64,000 nt of DNA, from NCBI RefSeq assembly GCF_006345805.1, contig NW_021833892.1, positions 1 through 64,000 on the forward strand. The letters run 5' to 3'. Shown piece by piece: positions 1-64,000 of this stretch. Positions within the stretch are counted from its first letter, which is position 1. Each line of letters begins with the position of its first letter. Below the pieces are notes generated by a model. It saw only the letters and a program-made list of their open reading frames with translations. It did no database searches and was not told the DNA's origin. Origin of the DNA: Octopus sinensis (taxonomy: Eukaryota). A program made the translations under genes and the position numbers.

Positions 1-321
1 AAAATAATTTTTTTAATTTTTTGGCTTGAAGGTTTTGGGGGACCACATCATGTGAGTCGAGGACTTTCTTGTTGTTCATTTTAACAAAAACGCAGAAAAA
101 TATTTTTTTTATTTTTTGGCTTGAAGGTTTTGGGGGACCACATCATGTGAGTCGAGGACTTTCTTGTTGTTCATTTTAACAAAAACGCAGAAAATAATTT
201 TTTTTAATTTTTTGGCTTGAAGGTTTTGGGGGACCACATCATGTGAGTCGAGGACTTTCTTTTTGTTCATTTTAACAAAAACGCAGAAAATTGACTTGAA
301 GGTTTTGGGGGACCTCATCAT
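1..321. repeat. 95-96 bp minisatellite, three copies plus a partial copy
   Basis: Units 1-95, 96-190 and 191-286, partial 287-321, near-identical. Confidence 0.95.
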
Positions 322-465
322 CGAGGATATTCTTTCTTATTAAAATTTTTTGACAGGAAGGTTCTTAGAGGATATCAACCTTTTATTGTGCCTCATTATC
401 GAATAACTACAAAAGGAAGGTTTTGACAATTTGATCTGGTTTGTAACAATTTGAATGTGGGTGTG

Positions 466-510
466 CACAGACAGACAGACAGACACACAGACAGACAGAC
501 AGACACACAC
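466..510. repeat. (GACA)n/(CA)n microsatellite
   Basis: cacagacagacagacagacacacagacagacagacagacacacac. Confidence 0.95.
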
Positions 511-531
511 CATACCATTTTATTATTAAGA

Positions 532-1726
532 TATCTTACTAAAAGATTCTTCAATATTATGAAGACTATTCCATTAAGCAACGACACTATACGAAGAAGA
601 ATTGATGAAATTTCTAATGAAATTGAACAATCTTTAATTTATTTCTCAGAGAACGCAAGTTTTCAGTCCAACTTGACGAATCATTTGTCGTTGATAATCA
701 GTCAATTTTGATGGCATATGTAAGGTATTACTTTTTATAAATACTTTTTATAAAGATATTTCGATGATGATTCTATTTTGCAAGAAGAGTTATTATTTGC
801 AAAATCTTTAGTCACGGATACTACAGGATTGTCATATTCAAAATGTTTGAATCTTCTTATTTATTCTTAAATGATATTCCATTTGAACATTTTTATCGTG
901 CGCAACTGATGGCGCAATGGCTATGGTTGAAAATATCGTGGTTTTTTTAGCTTTTCTAAAACAGAATCTCCAATGTCCACTTCAATCATTGTATTTTACA
1001 TCGGCATCATTTAATTGCAAAAGGAGATTATGTTAATTTAATTAATTGCAAACGAATTTAAATACATTCATTGAAAAAATTCAATGTTACAAATTTAATT
1101 TAAGTACTAGAAAATTTGGAAAATTCGATTTTTATGACCACACTTTTGATGACAACGATCTGAAAATTTATGAATTTCATTATTAATCTTTGGAACAAGA
1201 TTTGAAAAAAAGATTAAAGATTTAATTAATTTAAACTTTTCTGATTGGATGATTAATCCTTGGTTGCCCATTCATTATGATTCTGATGATGAATGTCAAG
1301 AAGAATAATAGAACTAAAAAACGACGAAGAACTGAAAATAAAATTTAAAAATGAAAACCTGACACAATTCTGAGGAGAAAATCTATAAAAATGAAATTCC
1401 CGAAATTATGGGAAAAAATGATGCCAATAATATTAGTTTTTTCCTACGTCATACTGCGTAGAGAGAGGATTCAGCACTCTGAATAGTATGATCGGAAAAA
1501 AAAAACAAACTAAATATAGAAAAAAGGGCGACATTAGAATTACACTTACGAAAAGAAGTACAAATTTTGAAAAACTTGTAAATCTTCATCAACCACAAGG
1601 ATCTCATTAAAACTCTTATTTTTTAAATAAAAATTTTTACTAATGAAATAAGGGGGCGATATAAAAATTGAAGGGGCGAAAAAAATTCCAAGAAGGCAAT
1701 ACAAAAATAAAGGTTGAGAACCACTG
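532..1726 (+). mobile_element. Decayed hAT (Buster/Charlie-like) transposon, 3' end preserved
   Basis: Motifs LSNDTIRRRIDE, SVQLDES and C-terminal HQPQGSH*; ends GGTTGAGAACCACTG then atcTAaaa. Confidence 0.85.
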
Positions 1727-3101
1727 ATCTAAAATGTAACAGGAAAGGTATTTTCCCGTGGAAAGAAAACAAACATATGAAAAATCTGAATCAATTCGTT
1801 TTGATGTATAAAAACGATGTATTTCATTGTACAGAAAATTTATTTTATTTTTCATGTAATTTTTTTCAATTTAATAAATTTTTGTAATTTTATTTCCCTA
1901 TTTTTATAAGTTGAATTTGAAGAGTTCTTTGCAGATTTTCCGGCAAAACTCCTAAGACACAGGCAATAGCGATAGACAGCTTTTCTCATCTTTTTTAAAA
2001 TCGAAAATTTCTTCAGAAATTATTAATGTCGTCAAAATCAATTTAGTTACACCCAGAACGTTAATGTTTGATACAAAAGTTCTTTTTAAAGAGTTGGTTT
2101 TTGTACAAGCAAATGTTGCTCCTGAGTGTGTTTTGACCAACACGTCTTCTTTGAATAAATTTACTAATTTCATCTGCATCAAATGAACCATCAGTATAGT
2201 CAATAATTCCAGTCAGCACTGTGTCCTCATTTTTTATTGAACAAACAAATTGTTAAATACGTCCAAGTTAAAGCCAGATTTATCAAAGAAAACAATTTTC
2301 TAATTCTTTCTAAGCATCATATCAGATGCATATACCGCCCTTTTTTTCATGATCTCCTTCAAAGGATATTGAGGCTCTTTTTACAATCTCTTTTTAGGCC
2401 AGTTTCTCTTGTTGAAACACTCATCTTTGTTTTTGAGATAATAATAGGTCTTAGAGAAGGTTTTATATGCTTCAAGTCTTTTTCTTTTATTTGATATTTG
2501 ATTGATATTTTCGATTCAAATTTTATTTCAGCGTGAGGTTTGAGTAATGTTAAACTAATTTAGTAAAAGAACTGGTTGATAAAGATTTTAAAAAATAAAC
2601 CATAAAAATATTAAAATCCATTTTATAGCTAAACTCATCCATTCTGTTTAGGAATTGTCCATTTAACCCTGATATAGTTTTTTTTTCCTTAAAAAATAAC
2701 CTTTTATATTTTTTTATGTGTATTTGGTGTTGTAATAAGGTCCTTTGCACATATATGTCAATAATCTCAGCTTGTAAAATATCTATTACTACAATATAAC
2801 ATGGGATATCCACCTTGAACACAATACTATCTGGAAATTTATGGTCCTCAGGTTGATGATTATTTTTAAGATTGATTTCAGCACATCATGTTTTTTAGTT
2901 CACTACTTTCTACGGCAAATGAAGTTTATTTTTAATTAACTTTGAATTTTAATTTTAAACGATATTTATTAAGTCGTTTGTGAGAACTGAATTGATATCT
3001 AGAACTACCATATCTTGCTTCCTAATTTATTTCCTTTTATTTAAGTTTAGTTGGTCAGTAAAAAGCCAAAAATAAAAAATTAAATCTATTTGAAAATAAA
3101 G

Positions 3102-3582
3102 TCAACTCCAAAACATGGAAGCAATTCGATTGACAATGGAAGAAAAAGACGAGACTTGATTAGGATTCCACAAATTGGATTTATTGAGAAAGGACTGCCA
3201 GCCTTCTCTGGACTGAATCAGTGAAGTGTATTCAACATGGCCGTCAATGTGCTCAGAAAAGGCAGTGACGATCCTCTCCACGGAGTCAGGCCAGAGATAT
3301 GAGATGGACCGACAGAACAACATGAACATCATCAAACGGCCACACACGCAGAATTGGAACCATTCTCCACATTTGCAAGGATCATTTCGATTTTTGATTT
3401 GATGGAATGTCGATGGAGGACACTCCTCGATTGACAATTGTTAGATAGTCCTGTCGCTCGGATATGAGCTCGTCCAATCGATTTATCAGGGGTTGGAGGT
3501 GAATTCGGAGTGGATTTGCTTCACAGTTCTCATTTGATTGAGCAATTGTTTGGAATAATTCGAAGTGGATATAACACACCAT
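3102..3582 (-). other. Two overlapping coding-like ORFs (66 aa and 111 aa), product unknown
   Basis: GC-elevated island in AT-rich DNA; ORFs 3382-3582 and 3102-3437 overlap in different frames; ATG at 3582. Confidence 0.3.
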
Positions 3583-3604
3583 TCACAACAACACAAAAAC
3601 AATT

Positions 3605-4430
3605 CTATTTGATTGTGGTTTGTTTATTAATTCACTCTCAATTTTATTTTTAATAATTCACAGATACGAACATCTAAACTAAACTAAAATGAATATACAT
3701 CTATTTTTACGTCTGTTTTTATGTTTTCTTTAAAATTCAGATTAAAACTATTTACCTTCTAGAAGTTGTTTGCAAATTCAATTTCTCTGAATTATTAATT
3801 TTATTATATCTATTATTTTCAGTTGTTTTATTCCCATCATTTGCAAAAATGAAAACAAAATAAAATACTTTTATCTACTCCTGGATTAATATTCATTCTA
3901 TAGTCAAATTAAATATTATTTACATTTTCGTTACATTGCTATTTGTTATAAATGTCACTGTGAGCAAAATGGTCAGGTAAATCATTTTCTTTAAAGGAAT
4001 CGTTATTTATTTTATACTCTTGTATTTGTACTTTAATTTTGTACTATATTTCTAATTGCTAGTTAAAATAAATCAATAAACATTTATATTCTATTTTAAA
4101 TGCAAACTTTTGTTTAAAATACAAATATTTATGTACTAAATTGGTGAAATAATTGATAACCGATTTTTAGTTTGACAAACAACGTATTTTTGTGATTTGG
4201 AACACTTTACAAAAGCGTTGATATCAAAAAATCGTGAGGATAAAATTCCGACGACGTCTCACATGATACTGCCCTTGTACTAAATGCCTTTTCTCCATTC
4301 CCAGAAGGAACGGGTTTAGATGCCAGATTTCGAAAAGACTGCAATAAAGATTTGCCCCCATGCCTTTCATCCAAAAGCCTTGCATCGGATGCTTTACGGA
4401 GTGTACTTTTGCCTTTCTTTCGCACGAGGA
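3605..4430. repeat. Older diverged paralog of segment 6330-7150
   Basis: Collinear match from atttgattgtggtttgtttattaattcactctc through the catccaaa..gcc/accttg region, with scattered substitutions. Confidence 0.9.
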
Positions 4431-4559
4431 TATTCGCAAGTTAAACCGAAACGCCCTTTCCAAGGTCCCTGAGACGGCAATGATCTCTCTAACTGGCTTT
4501 ATTGATCACCCTCTGGATGTAAACTCATTCCTCATTAAACTATCTGAATTTCAAAGTTC

Positions 4560-5060
4560 TTTGAAAATTTCCATACGGATTTTTAAGTCTGCCAGGATAC
4601 AGGTTTCCAAAGCCTCTCTTCCTTTATCAACGAAGTGCTCTCGTCCTACAACTGCGAAGCTTGGTCGCGTCTAACTAGCTTTGCCTCACTTGCTCTTGGA
4701 ACCCCTACCCGCACTGGGAGGAATCTACTCCCTCTCTCGACATTGATAAAAAAGAATATTAACAAAATCTATTCGCACCTAATAACAGATTTCCCAGTAG
4801 TTATTTACAAACGTGTTCAAAGAACATCCCACACGGTCTGGAAAACACCTTGAATGAACATGTCAGTATCAAGCTAGGCGAAGGTGATGTCCGTGTTGCA
4901 ATTCGCACAGTTTCAAACGACGACACAGTGCTAAAACTGACTCCTAATGTCCTTGCCCATTCGAGATCAAAACACCCGGACCATTCACCTGATGTAAGAC
5001 CTCTTACTTGCTCATCTGTGCCTTCCACCTACGACCTCCCAAAAGAAGAAATCTGAATTT
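4560..5060 (+). mobile_element. Non-LTR fragments: RTE-like (about 4560-4700) and CRE-like (about 4850-5050)
   Basis: INEVLSSYNCEAW (post-RT motif of RTE-like elements); KLGEGDVRVAIRTVSNDD...RSKHP (CRE pre-RT motif). Confidence 0.55.
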
Positions 5061-5226
5061 CAATCAAATCATTCAGGAAGAGCAGCTGCGGCGGTCATCT
5101 GCAACAACGTGAAATCAAAGACACGACTCCTATCGAATGGGGTTTTTACACACCGATTGAACTCGGTGGGTTTGCAATTTCTGGACCGCCTCAACTTTTC
5201 TAATCGGAGAAAGTTATTTCTATATT

Positions 5227-5600
5227 TCAGCCACGTTGATGACGACGATACGTAAATGTGCGGGTTGTCCAGACTGCTAAAGAGAGTCTTGTGAAGGCTT
5301 TTAAGTTGATCTTTTTTATTAGTGATTCCTTCTGAAGTTTGATCAACTCTTTCACATTAACTTGGGTAGCACCCAGACCATACTTAGCCGACACGTAGAC
5401 TTTTATGGTCCCTAAGTGTGTACCATACGATTTTTTAACAGCCAGAATGGCAGCCTTTCTTTGGGATAGACTCAATTCACTCCACAAGGTGTCGTGCATC
5501 TAAGTAAGAATTCACTCACTTAAGTGTGCCAAATTGAAATATTTTGGGATTTTATGTTTTTCGGCCTTCTTAGCTGCTGAACTTGGACTGGTTGCAGAGT
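5227..5600 (-). CDS. Linker histone H1-like globular domain, exon structure uncertain
   Basis: KKAEKHKIPKYFNL ... AAILAVKKSYGTHLGTIKVYVSAKYG resembles the H15 pattern HPKYxxM..AIxxLxxRxGSSxxAIKKYIxxxY. Confidence 0.45.
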
Positions 5601-6519
5601 TAACTATTTTTGTCTTCAAAAAGGTTTACCAATTCTTGTTTAACTATTTCAAAAATCGTCCCCGTTCGAGCTATTGACATGCTCCACGTCGGACAAAACA
5701 TCCATTGGCATGGTCTGGAATCACTTAATTAGCTAGGAATTTTATCTTTTTTCCTTATAACCCGGTGATCCTGGGGTAACAATAAATATATAAATTCAGT
5801 TTTTTAAGATTGTATTTACTCGTTCCCATAAAGTAGTGATTAGATTGTCGCAAATCAGATCAGGACTGCTCAATAATTATTTTCTCTTCCTGTTTCATTT
5901 TATTTAATCACTAAACAAATAGCTGAACCATCTTCATCAGAGACATGCTTTTGATTTTTAGTGATGAACAACATCCCTAACCTGATTTAACCGCTCTATA
6001 ATAATTTGCTTTTCAAATACATCACGTTCACACATTTGCTTCACATGTAGACATCTTTATGTAGCATTACAATACTCAATATGATGACAAAAATATCTTA
6101 GATTATTATTATTGTAAGGAAAGTAAATTTAGTAAATTTATGAATGTTAGTATTTATTCGATGGTTTTTTTTGTTTGTACACCCAATCGCATAAAAGGAA
6201 ATTCTAGAATCATAAAAATTTTTACCATTAGAACTAGAGGAATTAAATTTGGGAAAACCTGGGTTTAATTAAAACATTATTTGCTTACTTCTAACACTTA
6301 GAGCATCATTAAATTCACGACCTTTGGTATTTGATTGTGGTTTGTTTATTAATTCACTCTCAATTTTATTTTTTAATAATTCACAGATACGAACATCTAA
6401 ACTAAACTAAAATAAAATATACAATCTATTTTTACGTCTGTGTATATTTTTTCTTTAAAATTTAGATTAAAACTAATTTACCTTCTAGAATTTGCCTGCA
6501 AATTTCAATTAATCTGAAA

Positions 6520-7348
6520 TTATTAATTTTGTTATACGTATCAAGTTCAGTTATTGTATTCCTATCATCTGTAAAAATGAAAACAAAATGAAATACTTTT
6601 ATCTACTTCTGGAGTAATATTTATACTATAATTAAATTAAATATTATTTACATTTGAATCACATAGCTATTTGTCATAAATGTTACTGTGAGAAAAATGG
6701 TCAGGAAAATCATTTTCTTTAAAGGAATCGTTATTTGTTTTATACTCTTGTATTTGTACTTTAATTTTGTACTATATTTCTAATTGCTAGTTAAAATAAA
6801 TCAATAAACATTTATATTCTATTTTAAATGCAAACTTTTGTTTAAAATACAAATATTTATGTACTAAATTGGTGAAATAATTGATAACCGATTTTTAGTT
6901 TGACAAACAACGTATTTTTGTGATTTGGAACACTTTAAAAAAGCGTTGATATCAAAAAATCGTGAGGATAAAATTCCGACGACGTCTCACATGATACTGC
7001 CCTTGTACTAAATGCCTTTTCTCAATTCCCAGAAGGAACGGGTTTAGATGCCAGATTTCGAAAAAGACTGCAATAAAGATTTGCCCTCATGCCTTTCATC
7101 CAAAAACCTTGGATCGGATGCTTTACGGAATGCTCCTTTGCCTTTCTCTCTCTTGGACGTGGATATTCGCTTTTCCCGATGTTGGACTCTGGAATCAACG
7201 CAAGTGCGGGACGGCCCAACACATGTGGAACGCTCTCAAAAAGTTTAGACCTGCCAGCTATTGCACAGACTCAGAACAGAAAAGTCAACCTGAATTGATA
7301 AACTCATGAAATTCTACGCCGGAATCAACCACAAGAATCATCTAAAGA
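6520..7348. repeat. About 830 bp direct repeat, copy A (copy A' at 11722-12548)
   Basis: Differs from copy A' by only a few changes I could see, including a 5-nt and a 1-nt indel. Confidence 0.95.
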
Positions 7349-7368
7349 TAAACTCATATTATTTAAAC

Positions 7369-7580
7369 CAGGGGTTCTCAACCTTTTTAGCTCAAGGGCC
7401 AAATCCAAATCCCCTCCTCCTATAGACCCATCTCACTTTTAAGTTGATTTGCAAAGATTCGTGAAAAACTAATTCTCGATTTGATCACCCTATTCTTCCC
7501 CTTACATACATCCAACATGGCTTCAGGAGTAATTTCTCTATCTCGACACATCTTACCACATTAACCCAGTTTATAGGAAG
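7369..7580 (+). mobile_element. hAT 5' terminus followed by a short LINE RT fragment
   Basis: attTAaac|CAGGGGTTCTCAACC; then QHGFRSNFSISTHLTTLTQFI. Confidence 0.65.
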
Positions 7581-7584
7581 GAAA

Positions 7585-10500
7585 ATTTTTATTTTAAATA
7601 ATTAGTTAGAGAGGCTGTTTGTGAGGTAACATAAGGAGACCTTCGGCATTCCTGCCTTTTCGGTCCAGCACACACGCTCGCCTCTCTACACAACCACAGG
7701 TTAGGACTTACCGTCTTACCTGCCACCCAGTCATTATCTTCTCTAGGACCTCAGGGAGGCCTTGAGGGACAATTCCTGGGTGTTGGAGAGCTCATCACGC
7801 CATCCTAAGCCATAGCTAGCCGGATGGCTCGTCTTCTTACTTTCTTAAGCGCGTCAACGTACTTCTCCCTGTCCTCGCAGAAGTGCCAAGCGTGCACGCC
7901 ATAGGTTAACACGGGTAACACCCATGGCGTTGAACACACGGAACCAGGCACCTCTCCTCAAGTGGAAAGCACGCAACGCGCCTAATCGCTGCATTGCACG
8001 CATTTTAGTACGTGCAATGTGATCATCGAACTTACCTGACTGCTTGAAGACCACGCCCAAGTAAGTTGTCCGATCAACTACAGCGATCGCTGACCCGTCC
8101 AGCGATAACCTAGGGATAAAATTAGTGTAACCCCTCGTCCTTTTACAGACTTTAAGACACTGCACTTGTCCGCACACATCTTTAGACCCCTACTCCCACA
8201 CCAGTTTACAAGTTCATCCACAGCAACCTGTAGCCTACGACACGCACACTCTGGTTTCATCGACTGATCCCAGAGGATAATGTCGTCTGCATAGATCACC
8301 ATTCCAGTACGAGCATTGACTGGCATAGGTGCAGAGGCCATAAAGATATTAAACAGTGTGGGACTCAGCACAGAACCCTGAGGGACCCCGCGAAGGACTG
8401 TTGCGACTTTAGAAAAGACCCCCTGGTGTCGCACGACCTGACCGCGAGATTCGAGGAACCCCGACAGCCAGCGCCTTAGACACGGAGAAACCCCACACGT
8501 GGCGAGGGAACTCCGCAGGCCGTCGTGCCACACCGAGTCGAAGGCCTTTTCTATGTCAAGACTAACTAACATACCACACTCCCTTTTCTGGAGGGCGTTC
8601 TTCATTTCGGAAGACCCTTCCACAAGCAGTCTCCACATGAACGACCCTCCCTGATCCCCATTGGAACTCCGGGAGGGCGTCAACCACCGTCAGCTCCTCC
8701 AGGAGCCTTCGGTGCATGATCCTTTCTAGGATTTTAGATATAGCGGGAAGCAAGGAAATGGGCCTGTATCCCCCGGGACATCATGAGGCTTCCCAGGTTT
8801 TCCAATGAGGATTACCTCAGCCACTTTCCACCTGGAAGGAATCATCCCAAGTCGCAAACTCCCGCTAAACAAAACCTGTAAGGCCGTGATCAACAACGGC
8901 GGGGCCTTTTTGAAGATGGACATAGGGATCCGATCTAGCCCCGCCGCGGTGTTCTTACTTCGGGAGATCGCTGCCAGGATCTCCCTTTCGGAAACTTCGC
9001 CTGCATCGACCCTTGATATGTCCAGCTGGCAGCGCTTGTCCCAAGACAATACCTCCTGGATAGTAACAAAAGACGACGTCTCTACGAACTGACTTCCGTC
9101 AGTTCCCGAGATGTTGTTGAGGTGGGTTGAAAATATATCAGCCACCTCAACCGGGTCCGAGGCGAGGGTTCCATCAGAGCGCTTAAGGCGCACTGACTTT
9201 GCCTCCCCTCTCCCCGACAGGCTCTTCAGTTGTTTCCAGAAGTCCGGAAAGCGCGGGTCCACTCTTTTGCAGGCCCGCTCCCACCGTGAACTTTCAAGTT
9301 CGCGGATTTCTCTTCTGATCTCCCTCTGAAGCCGGCTAATCCAGCCACGAAACCAAACACGGTTTTCCTCGTAAACGCATTTGTCCCGTAGTCTGGATAG
9401 CCGGCGCTTAAACTTAATTTTATTTAAGACCCGGTATGGCAGCGTGGAATGTGACTTACCCTGCATTGAGTTATGTTTGAAATTATCTCGCATATAATCA
9501 GGGCAGCATTGATTCCATTATCTAACATCTCCAACTCACTTATATTGGCGCAGGTATTCCCCACCAGAAGTGAGGGCAACCTGCTGGCCATGAACCTCTC
9601 CAGGTTGGCCCAAGAACCCGACCGAAAGTCAAAATATCCCGAACTCTTTGAGGGGCTGACTCACGGAGTTCGTGCAATAAAGGCAGATGGTCGCTTCCGA
9701 TATTGGGCAATAAAATTGTTTTACTAACCCAATTTAGCATTCCAAGACTGACCAGAGCAAGCCCTAGCCAGTCTCGTCCGCCTCGCGAGTCGATGTGGTT
9801 TGGCTCACTTGAAGATCGGACTTCCAGCCCGAGGTCTTCAACCAGTGTCTTCAGAGCCAAACCATGCGCGTTGGTTGCCCTAAAACCAAGCTCTATGTGC
9901 TTGGCATTCAGGTCTCCAACGCTTTCCAAAGAACTCCCGTACGTGCCAGGAACACGCCGTAAAGTTCTTCGAATACATCGCCCCTAGGTAAAATGTAAGG
10001 TTACCTATACGAATCCTTACTTGCAGGAATTCGCATAGGCTACAAGAACATAAACCTGAACTTTGCAAGGCGAGGTACGGCTTGTAGAACAGGCTAGTTC
10101 CCGTGCCACATATTGACCCCTGTTTCCAGGGTATGTGACAACAGTTGTAGCCATCAACTACATACGGACCCCCCTTTACCTTCGTTTCGTTGACCACCAG
10201 AATGTCCGCACTCGTGGTGGCCAACATCCTCTGAACGGCGTCTCCTTTACCGGACAAGGAGCGCGCGTTCACCGATATAATGTTGAGCATCATATCGGTT
10301 CCTCGCCAAGGATCTACATGGTCTCAGCCATGTTGCAATGTAGCATATCTGCTACACTGCACTTCGTCGCCCTGCATAATTTTAGTAGGCGCACACACAA
10401 CTGCACCTCAGGACTAATGGTGTCCTGGGGAGCACGCTCGCCAGAGGGGGAGTGCGGTGGCATTTCCACGTATGGAGGACGCCTTTTCCCCCCTAGGTTT

Positions 10501-11720
10501 TGCTGGGCGGTATCACCTGTAGCCCACTCTGAAGGCTTAGCACGCTTCGGCATCCGAACTGACTCGGATGTTATTAGCGGCTCAGCCGACTTTGTCGGCA
10601 AAGGTGGTACCGACTCGCTCGCAATGTGGCTTGCAGGCTTCACAGGCCTCGCCACCGAAGCAGTCTTGGGTGGTTTGGACTGCTTTGCCCGCTTGCCAGG
10701 TTGTGGCCCAGTAACTGCGACGCTAGCCGCGCGACTTACCTTCGAGATTACACCCGCACCTACCTTTCGGGTTGCCTCCTTGAACTTGGGGCAACCTTTG
10801 AAGTTGGCACTGTGTCCCAACTTACCGCAGTTGACACAGTACCTCTTCGTAGGTGGCGAGGGGCATGCCTTGCGACCATGCTCGCCACCGCAGGTCAAGC
10901 ACTTCGCCTTCTCAGGACATCTCGTGCTTATGTGCCCGAAACCCTGACACCGAAAGCATTGGGTGGCTTTCGGGCGGGGCCGGACAGCACGAAGCCTAAC
11001 GTAGCCGACCCTCGTACCCAGCAGTATGAGGCGCTCGCTTCTTCCGCAGGAGATCCCAGCGTAACCTCCACCACTTCAAGAGGCCGATAACCTTGCTTGA
11101 AGCGTGCAATGGCAGAGGTACTGGGGTACTCCCGCTGCAGGTGCTCTAAAAGGTCGTTATCCTCAAAGTCCCGGGGGACCCCAAGGAGGAGGACTCTTAC
11201 CTGCCCTACCTTGCGTTCGAACCTGACAAGCCGATGCATGCCAGGACCGAACGGGATGGACTTTTCCAGCTCCCTTTCGAAACTGAAAAAGTCCTCAGAC
11301 TTCTCCCACCCAAGCAGGAATTGAGTGGGCTCCCTCTTCAGGACTCGATACCGCTTAGACGGCTGTATCGAGTCCAAGATCCCTAAAATTTTAACGACTG
11401 AGGCCTTTCCACAGTGGGAAAGACCTCTAGTCGTGCTACAAACGCCGAAGGTAATTCTAACCACCCCCGACGCGAGCAGTCTTCTTCGACGGCGGATCCA
11501 TCTCCGAAGACGAATTGCGAGAACCTAAGTTGTTAGAAATTGGACGGCAAGCGACACGTTTAGGTTTCCCAACGGTACGCCAGCCGTCCTCATGGGCTAC
11601 CTGAGCAGGTTCTACTGCATCCCCTTCTGTTCGGGATGGCTTTGCACCCCTTTTTTCTGCTTTAAGATTGCCATTTTTGCGCATCACAGGAAAAACGACC
11701 ATGCTTGCACGCTACAATTT
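7585..11720 (-). mobile_element. Near full-length Jockey/I-like LINE (ORF1 gag-like, ORF2 APE plus RT), frameshifted
   Basis: ORF1 starts at 11702 with zinc knuckles (CLTCGGEHGRKAC, CVNCGKLGHSANFKGCP) and stops at 10314; ORF2 ATG at 10293 with NIISVNARSL, GDLNAKH, SDHLP, LDIEKAFDSVWH, GVPQGSVLSP, YADD; AT-rich 3' end near 7585. Confidence 0.95.
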
Positions 11721-11721
11721 A

Positions 11722-12548
11722 TTAATTAATTTTGTTATACGTATCAAGTTCAGTTATTGTATTCCTATCATCTGTAAAAATGAAAACAAAATGAAATACT
11801 TTTATCTACTTCTGGAGTAATATTCATACTATAATTAAATTAAATATTATTTACATTTGAATCACATAGCTATTTGTCATAAATGTTACTGTGAGAAAAA
11901 TGGTCAGGAAAATCATTTTCTTTAAAGGAATCGTTATTTGTTTTATACTCTTGTATTTGTACTTTAATTTTGTACTATATATTGCTAGTTAAAATAAATC
12001 AATAAACATTTATATTCTATTTTAAATGCAAACTTTTGTTTAAAATACAAATATTTATGTACTAAATTGGTGAAATAATTGATAACCGATTTTTAGTTTG
12101 ACAAACAACGTATTTTTGTGATTTGGAACACTTTAAAAAAGCGTTGATATCAAAAAATCGTGAGGAAAATTCCGACGACGTCTCACATGATACTGCCCTT
12201 GTACTAAATGCCTTTTCTCAATTCCCAGAAGGAACGGGTTTAGATGCCAGATTTCGAAAAAGACTGCAATAAAGATTTGCCCTCATGCCTTTCATCCAAA
12301 AACCTTGGATCGGATGCTTTACGGAATGCTCCTTTGCCTTTCTCTCTCTTGGACGTGGATATTCGCTTTTCCCGATGTTGGACTCTGGAATCAACGCAAG
12401 TGCGGGACGGCCCAACACATGTGGAACGCTCTCAAAAAGTTTAGACCTGCCAGCTATTGCACAGACTCAGAACAGAAAAGTCAACCTGAATTGATAAACT
12501 CATGAAATTCTACGCCGGAATCAACCACAAGAATCATCTAAAGATAAC
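11722..12548. repeat. About 830 bp direct repeat, copy A'
   Basis: Matches 6520-7348; a further partial copy follows at 12550-12707. Confidence 0.95.
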
Positions 12549-13299
12549 TTGGAACACTTTAAAAGCGTTGATATCAAAAAATCGTGAGGATAAAATTCCG
12601 ACGACGTCTCACATGATACTGCCCTTGTACTAAATGCCTTTTCTCAATTCCCAGAAGGAACGGGTTTAGATGCCAGATTTCGAAAAAGACTGCAATAAAG
12701 ATTTGCCACCCTAAAGAAACCATCCGATCCAAGGTTTTTGGATGAAAGGCATCACGCAAAGGAAGGCCACTGACAACTTGGCCGACTGGCAATAGACTGA
12801 GGACCACTTGGAGTCCGATCCAGCCAAAGTAGATCAGGAATCCTTCAATCTCATCAGCATTTCCTGTATAAAAAAGTCTAGTTGAGAACGGGAAGTTATT
12901 ATTCCGCAGGATGTCTATTTATTTGATGGAGGAAATACTTTATTGCATGTACAATTAATGTAGAAGACGATTATTATGACGCGGTATATTAAATTTTATT
13001 TTTTGTATTTTTAAGTTTATTTCTGACAGATACAGTCTTATGATAAATTTGTCAATTTCCTGGAAACAAAATGGCTACAAGACCAATATAACATGATCAG
13101 AACACATAAACAGATTGACTCCACTTATTTTAGTGTCCGAAAGATTTTTCATTTCCTTTTTGATATTTTAATTACATTATCTTAAAGGCTGCCTTTTTAC
13201 ACTCCTAAATAACGATAGCTATTTAGTTTATCTATTATGAAGAAGCATTTCTCAATAAATGATAATTTGTGGGTGATTTTTTAAAATTATTGTCCAAAT

Positions 13300-13670
13300 T
13301 AGTCAGTTTAAAGTAAATGTTCACATCCTCCATCATGCATTCCAGTCCTATTTCCATAACAATTTTGATAAAGGCCAAATCTGCAGCTAAGAAGGGTGAA
13401 GATTTAAAGCTTTTAAAATATTCTGCCCTCTCGGAGAAGTTTTTGGTGGTGCCGATCGCGGCGGAGACGTCGGGTGCTCTTGGTCCAAAAACTGAAAAGT
13501 TCCTTCGCAAGCTCGGAGCCAAAATCTCAATGCGCACCCATGATCCTCGGGAGCCGAACTGGCTAATGCAACGGTTCTCTATTGCCATCATCCGGGGAAA
13601 CAGTTTGGCAATCCGCCAGGCTACATATCTACCATAAACATAATACTACTGGGTCATTTAATAAAATTTA
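13300..13670 (+). mobile_element. CRE-like non-LTR element, 3' restriction-like endonuclease end
   Basis: KLLKYSAL..FLVVPIAAETSGALGPKTEKFLRKLG...DPRE..LMQRFSIAIIRGN. Confidence 0.8.
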
Positions 13671-13912
13671 AAATTTTGATAAAGGGGATGAAATATCGAA
13701 AAAGAATTATCCGATGTGGAGATCGTCAACTCCATTAATTAAAGAAATTTACTATTTAACATATTTTTCTGAGTAAAAGTAATAATAATGACTAAATATT
13801 TCCAGCTTGTTATTTTATATACCAATTTCATAATTTGAATAAATTTGGTACATGTTTAAAGTAAAATCATCCTGAACTGATGTTATATAAATTAAAAATT
13901 TTATTTGATAAT

Positions 13913-16282
13913 CTAATAGTCCGATAATGTGTTATTATCATTGCTTTCTTTTAGTTCTGTAATCATTTTAATGAACAAGTTTAAATCATTTTGTATTTTC
14001 ATTGCCCTCTGTTCCAGTGATCGTATTTTGTCAAAAGTATTTTCCCGTTTAAATTTTATTTCTTAAATTTAAAATTGACGAACTTAACCATTTTTTATCA
14101 AGTTGTCTATTTTTGTATCTTTATTTTGCTGGGTCAACTACGTGTTAGATCAAGCAAATACAGGATGACAAATATTGCAAGTTAAAGGAAAAGTTTTCAT
14201 TTGTTTTTCTAAAAATTGGTTTTTTTTGAAAATCGATGACAATTTATTCGTATCGATAAACGTCAGTTTTGCATAGGCAATCGACTTAACGACAACTGAT
14301 GATGTCTCCTCGTGGTCGAAATGTCTCACTTGGCGTCCAAATGTATCCCCATCCCCTGAATATTGCATTGACTGACCACTACAAAGAATTGCTATCAGAA
14401 AATCATTCTTCCAGATTTCAATGTCTCCGGTTATAATAAAAAATATTTGAAAAACGCGGTCGTTTTCTTTGAACAAAATATCTCCGGGACACGTGTAATA
14501 CGTCTTGAAATAACTCGAAAGTTCGTGAAGAAGTTGAATATCCAGCATTTCAAAGATAGAATATGTATTAAATATATTTTTATTAATATTGTAGTATACT
14601 TCATTCCGAAGACAATTTGGGAGATGTTTCATTATCTTTTATAAGTTTATTTTAAGTTACTTTTTTCGATCTGATGCCTTTTTCACTACTCCATATAGAA
14701 TTGACGTATTTAAGTATTTTGGCACTGACATCTTTCGGTATTTCGTAAAGTTGCAGAAATTGGTTCATATTTCGAATCATATTTTGATAGCGGGTATTTT
14801 CAGAGTAAATTTTTGAATAAATGTTCGTCACATTGCCGAAAATGGACGCATAAAAAAGTGCTAAAAACTGCAAAACATATTTAATACCCCCAAAAATCAT
14901 CATTAAAATGGTAAAGATTTTCTCATTGTAGGTTACGGCCGCGATATTGCCAAAACCGATGCTTGTCATGCATGTCATTGTATAGTACATTGATGAAATG
15001 TACAAAAATCGATAATTGTCTAAATCTTGAATATATTTTCAAAAGTAATTCCCAACTAAGTTTGGTCGATTTGTTTAGACTATCAATCCAACCATATGTG
15101 ATGTTGTTGGCGATGTCTGTGATGCCAATTGTGTACCAAATGCAGGCGAACCAGTGAGCGATCAGGACGAATATGAATATTAGACAAGCAAGCATTAATC
15201 CTCCGATTTCTAAATGCCGATACAAATTTCTTGTTAGTTTGAGCAAACGAAACATTTTAAATATTTTTAAAACCGAAAACAGTTGTGGAAACTACTTTTT
15301 TGTAATAAGATTACCCTACGAGAGTATTCGAAATTGATGTATTCCAACACTTGGTATGGAAGACATGAAAGAAAGTCGATAATAAAATATGTTCGAATAT
15401 AATTTTTGGCTATTAGTCTACCGTTTGTGACCGTCTTTCCACATTTTTGTTCATATGTAGTCAAGAAACTCAATATCATGTCTACGAAGAATAAACCGTC
15501 AATGACCATTTCAAATGTGGCCAAGTTTGTTGAAATTTCATTTAAAAAGGTAATGTGAAAGGGAACGGAAATTGCTGTGTAAAAAATCAGACCGAATATC
15601 AGCAGGTCCCACATTGACTTGAACCGAGAATCGTGATGAATTCTGAATTTTTTCTTTATTGGTTTTTCGAGTTCATATTTTTGAAATATGTCGTCTTGCA
15701 TCATCTGCAAAATAAAAGTAAACACTGACATGAATTATTCTGGGCTTTTCTGGTTTTTTTCCCGACAGCTTCGACGTTTCTTTTTGTAATGTATATGGTT
15801 ATTTTTTCTTACCATTTAATTTTCGATTGTTTTTGTTAGTTCTTAGGATCATAACGTACAAGATAGGGAAATTGTTTCTGTCAAACACGATGGATGTTTC
15901 TAAATTTATTTCTAATTCCTGGTCTAAATGTTAGAAAAAACAATTTGAGTACTTTCTTTGTTGTAAAAAATGATATTTATGTTACTGTTGGTGTTGATCT
16001 TTAACTGTAATTCTAAATTTTTGAGTTTTGAAATGTCCGTTTTTTCTCCGTTCATAAACCCTTTAAACAAGCTTTTATAAAGTGTTTCTTCTTTGTTGTA
16101 CTGAAATGTTTTGTTATATTCTTTGTTGGAGTAAACAATCGGGAAACCCTCAATATTTTGATTTCCAACAATAATTGAATTTTCTATAAAAAAATGTAAC
16201 TAAACTACTAACTATTGGATTGTAATAAATCATCCAAAAATATATTTTCACTATTTTTGAACCTGCAACAGTACTTTTTCAT
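13913..16282 (-). CDS. eag: Eag-subfamily (KCNH/Kv10-like) voltage-gated K+ channel, multi-exon
   Basis: ATG at 16282; PAS region ENIFLDDLL..FPIVYSN; S1-S6; pore YYTMTCMTSIGFGNIAA; C-linker, CNBH domain and C-terminal coiled coil; 3' end approximate. Confidence 0.92.
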
Positions 16283-16683
16283 TTTAGTACACGATCTAAA
16301 AATATTAAATATACATGTTAATTTCTGATTATTCCAATTCATCAAATCGAAATATCTATTAATATGATTCAATGGGCAATTAATTTCTGGGATCAATTTT
16401 AAATTAATTAAATTTACATTTGTATTTATTTAAAGTTTGTCTTAAAATCTGAATTAAGGAAAATTGATTATTTCCTAATGAAAACAAATGTTTGTAAATG
16501 TTCTCGTTAGTTTTAAAATTAGGTAAGTTTATGCATTGCATTAACATCAATTATGTATAAGAGATTCTTACGAATTCAACTCGATTGCCAAAAAAATTTG
16601 TTCAATTGAAAATCCTGTGCTTTCTAATAAAAGGACAAAGACTAAGGACTACGAAAAAATCTAATTATTTTGTCAGATTAGAA

Positions 16684-18216
<1,533 letters not shown>

Positions 18217-18239
18217 GACTAAAAAACCGGATTATACGT

Positions 18240-18660
18240 CATTATTATACCATATCTTGTAGGAACATAAACATAAAAGTCACATTCCCATACGTGCCGC
18301 ACACGATGCGACCTTCTTAACTATCGTTTTCCAACTTCCGCAGTTTTGAGTTAGCCTCTGGAGTTCATTCAGGTCATCACAGTTGTTAGGGTTTTCTCCA
18401 CGCGTATCAGATCATGCTGCAGAACAGCCGGCAATGTTTTTCGGGATCGTTTACGAAATTTGGATCCGTCTGACAGAAGGCATTTTTCCAAGGCCTGTTA
18501 AGCAGTATGTGCCAAAATAGTCTCCAGCGACCGTCTATGATGATTGGAACCGAGTTATTGATCTTGTAGACCGGTGAATTATTGGTTTTCTTAGGACAAT
18601 GTAGACCATTTAGAACACGAAGCTGTTTTCTGTAAAAACAAATCAAGATTATTGCTGTGG
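18240..18660 (-). mobile_element. RTE-like LINE 3' fragment
   Basis: RKQLRVLNGLHCPKK..IIDGRWRLF, same family as 50960-51600 with shared 3' UTR gtttatgttcctac. Confidence 0.8.
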
Positions 18661-18888
18661 TTTTTTTAGATGAACAATCTTTTTGAATAATTTTTTAATT
18701 TACATTAGTTACAAAATTTATTATGATAATTTTTAGAAACCACAGTACATTAGTGGAAATTGTATAAAACCGAATATTTATGAAAAATTTTATTATAAAA
18801 TGTTTAAAAAAGAATATCGTAGGATTATAGAAAGAATTTACGGTTCAGAGGTAGGTCTACTATTTAAAAAAACATTTCTAATCAAATT

Positions 18889-20302
18889 TTACACAATAGG
18901 CTTCGTCCAAACCATGTTGATTCTTTTTTTAGGTCGATAAACTGGAAGAATCTCGACTGCCTGGCTTGGAGATTTCTACAAAATTTAAATTAAAAAAAAA
19001 CTTTCAGATATACGTAAACATCCGTGCCATATCTATCGATTGAGACGAATTTGAGGTCCCCGTGTAGATATTTTGAATATAAACTGGAAAGAGGCAGTCC
19101 ATGCCCATATCCAGCCTATTTTTATCAAAATAAAAAAAATGCCATAGGAATGTCAAAATTAAAGTTTTGTGTCGGATTCGGAGCAGTTGAATATGCATAT
19201 TTAAATATATCTTTAGTCTTGTAGTGGGCCACTCCCCCTCCAAGGTCACTTATCTGAAAAAAATAATTCAAATCGACCTTGATGGTGATCTCGTCCATTC
19301 CTTCCACGACAAGTAGATCCAAAGCAGGACAATCGGAGTCTGCGTTATTTTCAACCGTTGCTCTGAGAGCATTCTAAATAGTCAAAATAACTCATTAACC
19401 TTAAATAATTCAAATCCAATGTAATAAAGATGTGAAGGAACGTAGACGATCCTCATTTCTGATGCCAATTTCCTCTGTACTTGAAATTTACAAAAATAAT
19501 GAAAACTAACAATTCAGACATGACACTTTGAGCTCAGGAGCGACTCCATATGTCGAAAAACACATGTCTCTGGCGTCAGAAAAAGCTTCTAAGAAATTAA
19601 AAGTTGACTTGGGAGACCTCGTAAAACTCTGAGGATGTCACAGTTTGGGTCGATACAGCCGACATTTCCATCGTTGGAGTTAATTCCAAACAATCTGACT
19701 GGAATATAATAAATATTTTTTTGCGAACTATGCATATTTAGGAGCATTTTTATGCCGATTTTGCTGGTGTAAAAACGATCGAGGAAATTGTGTATTTCAT
19801 AAGAAAATCCGAATTTGTCTCGATATTCAACAACACCCTGAAAATTTGTTTTTTTAATTTATAAAACTTGAGACATGGTCGTCACAATCTCGGAATGTTC
19901 GGAGCTTATTTGTTGAATACACTGGTTAAACCTGCAATGGAAAAATAATATTACTTTTCTAATAAATCAGGCTTTTCTGGATTTTTGTTCACATAGTCCA
20001 CAATTTTTAGAAAACTTTGTTGATAACTATTTTTAAATTTTTTTAAATAGCCCAACAGATTTTGTAATGACATTATTTGCTTTATATTAAGGAGATCTCG
20101 AGGAAGATGGGATATTTCCAAATACATATTTGCAAAACGGGCAGGTAGTTCTTTAGTCAAAAATAGAAAAGAGGTTTTTGGACAAGATTTACTCCCTGGT
20201 TTGTAATTTAACATTTCAACCAAATTCCAGAAAGTCGCGCATAGAAAGCGGAGATAAATAAAATTTTGAATAGTGTGCCAGTAGAGAATGTAGCCTTTCC
20301 AT
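18889..20302 (-). CDS. PDK: Pyruvate dehydrogenase kinase, multi-exon
   Basis: MERLHSLLAHYSKFYLSPLSMRDFLEFG; ELPARFAN; FLDRFYTSKIGIKML; DLGGGV; GYGYGLPLSRLY; 3' end approximate. Confidence 0.92.
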
Positions 20303-20799
20303 TCGATAAACCACAAAAAATAAAAATATTACGAAATAGAAAACAGAAATGTTTATTCAATTTTTTTTAATTTTAAATAAATTAAAAGCATTTATAAACA
20401 ATAAAAAACATTTTAAAAATCAATAAAAAGCTGGGATCATTTTTTTAATTTTAAATATTAGATTTAAATAGAAAAGTTGTTTTTCAAAAATGAAATAATC
20501 TTTATTGTATTTTTAAAACTTTCTTTTAATAAGTTCTTAAATATTTTTATAACCGCATTATTTTTCCCACAACAATGCTGATTATTTATTAAAGCAATCA
20601 AAATTGGTCTGATTTTATTATCTGTTTTTAATGACTTAACCGCAGGTTTGGGGAAGATATTAAATTACGAATTTTGCTGATTTACTTCACTATAAAGGCA
20701 ATTACGATTTTTGTGCATTAAAAACTAAAACGTTGATTTCTGATGTACTAATTTTTTTAATGATGTCATAAATTTTATTAATTTTAAATTTTTGTTTAT

Positions 20800-21480
20800 T
20801 ATAATAGTATGCAAATAGGAAACGGGTTTCAGATTCTCTAAAAATCAAAAGACTTGCTTACTAACTGGTCAGTAATGTTCCCAAATCTTTCTTTTCGTAG
20901 ATTTTCTACAAAATATCAGCGTTCATTACTCCGGGAGTTTCTATCAAACCATCATTTTCAATATGTATACGCCAAAGCATGAAAATCTTAACAAGTGTAC
21001 TTAGGATAATTTTAAAACTGCCCTTGTCAGCAAAACATTAATGTCGGTGAATCTCAAACAGAAGAATATATCTCGTGCCAAACTGGAATTGCTCCGCCAT
21101 TCTCTCAAAACATCATACTATCACTGCCAGTTGGAGCTTGTTGGCATTTTTACTAACATAACATGTATAGTCGCGTATATGTCGACTTTAAAACTAAAAA
21201 AAACATTTACCAAATTATGGGAACGGCTTATATGCGCATCAGAAAGACAGATGACAATATTTATTAGATCGTGAAATAACAAAAAATATAGTTAATTTGT
21301 AAATACAACCATAAATATCGAGCACGCACTGATACATTTTATATAAAATTTTATGCAAGTTAATTCAATCATGGATGGCGTTGAACAGAAAAGAACTTAT
21401 TAGGCTTCTGTTAAACTAAAAGTAGTGAAAGCCGCTTAAGAAACTACCAATCTTGAAGTGACAGGAAACTCTCAGGGATA
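20800..21480. mobile_element. Tc1-like (minus strand) and pogo-like (plus strand) transposase relics
   Basis: Degenerate match to Tc1 MxWxxxxxxGxxxxxxGxMNA near 20900-21000; pogo-type YxAxVKLKVV near 21380-21450. Confidence 0.4.
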
Positions 21481-21962
21481 GATTTGTATGCAGCATGGTA
21501 GCGACGTAGTGTATATAATAATTTTGGAACATATTAACTTCCCTTTAAAAAGAAGACGTCTGTTGGTCCGTGGAGTTGATTGTCTCCGGAGGCCAGGACA
21601 CGCCGTAGTGTTTTAGTTCCGAGATTGCAGCTCAGAAAAGATAATTTAGGAAAAGTTTCAATTATTAGCTTGTGGGGTGCGGGAACCTAAGAGTAGTTGA
21701 CATTTAGTATTTCAGTTTTCAAAAATTTTACAGCGAGACCGAGACTGTGCAGCACAGGAATGAGACGAGAAAAATCACCGATTACAGAGTCAAAAACTCC
21801 CGATCGAATTCTGACGTACCAAAAGTCGAATTCTGACGCCACTGAGCCTAAAGTTTCGGTTTCATAAAAATAGTCTAGAAGTAATATTTACAAATATAGA
21901 AATGCTACTAATTAGAATCTGCGTCACTGAAAGTATATAACAAGTGTAAAAATAATTAATTA

Positions 21963-23860
21963 ATGAATGACGATCAAACTAACCCAGATTCTCCCTTATT
22001 TTCAGATATAGTAAAATTTCGTATTTTATTTCTAGTTTGATTTATTTTCCCAAACAGTACCAAATTCAGATTTTACACAAAATGATCAATACAAGAACTC
22101 GGAACTGAACTTGGTCGACTCCCGGGTCATGCAAGCAGTCGACCCGTGGATTGACATTGACAACATACCTGATCCGGTCATGTCTAGAACAAGTTTTGAT
22201 TCCGGACAAAATATAAGAAATGAAACTGAGATGGACATAAATAAAGAATTTAAAGGAAATCTACTTATGGAGACAGAATCTGAAAAATGTACTAGTTTTA
22301 AACAATTTCAAAGTTAATAAAAAATGGAAATCTGTTTTTGTATCTTTGAAGAGGTTGGACGGGAAGTTTACACTGAAAGTATCCTCTGGAGTGGATCAGT
22401 CGGAATATTTTAGTCTCGACTTGAGTATTGAGCATTTTTTGTCTTCTTTAAATGAAAGTCAGATCACGGAGTTTACAAAAGGGTTTACAGTAAAAATAAT
22501 GAGAAAAAAATTGTTTTTTTCTCCAAAATTTGAACTTCCGAAGTATTTTTATGTCTATTTTTTTGTTAGATTTTTTAATAAAAAAATCATTTTGGAGGCT
22601 AAAAATAAACTTACAGCTTTTTTAGAATCGGAAAAAAACGAAAAAATAATCACTTTCGGGTCTCTAGACTACTCATCAATTAATCTATTCATTCAAGTCT
22701 TTGAGTCTTTTCGAATGAAGTTTCCAGACATTAAAGTCGATCCTTCACAAATTCAAATGGAAAGTGTCGAGATTTCACTTTACAATTTCATTAAAGTTCG
22801 ATTTACTTGTAAAAATAGCTCAACGAATGTCCAAAACTGACTTGTCATTTGTTTTTTGAAGGAAAAATCAAAAATTGTGGAGAGATAGTGATTGGATTGA
22901 ACGTCAATGAAAGAAAAGGAAAAGAAATTGTAAAACGAAAAGAAATTTTAAAAGGCGAAACTGAAGACGTCTGGGTCAGCCTTGAAGACCCAATAACACA
23001 CAATTCTGTCGACAAACAAAAATTACGTCAAAGTGGAATTCTAGAAATATCCCAACCAATAATCGGATACAAAGTAGAACTGTTGAGAACAAAGACTCTG
23101 TCTGTTCCTTCATCATTCTGTCCTCCAATAATTGTTATTTTTCTACTTTCATAAAGCTACAGGTTAAAGCTAATTTGGAAGTGACGACGGATAAACTTAT
23201 TATCGAAGTACAACTGGATATTATCTCCCCGATGGAATATTCGAGCAGGGAAAAACATATAAAACATGTAAGCTTAAAAGTAATAACAAAATTTAGTTAA
23301 AATGCAAAAATGTAGTCGTAAAAATGCCATTTCCTGACGAATTGTGTTACTATTTTAGCAGAATAAAATTTTTTAAACGCAAGGGGATTGCCCACGTGCA
23401 CAGTGCCCACGAGCAATTGACAAATTCTGCCAGACCACGTGAGTACTTTGGGGGGCATAATTAACAGTCAGAACGTTTCTCAGTGGAATATCAAAGAGTC
23501 CGATATTAGTGACAGCAGGGCTTGCTAAATACGAGGAATTGCACAGAGCTCTTGTTTGGAGGATTGACTGCCTTCCCCTACGGAATAAAGGTCAGAATAA
23601 TTGTCTTGTTGACATTTATAGAGAGACAGGAAACTCACATGATGAGGTGCATAATCGAACTTGAGAAACATGACAAAAATATAGGACATTTAAAAGATTT
23701 TTGCGATGTCGCGTATCACTTGGAGACCTTGATGGTCTATAATTTGGCTGTAAGAACAATCAGTGTACCAGAGTCCCCGGATATTGAAAAATCTGTTGTT
23801 TATCGGACTTTTTTAGAAGATGAGGTTAAATTAAGTATTTTTATAGGCAGTTTAAAGTGA
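21963..23860 (+). CDS. Stonin-like endocytic adaptor (stonin-homology and mu-homology domains), multi-exon
   Basis: After splicing: FNKKWKSVFVSL...FTVKIMR and EKIITFGSLDYSSINLFIQVFE match the stonin SHD pattern, followed by a mu-homology-like region (KNVVVKMPFP); N-terminal DPW motif. Confidence 0.7.
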
Positions 23861-24229
23861 GTCAGAAAAGAACCGAGATTACGAAGTCTGAATTTTAAAA
23901 ATATTTAATTCATTCCTCTACTAGTTTATTTTGTTTAATAAAATATTTATTTAATGGTGATCTTACTAATGCTTTAGACTAGTGATTCTTAACGGGGGGC
24001 GTTGGAATTTTATTTTTTTATTATTATATTTGTATTAGTTTTTGTAAATAATTATCGATTTTCTATTGTTTGCGTCAATTTTTTCAATTGTATGATTTAA
24101 TTTTGGAATTTTGTCAATTACATGAGCAGAGAATTTATTATCATTTTAGTAAATTGATTTTATTGAAAGCTGATACAGGTTATCTAGCTGATATTTTTCA
24201 TAAAATTAAAAAATTGGCTTTTACGACAA

Positions 24230-24410
24230 GAATGCGAGTGTAGACCTTTGCGGTCTAAATAGGCCCCGCAGCGGCATTAGTTAGGTCGGAAAATGTCCAA
24301 TCCGAGTAGAGAGAGATTCCGATTCTTAGGCACTCTGGTTCTAGCAGGGTTCCTGCTGCAGGATAGGGATAAGCGTTAATCCATGCGCCCGAACGTGGAA
24401 ACCTCGATTT
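24230..24410 (-). mobile_element. CRE-like fragment
   Basis: SGAWINAYPYPAAGTLLEPECLRIGISL matches the CRE motif SGAWLxAxPxxxxGxxL....RIA. Confidence 0.7.
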
Positions 24411-24555
24411 ATATCAAGAAATAACAGAAAATTTATTAAATCTGAAATATGATTTTAAGGCTAAAGTCATTTTTAACAAACATGGATATCAACAATTCTA
24501 AATTACATATAGAAAAAAATATCCTCAATTGTAGAACTAAGTTAAAATGCTTATA

Positions 24556-26261
24556 CAGTCGGACCTCGGTTTGAGCCATCAAGTGGCTCATAAACCGAGG
24601 TTGTATCATAAAACGAGGTTCGCTAATAATCCTAATTAACAGTACTTTAAGTACAAAATAGTTCACAAAAAACAGATAGAAACAGTTCATAAGTTATACT
24701 TTTTTGAAATAATGCGTAATCTTTTCTCCAAAACTATTTTTATCCCGTAAATTAATCATTATTTTTTTCCTTAGGGCGTAGAAATCATTTAATAATTCTG
24801 GAGAAAGTTTGCATATATTTTCCTCCATATTATTAATAAGAATCAGTGGATCTATGATGTCTGTTGATTCAGGCCCATTATAAAAATTTATTTCGCTTTC
24901 AAGCAATTCTTCGACAAAGACTTCGTTCACTATTTCTGTCACGTCTGTATGAATCTTTGAATTGATATTTATTGTTTCCTCCCATTTACACTCAAAAATT
25001 TTTTTCCAACAATTTTGAATTTGATTTGAAGTTACATTGGCCAGGCTTCAGAAATTAGTTGCATCACATTCCGTAAATTGAAACTTTTGATTGCTTCCAA
25101 AAAATTGCTTCTATTTTCACAAATGCATACGAATTCGATAAGTAAATTACTGTAATTTGTCTTGAGTGCTTTAATTATGCCCATATCCAATGGCTGAACT
25201 AACGATGTAGTGTTTTTAGGTAAATATAAAAATTCAATGTTTGAATAATCGGATAGTCTATGAGAACTAGCATTATCCAAAAACATTAATATTTTTCGGT
25301 TTTCAGAAAGCATTCTGGTATTTATTTAAAAACCCAGCTTTTAAAAATTTCAGTTGTCATCCACGAATTTTTAGAAGAAGAGTACATGACGTTAAAAACA
25401 TCAGGATTAAATTGTTTTAAGCACCGAGGGTTTCCATATTTGCCGATAATTAAAGGCTCCAGTTTCTCTCCAAGATAACTGCAGCATAGAAGCAGGCTAA
25501 TGACCATCGCGACTGAAGCGACCATCGACCCAATTTTCTTAATGGTCGGTCCAGATAAGGGAACTTTTTCAAGTCGCAATTTGTGAAAAATTTTGAAAAC
25601 TTTAAGATCGAGATTTTTAAGCTTTTCAGAATCACTAGTTTGCTCGGATAAATCAGAATAAATAGTTCCATTATCAAGAAAAGGGAAATCTTTTTTTATA
25701 CGTGAAATTGTAGCCCTGCTAACTATGAAAATTTCCGCAATTCTGCGCTCTGAAAGCTGGTTCCGTTTAATATATTGGGCTATTTCGAGTTTTTTTTCGT
25801 GATCAATTTTCATTTTAGGCATCTAGAAAACATAGAACAGTGGAAAATACTTCAACAAAGATAACAACGTGATAAGGAAAAAATTTCCGCAATTCTGCGC
25901 TCTGAAAGCTGGTTCCGTTTAATATATTGGGCTATTTCGAGTTTTTTTTCGTGATCAATTTTCATTTTAGGCATCTAGAAAACATAGAACAGTGGAAAAT
26001 ACTTCAACAAAGATAACAACGTGATAAGGAAAAAATTCTTTAAAATAAACGATAAAATATATAAAATAAAAATAATTATATTACAAAATATTTAGTTTAT
26101 AGCAATTTTTAGATGGCTCATAACGAGGTCTATTTTTAATTGATTTTTACAAACCCCTTAGGAAAAAAGCAGTTTCAAAAAACGTGGCTCAAAAATAGAG
26201 TTTGTATCATAAAGCGAGTATGGATCATACCCGAGGTCTGGCTCATAACGAGGTCCGACTG
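24556..26261 (-). mobile_element. pogo/Tigger-family DNA transposon with defective transposase
   Basis: TIR CAGTCGGACCTCG/CGAGGTCCGACTG with TA TSD; N-terminal HTH, FLDNASSH and QPLDMG present; first catalytic-D region deleted; 152-bp tandem duplication at 25729-26035. Confidence 0.95.
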
Positions 26262-26759
26262 TAATAGCATTTCCTTCAACATATACAGTTGAAGGAGGAT
26301 TTAGTGCAGTCTCCAATATTTTGACAAAAAAAGAAATTAATTACAAATTCGCGAATAGTAGAGATTTGAGACTCAATCTGTAAATAGTGAAGCTGACATA
26401 AAGAAAATAACAAATTCTCTTTAGGCACAACATTAAAAATTTCAATCGATAATATTAAAATGCGGCAATTGTCAAAAAATTGTCAAATAAATTAGATAGT
26501 AAAAGAACGTTGAAATTTTTAAGCTTCAAAATTGTGCCAAAAGTGGGCGCTGACTTAAAAGAGGTTAAAAACCACTGTTTTAGACCGAAAGCAAAAGCAA
26601 CAAATCTAAACGTTAATCGACTAGGAATTAAATTTAACAATTTATAGTAAAAAATTAGGTTAGTATATTAGAATATTAAATCTAATTTCCATCCATAATG
26701 AATGAGGCAGCCAAATCTCGATTTCCATTAAAACTAAACAAAATAGACTGCAAAGTGTC

Positions 26760-27310
26760 TCTCCTAATATCCGGAAAAAGCACCTGCATTGCACTCAAAT
26801 CCTCCTCCGTGACTCGATACCCTCTGGGAGTCACCATCTCAGTCCTCCGATATGCCTATTCAAGTCACCACATAAATAAACAATAAAAGAAAATATAAGT
26901 CGGATAGTCCAACCTCCCATCCCCGGGGACTCCAACCGAAAAACACGATCAATGGTCTCCCCTTGGAAGACCCGTTGGGGGATTATGATTTGAGTAGAGG
27001 ACAGCACTTTGGTGGACACAATCGGTATCTAAATAAACAAATCAGTCTAACCTTTTCGAGTACAGACACCGTGATTGAATCCACTCCTCTGGTTAGTTCA
27101 CTTTTCGAATAAAATTATAAAAAATATACAAATTCATGGTCTGGTTGGTCCAGTAGTAATGAGGGGGAGAACTCCGGTCGTGTCTCGCCGTGAGAAGAGC
27201 TCGGTGACCAACACGGATCTCAATTCGCGGCGGAAACAACATGGTGGAAAGTCCATTGGCATTTGATTGAAGACATGCCTTGGAATATAATTCAGATATA
27301 TACTTCTAAA
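26760..27310 (-). mobile_element. LINE AP-endonuclease fragment
   Basis: LQSNANGLST and YLCGDLNRH motifs with stops and frameshifts. Confidence 0.65.
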
Positions 27311-27554
27311 ACTGTTACTTTAAGGGTGGCTCCATCTAATTGAGGAGGAAGGACATCTTCTATGGGTTGAGTGGAAGGTTCGGGGTCATCCTGAACTACG
27401 TCTAGGTCTATGAGACCAACGTCGTCTTCAAGCTACAAATATAGTAGTAGGATAACCCTAGCAAAATCTCTTGGCATATAAGGCCCCACAAGAAAACAAT
27501 TCAATAATATTAATTTATAAATTAATATTTAATAAAAAAAAGATTAAAACAATT

Positions 27555-28571
27555 TTAAGGAGATTTATTAGTAGTAATGTGGGACTTTGTATATCTACTC
27601 TCAGATTTCCAAGCAAGATTATAGCCAATTTTTGTGAGCAGGAGTTTGGACTGACTTAAAAATGAGCCACGGAATTTTCGACTACTAAGGCAAAGGACGT
27701 AGAACTTGAGGGCAAAGTGAGAGGAATAAACAGCATAGAAATAAATCATTTCGATTTGATGTAGGAGAATATATTTATTCCATTTGGCAACATAACTAGG
27801 CATATTTTGTATAGTACTGGGTTTGCTGCTGAATGTTGAGATTATAAATAGAATGGAATATGGCCATGCACACAAAACAAAGAATAATGATGTGACTATT
27901 AAACTGACGGTTAACCGACTTGATTTGTTAATACAATTAATTTTATTATAAAATATTATAAGAGAAATATTTATACTGATGACTACAAACGGAATCAATA
28001 ATACCATAAATATATGAACTATTCCCATATAATATTTCTCAATTTTTTCAAATCCCTCAATTTTTTTAGAAATACACAAATACCCGCCAACAGGCATTTT
28101 AAATGAGTGATAAAAAATCACGTATGGCACACATAGCATAAGCGACACCACAAGAACACACCCAAGTACAATTCCAGAGACTTTCGGGTTGCAATATTTA
28201 TTTCGTTTTAATGGATGTTTCAAAGATATATATAATTCACAAGTAAAGCACAAAATGAGCATTGGAGAGGCAAATTGAGCAAAGTAAAATCCGCCCACAT
28301 TTATTTTGCAAGCCACATTACTGGAGTCCAGAATATTGTGTTTCAACACGACTTTAGCTCGGAGGAGACAATTTGAGATTAAAAATAAAAGTTCGACAAA
28401 TCCGAGGGTGATCATAAAAAGGCCAGATGATGACTTTCTTAAATGTGTATTCCAAAATGTAATTATTAGACATAAATTGCCAGGGAGGCCGATTATTGAC
28501 CAAAAAATGAGGAAGAACCTTTCAACTTGGATTGTGTATTCTGGATATAGGTTGAACGAAGGGAAATTCAT
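27555..28571 (-). CDS. Intronless class A GPCR, 338 aa, peptide-receptor-like (GPR139/142 or FMRFaR-like pattern)
   Basis: Seven hydrophobic segments; TM1 GLPGN; TM3 Cys; ELY at the DRY position; TM6 CAWP. Confidence 0.9.
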   Translation of the reverse strand: MNFPSFNLYPEYTIQVERFFLIFWSIIGLPGNLCLIITFWNTHLRKSSSGLFMITLGFVELLFLISNCLLRAKVVLKHNILDSSNVACKINVGGFYFAQFASPMLILCFTCELYISLKHPLKRNKYCNPKVSGIVLGCVLVVSLMLCVPYVIFYHSFKMPVGGYLCISKKIEGFEKIEKYYMGIVHIFMVLLIPFVVISINISLIIFYNKINCINKSSRLTVSLIVTSLFFVLCAWPYSILFIISTFSSKPSTIQNMPSYVAKWNKYILLHQIEMIYFYAVYSSHFALKFYVLCLSSRKFRGSFLSQSKLLLTKIGYNLAWKSESRYTKSHITTNKSP

Positions 28572-29074
28572 TTAGAATGCATTAAATTAATCTGCTTAAA
28601 TATTATTTTTTGTATTAAATATTACAAATATCCGTCAACGTCATTATTCCTTTAAATATGTCGCGAGCGCTGAGAGCGATCTATCAATGATTGTCAAAGA
28701 TAAAAATAATCTATTACATCAAAGTTAACTAAGGTCAATTATTGACAATTAATAAGTGATAATTAACCATTATTTAAGTCGTCTTGAATTTTTTTAGTCG
28801 CCTTTAATAAACTTTCTTAATAGACCCAGCACTATTTGTGACTTTGACAAAATTGTTAGACAATTTTATTTACTGAATTTAAACAATCTTGTACTCTTGA
28901 CAGACTTTTCTTATATGGTCATTCTTGAACTCCCTACCATTGTCTGATTGGTAAGATTTACAAGGCCCGTGATTTATAAAAAAACTTAATTATTTTAGTT
29001 ATATTATAATAAAAAGATTTTAATAATAAAAAAATTAAATAAATAGCGCGTACGAATTTAATTTTACTTGTGGT

Positions 29075-32000
29075 ATGTACATTAAGTCAATTGTAATTGA
29101 CGGCTTCAAGTCATATCCACGTCGTACCGAGATAAAAGACTTTGACAGCCAATTCAATGCTATAACCGGCCTCAACGGTAGTGGAAAGTCAAACATTCTC
29201 GATTCCATTTGTTTTCTACTCGGAATCACCACTCTCTCCCAAGTACGAGTCAACAACATGCACGAACTCGTCTACAAGTCCGGCCACGCTGGAATAAACA
29301 AGGCCTCTGTCTGTGTAACATTCGACAACAACAACAAAAAGGACAGTCCAGCAGGCTACGAGAAGTACGATGACATTGTAGTCACACGACAAGTAATTTG
29401 TTCATTTAAAATCAGATTTCTATCGGTGGGAGGAACAAATACCTTATAAATGGAATAAACTCAACAAATACTCGAGTACAGGACATGTTTACGTCTGTTC
29501 GTCTCAACATAAACAACCCAAATTTCCTGATAATGCAAGGAAGGATCACAAAAGTCCTCAATATGAAGCCTGTCGAGGTTTTTTGGTCAAATATTTCAGA
29601 TTTTGTCGATGATTGAGGAGGCAGCCGGGACTGGGCTGTATGAAATGAAGAGAGCCCAGGCCTACAAGACAATTAAGAAGAAGGAGTGCAAGTTGAGTGA
29701 CGTTAATAAAGTTTTACGTGTTTTTTTCGAATTTTTAGGTCATAGAAGCAGATATTGGACCACTTTTGACTAAATTGGACGCGGAAAGGTCGTTTTATTC
29801 GGAATATCAGCAAATTTCGAGGGAGATTGACAGCCTTCGAATGATCAGTGTGGCCCTCATGTACTCCTCTACACAGGTATTTACACGTTTTTCATATTTA
29901 GAACGAAGTGGAAGAATATAAAGAAAAGATATCAGAAATTGAAACAAAGTTGAGTGAGAATAAACGCCGGTTGGGTGAGATTGAGGAGGAATGTGGTCAA
30001 ATTGAGAGAGAAATTACAAGAAAAAGCGCGGGAAATGATAATGTTGGTTTTTTTGCTGGCAATTTTAGGACGAAATTGACAATCGAGTAGCGAAACTTCA
30101 ATCAGAACTGGACGAGAAAATGTTAGTGCAAACTAAACTATCGGCTCAACAAAACGCCAAGAAAGAGCAGGTTATATCCGAGGAAAACAAACTAAAACAA
30201 CTGATCAAACAAAAAGACGATGTTATTACGTAATCAATATGTTTAGGAGACAAAATCGTTAGCAGAACGGAGGTTGATTCGGGTAGATCAAGAGAAGAAG
30301 ACTGCCAGTCTGCAAGAGGAGACTGATTTGGCGGCTAAGCGACTATTGGAAGCGGAATCCTACTATAATGCACTGTCCACTGGGATTTCCGTTTCCGTGG
30401 ATGGAAAGAGGAACACTCTCCAGCAGCAGTTGATTGGTAGTGGGTGATAGTAATGGGTAGACGCAAAGCATGGGGTGTCAGTGTTGGAGACTCAGATTAG
30501 ACAGACAGAGCTGGAGTATTGTGGCAGTGATGATTGGTAGGTCAACCCACATTCGGTCCCGGTTGAAGAAGAGTAGTGAGGACATGAAGAACACGGAGGA
30601 TGACTCGACTCCGACTGAAAGGGAGATTGACAAGAAGAATGTCCAATTGGAGCAAATGAGGGATGAAATAGTCCAAATTGACGAAAAACTGAACATTTAT
30701 GACAAAAATGAAATCAATTCTAAAAAAACAAGACTGAAGAGTGAGATAACTTCACTACAACATAACGTGGACAGTTTACAGTTGTGTTGAGTACATATAT
30801 CGTAGGACAAGACAATTTAGCTTCCAATACTCCAAGCCATCCCCAGACTTTGACAAGAAACATAAAGTTTATGGAGTTGTGGCCAACCTGATCAAGTTGA
30901 GGAGTCGAGAAATGTCCACTGGAGTAGAAGTAGCAGCAGGATCTCGAGTAAGGAATGTTAAAACATATTCAGTTGTTGAATGTGATCGTGGACACTGATG
31001 AAACTGCCAAATTATTACTAAAACACGGAAATCTGCGGTCTCGGGTGACCTTTATTCCCCTGAATCGAATCGTCCCCAACAAAATATCTGACCAAGTATT
31101 AGAAAATGCACAGAGACTAGTAAATGGACTGATTAAGTAATACAGGGAGGTGAAGGCAATGTTAGTTTAGCACTGTCCTGTGTAGAATACGATCAACGAA
31201 TAGAAAAGGCGATGGAGTTTGTGTTTGGAAGTACACTTGTCTGCAAAGACTTGGGGACGGCAAGAAAGGTCGTGTTTGACCGGAGTGTGGGCAAACGAGC
31301 AGTGACGATGGACGGAGATCTGGTCGAGCCCAGTGGAGCACTGACTGGGGGTTATTTGTGTAAGTAATGATAGGTTCGAGAAATAAATCCGAGTCTATTC
31401 TGACGAGAATATTCCGACTTGGGGAGACTGTGACTGATTTGGAAAGCAGAAAGACACAATTGGCACGATTGGAGACTAAATTGGAGGAATGTGCCAAATT
31501 GGAGGCTCAGTATGTGTGGCTGGCCTGTTTATGCAATATTAGAAAGGACACGCTCAACAAACGAGTGGAGTTGGTGGAGAGTGAGATAGTAGTGTATAAG
31601 GATATGCTAACTCAGTCTGAATTCCACTCACTGAGGCGGGAGTGTGCTCAATTGGAGGGATCGTTGGGTTGGTGAGTATTTCTGATCTCTCAGAGGAGAT
31701 GACAGCCAAGTTGAGTCGACTGGGGACATCTTTGAGTGAGGCAGTCCTGATTGTGGAGTCGTTGGAAGACAAGTTGAGGATTATCCAGTCTGGGGGAGGA
31801 AATATGATAGAGGAGGCAGAAAAGGTCATGAAGGATGCTCAGAAAGCACATAATCAACTGGAAAACAGACTGAGGGAGAGTATTCAGGTCAGGAGAGTAC
31901 AATTCCATTTGTTTAGTTGACAGAATGTAACAAAATGGAGTTCGATTATGCGGAAGATGAAATAAAGTCGATTGTGAATAAGATTGACGCTTTTGATGTC

Positions 32001-33159
32001 TCTGTTAAACAACTGAAGAAAGAATTGGACAAAATGTCGGATGATTATGAGGAGAGAGAGGTGTGTGGATGTCACTGATTTGGCTTAGAATAGTAAAATC
32101 AAACTTGAGAAAGTTTTGTCTGAAGAAAAGGAAAGACAGGCGTCCCTGAGAGGGAATATGGCACAGAACAATATGAAATTGAAAAATCTTTTGGACTCGA
32201 AAAAAGACATTGAACTGGACTGTGAGCAAATATCCGCCTCCCATCGTCGCTATAAAGATAATTTGGCTCAAAAAACTAAAAAAGTGTTTTTTGTGTAATA
32301 ACTGTGTAGTTGGAAGTGTTAGTGGAACAGAACAGTTGGATTCTGACTGAGAAGGACAAATTTAGTGTTCCCGATGGTCCCTACGACTTTGAAAAGCAGT
32401 TGGGAGGACCGGTAGAGGACTGACGATGAATTAGATAAGCAAGTCGATTCGAGGTTATCCGAACTGGAGAAGTCACGTGACAAATTATCGTCCAAAGTAA
32501 ACATGCGAGCAATGGCCATGTTGGAGAGTGTGGAGAAGAGGGTTGTGATTTGTCTTGACTTGTTAGTTTGAGGTATTGAAGGAAAGGAGAGACATTGTCT
32601 TGAATGATCGGAAGAACTTAACGAGGGAATTGAAATGCTGGACATTAAAAAGAAGGACACATTGGAATCTGCCTTTTCTCTTGTTAATAAGGACTTTGGG
32701 TCCATTTTTTCATCTTTATTGCCCAATGCGCAGGCTAAGCTTGTGCAGAGGGATGTGAAGGATTTGAGTCAGGGGTTGGAGTTTAGGATTGGGTTCGGAG
32801 GAGTGTGGAAAGAGTCGCTGACTGAGTTGAGTGGAGGACAAAAGTATAGGTTTGGTCGACTGTTTAGGTCGTTGGTGGCTTTGTCTCTTATTCTTGCACT
32901 TTTGAGGTTTAATCCGGCTCCGATTTACATTTTGGACGAGATTGACGCAGCCTTAGACTTGTCGCATACTCAGAACATTGGCAAGATGATTCAGCTGTAT
33001 TTTAAGAGTTCTCAGGTCTTGGTGATCAGTCATGATTAGTTTATCATTGTGTCACTACAAGAAAGCATGTTTAATAACGCCAATGTTCTCTTTCGAACTA
33101 AATTCGTCGATGGAGTGTCCACCGTTACTCGCTATAATCAATTAGAACATCGACGTTGA
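29075..33159 (+). CDS. SMC2: Structural maintenance of chromosomes protein 2 (condensin), many micro-introns
   Basis: Walker [13 protein letters not shown]; [11 protein letters not shown]; hinge RVTFIPLN; signature LSGGQ; Walker [12 protein letters not shown]; TGA at 33157-33159. Confidence 0.97.
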
Positions 33160-33637
33160 TTTGTCATTACTTTTTAATTTTATGGAAATTTGGTGAATGT
33201 GTTTAATTTGAGGGTCATTTATTTTATCCTTGTTTCCGATATTTTTATTATTCGAAATAAGTGTACTGCATTTAGTCTATCTAAATTTAAGCTTTCTTTT
33301 TTCGTAAAATGATATTTGTAGTTGCAGTGATTACTAATTGCTTGCTTTCCTTTATTATTCGTTAAGTTTTCAAAGTTTAATTTAATAAAATTGTGATAAA
33401 ATTGGACATTTTAACTTAAAACCAAGAAAAATCGCATTTTTTCTGAGAATTGTTTATCAATTGTGGAATAAAACCGACATTTTTAGTTTATAATTTCAGT
33501 ATTAATCCGAGCCAAAAATCAGGTGTTAAAAGTAGATATTTTTGAATTCCTTTTTATTTATTTCTTACAGATTTAATTAATTTACATTATTTCATTAAAT
33601 ATTTTCAATCATTAATTAGTATTAGATCCTGGTCGAC

Positions 33638-34348
<711 letters not shown>

Positions 34349-34429
34349 TGAAAATACTTCTTAATTAATTATTCCTATATATAGATTTTCGTCATTTTCA
34401 TTGATTTAATTAATCTCGACCTGTTTATT

Positions 34430-34631
34430 AACTATACCATTTTCAGTTCAAGTTTGACAGTTAAAAAATCTTGACCTGTTGATTATGAGACAGCGAAGGG
34501 CGCAAAAACGACCAGTTTTGTCAAAATTGATATTAAAATGTCAAAATTGATGTAAAAATGTCAATATTTCTTATTGCATTGTCAAAATAGATACAAAAAA
34601 TTGTCAAAATTGAACTGAAAATGGTATAGTT
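34430..34631. mobile_element. MITE-like element of about 200 bp
   Basis: 30-bp terminal inverted repeat AACTATACCATTTTCAGTTCAAGTTTGACA with one mismatch; internal TGTCAAAATTGA repeats. Confidence 0.7.
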
Positions 34632-35229
34632 GTAGCCAATGAGTTTGTCCAAATAAGAGTAAATATAACCAGAACTGATCATGAAAAAGAACAAGGTGGT
34701 AAATACTATCAGGTTCGTAAAGACTTGAATAACTTATCAAAGTTGCTTGAAAAAGGATCAAGCAGGAAAAATGCATTATTTATTTAACTCCATTCCTTCT
34801 GAAATTGGGAGGAATGCTGCACGAAAAAAACTGACAGACCTCTTAGGGTCACATTATAAGTAGGGCAACCACAAAGTTGACCTAAAAAAAGCAAAAATTG
34901 ACCTCCATAAAGTCAACAAAATTGATTCAAAAAAGATGAAAGCTGACCAGAATGTAGACCTAAAAGAAGTTTTTCAGATAATTTGTATGCAATAATTTTT
35001 TCTAGAAACATGAATTATATAGAATCATATAATATTTGACGTTTTCAGTTTTAACATTTCGGTCTTTGGCCAAATTTTATGAAGAACTGAAAACGAGCGC
35101 TCTACTAAACACGTAGTGGCCTGACACTGGAGTAGTTGAAACTTTTCCAAAGGCAAAAAACTTATAATTTATAAGTTAAGGAGGGAGTTAATTTTTTAAG
35201 ATTTTCTTATAGCAGTGAGGTTTTTGCAT

Positions 35230-36660
35230 TCCAGGACGACGTGCGTTACTGCGTGTCGTCTGCAGTTTGGACAGGAAGGATCGACGTACTCCTCAATTTG
35301 TTTTGATAGTCAAAGAATAAAAAATGATGCTTACAGCGAAATATTGCGAGTTCGATCCGATCTTTGAGGCTGAGATCTTTTTCAGCTGTGTTTATTTTGG
35401 GGGGATTGTTGATGATATTATTTGCGGTTAGTGCGTTCAAGGAGGATTTTATTATTAGTTCTTTTATTTCCGATGGTTTTTTGTTAAAAAATGAATTTAA
35501 GATGCGATAGTAGTCGAGTGCTGGTGTGTTTTTGATGTTCCTGTCAGGGGTTTGTGTCGTTGTGAGATTGTGCCTTGGGTGGTTTTTGATCATAGTCGCT
35601 GAGGCAAAGAATTGGGTTCTATAGATTTCGAAATGGTCTAGAAGTTTGATCATGTTGGTTTCCTGATGCATATGGTCGGCCGGAATAGACTTCATACAAC
35701 CCGTAATGATTTGAATGTTTGGTTTGGGATTGATTGTAGTTTCTGAAGGAGTTTTTTTGACAGCAGAGGCGTCCATGATGGACTTTTATAGTCCAATATT
35801 GGAAGATGTATTGTTTGTATAGGAGTATTAGTCATTCCTTGTTTTTTCCAAAGTTTGTTCCGGTGAGTGAGTGGCGGCCATTCATTTTGCATTTGTGAGT
35901 CAGGTTTTTCAATGTGTTGGCGAAATGATAGAAGGTATTGTACGTTATCCCGAATATTTGACTGTTTTGGTGCGAGGAATTCTAATACTGTTAATTTTGA
36001 TTGTCGTAGTGAAATTGTGTTCTCGTGCATTACTGTTAGACGAGTAGTTAATGATTTATTTTATGATAGAGATAGCCCGTTTAGAGTAATGCAGTTATAC
36101 GGGATATCAATGAATGGTTGAATTTGGTGACATGCTGCCGTTGGATTTGTGTTTGATGATGTGATCGTAATATCATCTGCGTATAGGAACAGAGATGCAT
36201 TTTTGGGTGGTTTAGGAATGTCATCTAGGTAAGTGTTAAAAAGTGTGGGGGATAGGACAGAGCTCTGAGGTACTTCATTGAGGAGGATCCATGCATTTAA
36301 GCGTTTTTTGTTGTGTTGAATATAACCTTGTTTCACACTGAGGTAGTTGGATAGCCATCGTTTTGAGTTATTATAGATATTTGTGTTGATGATTTTGTTT
36401 ATTAGTGGGGGTCACGGAATGGAGTCAAAAGTTTTTCTTAGATCCAGAGTGATTAATATTGTCCGAATGGGAGAGTTTTCTTTGTTGAATTCGTTTATAT
36501 TGTTTGTATAATATTTGTGAGTAGAGTTGTCGTTTTAAATACTTTGAATAATATTGTCTGAAGCCATGTTGCGCTTTGCCGATTGAAATGGAGAAAATGC
36601 ATTAATGTGACCTGTTAATAAGTGAATTGAGAATTATTCATGTTGCCAAAGTGTAAATAT
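35230..36660 (-). mobile_element. Decayed LINE reverse transcriptase and 3' region
   Basis: VPQSSVLSPTLFNTY, YADDITIT, ILDYKSPSW. Confidence 0.85.
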
Positions 36661-37059
36661 TGTGCTTATATAAGACGGAATTGTTTCAAAGTACTACAAA
36701 AATAAAAATATTGTGTTTATCTAAAACCTGTTAATGTGCCATTTAACGAGCTGTTGTTTATTGAAATCACATATACAGTTAGAAATATAACTTGATTTGA
36801 TTATTTTCATTCATTCAGATAGAATACTCTTCTACGACAGCGCTGTCAAATAATTGCCGGCCTATGTCTTAATCAAGTGGATTTATTAACTCCAAAAATT
36901 TTCAATTTTGTTTAGAATTTGCAGGTCATATGTCTTTAGGAAATTTTCAAAACATTTTTTGCCAAAATAATCATCGCGACAACTACAAGTATATTTACGT
37001 TGTATTGGCATATTTGCCGAAATTAATCAACTCCGTTAAAACCAAAAAACGAAATTAGA

Positions 37060-37360
37060 TAGGTGATCCAGACATTCCCAATCAATTTACGCATTTCTCT
37101 CCGTGTTCACCCAGATTGGACGAGGATCAAAGGGTCTTGGCTCCCAGCATGTTTTAACATAGAAATAAGAACCCGTCGTCCTTACAAGGGTTTCGAAAGC
37201 AGTTGGCTTTATAAGCCGTTCATTAAAATCGAAGCTGTAGGTTTGGCATCTTTTGCAGATTTCTTGAGACCAGGTATGATTCCCAGGCACCACAAGCGTA
37301 ACCAATAGATGGCTCGACATATTGTTTGTATATATGGTTAAACCAGGGTTGTGTGTCAAT
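37060..37360 (-). mobile_element. Probable CRE-like RT fragment
   Basis: IKPTAFETLVR resembles CRE IRPIAVGETLRR; weak. Confidence 0.35.
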
Positions 37361-38562
37361 GGTCACTCCGGATGTGGTTCTCAAGCCCCAAAATTTTATT
37401 TAGAAAAAGGTTAATTAATTGACGGTGAAATTTTTCTTGTTCTTACTGTTTCAAATAAGTTAAACAATTATCAATACTAGATATAAAACCAAAAAGTTAA
37501 CTAATTTTAGTCAGTCATGAAATACGTCAAAGTAGAGGTTGAGAAACTGCATTTATTCATTTAGTCTTAAAATTGTTAATTTAATAAGATGAACAATTTC
37601 GTTTTTCTTCATGCTTTTGAAGATGGTCAAGAAATCATTTTTATAATAAAAATTAATATTTTTCAAAAGATAATTGCTTAATTTATTCTAAACCGTCGGA
37701 AAATTAGATTAGTGAATTTAGTTTTTTGAAACACGAATTCTAATCAGGCAGAGATACTTAATTAACCATTAATATTAGTGGATTTATGCTTTGGTTTAAT
37801 TTCAAAAATCATTCTAAAATATTTCACAATATATTTTACAAAACTAATTTAATGATAGTCATAGGCTGAGTATATTCACATTCTTTTAAAAATATATGGA
37901 CATTCTTATGATCAAAAAAAGTGACAAAATATATATCCGAACGGCTAATTTGAGGAAAAATGCTCTTAGCAGCCTAGAAAAAATTCTTCAGTTTTTATTT
38001 TAATAATCAGACGGGGCAATTCGGATAATTAGATTTAGAACTTGAATGAAACAAAAAATTTATTTTAAATAATATATTTAAGATTTTAGTAGAGCAATTC
38101 GTACTCGCAGGGTGATTTGTACAATTTTCGTAGGCAAAAAAGTTTAATAAAAACTGAATTATATATATAATATACATTTTTTAACAACCCCAAATTCTTT
38201 GGAAACATTTTCGCAATCTTCGTCTGTAAATTTTCCCGATTGATGCATACAAAGTGTAGAACCGTCAACAAAATGTATAATTTCAATGATCGGGTCTTTC
38301 AAATTATTATAATCCATTATTCCACATAATTTATTTTTTATTCGAATTTATAAAATTTAGGGTTGCCACAAAAATAAGAAATAATATTTTTATAAACAAT
38401 ATATTAATTAATTTAATAAAGTTGTTATACATTATTTTGAATGCTACAAATCAAAAGGACTACCACCTGTTTAAGTCTAACAAGTCTAACAACTATACGG
38501 TAGTCACGCTTATGCCTGACTTTGCCTAATTTGAACGTCTCAACAAAACCAGATACAAAAAA

Positions 38563-38637
38563 TTCTCCATCCGGGATTCGAACCCGGATCAACGGTGTGA
38601 AAGACCGTCATCTTAAACCCCTAGAAAACGACAAAGA
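38563..38637 (-). tRNA. tRNA-Glu(TTC), possibly degenerate
   Basis: Anticodon arm ACGGT-CTTTCAC-ACCGT; T arm CCGGG-TTCGAAT-CCCGG; acceptor stem has three G-U pairs; downstream T-run. Confidence 0.8.
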
Positions 38638-39099
38638 TGTAGAAAGGGGACATCCTACCTTCACATTACCAATGAAAAAATCTACATTATGTAAAACCCT
38701 TCCGAAAACAAATGATGTGCGGTGAGCGACGGTAGGAGGCTGACAAATGGGAACTGGGCAAACGAGATATTCCCCACCTCTCTTTGAATCCGGAAGGCTG
38801 TATTGAAGATTTGGAGGCTAATGCTGATCGGCACAGACAGTTCCTTCTTCCTTGGCTTCTTTATTCGATTAGTTAGCTATAAATGTTTGTGCTGGGTTTG
38901 CTATGCAAGCTTGAGGGTTAATAAATAAAAAAATGAGTGCTACAAACTTTCACTATGAAACTAATGTTATGGAAAACACAATTTACAGTGAGATACACTG
39001 AGCATTTTATTGCTCAAAAAGTTTAATTTCAACAACATCAAACTTTGATATGAATCGTTACAACTACAAGGGAAAATAGCAGAAATAATTCGACACTGC

Positions 39100-39360
39100 T
39101 GGCCTCACTAAACTGCGCTTGTCAACCGCATACTTGAGACTGGCTCAAAACACATCCCATCCCCAGTACGAGATTGCTACTGGACGATAAATCCTTACAG
39201 ATCGGGATCTGTTATCGCTTGGGCTTTGCCATTTGCCAGCCCCACCCTTGCCGATGTAGGTCAACAATTTCATCGAACGGCTTGTATATGAAGTCAACTC
39301 AACGGCGTTGTCAGGAGGGCTCTAGAGTCGGCTGGTTGACCTTTCCTTTCAGGGAAGGTA
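39100..39360 (+). mobile_element. CRE-like fragment
   Basis: QIGICYRLGFAICQPHPCRC zinc-finger-region motif. Confidence 0.6.
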
Positions 39361-39792
39361 AGTTTCTGGGAAAGAATTCTCTGCTTTTCAATTACTATTA
39401 ACTGAAAATATTTTTTTACAAAATAATGATCATTTCGGATAAAAAATTCGACAATTGGGAACACACTTTGATATTTTTTGTCAACTTAGAAAGAATTTTC
39501 TGTTTTTCAATTACTATTAACTGCAAATATTCATCATCTTCTAGCTAACTTACACTAGGAAATGATTGATTTGAAATATGACTCAGATCTGAAAGATACA
39601 TTTACACGATAGGCTAAGACAGCTTTCATAACTGTCTCTTGCCAAAGTATCCCGACTTCAAAATATTATAAAAATCATAGTATTAAACAAATATCATTTT
39701 AAATCAAAAAAATCAAAAACCTGACCAGCGGAATCCAAATTTTTTTTGATTCGGCCCGTCGAAAAAATGATTTTGACGCCTTTGGACTATAC

Positions 39793-40838
39793 CAGTGATT
39801 CTCACGTGCGGCCCCTTGGATTTAATTTAATTTTTTTTGAAATATAAAATTTTATTGGTCAAAAACAATAGTCAGTATTTTTTAATAAACAGTCGTTAAT
39901 TCTTTGATTGAGAGGACGAGCGAATAGACAGGCAGTTTCAGCGCAATATCGCGAGCAAAATGCGCTGAAAAAGCCAACTAGACTCACGTCTCTCGTGACT
40001 CTTCCTCGAGATCATAAAAATTGTCAAAAAATTGTCACGTTTTTTTATTTGTTGTGATGTCGAATTCTAAACGTTTTCGAAAAATTTCCAAGGAAAATAG
40101 GATTTTTCAACACATCTGAAAAGAAAAATATTTCATTATTGTGGTCAATGAGAAGGCTCTTTTCCTAATATGCAATTCTATTATTGTAACTTTAAAAACG
40201 TATACAATCAAACGGCACTATCGTTCCCACTATTATTTATGACAAATTCACTGGTGTTTCTCGGACGAAAAAACTAAAACAAATGAAAGAAGATTATTTT
40301 CATTATTTGTCAGAAAATTGCGAAAGTGGCTCAACTGATAAATATTTAAAAATAATTGAAGATATAAATTCGCAATTTGATGCAAGATTTCAGGTTTTAA
40401 GAAGATGCAAATTCAATGAGATTATTTGCATCTCCATTAATTATGAAAAGTGAGGAGGTTTCCGGAATTTACCAACTGGAATTAATTGATTTGCAAAATG
40501 ATGTTGAACCGAAAAATTTGTTCAGCAACATTTCGATAATTAACTTTTATTTGAGAATTCCAGAGAACCGATTTCCGAATCTAGTCAATAATTCAAAGAA
40601 AAATTTAGCGATGTTTGGATCAACATATGTTTGCGAATCGACATTTAGTAAACTTGTTCGAATTAAAATAGTTTCGCAGCAGATTGACTGATAGTCATCT
40701 AAGTGATTTGTAACGTACTTCAACTAGTAAAATTGAACTTAATTTTGATTTAGTTAATAAATAATTGTTAAAAATTATTTGCGGCCCCTGTAATTTTTTT
40801 AAATTTGCGGCCTGAGTAAAGAAGCTTGAAAATCACTG
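39793..40838 (+). mobile_element. Internally deleted hAT element with intact ends
   Basis: TIR CAGTGATT(C/T)TCA; perfect 8-bp TSD GACTATAC at 39785-39792 and 40839-40846; QLELIDLQ and MFGSTYVCESTFS. Confidence 0.95.
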
Positions 40839-40924
40839 GACTATACTATAGTAATGGGGTTGGGAATCGCTGGACTATAGAGTAAAAAAGAATACAACAA
40901 AAATGTAATGTGAAAGTATAATAG

Positions 40925-41182
40925 TCAAATTATAGTTTTAAACTCATCTCCGTCATATGAATCCATTGATTTGGATTGCAAGCGATTTATCAGAAAAGTA
41001 GATGTCTCAATAAAAGAGCCGACACAGTCACCTAAACATTTCTTGGTTGACTTGTCCATGTAACTTCCAGGCTTTCCGACACACAAATCCCAACATTTAC
41101 TAGTCAATTCAGTTATCAATGAATATGATTGTTGCTTGAATGCCTCATTCTCGACAAAACTCTGAAGTTCCTTATCCGACAT
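40925..41182 (-). CDS. TIMM8: Mitochondrial intermembrane-space chaperone Tim8
   Basis: Twin CX3C (CWDLC, CLGDC) and FIETSTFLINRL; ATG at 41182. Confidence 0.88.
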   Translation of the reverse strand: MSDKELQSFVENEAFKQQSYSLITELTSKCWDLCVGKPGSYMDKSTKKCLGDCVGSFIETSTFLINRLQSKSMDSYDGDEFKTII

Positions 41183-41319
41183 AAGTAACAAGAATAACGT
41201 GCAAAATATTTATAATAATTAAAAATTAAATAATTTTTGTCACTTAGAACTAAAATTAAAGTAATTTAATTTTTTGCCGTCAATCTTCAGCTTATTTGGA
41301 ACCGGTCATAGATTAACAC

Positions 41320-41600
41320 AGACTGCCTGTCAGCCATATTTTGCCGATCTCACCCTTCCCGCTATGATGCTAAAGTTACGCCTTTGGACTACATCCTCTC
41401 TCTTGTAGAATGAATGCCGATTTCCTCAGCACACAAAAATCAATAAATTAATCCAAAAAGCTCTGGAAATAGCAGGTTTTACTTCAGTTGTGGAACCGAT
41501 GGGCATTGATTTTGAAGGTGCAAAATGTCCCGATGGCAGTACGGTATTCGTTTTTGAATTCGAGAAACAGCTTGTTTGGAACGTCAAGGCAGGAAAGTTC
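41320..41600 (+). mobile_element. CRE-like zinc-finger/RLE fragment
   Basis: GLHPLSC ... INKLIQKALEIAG..VEPMG...PDG..LVW. Confidence 0.7.
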
Positions 41601-42386
41601 CACATGGAGAAAATATGGGAACAGATGGCTTCTTAAACTAAATATTTTCTGCTTATAAGTTTTCCATTTTTGTTTTTTTGACGAAAATTGTTAGAATATA
41701 ATTTACTTTAATAACTGAATTAAACAATTTTATTAATACCTCGCTTTTATCGCGATGATCAAAGCTCTTGAAGGAGATCCGTTCCCCGATCATAGAAAGA
41801 AGCGCACTGAATTTTGATAAAATTATCCCTTACTCATTGCTTCGTTTACCTGAAGACTTTATGTCTAGAATATTGAAGTTTTTCAGTTTTTTGGCAAATA
41901 GTCATATATTCGATTTCCCAATAGTTTATGTTCTGAAATTTGTTCCAAAAATTGGCCGACATTACTCTTGCTTTTAATAGTCTTAAAATTCGTTGCGTGA
42001 TACCGAATATTTTTTCCCTATTTAGTACTTAACTGGACTTGTTGACCACACCAAGAGATTAGTAGCTATTTGCAGGATTCGAAATAAGTAGAGCCAAGAC
42101 ATCAAGCCAAAACTTGTTCTCTAATTACATTCGAATCAAAAACACGGAAGACAATGCTGATCCAACGCACATTTCAGAATTTCAGCATCGGCCTTGAAAT
42201 TTTGTCCCAGAAACGCAAAAATGAAAAAAATCTGAATTTTCTGTACAAACAGCAAGCTTTAAATGTGAGAACTCTAATAATCTACTAAATTTTCAATTAA
42301 AAGAACAATTAATGAATGAAAACACCTTAAACTAGCTAGAAATAAAAGGTTATTACAATGAAGAAAAACCAAATTAGAATTAGTGA

Positions 42387-45073
42387 TTATTTGAGAGACG
42401 CCATGTAATTGAGAGCACTTCCCGCCCTAAACCAGAGGATCTGCTCAGCGCTGAAGGAATGATTGAGGGGAAATTCCTCAACTTGGCCGTTCGAATGAGA
42501 AAGGACGCATTTCAATGCCTAAAATACACAACAAAAAATACCTTCCCAGGCTCCATATCTGTCAATCCAATAATCGATATTATGTCGTCAGATAAAACGC
42601 GATTATAATCCGCAGGGTCAGCAAAGGTCAGAGGGAGCATTCCGTGTTTTTTCAAATTCGTTTCTGCCTAAATAAAAAACGGCAGAAAACCATGAATTCG
42701 AGCAAAACTTTTGACAATAACAGCAAACCCTCCGAGATGCCGTGGTTCCAAGGCAGCATGTTCTCTACTACTGCCCTCTCCATAATTATCATCCCCAATA
42801 ACCACCCACCGCACTCCATTGGCCTCATAATAATAATCAAATAAATACTTTGTAATTCCTGGCCACATCGGGGACACCAGAATACTTCCCAGTGAGTCGA
42901 TCAAAAACTTTATTGGCCTCTCCGTTCGCATCATTCGTAGCACTTTGGTAATAATACAACTGACTAACGTTATAAACATATTGTTGCTGATATTATCCAA
43001 ATGTCCCCTGTATTTTAACCAAGGGCCCGCTGCACTGATGTGGTCAGTAGTACACTTCCCCCGGACTTTTATTAAAATAGTCATATCGGTGTAGTCCTTT
43101 CCGTCCCATCGAGCAAAGGCATTTAGCCTCTGCAGACGCTGGCTCGAAGGGTCGATATTGACCTCCAATTGGGATCCATCTTCCGGGGGAGCCACATATC
43201 CTTCAGTTCCTTGGTCAAATAACTCAGGCAATTCAATTCCCCGTGGTTCTGTCAACTTAAACCTTGTTTTGCCTAAAAACTGATAAAATTCCCGTAAACC
43301 ATCACTCGACACTATTTCATCGACAAGTGGATTAAAATCGAGTCTTCCCGCGGCAGCAAATGCCGTGACAATCTCTGGAGATGTGACAAATGTGTGAGTG
43401 GCTGGATTGGCATCATTTCTCCCCGTGAAATTGCGGTTGTATGAAGTTATTACTGTATTCGGAGTTCCTTTAGGCATGTTTTCTCTCTTCCACTGACCAA
43501 TGCAAGGTCCACACGCATTTGCCAACATTGTCCCACCAAATTTCTTGAACACTTGGGCCTTGAATTGTAAAATAATATAAAATACCTGCCCATCCTTTTC
43601 GATGGTGGCCTGGATCTGAGACGATCCTGGAGTGACTGCAAAGTAGACTTTGGACTTATCTCCCCTGTCGATTACTTGCTGAGCCACCGAGGCTGCCTTA
43701 GTCATATCTTCATAAGAACTGTTAGTACAACTCCCAATCAATGCTAAAATAATCATCATTTACAAAATATATCTGACTAATTCTTCTTACCAGCAGATAC
43801 TTCCAAGGGCCATCCTGAATCGACCGCGACAGTATGCATTTTAGAAAGCGGAGTAGCTAAATCAGGAGTGAATGGCCCGTTGATGTAAGGCTCAAGCTAA
43901 CCCATAAAAGACAACAAAAACCTCATCAAGATTAATTTCAATGACTCGATCATACTCACATCCCTCATCAGCCTCAAGAAAATCCCGATTCTCTCTACAA
44001 TACTCTGCTATCTCTTCTCTTCTCGTAGCACGCAAGTAATTATACATCGAAGTAGTATAAGGAAACAATGACGTAGTCGCCCCAATCTCTGCTCCCATAT
44101 TACATACAGTCCCCATTCCTGCCAGTCTTATCCTCTCCTCTCACCTGTGCACGAAATGGAATGTACACCCTCTCCAAAGTATTCAAAGACATATCCAGTC
44201 CCCCCCTTAACTGTAAGCATTCCCAACAAATGTAGGATTATATCTTTGGGAGAAGACCACCCACTTAGTTTCCCGCTCAATTTTATACCCATTATCTGTG
44301 AAAATAATGTTGACTGTCTACTTTAGGACATTTGACTTCCCAAGGCAGTCCTACCATCGCATCGACCGCATCTGAGCCACCAACTCCAATAGCAATAGAC
44401 CCGAGACCGCCTAAAAATATATTTCAAAATCAAACCTCCATTTGGAGTATGAGAATCAGTCCCGATTATAAGAGCTCCTGGATAAGCGTAATTTTCCAGC
44501 ACAATTTGATGGATAATTCCACTTCCTGGCTTCCAAAATCCAATTCCATATTTTGCCGCAGTGGAACTCAGAAAATTGTAAACTTCCTCATTCGTGACAA
44601 CCGCCTTTTCCAGATCCCTGTCATTATATTCCCTGGCCTCTATTAAATGGTCACAGTGGATTGTGGACGGGACTTGGACCTTTGGGAGTCCAGAGGACAT
44701 AAATTGGAGAATAGCCATCTAAAAGTATTAGCGGGTTTGAAACCTGAGCTGTCACATCTTGCATGGCTACCCTATCTGGACGGAGTTTTAGAAAGCTTTC
44801 TCCACGAATGAGTGACTAAATGACAGAATTCACTGTACTTGTTCACGAGGATCGTCGAGGTGGCCGTATATAATTTTTTCGGCATAAGTAAGTGGTCGGT
44901 TTAGTCTTTTCTTGACAATGTCGATGTTTTGTCGATATTTGTCGAAGGAGAGGTAGACATTTTTTTCGTAATTATTTAGCGGTATCTATTAATGATAATA
45001 TAAATTATACTTTTGATGTAAAAAGTCGTTTAGAAATAGAATGGAATATTTTGGCTGAATGTAGCAATCGCAT
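42387..45073 (-). CDS. ACO2: Mitochondrial aconitate hydratase, multi-exon
   Basis: Presequence MRLLHSAK...; [12 protein letters not shown]; TIHCDHLI; [12 protein letters not shown]; [11 protein letters not shown]; [11 protein letters not shown]; [12 protein letters not shown]; WFRAGSALN. Confidence 0.97.
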
Positions 45074-45239
45074 TTATTTAATTTACGATCAAAAAATTCA
45101 CACAAACCCAGTCACTGCTGAGAGTAAATATGATTAGATTTATTTATTTTTATTGATCAAACATAATTAAATAAATAATTCTAAACGTATTAAATGTTTC
45201 CCAGTCAAAATTAAAAAAATATACGTGGATGGAAATTTA

Positions 45240-46133
45240 TTTTTATAACGTGAATTATTGGTATCTCAAAATTCGCTTTGTAAGCATTACAGAAATATTA
45301 TAAGCATTACAGAAAAATCTGCCATTTGAGCTAAAAATGTACTGGATTTAACAGTCAACATAGTGAATTTGATTCGTGGCAGGGCTATAAATCATCGACT
45401 TTGTAAAATACTCTGTGAAGAACTAGGAACATATCATTCATTGCTTTTATTTCATATTGGAATACGTTGTTTATTAATTATTTAAGGTAATAATGGTTCC
45501 AACATTGAAGCTATTGAAAAAATGTCTGCGTTTAAAGAAAAATTATCACTATTAAAGAGAAAAATACGAAATAACAACGCTATAATGTTTCCGATGGTAG
45601 AAAATAAGATTGGTGACAATAAACCTGAAAAATGGTTTTCTTTTTTGATTATTGATCATCTCGAAAATCTTGAAAATAAAATTTGAGATTATTTCCCAGT
45701 TACTGAACGAATTGCGACTTAATAATACACCCTTTTATTCCAGAAATCAATAAATTAATTTATGACGGCCAAGAAATTGATTTCCGAGAACATTTGATTG
45801 AATTACGAAATTCGCAGTTTCGCAAGTTGACATTTAATTCGCATTCGATAATGGAATTCTGGATTTCTGTTATTAATGAATATCCAATCTTAAGTAAAAA
45901 TGCACTGGAAATGATAATTCCCTTTCCAACCACTTATTTATGTGAAATGGCAATGTTTTGTCGGAAACATTAAAATTGAACAGTTAGTTAGTTTCTGAAA
46001 AGCAGGATTAAGAATCATATTAACTCTAAATACTATGATTTTTTAAATTTTGGTAGCTTTTTTATTAAATTGGTCTCCAGAAAAATTCAACAGATTAACG
46101 TGGTCCCCGGTCAAAAAAGATTAAGAAACACTG
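45240..46133 (+). mobile_element. Decayed hAT relic with 3' TIR
   Basis: VNLIRGRAINHRL..LCEE.G..H..LLFH, FPTTYLCE; ends AAGAAACACTG|atcTAgga. Confidence 0.8.
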
Positions 46134-46965
46134 ATCTAGGATTCCAAATAGTTAAAGGCAGAATGACCAGGAGATGAATATTATTATCAAAACGCAATTT
46201 CATTGGTCATAACAAAGCATGTACAGGTTTGGAATTAATTTATTCTGTTTTGAAACCAACATAGAACGTTTTGTATGATTCAGATAAAAACGACAAGCTT
46301 AAAACACATGAAAGTGATTGACAAGGACGTAAACTAGCCCTAGCTTAGAGATTGAGAAATGATTGAAAAGGGTGTTCAGGTGGAAGATGGTGTCAAATCA
46401 ACAAAGTGACTTAAAAAACAAAAGAACACAAAGAATTCAACTGGAAATTTTATTACTAAATAATAATTCGAATGAAAGAAAGCATTTTTAAGTTCAACTT
46501 TTGTTGGGACTTTGTCTTTGATAAATTATCTGTTCAGAGATCTGATATTGTCAAAATACTGCGACACTAATTTTGTTTAACTTATGTTAAAGGGTTTTGA
46601 TATTTTCAAAAAACATTATGAATATTAAAAACTGTAAATTTTTGTTGTTTCAAAACTAAATAGGAGAATGAAGCCAGACAAATCTATCTCTAATTTTGTA
46701 GTAAAAGCATTTTAATTTAAAAAATAAGGAAAATAAACTATTATTTGATGTATTATTCTTACAGTTAAGTATTACTTCCTAATTTTATTTGTAATAAATA
46801 TAATTAGAGAAATAAATAACACAAGAATATGATCAATAAATACGTGCAATTGTAATAAAAATTCAATGGTATCTATATTAATTTGAGACAAATTTAATTA
46901 ACGGCAAACATCCACGTTAAAAGTTTAATATAAATATTAATTTCGGATCGTCTAATAATTCCGAA

Positions 46966-48184
46966 ATGAAAGAAAGCATAGTCAATGTTTGCGACAGTGA
47001 ATCTTCTGAAAGTACAAGTAAAAACTGAATATAAACTATGTTTTAGTTTTAAAAATTGTCATTAAGAAAGGGAAAAAGAGATCTCACAAAAAAACAAAAA
47101 AACAAGCTAAAAATGCTAAGCATGTGGAGTCATCATTTTTAGCAAAAACTGATGAAAACACGATTGTTCAACAAGAATCAACTGCACCAATTGAAACACA
47201 GACATGCGAATCCACAATGTGTGCAGAATCCAAACCACCAATAGTAGTACCGACAGATGAATCAGGCACGATTCAATATTATTTAAATTCAGAAATTGAC
47301 AGCAGTGAAAGCATATTTTATAATGGAGACAAATATAAAAATCTCAAAAAAGCAAATAAAAAAACTCAAAATAAAGAAGTAGTAACCAATAGAACGGCCA
47401 GCGAAAACAGTACTTCTGGTAACATTGTATAATTTAGTGTTTATAGCTGATGAAGAAAAATCAGAAGTTAGCGAGAAAGAAGTATTATCAGAAGGAATTA
47501 ACGGTCTTTTGGCAATTTGTATATTTTTAGAATCTCCTGTACCAATTTTGATTGGAAATTTAAATCCTGAACTCTCTGAAACTCAATTGGTTAGATTATT
47601 CCGCAAAAAAGGAGTTTCGCTTTCGATGGTGGAGATGAAAAATTGGTATTTTTATAATTTCGAAAACTTTCTACAGTTCTGCTACAGCTGTTGTAGAACC
47701 AGGACAACTACCAAAAGCAATGGATTTGATAGGGAAACGTATCAAAAATAAAAAGATAGCAATCGTTGTGAATGAGGATCTGACTGAATCTGAACAGCCA
47801 AAATATGTCTCACTTTTTGTAAAATACATGTCCCCCGACACAACTCGAGAATCGTTAAAGAATGCATATAAAGGATGTGTGTCAGCTACGGTGATTTACG
47901 ACCCACAAACTGGAATATCTAAGGGGTGAGCACCTGTGCTGTCTTATTAGTTTAGATTTGGCTTTGTTAATTTTACGACTCGTGCAGAAGCGAATAGTGC
48001 CATACAAACCGTTAAGAAGATTGATGGGAGAGTTATTTCAAGTGCACTAGCAAGTTTGTAATAATTTTTACGAAAATTAGGAACATCAAAGCCTATAACG
48101 GAGCCTCAGAATAATTCAGAAGGGACAATTCAGACTACAAATAAAACGCAATCTTTGGGACGTAGAGCTATGAATAATCCTTAA
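46966..48184 (+). CDS. Two-RRM RNA-binding protein, nucleolin-like, multi-exon
   Basis: SLFVKYMSPDTTRESLK...YDPQTGISKG|FGFVNF resembles the last nucleolin RRM; basic N-terminus. Confidence 0.7.
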
Positions 48185-48429
48185 ATATAATTTTAGTTAA
48201 TTAATGTTTCTTTGGTGTTTAAATTACTGCTTTCTAAATTTAGTTTTACAAAAATATCGAAATTTCCATTGTTTGAATAATTGAAATGTAACTTTGTCTG
48301 TTTCTGGAACCAATTTGTCTGTCTGGTTTGGGAAGTCAGAATTTTTTTTGCCCTTTTGAAAATAAGCGAATCTAACTTTAATTTTTGTTAGTAAAACTAA
48401 TTTCGAAAGCTTTCTAAAACTACGTCCAG

Positions 48430-48555
48430 ATCGAATAGTCATACACAATACCACTTTGTTAGCCAAGACTAATGCTCCTTCTTCCAAAATTTTGTGGCTG
48501 TTTCAGTCAACCCACCACATTCGACTCTCTTCCAGTTGTATACTGACTTTCATTA
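48430..48555 (-). pseudogene. MCM helicase AAA+ gene fragment
   Basis: YTTGRE..VG/LT...LEEGALVLAN with a frameshift and a deletion. Confidence 0.5.
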
Positions 48556-48916
48556 ATATACAACTCCAAATACAATAATTTCATATAACCGCAATTTCGC
48601 TGGGAGGAATGATGCCAATCCTTTCATTTACAATTTTTTCAAATCTCGCCAGATTTTTACAATACCAGAGAAAGACTCGAGTCGATGAAATAGTCTCGAG
48701 TGAAAATTACACGCAATTTGAAAATATTTCAAAAATGAATAATAATTTGGGAATTTTTTTGTACATCGTATTTAATTAGTAACAGAGGATAAGATGGAAT
48801 CTTTCAAGTCGGTCATAATGATGTAATTAGGGTTAATTAAAATCTGATTTTGTTATTTTTAGAAATTGATTATTGTATAATTTAGTATAAATTTGAGTAA
48901 ACAGTCCTTTTATAAA

Positions 48917-49105
48917 ATGATTAGAGTATTAATAATATTATTTTATATATTTTTAACAATTTCCGATTACATCTCACCACCAAATCCCCCTGAAGAGTTT
49001 AACACAATGGAAGAAGTCATAAAATTCCTTAAAGAATATTACGACTACTTTGTCGTTATGATGCAACCAAGGTTAAAACTTATAAAATTTAGCTTCAGAT
49101 TTTAA
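48917..49105 (+). CDS. npf: Neuropeptide F / NPY-family precursor
   Basis: Signal peptide MIRVLIILFYIFLTIS; mature DYISPPNPPEEFNTMEEVIKFLKEYYDYFVVMMQPRF; phase-2 intron inside the Arg codon (49072-49098). Confidence 0.88.
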   Translation: MIRVLIILFYIFLTISDYISPPNPPEEFNTMEEVIKFLKEYYDYFVVMMQPRLKLIKFSFRF

Positions 49106-49244
49106 ACTCACAGTCAACAATTAATTCTCATCACTAACATAATTACTCATTTGATTTGCTAAAATAATTACAAAAGTGGCTTAATTATTCTCAGCTTACT
49201 CAAAGAAAAATTAGAAATCATATTTAAAGACCTACGAAGAAATG

Positions 49245-50866
49245 TTATTTTAAACTATTAGTATAAGGATTTAATGCAGGAGTCAATTCATTCGTAATAA
49301 ACTCGTCGATCTGTTGTGGTATACATCCGATATATTGCAAGGGATCTTTATAATCATCAACAAAAGGAAAATGCTGAGCAATATTCGATATTACATCACC
49401 TCCTTTCATTGAACACGCCCTAAGAATTGCATGACAGTCCTAAATATATTAAAAAATTAAAAAAAAAAACTTGTCTGTCTCCTCCCCTTCTGACAGCCTC
49501 CATAAGAACTTTTTCAGTGACCATAAAAGGAAGATGTTTGAGAAGATTAGAGGCTACCATCTACGACATATCTTTATATAAAACTTTTTGGTCGACTTGA
49601 ATACCACTGAAAACTCTTAGTAGTAGGTCAAGTACTCCATCGGCCAGTAGGAATGCCTCAGTCATCGTGATTCGTCTAATCATATAAGCAATAAATATGC
49701 CGATTTGCACTATCGTCAAGAGACCTCTCCAACCATTGAGTGGAGAGAGTCATCAGTGGATTGAGAGCCAGACTAATAAGGAGACGGGAAAGTGAACAAC
49801 ATCGTTCGCTCAAAATAGGATTACGTTTGTAGGGCATAGCACTGGAACCTATTTGTCAGTCACAAATAGATACCAATCTGTTCATCTCCAAATGGCTCCG
49901 ATAATTCTCTGTCGTGTGCCAGTAGTCGAATATCTGTACAAATCTTGTGGATGGATGCACCAAGACTTGCAAGGCCATTTAATATCATCACATCTTGCTT
50001 ACGACTATAGGTCTGACCAGTCACGACATATGCACTATTACTTACATAGAAATACAACCCGACAAAGTCAAATACACTGACTAGTTTTTCTTCCAATGAT
50101 TTGACCTTAATTATAGCGTAATTAAGAACTTTAAAAGTATCATCAAGTATTGACAAATAGCTGTCTTGAGACCCAGTTGCCCCCTTTAGTCCTTTAAGTC
50201 TTAGATTTGATCGAATGTCTGTCAGAGATTTCAAATCAGCCAGTAAATCTGCAGTCCACATGGCCGCTCGTTTTCCATACGTTGTCGCCTGTGCTGGTCT
50301 AGACATTAAGTAATCAAAAACTGATAATGAGTGTAGGCCAAAGCAACATTATTTCGATGTTTTTGAATAAATATTCTTAATGTGTCACAACAACGAGCAA
50401 TCTATATTTCTAAACTGCCAAAAATACTTTGACAAGTATCATGTCTAGTGCCTGTCTATAAATAATGATATCCTGCAATGTTAAGATTTGCTATGACTAC
50501 TGCATTGTCGGTTATATCACTCGAAGTTGCTCCCAAGTGAATTATTGGACGGGCAGATGGGCAGCATTGTCCATATGTCTTGACATGTGCCATCACATCA
50601 TGTGAGATTTCAGCCTCTATTCGACTAGCCAATTCAAAATCAATGTTATTCTGGTTTTTTGACAATTCTTCAACCTGTTCCTGACTGATTGGACATCCTA
50701 ATTCCTATTGACTTATTTATTAATACTATCTCACCATTTCCGCCTTGGCAAGTTCGGTCCAAATGATTCTCCATGTCCTTACCTTGTTTTGTTCACTAAG
50801 GAGACTCAGCATCTCCTTTGTGGCATATCGGGTCTCTATTGGACTGTGGTATATTTCCCTGTCCAT
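49245..50866 (-). CDS. ADSL: Adenylosuccinate lyase, multi-exon
   Basis: [10 protein letters not shown]; HDVMAHV; IHLGATS; AQATTYGKR; GLKGATG; [10 protein letters not shown]; 3' end approximate. Confidence 0.95.
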
Positions 50867-50959
50867 GCACAATCTCGATTAGTAATATTTTCTAAATCGT
50901 GACAAATTATATAATTCTATTAATTATAATCGATATAATTGTTGTTTAAAATAAAGTAC

Positions 50960-51600
50960 ATTTTCTTTAAAACGACATTTGCTGATTACTGTGTGTGTTT
51001 TAGACATTGTGCAAGAGAGGTACGTCGCCACCTCAACCAAAAATTGCCCCGGGAACCCACCACTACGCTCTAGAATCTACAACGCTTTTGTCAAACCGGT
51101 GCTATTGTACAACTCATCTACATGGGGCATCTCTGACACCGAACTAAAGAATCTTGACTCTTTTCACAGAAAACAGCTTCGCGTCCTAAATGGCCTGCAT
51201 TGCCTAAGAAAATCAACAACTCATCGCTCTACAAACTCAGTAACTCGGTGCCAGTCAGCCAGGACATCATAGATGGCCGCTGGAGGCTTTTCGGACACGT
51301 CCTGAGAATGGACCCGTCCTCACCTGCTTACCAAGCCATGGAAGAGTACTTTCTCTCGGATAGCCCAAAGTTTCGCGGACGTCCCCGCACAACACTGCCG
51401 GTTGCGCTGGAACACGATCTGAAACACGTGGGCAAAACCCTGAAAAATGCGAGGACTTGGACGAACTGCGATGGCTTGCACAAAACCGCAGAGGATGGCA
51501 AACGATGGTTAAGAAGATTGTATCGTGTGTGGCACGTGTGGGAATATAACTCTTTCCTTTCCTTGTTTATGTTCCTACGGGAAGTGCTAATAATAATTTG
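50960..51600 (+). mobile_element. RTE-like LINE 3' part
   Basis: RIYNAFVKPVLLYNSSTW; DGRWRLFGHVLRM; FRGRPRTT; short (TAA)n tail. Confidence 0.88.
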
Positions 51601-51679
51601 CTGATTGATTAAATTAGGACCCCAAAAAATAATCTAATCGTGTAGTATAAAATAATTAAAACAAAAGCCAAGGAGGATC

Positions 51680-52000
51680 CCCAAACAAGTGCGGTAAAGC
51701 GATCGTCTGGGACGCGACATGCTCTGACACATTTTTGTCATCATTTTTGTCATCAGCGGCCACGAAAGCGAAGGTACGAAAACCGAAAAATACGGATCCT
51801 TCTAGAACAGATTCATTTTCGAACCAGTGTCAGTCGAAACCTCAGACAGGCTAGGACCATCAACTCTTCGTTTCCTCTGAGAGAAGCCGCCACCTCGGAA
51901 GAATTAGAAACGAGCCCATAAGCACAATTGGCTTTTTGGGCGTGTCTCAATAGCTGTTCTTAGGAGGAACAGTTTCTGAATTCTCTCTGTGGGTAGTCTC
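51680..52000 (+). mobile_element. CRE-like RLE 3' fragment
   Basis: GKAIVWDATCSDT; FEPVSVETS.RLGP; RVSIAVLR. Confidence 0.75.
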
Positions 52001-52059
52001 TGATTGCTTTTTGTTTCTTTGTTTAATTATTATTATTCAAAGCACAGAGAATGTAAATT

Positions 52060-52600
52060 AACTAAGGTCCCGTTTGTGTCACACGTTTCACCAAGCTTCT
52101 CCATCGGTGTCTGTTTTTTGCGTCCCCTCTTCTAGGTCTTCCGCACATTTGAGTTTTTTCCCAATTTTATTGAGATCCTTGTTTAGAACAACAGGGAGAG
52201 TGATTCCAAGTCTTCCTTGTTTTCATTGTCAAAGTAATTGTCTATTGTAATGTTTGCGGGAGTGTTTATGTCAATTCTATGTACCTGCCCAAATAGCCTC
52301 CATCTTGATTCGGTAATTTCCGTGTTAATTGGAACCGAGTGTGTCATAGAGAACAATTTTTTGTTAGTATCTTATTTAGCCAATCTATGCCGAATAAATT
52401 GCATAAAAGCTTTCGATAAAATGTGTCAATTTTCTTGAGTTCTAATTCTGTGACTTCATATGTACCCAAGTTGCGAGTAATCGATTCTATTCCAAAAACA
52501 GAAACAGTGACAGAAATTTGTGACGTACGATACAACGAGACGGCTTGTCTAAACAGTCGAACTCTTCCGAGTTGTCACAAGTACCGGCTTTATATAGGAG
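52060..52600 (-). mobile_element. RTE-like LINE 3' fragment
   Basis: TYEVTELELKKIDTFYRKLL..LFGIDW. Confidence 0.6.
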
Positions 52601-53118
52601 TTATATAATCTTATTCGTAGCTTTGTTTTGATTTGCTTTGATCGACTCCATATTTTTTGCATTTTCTTATTCATTGCACTGATTAAGACTCTTTTATAAT
52701 CATGTCCCCACTATTACAAAGCAGGGATCCCAGTTTCTTTTTTTCACTCCAGTTTTCATAAATATGTTTTAATTCTCTTGTGATTCTTATGTGTTCGGTC
52801 TTTTCTTCATTAACATGCAGGGACCAATTCTTTGTCTAATATCTTTTTTATATAAAAAACTAATAAAATGCAGCATACTAAAATTATTCATCATTGCATA
52901 CATATTAGAAAAGTCGAAGAATGTCACAAATTTCTGAAAAATGTTTGAATCTATTTTTAATGGAAAAATCGTGGAAATTCTGGTCATATTTCTAAAATAA
53001 TGAGAGTGAAGAGACTGTAAAATTCTTTAAAATTTTACTTAATTCATCTAAGACAATTCAGAAGTATAGACAACAACAATCTTTTACTTATTTTTGCAAC
53101 AAAAACATATTTATTAAG

Positions 53119-53919
53119 TTATTTTATTCCAATTCGTTTCTGTTGAAGTTGGACCAAATATTGCTGATATTCAATCTCTTGTCCGTGAAGGAAATCCTTA
53201 TATTCTGTAGGATCGATGTGATCCACAACACTTATACCAACACTCAGAGCTTCCTTAACGACAGTTCTGCATATTGACTGGAGGGAATGGCCTCTCAGGA
53301 ATGGATCCTTAGCCTGTACGAGTGCAATTTCATACACGTGCTTTAATGTTATTTTTCCAGATAAAAAATTTTCTAATTTAAATTTAGTAATAAAATAATT
53401 ATTAAATATAATAATTTTTCCGGATAAAAAATGTTCTAATTTAAATTTAGTAATAAAATAATTATTAAATATAATAATTTTTCCGGATAAAAAATGTTCT
53501 AATTTAAATTGAGTAATAAAATAATTATTAAAGATATGCTCACGTGGTGCATCCGAATTAGGGTCCACTCCTGCCGCAAGTCTGACCAAAAAGACTATGG
53601 GAGGAGGATGAATAATAGTATTACAAGACCGATCAGCCTTCGAATAAAGCTTGACATTACATTTATAGAGATTGTGGTAGGAGTTGGGTAGCCGGCTTTG
53701 AGAGATTCTGTTTTTTCATTAAAATCCTTGCAAAACGCAGCAATTTGAATGTTTCTCTATAAATAGTTGTAAAACGACAACACATCCAAGGGCTGGGCCA
53801 AGAGGGGGTACTGGAGCGGCAGCGCCTGCAGGAATGTTGATAGTAAAAGGCTTGGTTTTATCGAATTTTAAATCTTTAAGTTGCTTCATTATTGTAAGCT
53901 TTTTTAGTTGTTTTGACAT
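53119..53919 (-). CDS. MRPL11: Mitochondrial ribosomal protein uL11m, multi-exon
   Basis: IPAGAAAPVPPLGPALG; FCKDFNEKT; GKITLKHVYEIA. Confidence 0.92.
53351..53536. repeat. 63-bp tandem triplication spanning an intron 3' end and exon start in MRPL11
   Basis: Units start at 53351, 53414 and 53477. Confidence 0.95.
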
Positions 53920-54029
53920 TTTGACCCACAAGTAAACTAGATCGCAATTTAAAATATTTATTAAAATTTACAATATCCATTTAAAAATAATAATTTAAAT
54001 TAATTAAGTTAATTGAATTTAAACCAATG

Positions 54030-54570
54030 GAAATTGTTAAAAGAATCTAGCTATTATGTACTGGCTCGCAGGATTGAAAGACAATTCCCGGATTCAAAAG
54101 CAAAAAGTGTACAGCCGTCTGGACGTTTTGCATCTTCAAGGACAAGGCCCGTCGGTCCCAGAATTGAAGGGAAACCAGCTTTTTTCAGAGCTTGGTGAAT
54201 TAGATTGTTAATTTCAGTGATTTAGATTGACAGATCCACAAATTAATCTTATTTTAAAAAAAGTGGAAAACGGAATAAGCTAGCTATTAAGTACCGGCTC
54301 GCATGATTGAGAGACAGTTTTGTCCCAATCCCGCTGAGAATTGACATCAGAAGGAGTTCAGAGAAAATTTGCTTCCAAAGTGTAAGGGCCGAATCAATAT
54401 CAGAGTCCAACGATGATTCAGTAGTTTTTTCCAGAATCTTTGGACAAGAAGATATGATCCAGACGCCGAAGAAAGAAAGGTAGGAAGGGCCAAATCAATA
54501 CTGGAACGGAGGCCCAGACCCCCATGACTCACAGGAAGTTTAGCTTGAACTTTTCCAATTTTTATCAAAA
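54030..54570 (-). mobile_element. CRE-like fragment with internal partial duplication
   Basis: QAKLPVSHGGLGLRS..LALPTFLSS; gctatta.gtac.ggctcgca.gattga.agaca occurs twice. Confidence 0.75.
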
Positions 54571-54850
54571 ATAAATTTTTATAGTATTTAATATTTTCTT
54601 TACTATTAATAAATATATATTATATTTAATAATTTTCTAATAAACTATATACACGATAGGATTCTTGTGGTACGTCAATATAAATATCTTAAATATATCT
54701 ATTTAATGCCATTGATTCATTATTAGGCCCCAAATGTCTAATAGCTACTACTGGCATAACATTAAAAGACTTAATTTAAAATAAAGTCTACATACTAACT
54801 ATATTTATTATATAATTAAATATATTTAAACACCCTATAAATAATAGAAA

Positions 54851-56230
54851 ATGAAAATATATGGAAGAATACCTCCAATTGGTCAGGATGGGTACATATT
54901 TGTATATATAAATAAAGTTATGTAAGCTTACTTCCCGAGGATTCCGAAGATATTTGGTCCCTTTATAACATTATGAATATCGGAGACGTTTTTCGATCAG
55001 ATGCTTTAAGGTAATTTATAAATAATCTTGTAATAACAGAAAAGTCGTGAACGAATCATCATCAGGGACCGTCACGACTTGTAAAGTGAAAACTCAGCTC
55101 ACAATTCGATCAGAAAAAATTGACGTTGATCTTAAAGAAGCAACAATTAGAGTAGAAGGGAAGAATGTATGTGAGAACAAATATGTAAAGGTCCTCTTTT
55201 ATATATTTATACTCAGATCGGAGCCTACCACACTTTAGAGTTGGGTATCGGCCGACAAGTCACGTTGGGGAAATCAGAATGGGACTCATACTGTGTTGAG
55301 AGATTAAGTCAGGCAGTCAACCAATGACCAATTCTGATCTCATGGCGATTATAATGCAGGAGGGAACTGCCTATGTTTGTCTGATTACAAAGTCTATGAC
55401 TATTGAGCGAGATAAGATTCAAGTCAATATTCCCAGGAAACGACCCAATTTTATGAGCGATTTTAATAAAGTTTGATTATTTGTCGGTAAATGACAGCAA
55501 GTGGATAAATTTCATCAACAGTTGCTTCGTTCTTTGCTTAAAAATGCGAATTTTGATGGTTTTATAAATATGTTTAGTAGTAGTGTTGAAATGCATTATT
55601 ATTGCATCCCCAGGATTTTATAGAGTATTTTTACTTATAAATTTGAAGGAGTCTTTTTATAAGTACATAATGGATGATAAAGTTCTTTTGGAAAATAAAG
55701 TTCTTGCACAAAATAAATCAAAATTTCTGCTTGTTCACTCTTCTTCTGGTTTTAAACATTCCCTCCAACGTTCTTGTTTGTGGAGTCATTTAATATAGAA
55801 ATATTGCCCAAGGTCATTTCTAAATTTGAAAACGTCCAAGTTGTTGATGAGATCAAAGAGTTGAATCGCTTCATGAAACTTCTCGAGAACGATTCTGAAC
55901 GAGCCATTTATGGGTTTTTGATTTGTCGCATTTTAGACCTAAACATGTCTTAAAGGCACGTGATTTGATGGCTGTAGATACGCTATTGATAACTGATGAG
56001 TTGTTGAGGTTCTGGATTTTCTGTTATTGAGAAGAGATGAGGACGTGTGTGTTCGGAGGACGTACAGAGGTCTTGTCGAGGACATACGGCGAGGAAATGG
56101 ACGCGTCAAGATCCTTTCGTGTCAGCATTCTTCTGGAAAACGTGGAATTTATTTCATTGTTGTAGAAGTCTCCATGATGACTGGTGTATGTGCTATTCTC
56201 AGATTTCCAGTTGAGGCCGACGAAGATTAG
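54851..56230 (+). CDS. PELO: Pelota/Dom34 ribosome rescue factor, multi-exon
   Basis: LLPEDSEDIWSLYNI; R|KVVNESSSG; ENKYVK|IGAYHTLEL; IIIASPGF; HSSSGFKHSL; LRFP. Confidence 0.95.
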
Positions 56231-56638
56231 TTGATTACTCTATTTTTAATATTTGACTGTCTTTGCTATTTTATAAAAATGATGTGTAAAAACCTGTCAC
56301 TTTTCAAATCATACACATGATTTTTACTGTCATAAATTTTAATAATTTTGCGGCATTTCATTAATTTAATATTTTAATAATCCAAGATGGTTTATAGGAT
56401 TTGTATTCTTTATGAATGATCTTTATTTGGGTTTCTGTGGCAATCATGGGAGCACAGAGCTAAGAATAAGCCATATTTTTGAAAAGATGGCCTTCCTACA
56501 ATTTTTCAATCTTCGGTGTTTACTCTGGGCTTAATAAAATGCTGTGAAATTTTTTATATTGTTTACAAATTAATTAAAAAGTTAGTCAAAAATCGATAAA
56601 TTAGTTGTGTTAATGGTTTAACTAGACTTTGAGTATTA

Positions 56639-57556
56639 TTAAGGTTTTTTCACTCTGCATACAAGCTTGTGTAATTCTTGAGGATTTGCAAATTCCCATT
56701 TTCCACATGCATTCATCGTAGCACAGGTTCCTTTACTGTTCCTATATTCATTTGCCCAATTTTGATATTTCTAAAATTTGAATTTTGTTCACAAACTTGG
56801 TTTTTAGGTGGAATTTGTATCCAAATCATATTGTTGTAGGAATTGACAAACAATTCTGTAAAATAATCGCAAATAATAAAGCTACGATTTAAGTTCTTAT
56901 TGATTGTAAAATTTTCAGGAATGACTGGCTCTCCTTTGATTTTTTCACATACGGTCTTCATCATGTTGCAGGGTACTTTCTGATAATATTCAAAGTAGCA
57001 ATAAACGTCGTCACAATGAAGACGGGTATCTATTAGTTAAACAATAAGTTCAATTTGACTTGGTATAGTGCACAACAAGCCTCTTTCCTCATTACAGCAT
57101 AGTGTCTGCCATTTCCCACACTCGTCCAACTCTGCACACATATTACAGCTGTAACTAAAAGGCTGATGATTTCCCCAATTTATGTAACGCTAAAATTTGG
57201 TTCAAAAATAAAAAACCAATGGTAAATTGTAATATCCATTCCAACTATTATTTTTCTTAATGTGTTCCAAACCAATCCAAAAGTTTTTTTCGTGTTCCTC
57301 TGACAAGTCTAAAAGGTATATTTAGATAAATTAGTTTGACCTCTCACAAAGTTATTTTCTGCTTCAGAATTGATTAAAATCAGTTTCAATCCGAATGTAT
57401 CACATATAGTTTTTCCTGTTGATATATCATATTCAGAATCAGTATGTATATAATATATTTCATTTTTTGTGTTATGAACCATTTCGTTCATTACTAGTAT
57501 TGTCCTAATTAAAACAGTATACCTAGTAGTGGTGATATAAGGAATAAAGAAAGCAT
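56639..57556 (-). CDS. Secreted protein with two divergent C-type-lectin-like modules, multi-exon
   Basis: Signal-like MLSLFLISPLLV; ICDTFGLKLILINSEAENNFV; second module MKTVCEKIKGEPV...CGKWEF..LVCR. Confidence 0.5.
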
Positions 57557-57969
57557 TTTGTAATAATTATTATCGACTGTATATATCCTAATTTAAATTG
57601 TTGCCTCGACCAGATGTTGTATCAAGATCAAAGAGAGCACATATGATGCATCATTTAAGTGGAACTAAATTTTATGGTGCAAGTGAGAAAATGTGTTGTT
57701 ATAAATCCACTTAAATCTTTAACAACAAATAAAAATATTAACTAGAATTTTATTTTGGTTTATCGTAATTATAAACCAAATTGTCTTTTTGTTGCTTATT
57801 TCCAAAATTTCAATGACGGAAACTACAAAATTCAAGGATACATTTTTAATTCTAAAAAAACATACATAGAATAATTAAGTTAATATTATTTTATTGTCCT
57901 CTAGAGGTTAATCTTTTTCTTTTAGAGGAGAAAGTAACCAACACCACTCCTTGATCCTCTATCTTCAAG

Positions 57970-58700
57970 TTAGTTACGACTCTTTTTCTTCATTCGCCAT
58001 ATTATCTTCATACGAATGACTTGCTTCAATTAAGAGGCTATTAGCTGAATTTATCTCCTCATCAGTGATTCTGATCCCCTGCTTGTGCTCAACAATCATA
58101 CTCTCCAGTGTTTTCTTCAACACAAATGACTGTATATAAGACTGAGTTCCGTCTTCGATAGCCAACTTTTTAATGTAGTTCTTAAAAAACTTGAATTATT
58201 TCACTTGAGCGTCATAAAGAATTGACAACTCTCCTGCCAATAGATCGTATTTATGGGATTTCTCGACCTGCTTCAGGCGGTCCTTGAAAGTGATTTCCAC
58301 TTGAATAAGAGTAATTTCGTCCTTAATTTTGGCGTACAAAAATTTTTCAGGCTTGTTATACTGAATATTCGTGTCTGTGATTATTTGAGAATCGACTCGT
58401 ATTTCGACATTTTATTAACGCCAGACGCTTACTCTTCGTCGTCTAACTTTATTCCATGTCTGTGTTCAATGAACATACTTCAGCGTCTCCTTTAACACAA
58501 CCGTTCTTTCTTAGATTAATAACATTCATATGACTTTTAAAGAGTTTAGAGACAACGCTATCCCATGTCAAGACAATTGGAATAATCTTTACTTTTAGAT
58601 GCCCGACAATTCGTTTGCGAGCAGGTCGTATTTGTGAAATTGTTCCACTTCATCTTGCTTTAAGCGGTCCTGTGAGGTAATGTCCGATTAAAGTTAGTTC
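57970..58700 (-). mobile_element. Two tandem R4/Dong- or R2-like RLE C-terminal relics
   Basis: NKPE.FLY.K..DEITLIQV.IT..DRLKQVE..HKYDLLA; KIIPIVLTWD; YIQSFVLKKTLESM. Confidence 0.75.
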
Positions 58701-59339
58701 TATTTGTGTCATTTTGTAAACAAAAAATGTCAGGTTTATTGAACTAGATTGTCGTTACTGTCAGAATTGACGTGTCAACTCTGATTTCGACATTATTGAC
58801 ACAACGGAGTGTCCTTTCAACTTCCTGCTTTTTTTAATTCCATAAATTCGACACAAATAAAATACACTTTACACTTCATTATGTCGAAATGAATGACAAT
58901 TCGAATAAAATAGTAATCCGCATTTTTCCGTCTTAGGGAAAAACAAAGTCCCAGAAATGACCTAGTTTCACATTAAGGAAGTTTTAGTTAGTCAAGTTCA
59001 GTAAAATTACAAAGACAGTTTCTTTTACAATTTGAACTTCACTTGCCTCAGATGCCTTGAAGTTCCGCTAAATAATTTCTCAGTCAAAGTTATCAAATAG
59101 ACCGGTACTTGTTGGAGTTCCGTTTCCTAACACAAATATCCTCAGCTTTTGAAATTCGGAACTCAATCAGCAAAATCTGAAAAATTGCCAAAAATCAACT
59201 TATTACCCAATTTAGAAATAATATATTAAAAAAATAAACATCATTTTAACAAAAATTAATAAAACCAATGATTTAAATTAATTTACTAATTATAAAATGA
59301 GATGACTATATTTAAATATATTCTCTTTCGTCATTGCTA

Positions 59340-62300
59340 GACAATCTATGCATGCATCATCACTAGTCTCATTGATCCGCCAGTTACACCAACCCTGTAC
59401 CACCGAGGCCTCACTCCTCCGTATAGTCCAGCCATAACTAATAGAGGACAAACTACACTCATTTGAACTAAACGACGACTGTGGAGTCACATGTCTCAAC
59501 ATTATCCAACATAGCCACGAGGAATTCGTCCAAATCTCAGCTCTTTCAATCATTCAGGTGTCATTAGTCTTATTAGCAAAGAAATACATAAAAAGGAAAT
59601 GTCTTCTGCCTTCAAACCAACAGGACATATCACTCATATTCCAGTCCATTTGGGAAATGGCCCTTTCCATCCCTAAACCAGTGGTAAACCGAAAACTATG
59701 CCACACAGTCGTATTTATAGCTCAATATGAGCCCAATAATGTCATCAATCAAATTCTTGAGGTTTTCTCGATCAATTTTATCATTTTAGCTGCTTTCCTG
59801 TAAGGAAACTGTCCTTGTTGGGTCAAGAATGATGCTCAGTCTTTCTGAACTGTTTTTATACCCATCAGGAGTTCTTCACAAAACGAGTCAAGCGTTACAA
59901 AATTTGCTAAACAATTCAATTCCCGTGATATTTCACGTGTCAACAAGTTGGCAATAAATAAAATGTGTGTTTTTAGATGTGCTTGATAATATTTTTAATT
60001 TATGTGTCAAAGAAGGATCTGAAACGTCAAGCTTTCAAAATTTTGGACACGAAAAATGTGGGGATATTTGGAATATTGTGTGCTCTAATTTACTGAATTC
60101 GATGATAAAAATGATTCATATTTCGATAACTGAATCTCTGAGGACTCACATGTTGAGTGTTATATTCAATATAGCTGCACTTGAAGGGATTTCTTTTAAA
60201 TGTTGTGTGATATTGGCTATTTGTTTAGACGGATTTAATGATTCTGGAGAATTATCTTTGCTTAGTCTACGTGCTATTAATGAATTATAAACCAAAAGCC
60301 GATTTCTGACAAACATGACGCGATTATTTCTGAAATATTAAACCATTCTTTCGTCATGTTACAACACCACCTCGCAAAAGTGCCTGCTAACGGTTCAAAT
60401 GTATTTATAAGAAATAATACTTATGAAATTAAGTTTATTATTATTAATTTATTAATTTAGTTATTTTAAAGAATTGGTTGATTTTTTAAAAATTTTGGTC
60501 GACAAACACCTTATTCGATTTAACAGTTTTACGATAACTAAATGGATGGAAATTTTAAAACTGTTCACATTTTGTCATGTTTATATATTTTTAATCGTTA
60601 AATAATAGGAGGATGAAACCCACCTGATCGAGTGTTTTCGAATTTGGGAAAAATTACTGGACTACATTGACCAATCAAAGCCAGATTTTATTCAAAAAAA
60701 TCAAAATTTAGCTTTTAAAGATCTTACATGTAAGTTGGCACTACAGTCAGTCGAACTGATGTGCTCAGTCGTACAAATAAGCCAGACAGAGCAACAAGAT
60801 TACGTTGAAGAAGTTTTTATTATCCTTCCATGATTTTTCAGACTGATTTGGCCCATGTGACGCTTTCTATTATCAATAAAGTCGTCAGTTTATATCCAAT
60901 GGAAATCCTCGGCCATTTGGTTGCTATTTTTATGTTCAAATTGAATTAGTTTGAGTTCAATCAACAAAATTTGAAACGTTTTTTCGATTCTTTGCCAAAT
61001 AACGGTTTTTTTCAGGTTTAATATGTTTTAGTGACTCCGACTTTAATCAAACAAAATATCATTTCCCTCACTATTGTAAGTTCCCTTGTCCCGTTTCTTG
61101 TCTCGTTTTTTGAGGAATACCAGGAATTGTCGAGGAATTGTTTCGAAAGGTTTTTAACGATTATTAAGTTGTCAGTATTGTCAAATTTGGAGGAATTCTT
61201 CTGAACTATTCCTACGACCAACTGTTTGTTAATCGTTTAATCCTAGTCTAATCCACGTGTTTGAGTGCTGTCAAATGTTTTGCCTTTGGTTGAAACAAGT
61301 CCAGAGAGCCTGTGGCTGGGAATCATTTCCTTTCATGTTGATTTGTCCTCTAAATTTGATATTTGCTGCATTTACTGATATGAATTTGGTATTTTTTGTT
61401 TTTGGGATTTTAGAGTAATCACGTGCTGAAATCTGCTGCCTTGATGTTTGGGAAATACGTCCAATTGGTGCGTCCCCCGTTGCTTTTTTCTCATGAAAAT
61501 TTGATGGGATCGTTCAGAGGATTTGTCTCCCAACTGAGTAGTTTATCTACAAGGACAAAACTGACAGGAAAAGTTGTATTTTTGTTGGTTTTTGTAAAGA
61601 TTGTTGTTGAAATTTGTGTTGCTTATTCAAATTATTTGATTCTTCCTTGGAGTGTTCCAAACGAAAGATTTCAAAATTGGGACGTCCGAAAATCCGAACA
61701 TTTGTATTTCGTAAAAACATTAATTGCTGATTTAAGTTGATAAAATATCTTATTTTTAGTGAAAAATGATTTTTTGTTATGTCTGGAGTGCTGTACTGGA
61801 TTCATATCTGCACTACATTACGACGGTTGTGCCAAAAGTAGAAATATTTGCATGGACTCGCTGCAGGATTTTATAGACGGAAGTGTTCATTTTCTCAATT
61901 CAAACACACTCTTGAGAGGTTGAGTGTCTGTGTCTTTAAATTAGGTGGACTAACTCAGAGGTATTTCGAGTTTATAACTTCGGTCATGATTTGCTTCAAG
62001 AAAAATATATCTATTAATATTGTCAAGAATATATTGATAGTATATTGGGGAAAGGTGACTTTTAGATTTTTTGTGAGTGTTTTTGCCCGCTAATTGAGGG
62101 CAACGATTATAAATCTGAATATATCTGTTATTTGATTGAAAATCCGTCCACGTTTGATGGGTTGGACGTAGAAAGTTAATTTTAGACTTTTGCAGCTGAT
62201 TTCAGTGGCCTTTGAACATGTGAATACTTCTGTCTTTGACATGGTAGAACAATTCCTTGGAATATTGCTAAATAAACGTTTTTATACTTTTTCAAAAGTT

Positions 62301-63030
62301 TGTTGTTGTTTCGCTCAAAGACTCAAGGATGTGTCTTCTGTGAGTGGACTACGCGCTATTTTTGATGTCTTTGAATCCATTTTGAAGTTTCAGTGGCAAT
62401 TTTTTTATTTAAAGTCCTGCCAAGGGGAATTCCGTACTGAATCGGTTCAAACATTGTTTATTCTCATTTTCCGAGTATTATTATATTTTGTAAATCTTAG
62501 GCCTATGAGTCCTCGTTTTTGGAACCTGATATTGAACTTTGTCAGCGAAATGTTATATTTTTAAGAGATTTTATCAACAAAAACAAAATTTTTGAATTTG
62601 TATTTTATTGTCTTAGAAAATGCTTAGAAATGCCTTAGAGATCAGTTTTTTGTGTCGTTGAGCGAAAGTTGTCTTTTTTTGATGAAATCTGCAAATTATT
62701 CTATCATTGGTGAAGACGTGATATCGTTTTTGTTTGAAATTGCGTCTTTTGACTGGTTCCTATTCAACGAACGAGTTATGGAGGGATACGTCGACTTTAT
62801 GAGGAGACAATTTACCTCAGCATTGTGTTGTCCTGTGGTTGATTTGGTTTGGAGTCCTTCTTGTAAAGTTAATTCTTGATTATGCGATATAATAGGACTT
62901 TTCTTCGTTTTCAAAGACTATTGGTGAATTGTCCTCGGATATTTGTTTATATGAAGATCTGCTGTCGTCGCACAAGCTATGAATTTGTCGTTTTATAAAT
63001 TGGATATTTTTATGTCAATCTTTAATTCTT
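59340..63030 (+). CDS. Large multi-exon hydrophobic helical protein, HEAT-repeat/MROH-like; identity and ends uncertain
   Basis: Chain of plus-strand ORFs from 59558 to 62879 separated by micro-intron-like gaps; Leu/Phe-rich helical composition. Confidence 0.45.
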
Positions 63031-63399
63031 TATTAAATAAACTAATTAATCAACTTTACAAAACATGAGTGGCTTTTACTAAACGTGAAAATATTTTTTT
63101 AACACTTTTACTAAACTGTTTAATTGAGTACTGAGCGTTCGATGTAAACAAAGAAAGTTCTTCTTGCCTCTCATCTTTTTTTCTGGCTCTGCAAACTTTC
63201 AAGAAAGTGTAGTCGAGCGTCTGTTGCTGACTTAATGATGATCGAACGAGATGTCTTTAGAGTTGTTTTAAGAACATTAACCTTATCTAACTGCTAAAGT
63301 AATTCTCTTGGTATTATTAGTGATTAATCTTTCAATTTCATTACACTCCTTTCGAGGAGATTTTAATCTAGGCACATTTCCAGTTAGAGATTTTACTCG

Positions 63400-64000
63400 A
63401 TTTTGAAACAATTTGATAATTGTGTTGCTCGATTTGTCGGAAACGAAAATGTCGGGCTTACTATTAGGGAAATTTCTTAACTGGCCGACGCGGAAGGGTC
63501 CGTATTGACAATACTACTTCAAGATCAAGACTACTTCCCAATGGTGTCCCACAAGGCTCCCCTTTATCTCCTCTCCTTTTTAACATTACCTACCTATTAC
63601 TAATGACCCAGATATTATGTTCTTATCCTATGCGGACGACCTGATTATTGCTGCAAGAGATAAATCTCCTTCTGTGGCTGTTGCAATAGTCCAGTCACAC
63701 CTCAATTGTGTATGTGATTGGCTATCTGCAAACATGTTGTGTGTGTCTGCATCTAAATCCCAGTTCACATTTTTTTACTACTGATAGAAGATTCAAGGAT
63801 AGACTGGAACTATTCATTGGAGACAAACCTATTCCCTCTTCGAGTACCTAGAAGATCCTTGGCGTAGTTTTCGACTCCTTAATGACGTTCTCAAGTCACG
63901 TGGAGGAGGTTCTAGCTAAAGGTCTTTGGAAGTGGAACGTCTTGAAAGCGCGGTTAAAAAAGAGTCCCTTCCCCCTGGAAGATTGTGTCAGGAAAGTCTA
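63400..64000 (+). mobile_element. LINE reverse transcriptase relic, runs off the window
   Basis: GVPQGSPLSPLLFNI; YADDLII; KILGVVFD. Confidence 0.88.

What the first reader, a model, noticed from the sequence alone, without database searches (positions are those of the whole stretch)
48917..49105. NPF/NPY precursor ends at Arg-Phe-stop with no amidation signal
Seen: signal peptide plus a 37-aa peptide with the PPxxPEEF start, Phe at -17, Tyr at -10 and an intron inside the penultimate Arg codon; splicing 49072-49098 gives ...MMQPRF followed directly by TAA. Established: NPF/NPY precursors continue with Gly-Lys-Arg and a C-terminal peptide, and the amide is normally needed for receptor activity. 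Inference: a free-acid, convertase-independent NPF, implying loss of or escape from the PHM/PAL amidation pathway and a co-adapted receptor. The Arg-to-Gln change in RPRF fits such divergence. This is the best candidate for an undescribed system in the window.
Basis: partly seen in the sequence, partly recalled or inferred. Interest (0 to 1): 0.85.

Follow-up and report, generated by a model that had tools for sequence, protein, structure and literature searches.

The report
Dicyemid neuropeptide F gene without amidation signal
A tiny gene in what is almost certainly a dicyemid parasite contig hidden in an octopus genome assembly encodes a clear relative of the hormone neuropeptide F/Y, but stops right after the last residue, so the peptide cannot receive the C-terminal amide that all known family members carry.

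Summary
ATG 48917, exon 1 to 49071, a 27-nt GT..AG intron (49072-49098) and 'A TTT TAA' give a 53-aa product: a 16-aa signal peptide plus a 37-aa peptide ending QPRF-stop.

It is a real NPF/NPY homologue:
- A profile of six published molluscan NPFs matches it gaplessly end to end (E 2e-8). The next best of 1516 window ORFs has E 2.
- Pfam Hormone_3 is its only hit (E 4e-4, below the gathering score).
- The intron splits the Arg codon between bases 2 and 3, as is diagnostic for the family.
- An AlphaFold model resembles PP/NPY.

The window is bases 1-64000 of an unplaced contig of the Octopus sinensis assembly. Its genes have 22-32-nt introns, so it is most likely a dicyemid, an animal without neurons.

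No Gly can be recovered. No R-F/Y-G acceptor lies in the next 15 kb, and no single-base edit, alternative acceptor (gives QPSFRF-stop), intron retention or recoding supplies one. Among 88 NPF precursors surveyed, none ends at RF-stop.

Expression, conservation in other dicyemids, and the presence of PHM/PAL could not be tested. A working free-acid hormone and a recently truncated relic both remain open.

The parts
48917..48964 (+). Start codon and predicted signal peptide MIRVLIILFYIFLTIS (16 aa)
   Evidence: Translation. The n-region is MIR, the 12-residue hydrophobic core has GRAVY 3.1, and T at -3 and S at -1 fit the signal-peptidase rule. The NPF profile alignment begins at the next residue, as in molluscan precursors, where the peptide follows the signal peptide directly. 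No signal-peptide predictor was available.
48965..49071 (+). Codons for residues 1-35 of the 37-aa NPF-like peptide (DYISPPNPPEEFNTMEEVIKFLKEYYDYFVVMMQP) plus the first two bases (AG) of the Arg-36 codon
   Evidence: Gapless match to profile positions 3-38 of a molluscan NPF profile. Pfam Hormone_3 aligns residues 20-53 to profile positions 2-35 of 36. Seven columns are invariant with six molluscan NPFs: P, P, P, F, Y, R, F. The AF2 model has pLDDT 86 with a helix at residues 15-33.
49072..49098 (+). Putative 27-nt phase-2 intron, GTTAAAACTTATAAAATTTAGCTTCAG
   Evidence: GT..AG. It lies between the 2nd and 3rd base of the Arg codon of the terminal RF, the position conserved in NPY/NPF genes (PMC7314547; PMC2953531). 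Its length fits the 22-32 nt of 22 confident introns in the window and the 27-bp median published for dicyemids (PMC6543705). Splicing raises the NPF profile score from 26.5 to 30.9 bits. Weak point: the splice-motif score is low (3.2), and no transcript evidence is available.
49091..49092 (+). Alternative acceptor AG (TTTAG) inside the intron. It would make a 21-nt intron and the product ...MMQPSFRF-stop
   Evidence: Splice matrix score 10.7 against 3.2 for the 27-nt form, but it is shorter than all 22 confident introns. The NPF profile score is lower, 26.3 bits.
49099..49102 (+). Terminal coding bases: the third base of Arg-36 (A) and the Phe-37 codon (TTT)
49103..49105 (+). TAA stop codon directly after Phe. 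It sits where all other family members have Gly followed by a basic cleavage site and a C-terminal peptide
   Evidence: No single-base substitution, insertion or deletion in the first 15 nt of exon 2 yields RFG or RYG. TAA also ends the neighbouring adenylosuccinate lyase ORF (...TNSLK), whose homologue alignments run to within three bases of that stop.

Best explanation
This is a genuine but highly divergent neuropeptide F/Y-family gene. It belongs to a dicyemid mesozoan whose DNA was co-assembled with its host, Octopus sinensis.

The gene has been pared down to the minimum: a 16-aa signal peptide and a 37-aa PP-fold peptide. The family's diagnostic intron in the penultimate Arg codon is shrunk to 27 nt, and a stop codon follows the final Phe directly. 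The Gly amide donor, the basic cleavage site and the C-terminal flanking peptide are all gone.

The only product the DNA can encode is therefore a peptide with a free C-terminal carboxylate. Signal peptidase alone would release it, with no need for a prohormone convertase, carboxypeptidase E or the amidating enzymes.

Shown here: homology, intron position, the RF-stop ending and its robustness.

Inferred: that the gene is transcribed and spliced as drawn, and that the acidic peptide (pI 4.3) is secreted and still signals. The target could be one of the few dicyemid GPCRs or possibly a host receptor.

My estimates:
- NPF homologue: about 0.9.
- No Gly-encoding exon exists: about 0.85.
- Still a functional secreted peptide: about 0.45.
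For: Homology:
- The molluscan-NPF profile hit is unique in the window, gapless and end to end (E 1.9e-8).
- Pfam Hormone_3 is the sole hit (E 3.9e-4).
- Identity to NPFs is 32-38% in the alignment, up to 15/37.
- The AF2 model's best structural neighbours are PP, NPY, PYY, avian PP and miniproteins that, from my own knowledge, are built on the avian PP scaffold.

Gene structure:
- The intron lies between bases 2 and 3 of the Arg codon, as in the family.
- The chance frequency of such a splice pattern is about 1e-4 per position.

Organism:
- The contig is VCDQ01003741.1 of GCA_006345805.1, the Octopus sinensis assembly.
- Window introns are 22-32 nt, mean 26, against a dicyemid median of 27 bp.
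- D. japonicum lives in O. sinensis.
- The neighbouring ADSL is at most 48% identical to anything in the database.

No Gly:
-.
- 0 of 88 surveyed family members end RF-stop.

Signs of retained constraint:
- The 74-codon stop-free frame (48881-49102) sits in about 32% GC DNA; from that composition I expect roughly one stop per 13 codons.
- The signal peptide, splice sites, the PP-fold residues and the terminal PRF are all intact.
Against: - There is no transcript, peptide or orthologue evidence. No dicyemid relative was reachable in any collection.
- The splice-motif score of the 27-nt intron is no better than background.
- Pfam's score (20.8 bits) is below the gathering score (28.7).
- The receptor-binding end has diverged. 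GRPRF has become MQPRF, the Arg at -4 is lost, and the net charge is -4 against +0.4 to +1.5 in two molluscan NPFs. Together with the missing amide, this is what relaxed constraint would also produce.
- Codon usage is uninformative.
- Dicyemids are reported to have no neurons and only two rhodopsin-type GPCRs. The one in this window looks most like somatostatin, galanin or chemokine receptors, not NPY receptors.
Confidence: 0.5

Rival explanations
1. Recently disabled relic. The dicyemid inherited a canonical NPF gene. A nonsense change at the Gly codon (for example GGA to TGA, then TAA) cut off the amidation and cleavage signal, and the rest of the gene has not yet decayed. Any peptide made has no signalling role.
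For: - The two most conserved receptor-contact features are gone: the amide donor, and the Arg at -4 together with the Gly at -5.
- The peptide has become strongly acidic.
- Dicyemids lack a nervous system and have lost most GPCRs.
- No CPON-like remnant is readable downstream in any frame.
- Codon usage gives no sign of coding constraint.
Against: - The reading frame, start codon, signal peptide, both splice sites, the fold-defining Pro/Phe/Tyr residues and the terminal PRF are all intact, in a fast-evolving AT-rich genome where I expect stops about every 13 codons.
- The downstream peptide has decayed beyond recognition while the upstream part has not. This suggests the truncation is old and the rest has been maintained since.
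Confidence: 0.33
2. The precursor is canonical but mis-read. A further exon, an alternative splice or a recoding event supplies Gly and a cleavage site.
For: - Some dicyemid introns are longer than 30 nt (mean 38 bp in D. japonicum).
- The motif score of the 27-nt intron is weak.
Against: - No acceptor followed by [A/G]+Phe/Tyr+Gly exists anywhere in 49072-64000.
- The alternative acceptors give SFRF-stop or a non-NPF tail.
- Reading the letters by hand, readthrough of the TAA and a +1 shift give ...RF-X-THSQQ... and ...RFKLTVNN, and the TTTAAAC heptamer is not in the register a -1 slip would need; none supplies Gly. The frames themselves are shown.
- The convergent adenylosuccinate lyase gene ends only about 140 nt downstream.
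Confidence: 0.07
3. Assembly or sequencing error in a low-coverage contaminant contig of a PacBio assembly created the stop.
For: The assembly is PacBio-based, and the site lies in T4/A3 homopolymers.
Against: - None of 120 single-base edits around the site gives RFG or RYG. At least two substitutions are needed.
- Long exons of neighbouring genes are uninterrupted: 363-aa aconitase and 338-aa GPCR ORFs.
Confidence: 0.03
4. Chance ORF in intergenic AT-rich DNA that merely resembles NPF.
For: - The ORF is short.
- The Pfam score is below the gathering threshold.
- No hit appeared in the 1.84-billion-protein search with exon 1 alone.
Against: - Profile E 1.9e-8, against E 2 for the next best of 1516 ORFs.
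- The match is gapless and ends exactly at the signal-peptide cleavage site and at the stop.
- The family-specific intron position is met.
- The structural neighbours are PP-fold peptides.
Confidence: 0.02

Closest known systems
Lophotrochozoan neuropeptide F (molluscan and annelid NPF, e.g. Lymnaea, Aplysia, Idiosepius, Lottia, Crassostrea)
   Same: - A signal peptide is followed directly by a 36-40-aa peptide.
- It has the PPxRPxEF-type N-terminus (here PPNPPEEF), an amphipathic helix, an aromatic residue at -17, Tyr at -10 and a terminal PRF.
- The alignment is gapless with 32-38% identity.
- The intron splits the penultimate Arg codon after its second base.
   Different: - All surveyed precursors continue RF-G-(KR | RS..KR) plus a 20-30-aa C-terminal peptide. 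This one stops after RF.
- GRPRF is replaced by MQPRF.
- The peptide is acidic (pI 4.3) instead of neutral to basic (pI 8.0-9.4 in the two computed).
- The signal peptide is 16 aa rather than about 21.
- The intron is 27 nt.
Flatworm NPF/NPY genes (Moniezia, Schistosoma, and the planarian npy-1 to npy-11 family)
   Same: - They are spiralian parasites or relatives with the same intron position (PMC2953531).
- Tyr/Phe at -10 and -17 and a terminal RF.
- The planarian family shows that the C-terminus can vary: npy-11 lacks the aromatic residue.
   Different: - Described flatworm precursors keep the amidation Gly and the dibasic site (P0160, Schmidtea NPY-1, RF-GKR).
- From my own knowledge, flatworm peptides mostly lack the PPxxPEEF N-terminus that this peptide shares with molluscs.
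Vertebrate NPY / PYY / pancreatic polypeptide (Pfam PF00159 Hormone_3)
   Same: - 36-37 residues with a PP-fold. The model superposes on receptor-bound PP and NPY with TM 0.76-0.80.
- Tyr at -10 and an aromatic residue at -17.
- The intron lies in the Arg-35 codon.
   Different: - The sequence match is sub-threshold (20.8 bits against 28.7).
- The C-terminus is QPRF-COOH rather than RQRY-NH2.
- There is no GKR and no CPON.

Membership tests
NPY/NPF neuropeptide family (homology) | Significant sequence similarity over the whole mature peptide | tested here: met
   The profile of six published molluscan NPFs gives E 1.9e-8 and 30.9 bits, gapless over profile positions 3-39 of 39, and the hit is unique among 1516 window ORFs. 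Pfam PF00159 is the only hit, E 3.9e-4.
NPY/NPF neuropeptide family (homology) | Score at or above Pfam's curated gathering threshold for Hormone_3 | tested here: not met
   20.8 bits against a cut-off of 28.7. Even with an artificial GKR appended it reaches only 24.8 bits.
NPY/NPF neuropeptide family (homology) | Intron between the 2nd and 3rd nucleotide of the Arg codon of the C-terminal RF/RY | tested here: met
   ...CCA AG|GT..(27 nt)..AG|A TTT. The rule is stated in PMC7314547 and PMC2953531. This depends on the 27-nt splice being the one used, and no transcript evidence is available.
NPY/NPF neuropeptide family (homology) | Signal peptide immediately followed by a 36-40-residue peptide with N-terminal prolines and a PP-fold | tested here: met
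   16-aa hydrophobic leader plus a 37-aa peptide. P21, P22 and P25 are invariant with molluscan NPFs. The AF2 model has pLDDT 86 and a helix at 15-33. Foldseek's top hits are PP-fold peptides, though their E-values are not significant for so short a chain.
NPY/NPF neuropeptide family (homology) | Aromatic residues at -10 and -17 from the C-terminus | tested here: met
   Tyr44 is at -10 and Phe37 at -17. Tyr at -10 is invariant in the alignment.
Canonical amidated NPF/NPY prohormone (function) | C-terminal R-x-R-F/Y motif | tested here: not met
   The ending is Q-P-R-F. The Arg at -4 is replaced by Gln and the Gly at -5 by Met.
Canonical amidated NPF/NPY prohormone (function) | Gly amide donor followed by a basic cleavage site and a C-terminal flanking peptide | tested here: not met
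   TAA follows Phe directly. No Gly can be obtained by another exon, acceptor, single-base edit or recoding. All comparison precursors that continue past RF have Gly, apart from one with Glu.
Canonical amidated NPF/NPY prohormone (function) | Expressed, processed peptide that activates an NPY/NPF-type GPCR | not testable with these tools
   No dicyemid transcriptome, peptidome or receptor assay was reachable. The GPCR in the window (27558-28571, minus strand) is 7tm_1 but is nearest to chemokine, somatostatin and galanin receptors.
Dicyemid (Dicyemida) nuclear genome | Spliceosomal introns miniaturised to about 27 bp in a compact, AT-rich bilaterian genome associated with a cephalopod host | tested here: met
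   22 confident introns measure 22-32 nt, mean 26, against a published median of 27 bp. GC is about 30-35%. The contig comes from the Octopus sinensis assembly, and this octopus hosts D. japonicum. No direct comparison with a named dicyemid sequence was possible.

The most novel reading that the evidence does not exclude
An animal with no neurons, and reportedly only two rhodopsin-type GPCRs, has kept an NPF/NPY hormone. It has re-engineered it into a one-step secreted peptide: signal peptidase only, with no convertase, no carboxypeptidase and no amidation. The free-acid, acidic form is the active ligand, either for a co-evolved dicyemid receptor or for the octopus host's NPF receptor in the renal sac. 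This would be the first naturally non-amidated, functional member of the NPY/NPF family.
Probability: 0.25. Interest if true: 0.8.

Novelty: new variant of a known kind. Interest (0 to 1): 0.6.

Why it matters
From established pharmacology (my own knowledge), C-terminal amidation is treated as indispensable for NPY/NPF receptor activation. Here, every comparison precursor that continues past RF carried Gly, apart from one with Glu. A maintained family member that cannot be amidated would test that rule.

If it is functional, it would show how a peptide hormone system is stripped down in an extremely reduced parasite. It would also give a handle on cell-to-cell or parasite-to-host signalling in dicyemids. 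No neuropeptide gene is described for dicyemids in the literature I could search; only antibody staining is reported.

If it is a relic, it dates the dismantling of peptidergic signalling in an animal that lost its nervous system.

In either case it flags that the Octopus sinensis reference assembly contains long dicyemid contigs.

Tried and rejected
1. A word-indexed protein search with the 53-aa precursor found no candidate, not even a called ORF of the window itself.
2. An exhaustive phmmer search of the exon-1 product against 1.84 billion representatives gave 0 hits at E<=0.001.
3. I tried to reach orthologous loci through the neighbouring adenylosuccinate lyase. Nothing is more than 48% identical. 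The best ENA hit is an unrelated metagenome scaffold. No other dicyemid genome is therefore in the collections.
4. A search for a Gly-bearing exon, AG[AG](TTY|TAY)GGN in 49072-64000, found none.
5. Single-base error scan: no RFG or RYG. Readthrough, a +1 shift and -1 slippage at TTTAAAC, which is out of register, do not give Gly. These three were read by hand from the letters; the frames are shown.
6. The codon-usage log-likelihood was uninformative. The candidate scores 0.079 per codon, against a control-ORF median of 0.071.
7. The splice-site matrix does not favour the 27-nt intron. I kept this as a caveat.
8. Is the window's GPCR an NPF receptor? Its best PDB matches are CCR9, muscarinic, somatostatin, MCH and galanin receptors, and no NPY receptor appears in the 60 shown. 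I rejected it as evidence.
9. Host-derived gene transfer: identity to a cephalopod-type NPF (P0086) is only 13/36, lower than to gastropod NPFs at 15/37. Rejected.
10. Rfam, tRNA and repeat scans of the locus found nothing relevant.
11. Literature on dicyemid neuropeptides, PAM or convertases: only immunostaining is reported, and no gene-level data. McVeigh et al. 2009 was not held.

Full report
**What is in the sequence**

The ATG is at 48917. Exon 1 runs 155 nt and ends ...ATG ATG CAA CCA AG. It is followed by GTTAAAACTTATAAAATTTAGCTTCAG (49072-49098, 27 nt) and then A TTT TAA (49099-49105).

This is a 16-aa hydrophobic leader (core GRAVY 3.1, T at -3 and S at -1) followed by a 37-aa peptide. 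PPNPPEEF, Phe at -17 and Tyr at -10 are as described.

**Whose genome this is**

The adenylosuccinate lyase ORF 800 nt downstream is carried by NCBI contig VCDQ01003741.1 (421 kb) of GCA_006345805.1. The locus coordinates show that the window is bases 1-64000 of that contig. That assembly is the PacBio/Hi-C genome of Octopus sinensis.

The window does not look like an octopus:
- GC is about 30-35%.
- Genes are densely packed: a cyclic-nucleotide-gated-type channel, a GPCR, an SMC protein, aconitase, an RRM protein, adenylosuccinate lyase and a ribosomal L11-domain protein. I recognised aconitase and SMC from the ORF translations only.
- 22 confidently placed introns, each flanked by at least 50 open codons on both sides, measure 22-32 nt with a mean of 26.
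- The lyase fragment is at most 48% identical to anything in 5.8 billion protein clusters.

Introns with a median of 27 bp are the published hallmark of dicyemid mesozoans (PMC6543705). Dicyema japonicum was itself collected from O. sinensis (PMC6736024). The contig is therefore most likely dicyemid DNA co-assembled with the host. I could not compare it with a named dicyemid sequence, because none is in the reachable collections.

**Is it really an NPF/NPY gene?**

- Pfam gives one hit only, PF00159 Hormone_3. E is 3.9e-4 and the score 20.8 bits (gathering score 28.7), with residues 20-53 aligned to profile positions 2-35 of 36. The unspliced reading scores 18.1 bits.
- I built a profile from the six molluscan NPFs printed in Table 5 of PMC4208409 and searched all 1516 stop-to-stop ORFs of at least 25 aa in the six frames of the window. 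The spliced product scores 30.9 bits (E 1.9e-8), gapless over profile positions 3-39 of 39. The alignment starts at the predicted signal-peptidase site and ends at the stop. The unspliced ORF scores 26.5 bits, and the next best ORF has E 2.
- Seven columns are invariant between the candidate and the six NPFs: P, P, P, F, Y, R, F.
- A single-sequence AlphaFold model of residues 17-52 has mean pLDDT 86, an extended N-terminus and a helix at residues 15-33.
- Foldseek E-values are not significant for so short a chain. Even so, most of the 12 matches are PP-fold peptides: receptor-bound PP (TM 0.76), NPY (TM 0.80), avian PP, PYY/NPY crystals and several designed miniproteins, which from my own knowledge are built on the avian PP scaffold.

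**The intron**

NPY/NPF genes from chordates to nematodes share an intron between the second and third base of the Arg codon of the terminal RF/RY (PMC7314547; PMC2953531). Here the donor falls exactly there (CCA AG|GT), and the acceptor restores A TTT.

The pattern AG|GT-(18-33 nt)-AG|[AG]+Phe/Tyr occurs at only 13 of 128,000 positions in the window. Finding it at the one homologous position is therefore very unlikely by chance. It is the only instance followed by a stop, and none is followed by Gly. The 27-nt length matches the dicyemid median.

There is one caveat. A position matrix from the 22 confident introns scores this intron at 3.2, which is at the bottom of the true-intron range (3.0-13.2) and about the background median. 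An internal TTTAG acceptor (AG at 49091-49092) scores 10.7. That alternative makes a 21-nt intron, shorter than any confident intron here, and gives ...QPSFRF-stop, which lowers the NPF profile score to 26.3 bits. Retention is also in frame and gives ...QPRLKLIKFSFRF-stop. Only transcripts can decide between these. All three readings end Arg-Phe-stop.

**Is the missing Gly real?**

- No acceptor followed by [A/G]+Phe/Tyr+Gly exists anywhere in the 15 kb downstream.
- The convergent lyase gene ends at 49245, about 140 nt away.
- None of 120 single-base substitutions, insertions or deletions around the site gives RFG or RYG.
- Reading the letters by hand, TAA readthrough, a +1 shift and -1 slippage do not supply Gly either (frames shown).
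- TAA also ends the neighbouring lyase ORF, and homologue alignments run to within three bases of that stop.

As a yardstick, I surveyed 88 NPF-family proteins found with the alignment. Every precursor that continues past RF reads RF-G-KR or RF-G-RS...KR, except one JGI sequence with RF-EKR. Many ORF-called fragments stop at ...GRPR, which is at the conserved intron. None ends RF-stop.

**How it most likely works**

Shown here: a divergent NPF homologue whose precursor is reduced to a signal peptide plus the peptide.

Inferred: if it is expressed, signal peptidase alone would release a 37-residue PP-fold peptide with a free carboxylate. No convertase, carboxypeptidase or PHM/PAL step would be needed.

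The peptide is unusual in other ways. GRPRF has become MQPRF, and the net charge is -4 (pI 4.3), against +0.4 and +1.5 for the two molluscan NPFs I computed.

Several features argue that selection has kept the peptide, and that the truncation is not very recent:
- The frame is intact over 74 stop-free codons, in DNA where I expect a stop about every 13 codons.
- The leader and both splice sites are intact.
- The fold-defining Pro/Phe/Tyr residues and the terminal PRF are retained.
- The former C-terminal peptide has disappeared completely.

The loss of both hallmark receptor contacts, in an animal without neurons and with reportedly only two rhodopsin-type GPCRs (PMC6543705), argues equally well for a dying gene. 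I put a functional free-acid peptide at about 0.45 and a relic at about 0.33. A hidden exon, an assembly error and a chance ORF together come to about 0.12.

**What is not supported**

Nothing here shows loss of the amidation pathway or a co-adapted receptor.
- The window contains no PHM, PAL, PC2 or CPE gene, and the papers I could read say nothing about them in dicyemids.
- The window does carry a rhodopsin-family GPCR 20 kb away (27558-28571, minus strand; 7tm_1, E 8e-19). Its nearest solved relatives are chemokine, muscarinic, somatostatin, MCH and galanin receptors, not NPY receptors.
- There is no sign that the gene was taken from the host. Identity to a cephalopod-type NPF is 13/36, lower than to gastropod NPFs.

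**Novelty and verdict**

In the literature I could search, dicyemid 'neuropeptides' are known only from antibody staining (PMC6854800). No neuropeptide gene is described.

I class the locus as a new variant of a known kind. It is an NPF/NPY-family gene by descent that fails the family's functional definition: no amide donor, no cleavage site and no RxRF motif. Its interest is moderate to high and depends on expression and conservation data, which exist publicly but were out of reach here.

Noticed in passing
window 1-64000 (= VCDQ01003741.1:1-64000 of GCA_006345805.1): The whole window looks like parasite (dicyemid-type) DNA inside the Octopus sinensis reference assembly. It has 22-32-nt introns, about 32% GC and dense genes. 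The contig is 421 kb, so the contamination is substantial.
   Followed up: partly
window ~7950-11500, both strands: A GC-rich (about 50%) block sits in an otherwise 30-35% GC contig. It holds frameshifted ORFs of a non-LTR retrotransposon, with RVT_1 at E 4e-28 for 8081-8683 (minus strand). Whether it is a dicyemid LINE, a host-derived element or a chimeric join was not examined.
   Followed up: partly
window 27558-28571 (-): Single-exon rhodopsin-family GPCR (338 aa, 7tm_1 E 8e-19, ELY in place of DRY, CAWP in TM6). Dicyema sp. is reported to have only two such receptors, so this is probably one of a very small set. Its nearest solved structures are CCR9, muscarinic, somatostatin, galanin and MCH receptors.
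   Followed up: partly
window 25325-25822 (-): ORF with an HTH plus the start of a DDE_1 endonuclease domain (a pogo/Tigger-like transposase fragment), next to the GPCR gene.
   Followed up: no
window 53351-53536: A 63-nt unit is repeated 3.0 times at 96% identity inside the ORF that carries a Ribosomal_L11 domain (53119-53589, minus strand). It encodes three copies of ...IIIFNNYFITKFKLEHFLSGK... It could be an in-frame coding expansion or intronic. This is unresolved.
   Followed up: no
protein P0119 (JGI, 93 aa): An Aplysia-like NPF precursor reads ...GRPRF-EKR, with Glu where every other full precursor has the amidation Gly. It could be a sequencing error or a second natural case of a non-amidatable NPF.
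   Followed up: no
window 48609-48779 (+): A 56-aa ATG ORF lies 140 nt upstream of the NPF-like gene on the same strand. It has a hydrophobic N-terminus (MMPILSFTIFSNLARFL) and an RKTR motif. There are no homologues or domain hits to judge it by.
   Followed up: no
window 14150-15731 (-): Exons of an ion channel with Ion_trans and cNMP_binding domains (CNG/HCN-type), joined by 23-25-nt introns. This is a sensory-type channel in an animal without neurons.
   Followed up: no
window 51200-51604 (+): An ORF resembling the C-terminal tail of a retrotransposon ORF2 (...RWRLFGHVLRM...RGRPR...) in a locally GC-richer stretch just upstream of the adenylosuccinate lyase gene. It has no Pfam hit.
   Followed up: no
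window 38563-38637 (-): A single tRNA-Glu(TTC) gene. It is the only Rfam or ARAGORN hit in the window.
   Followed up: yes
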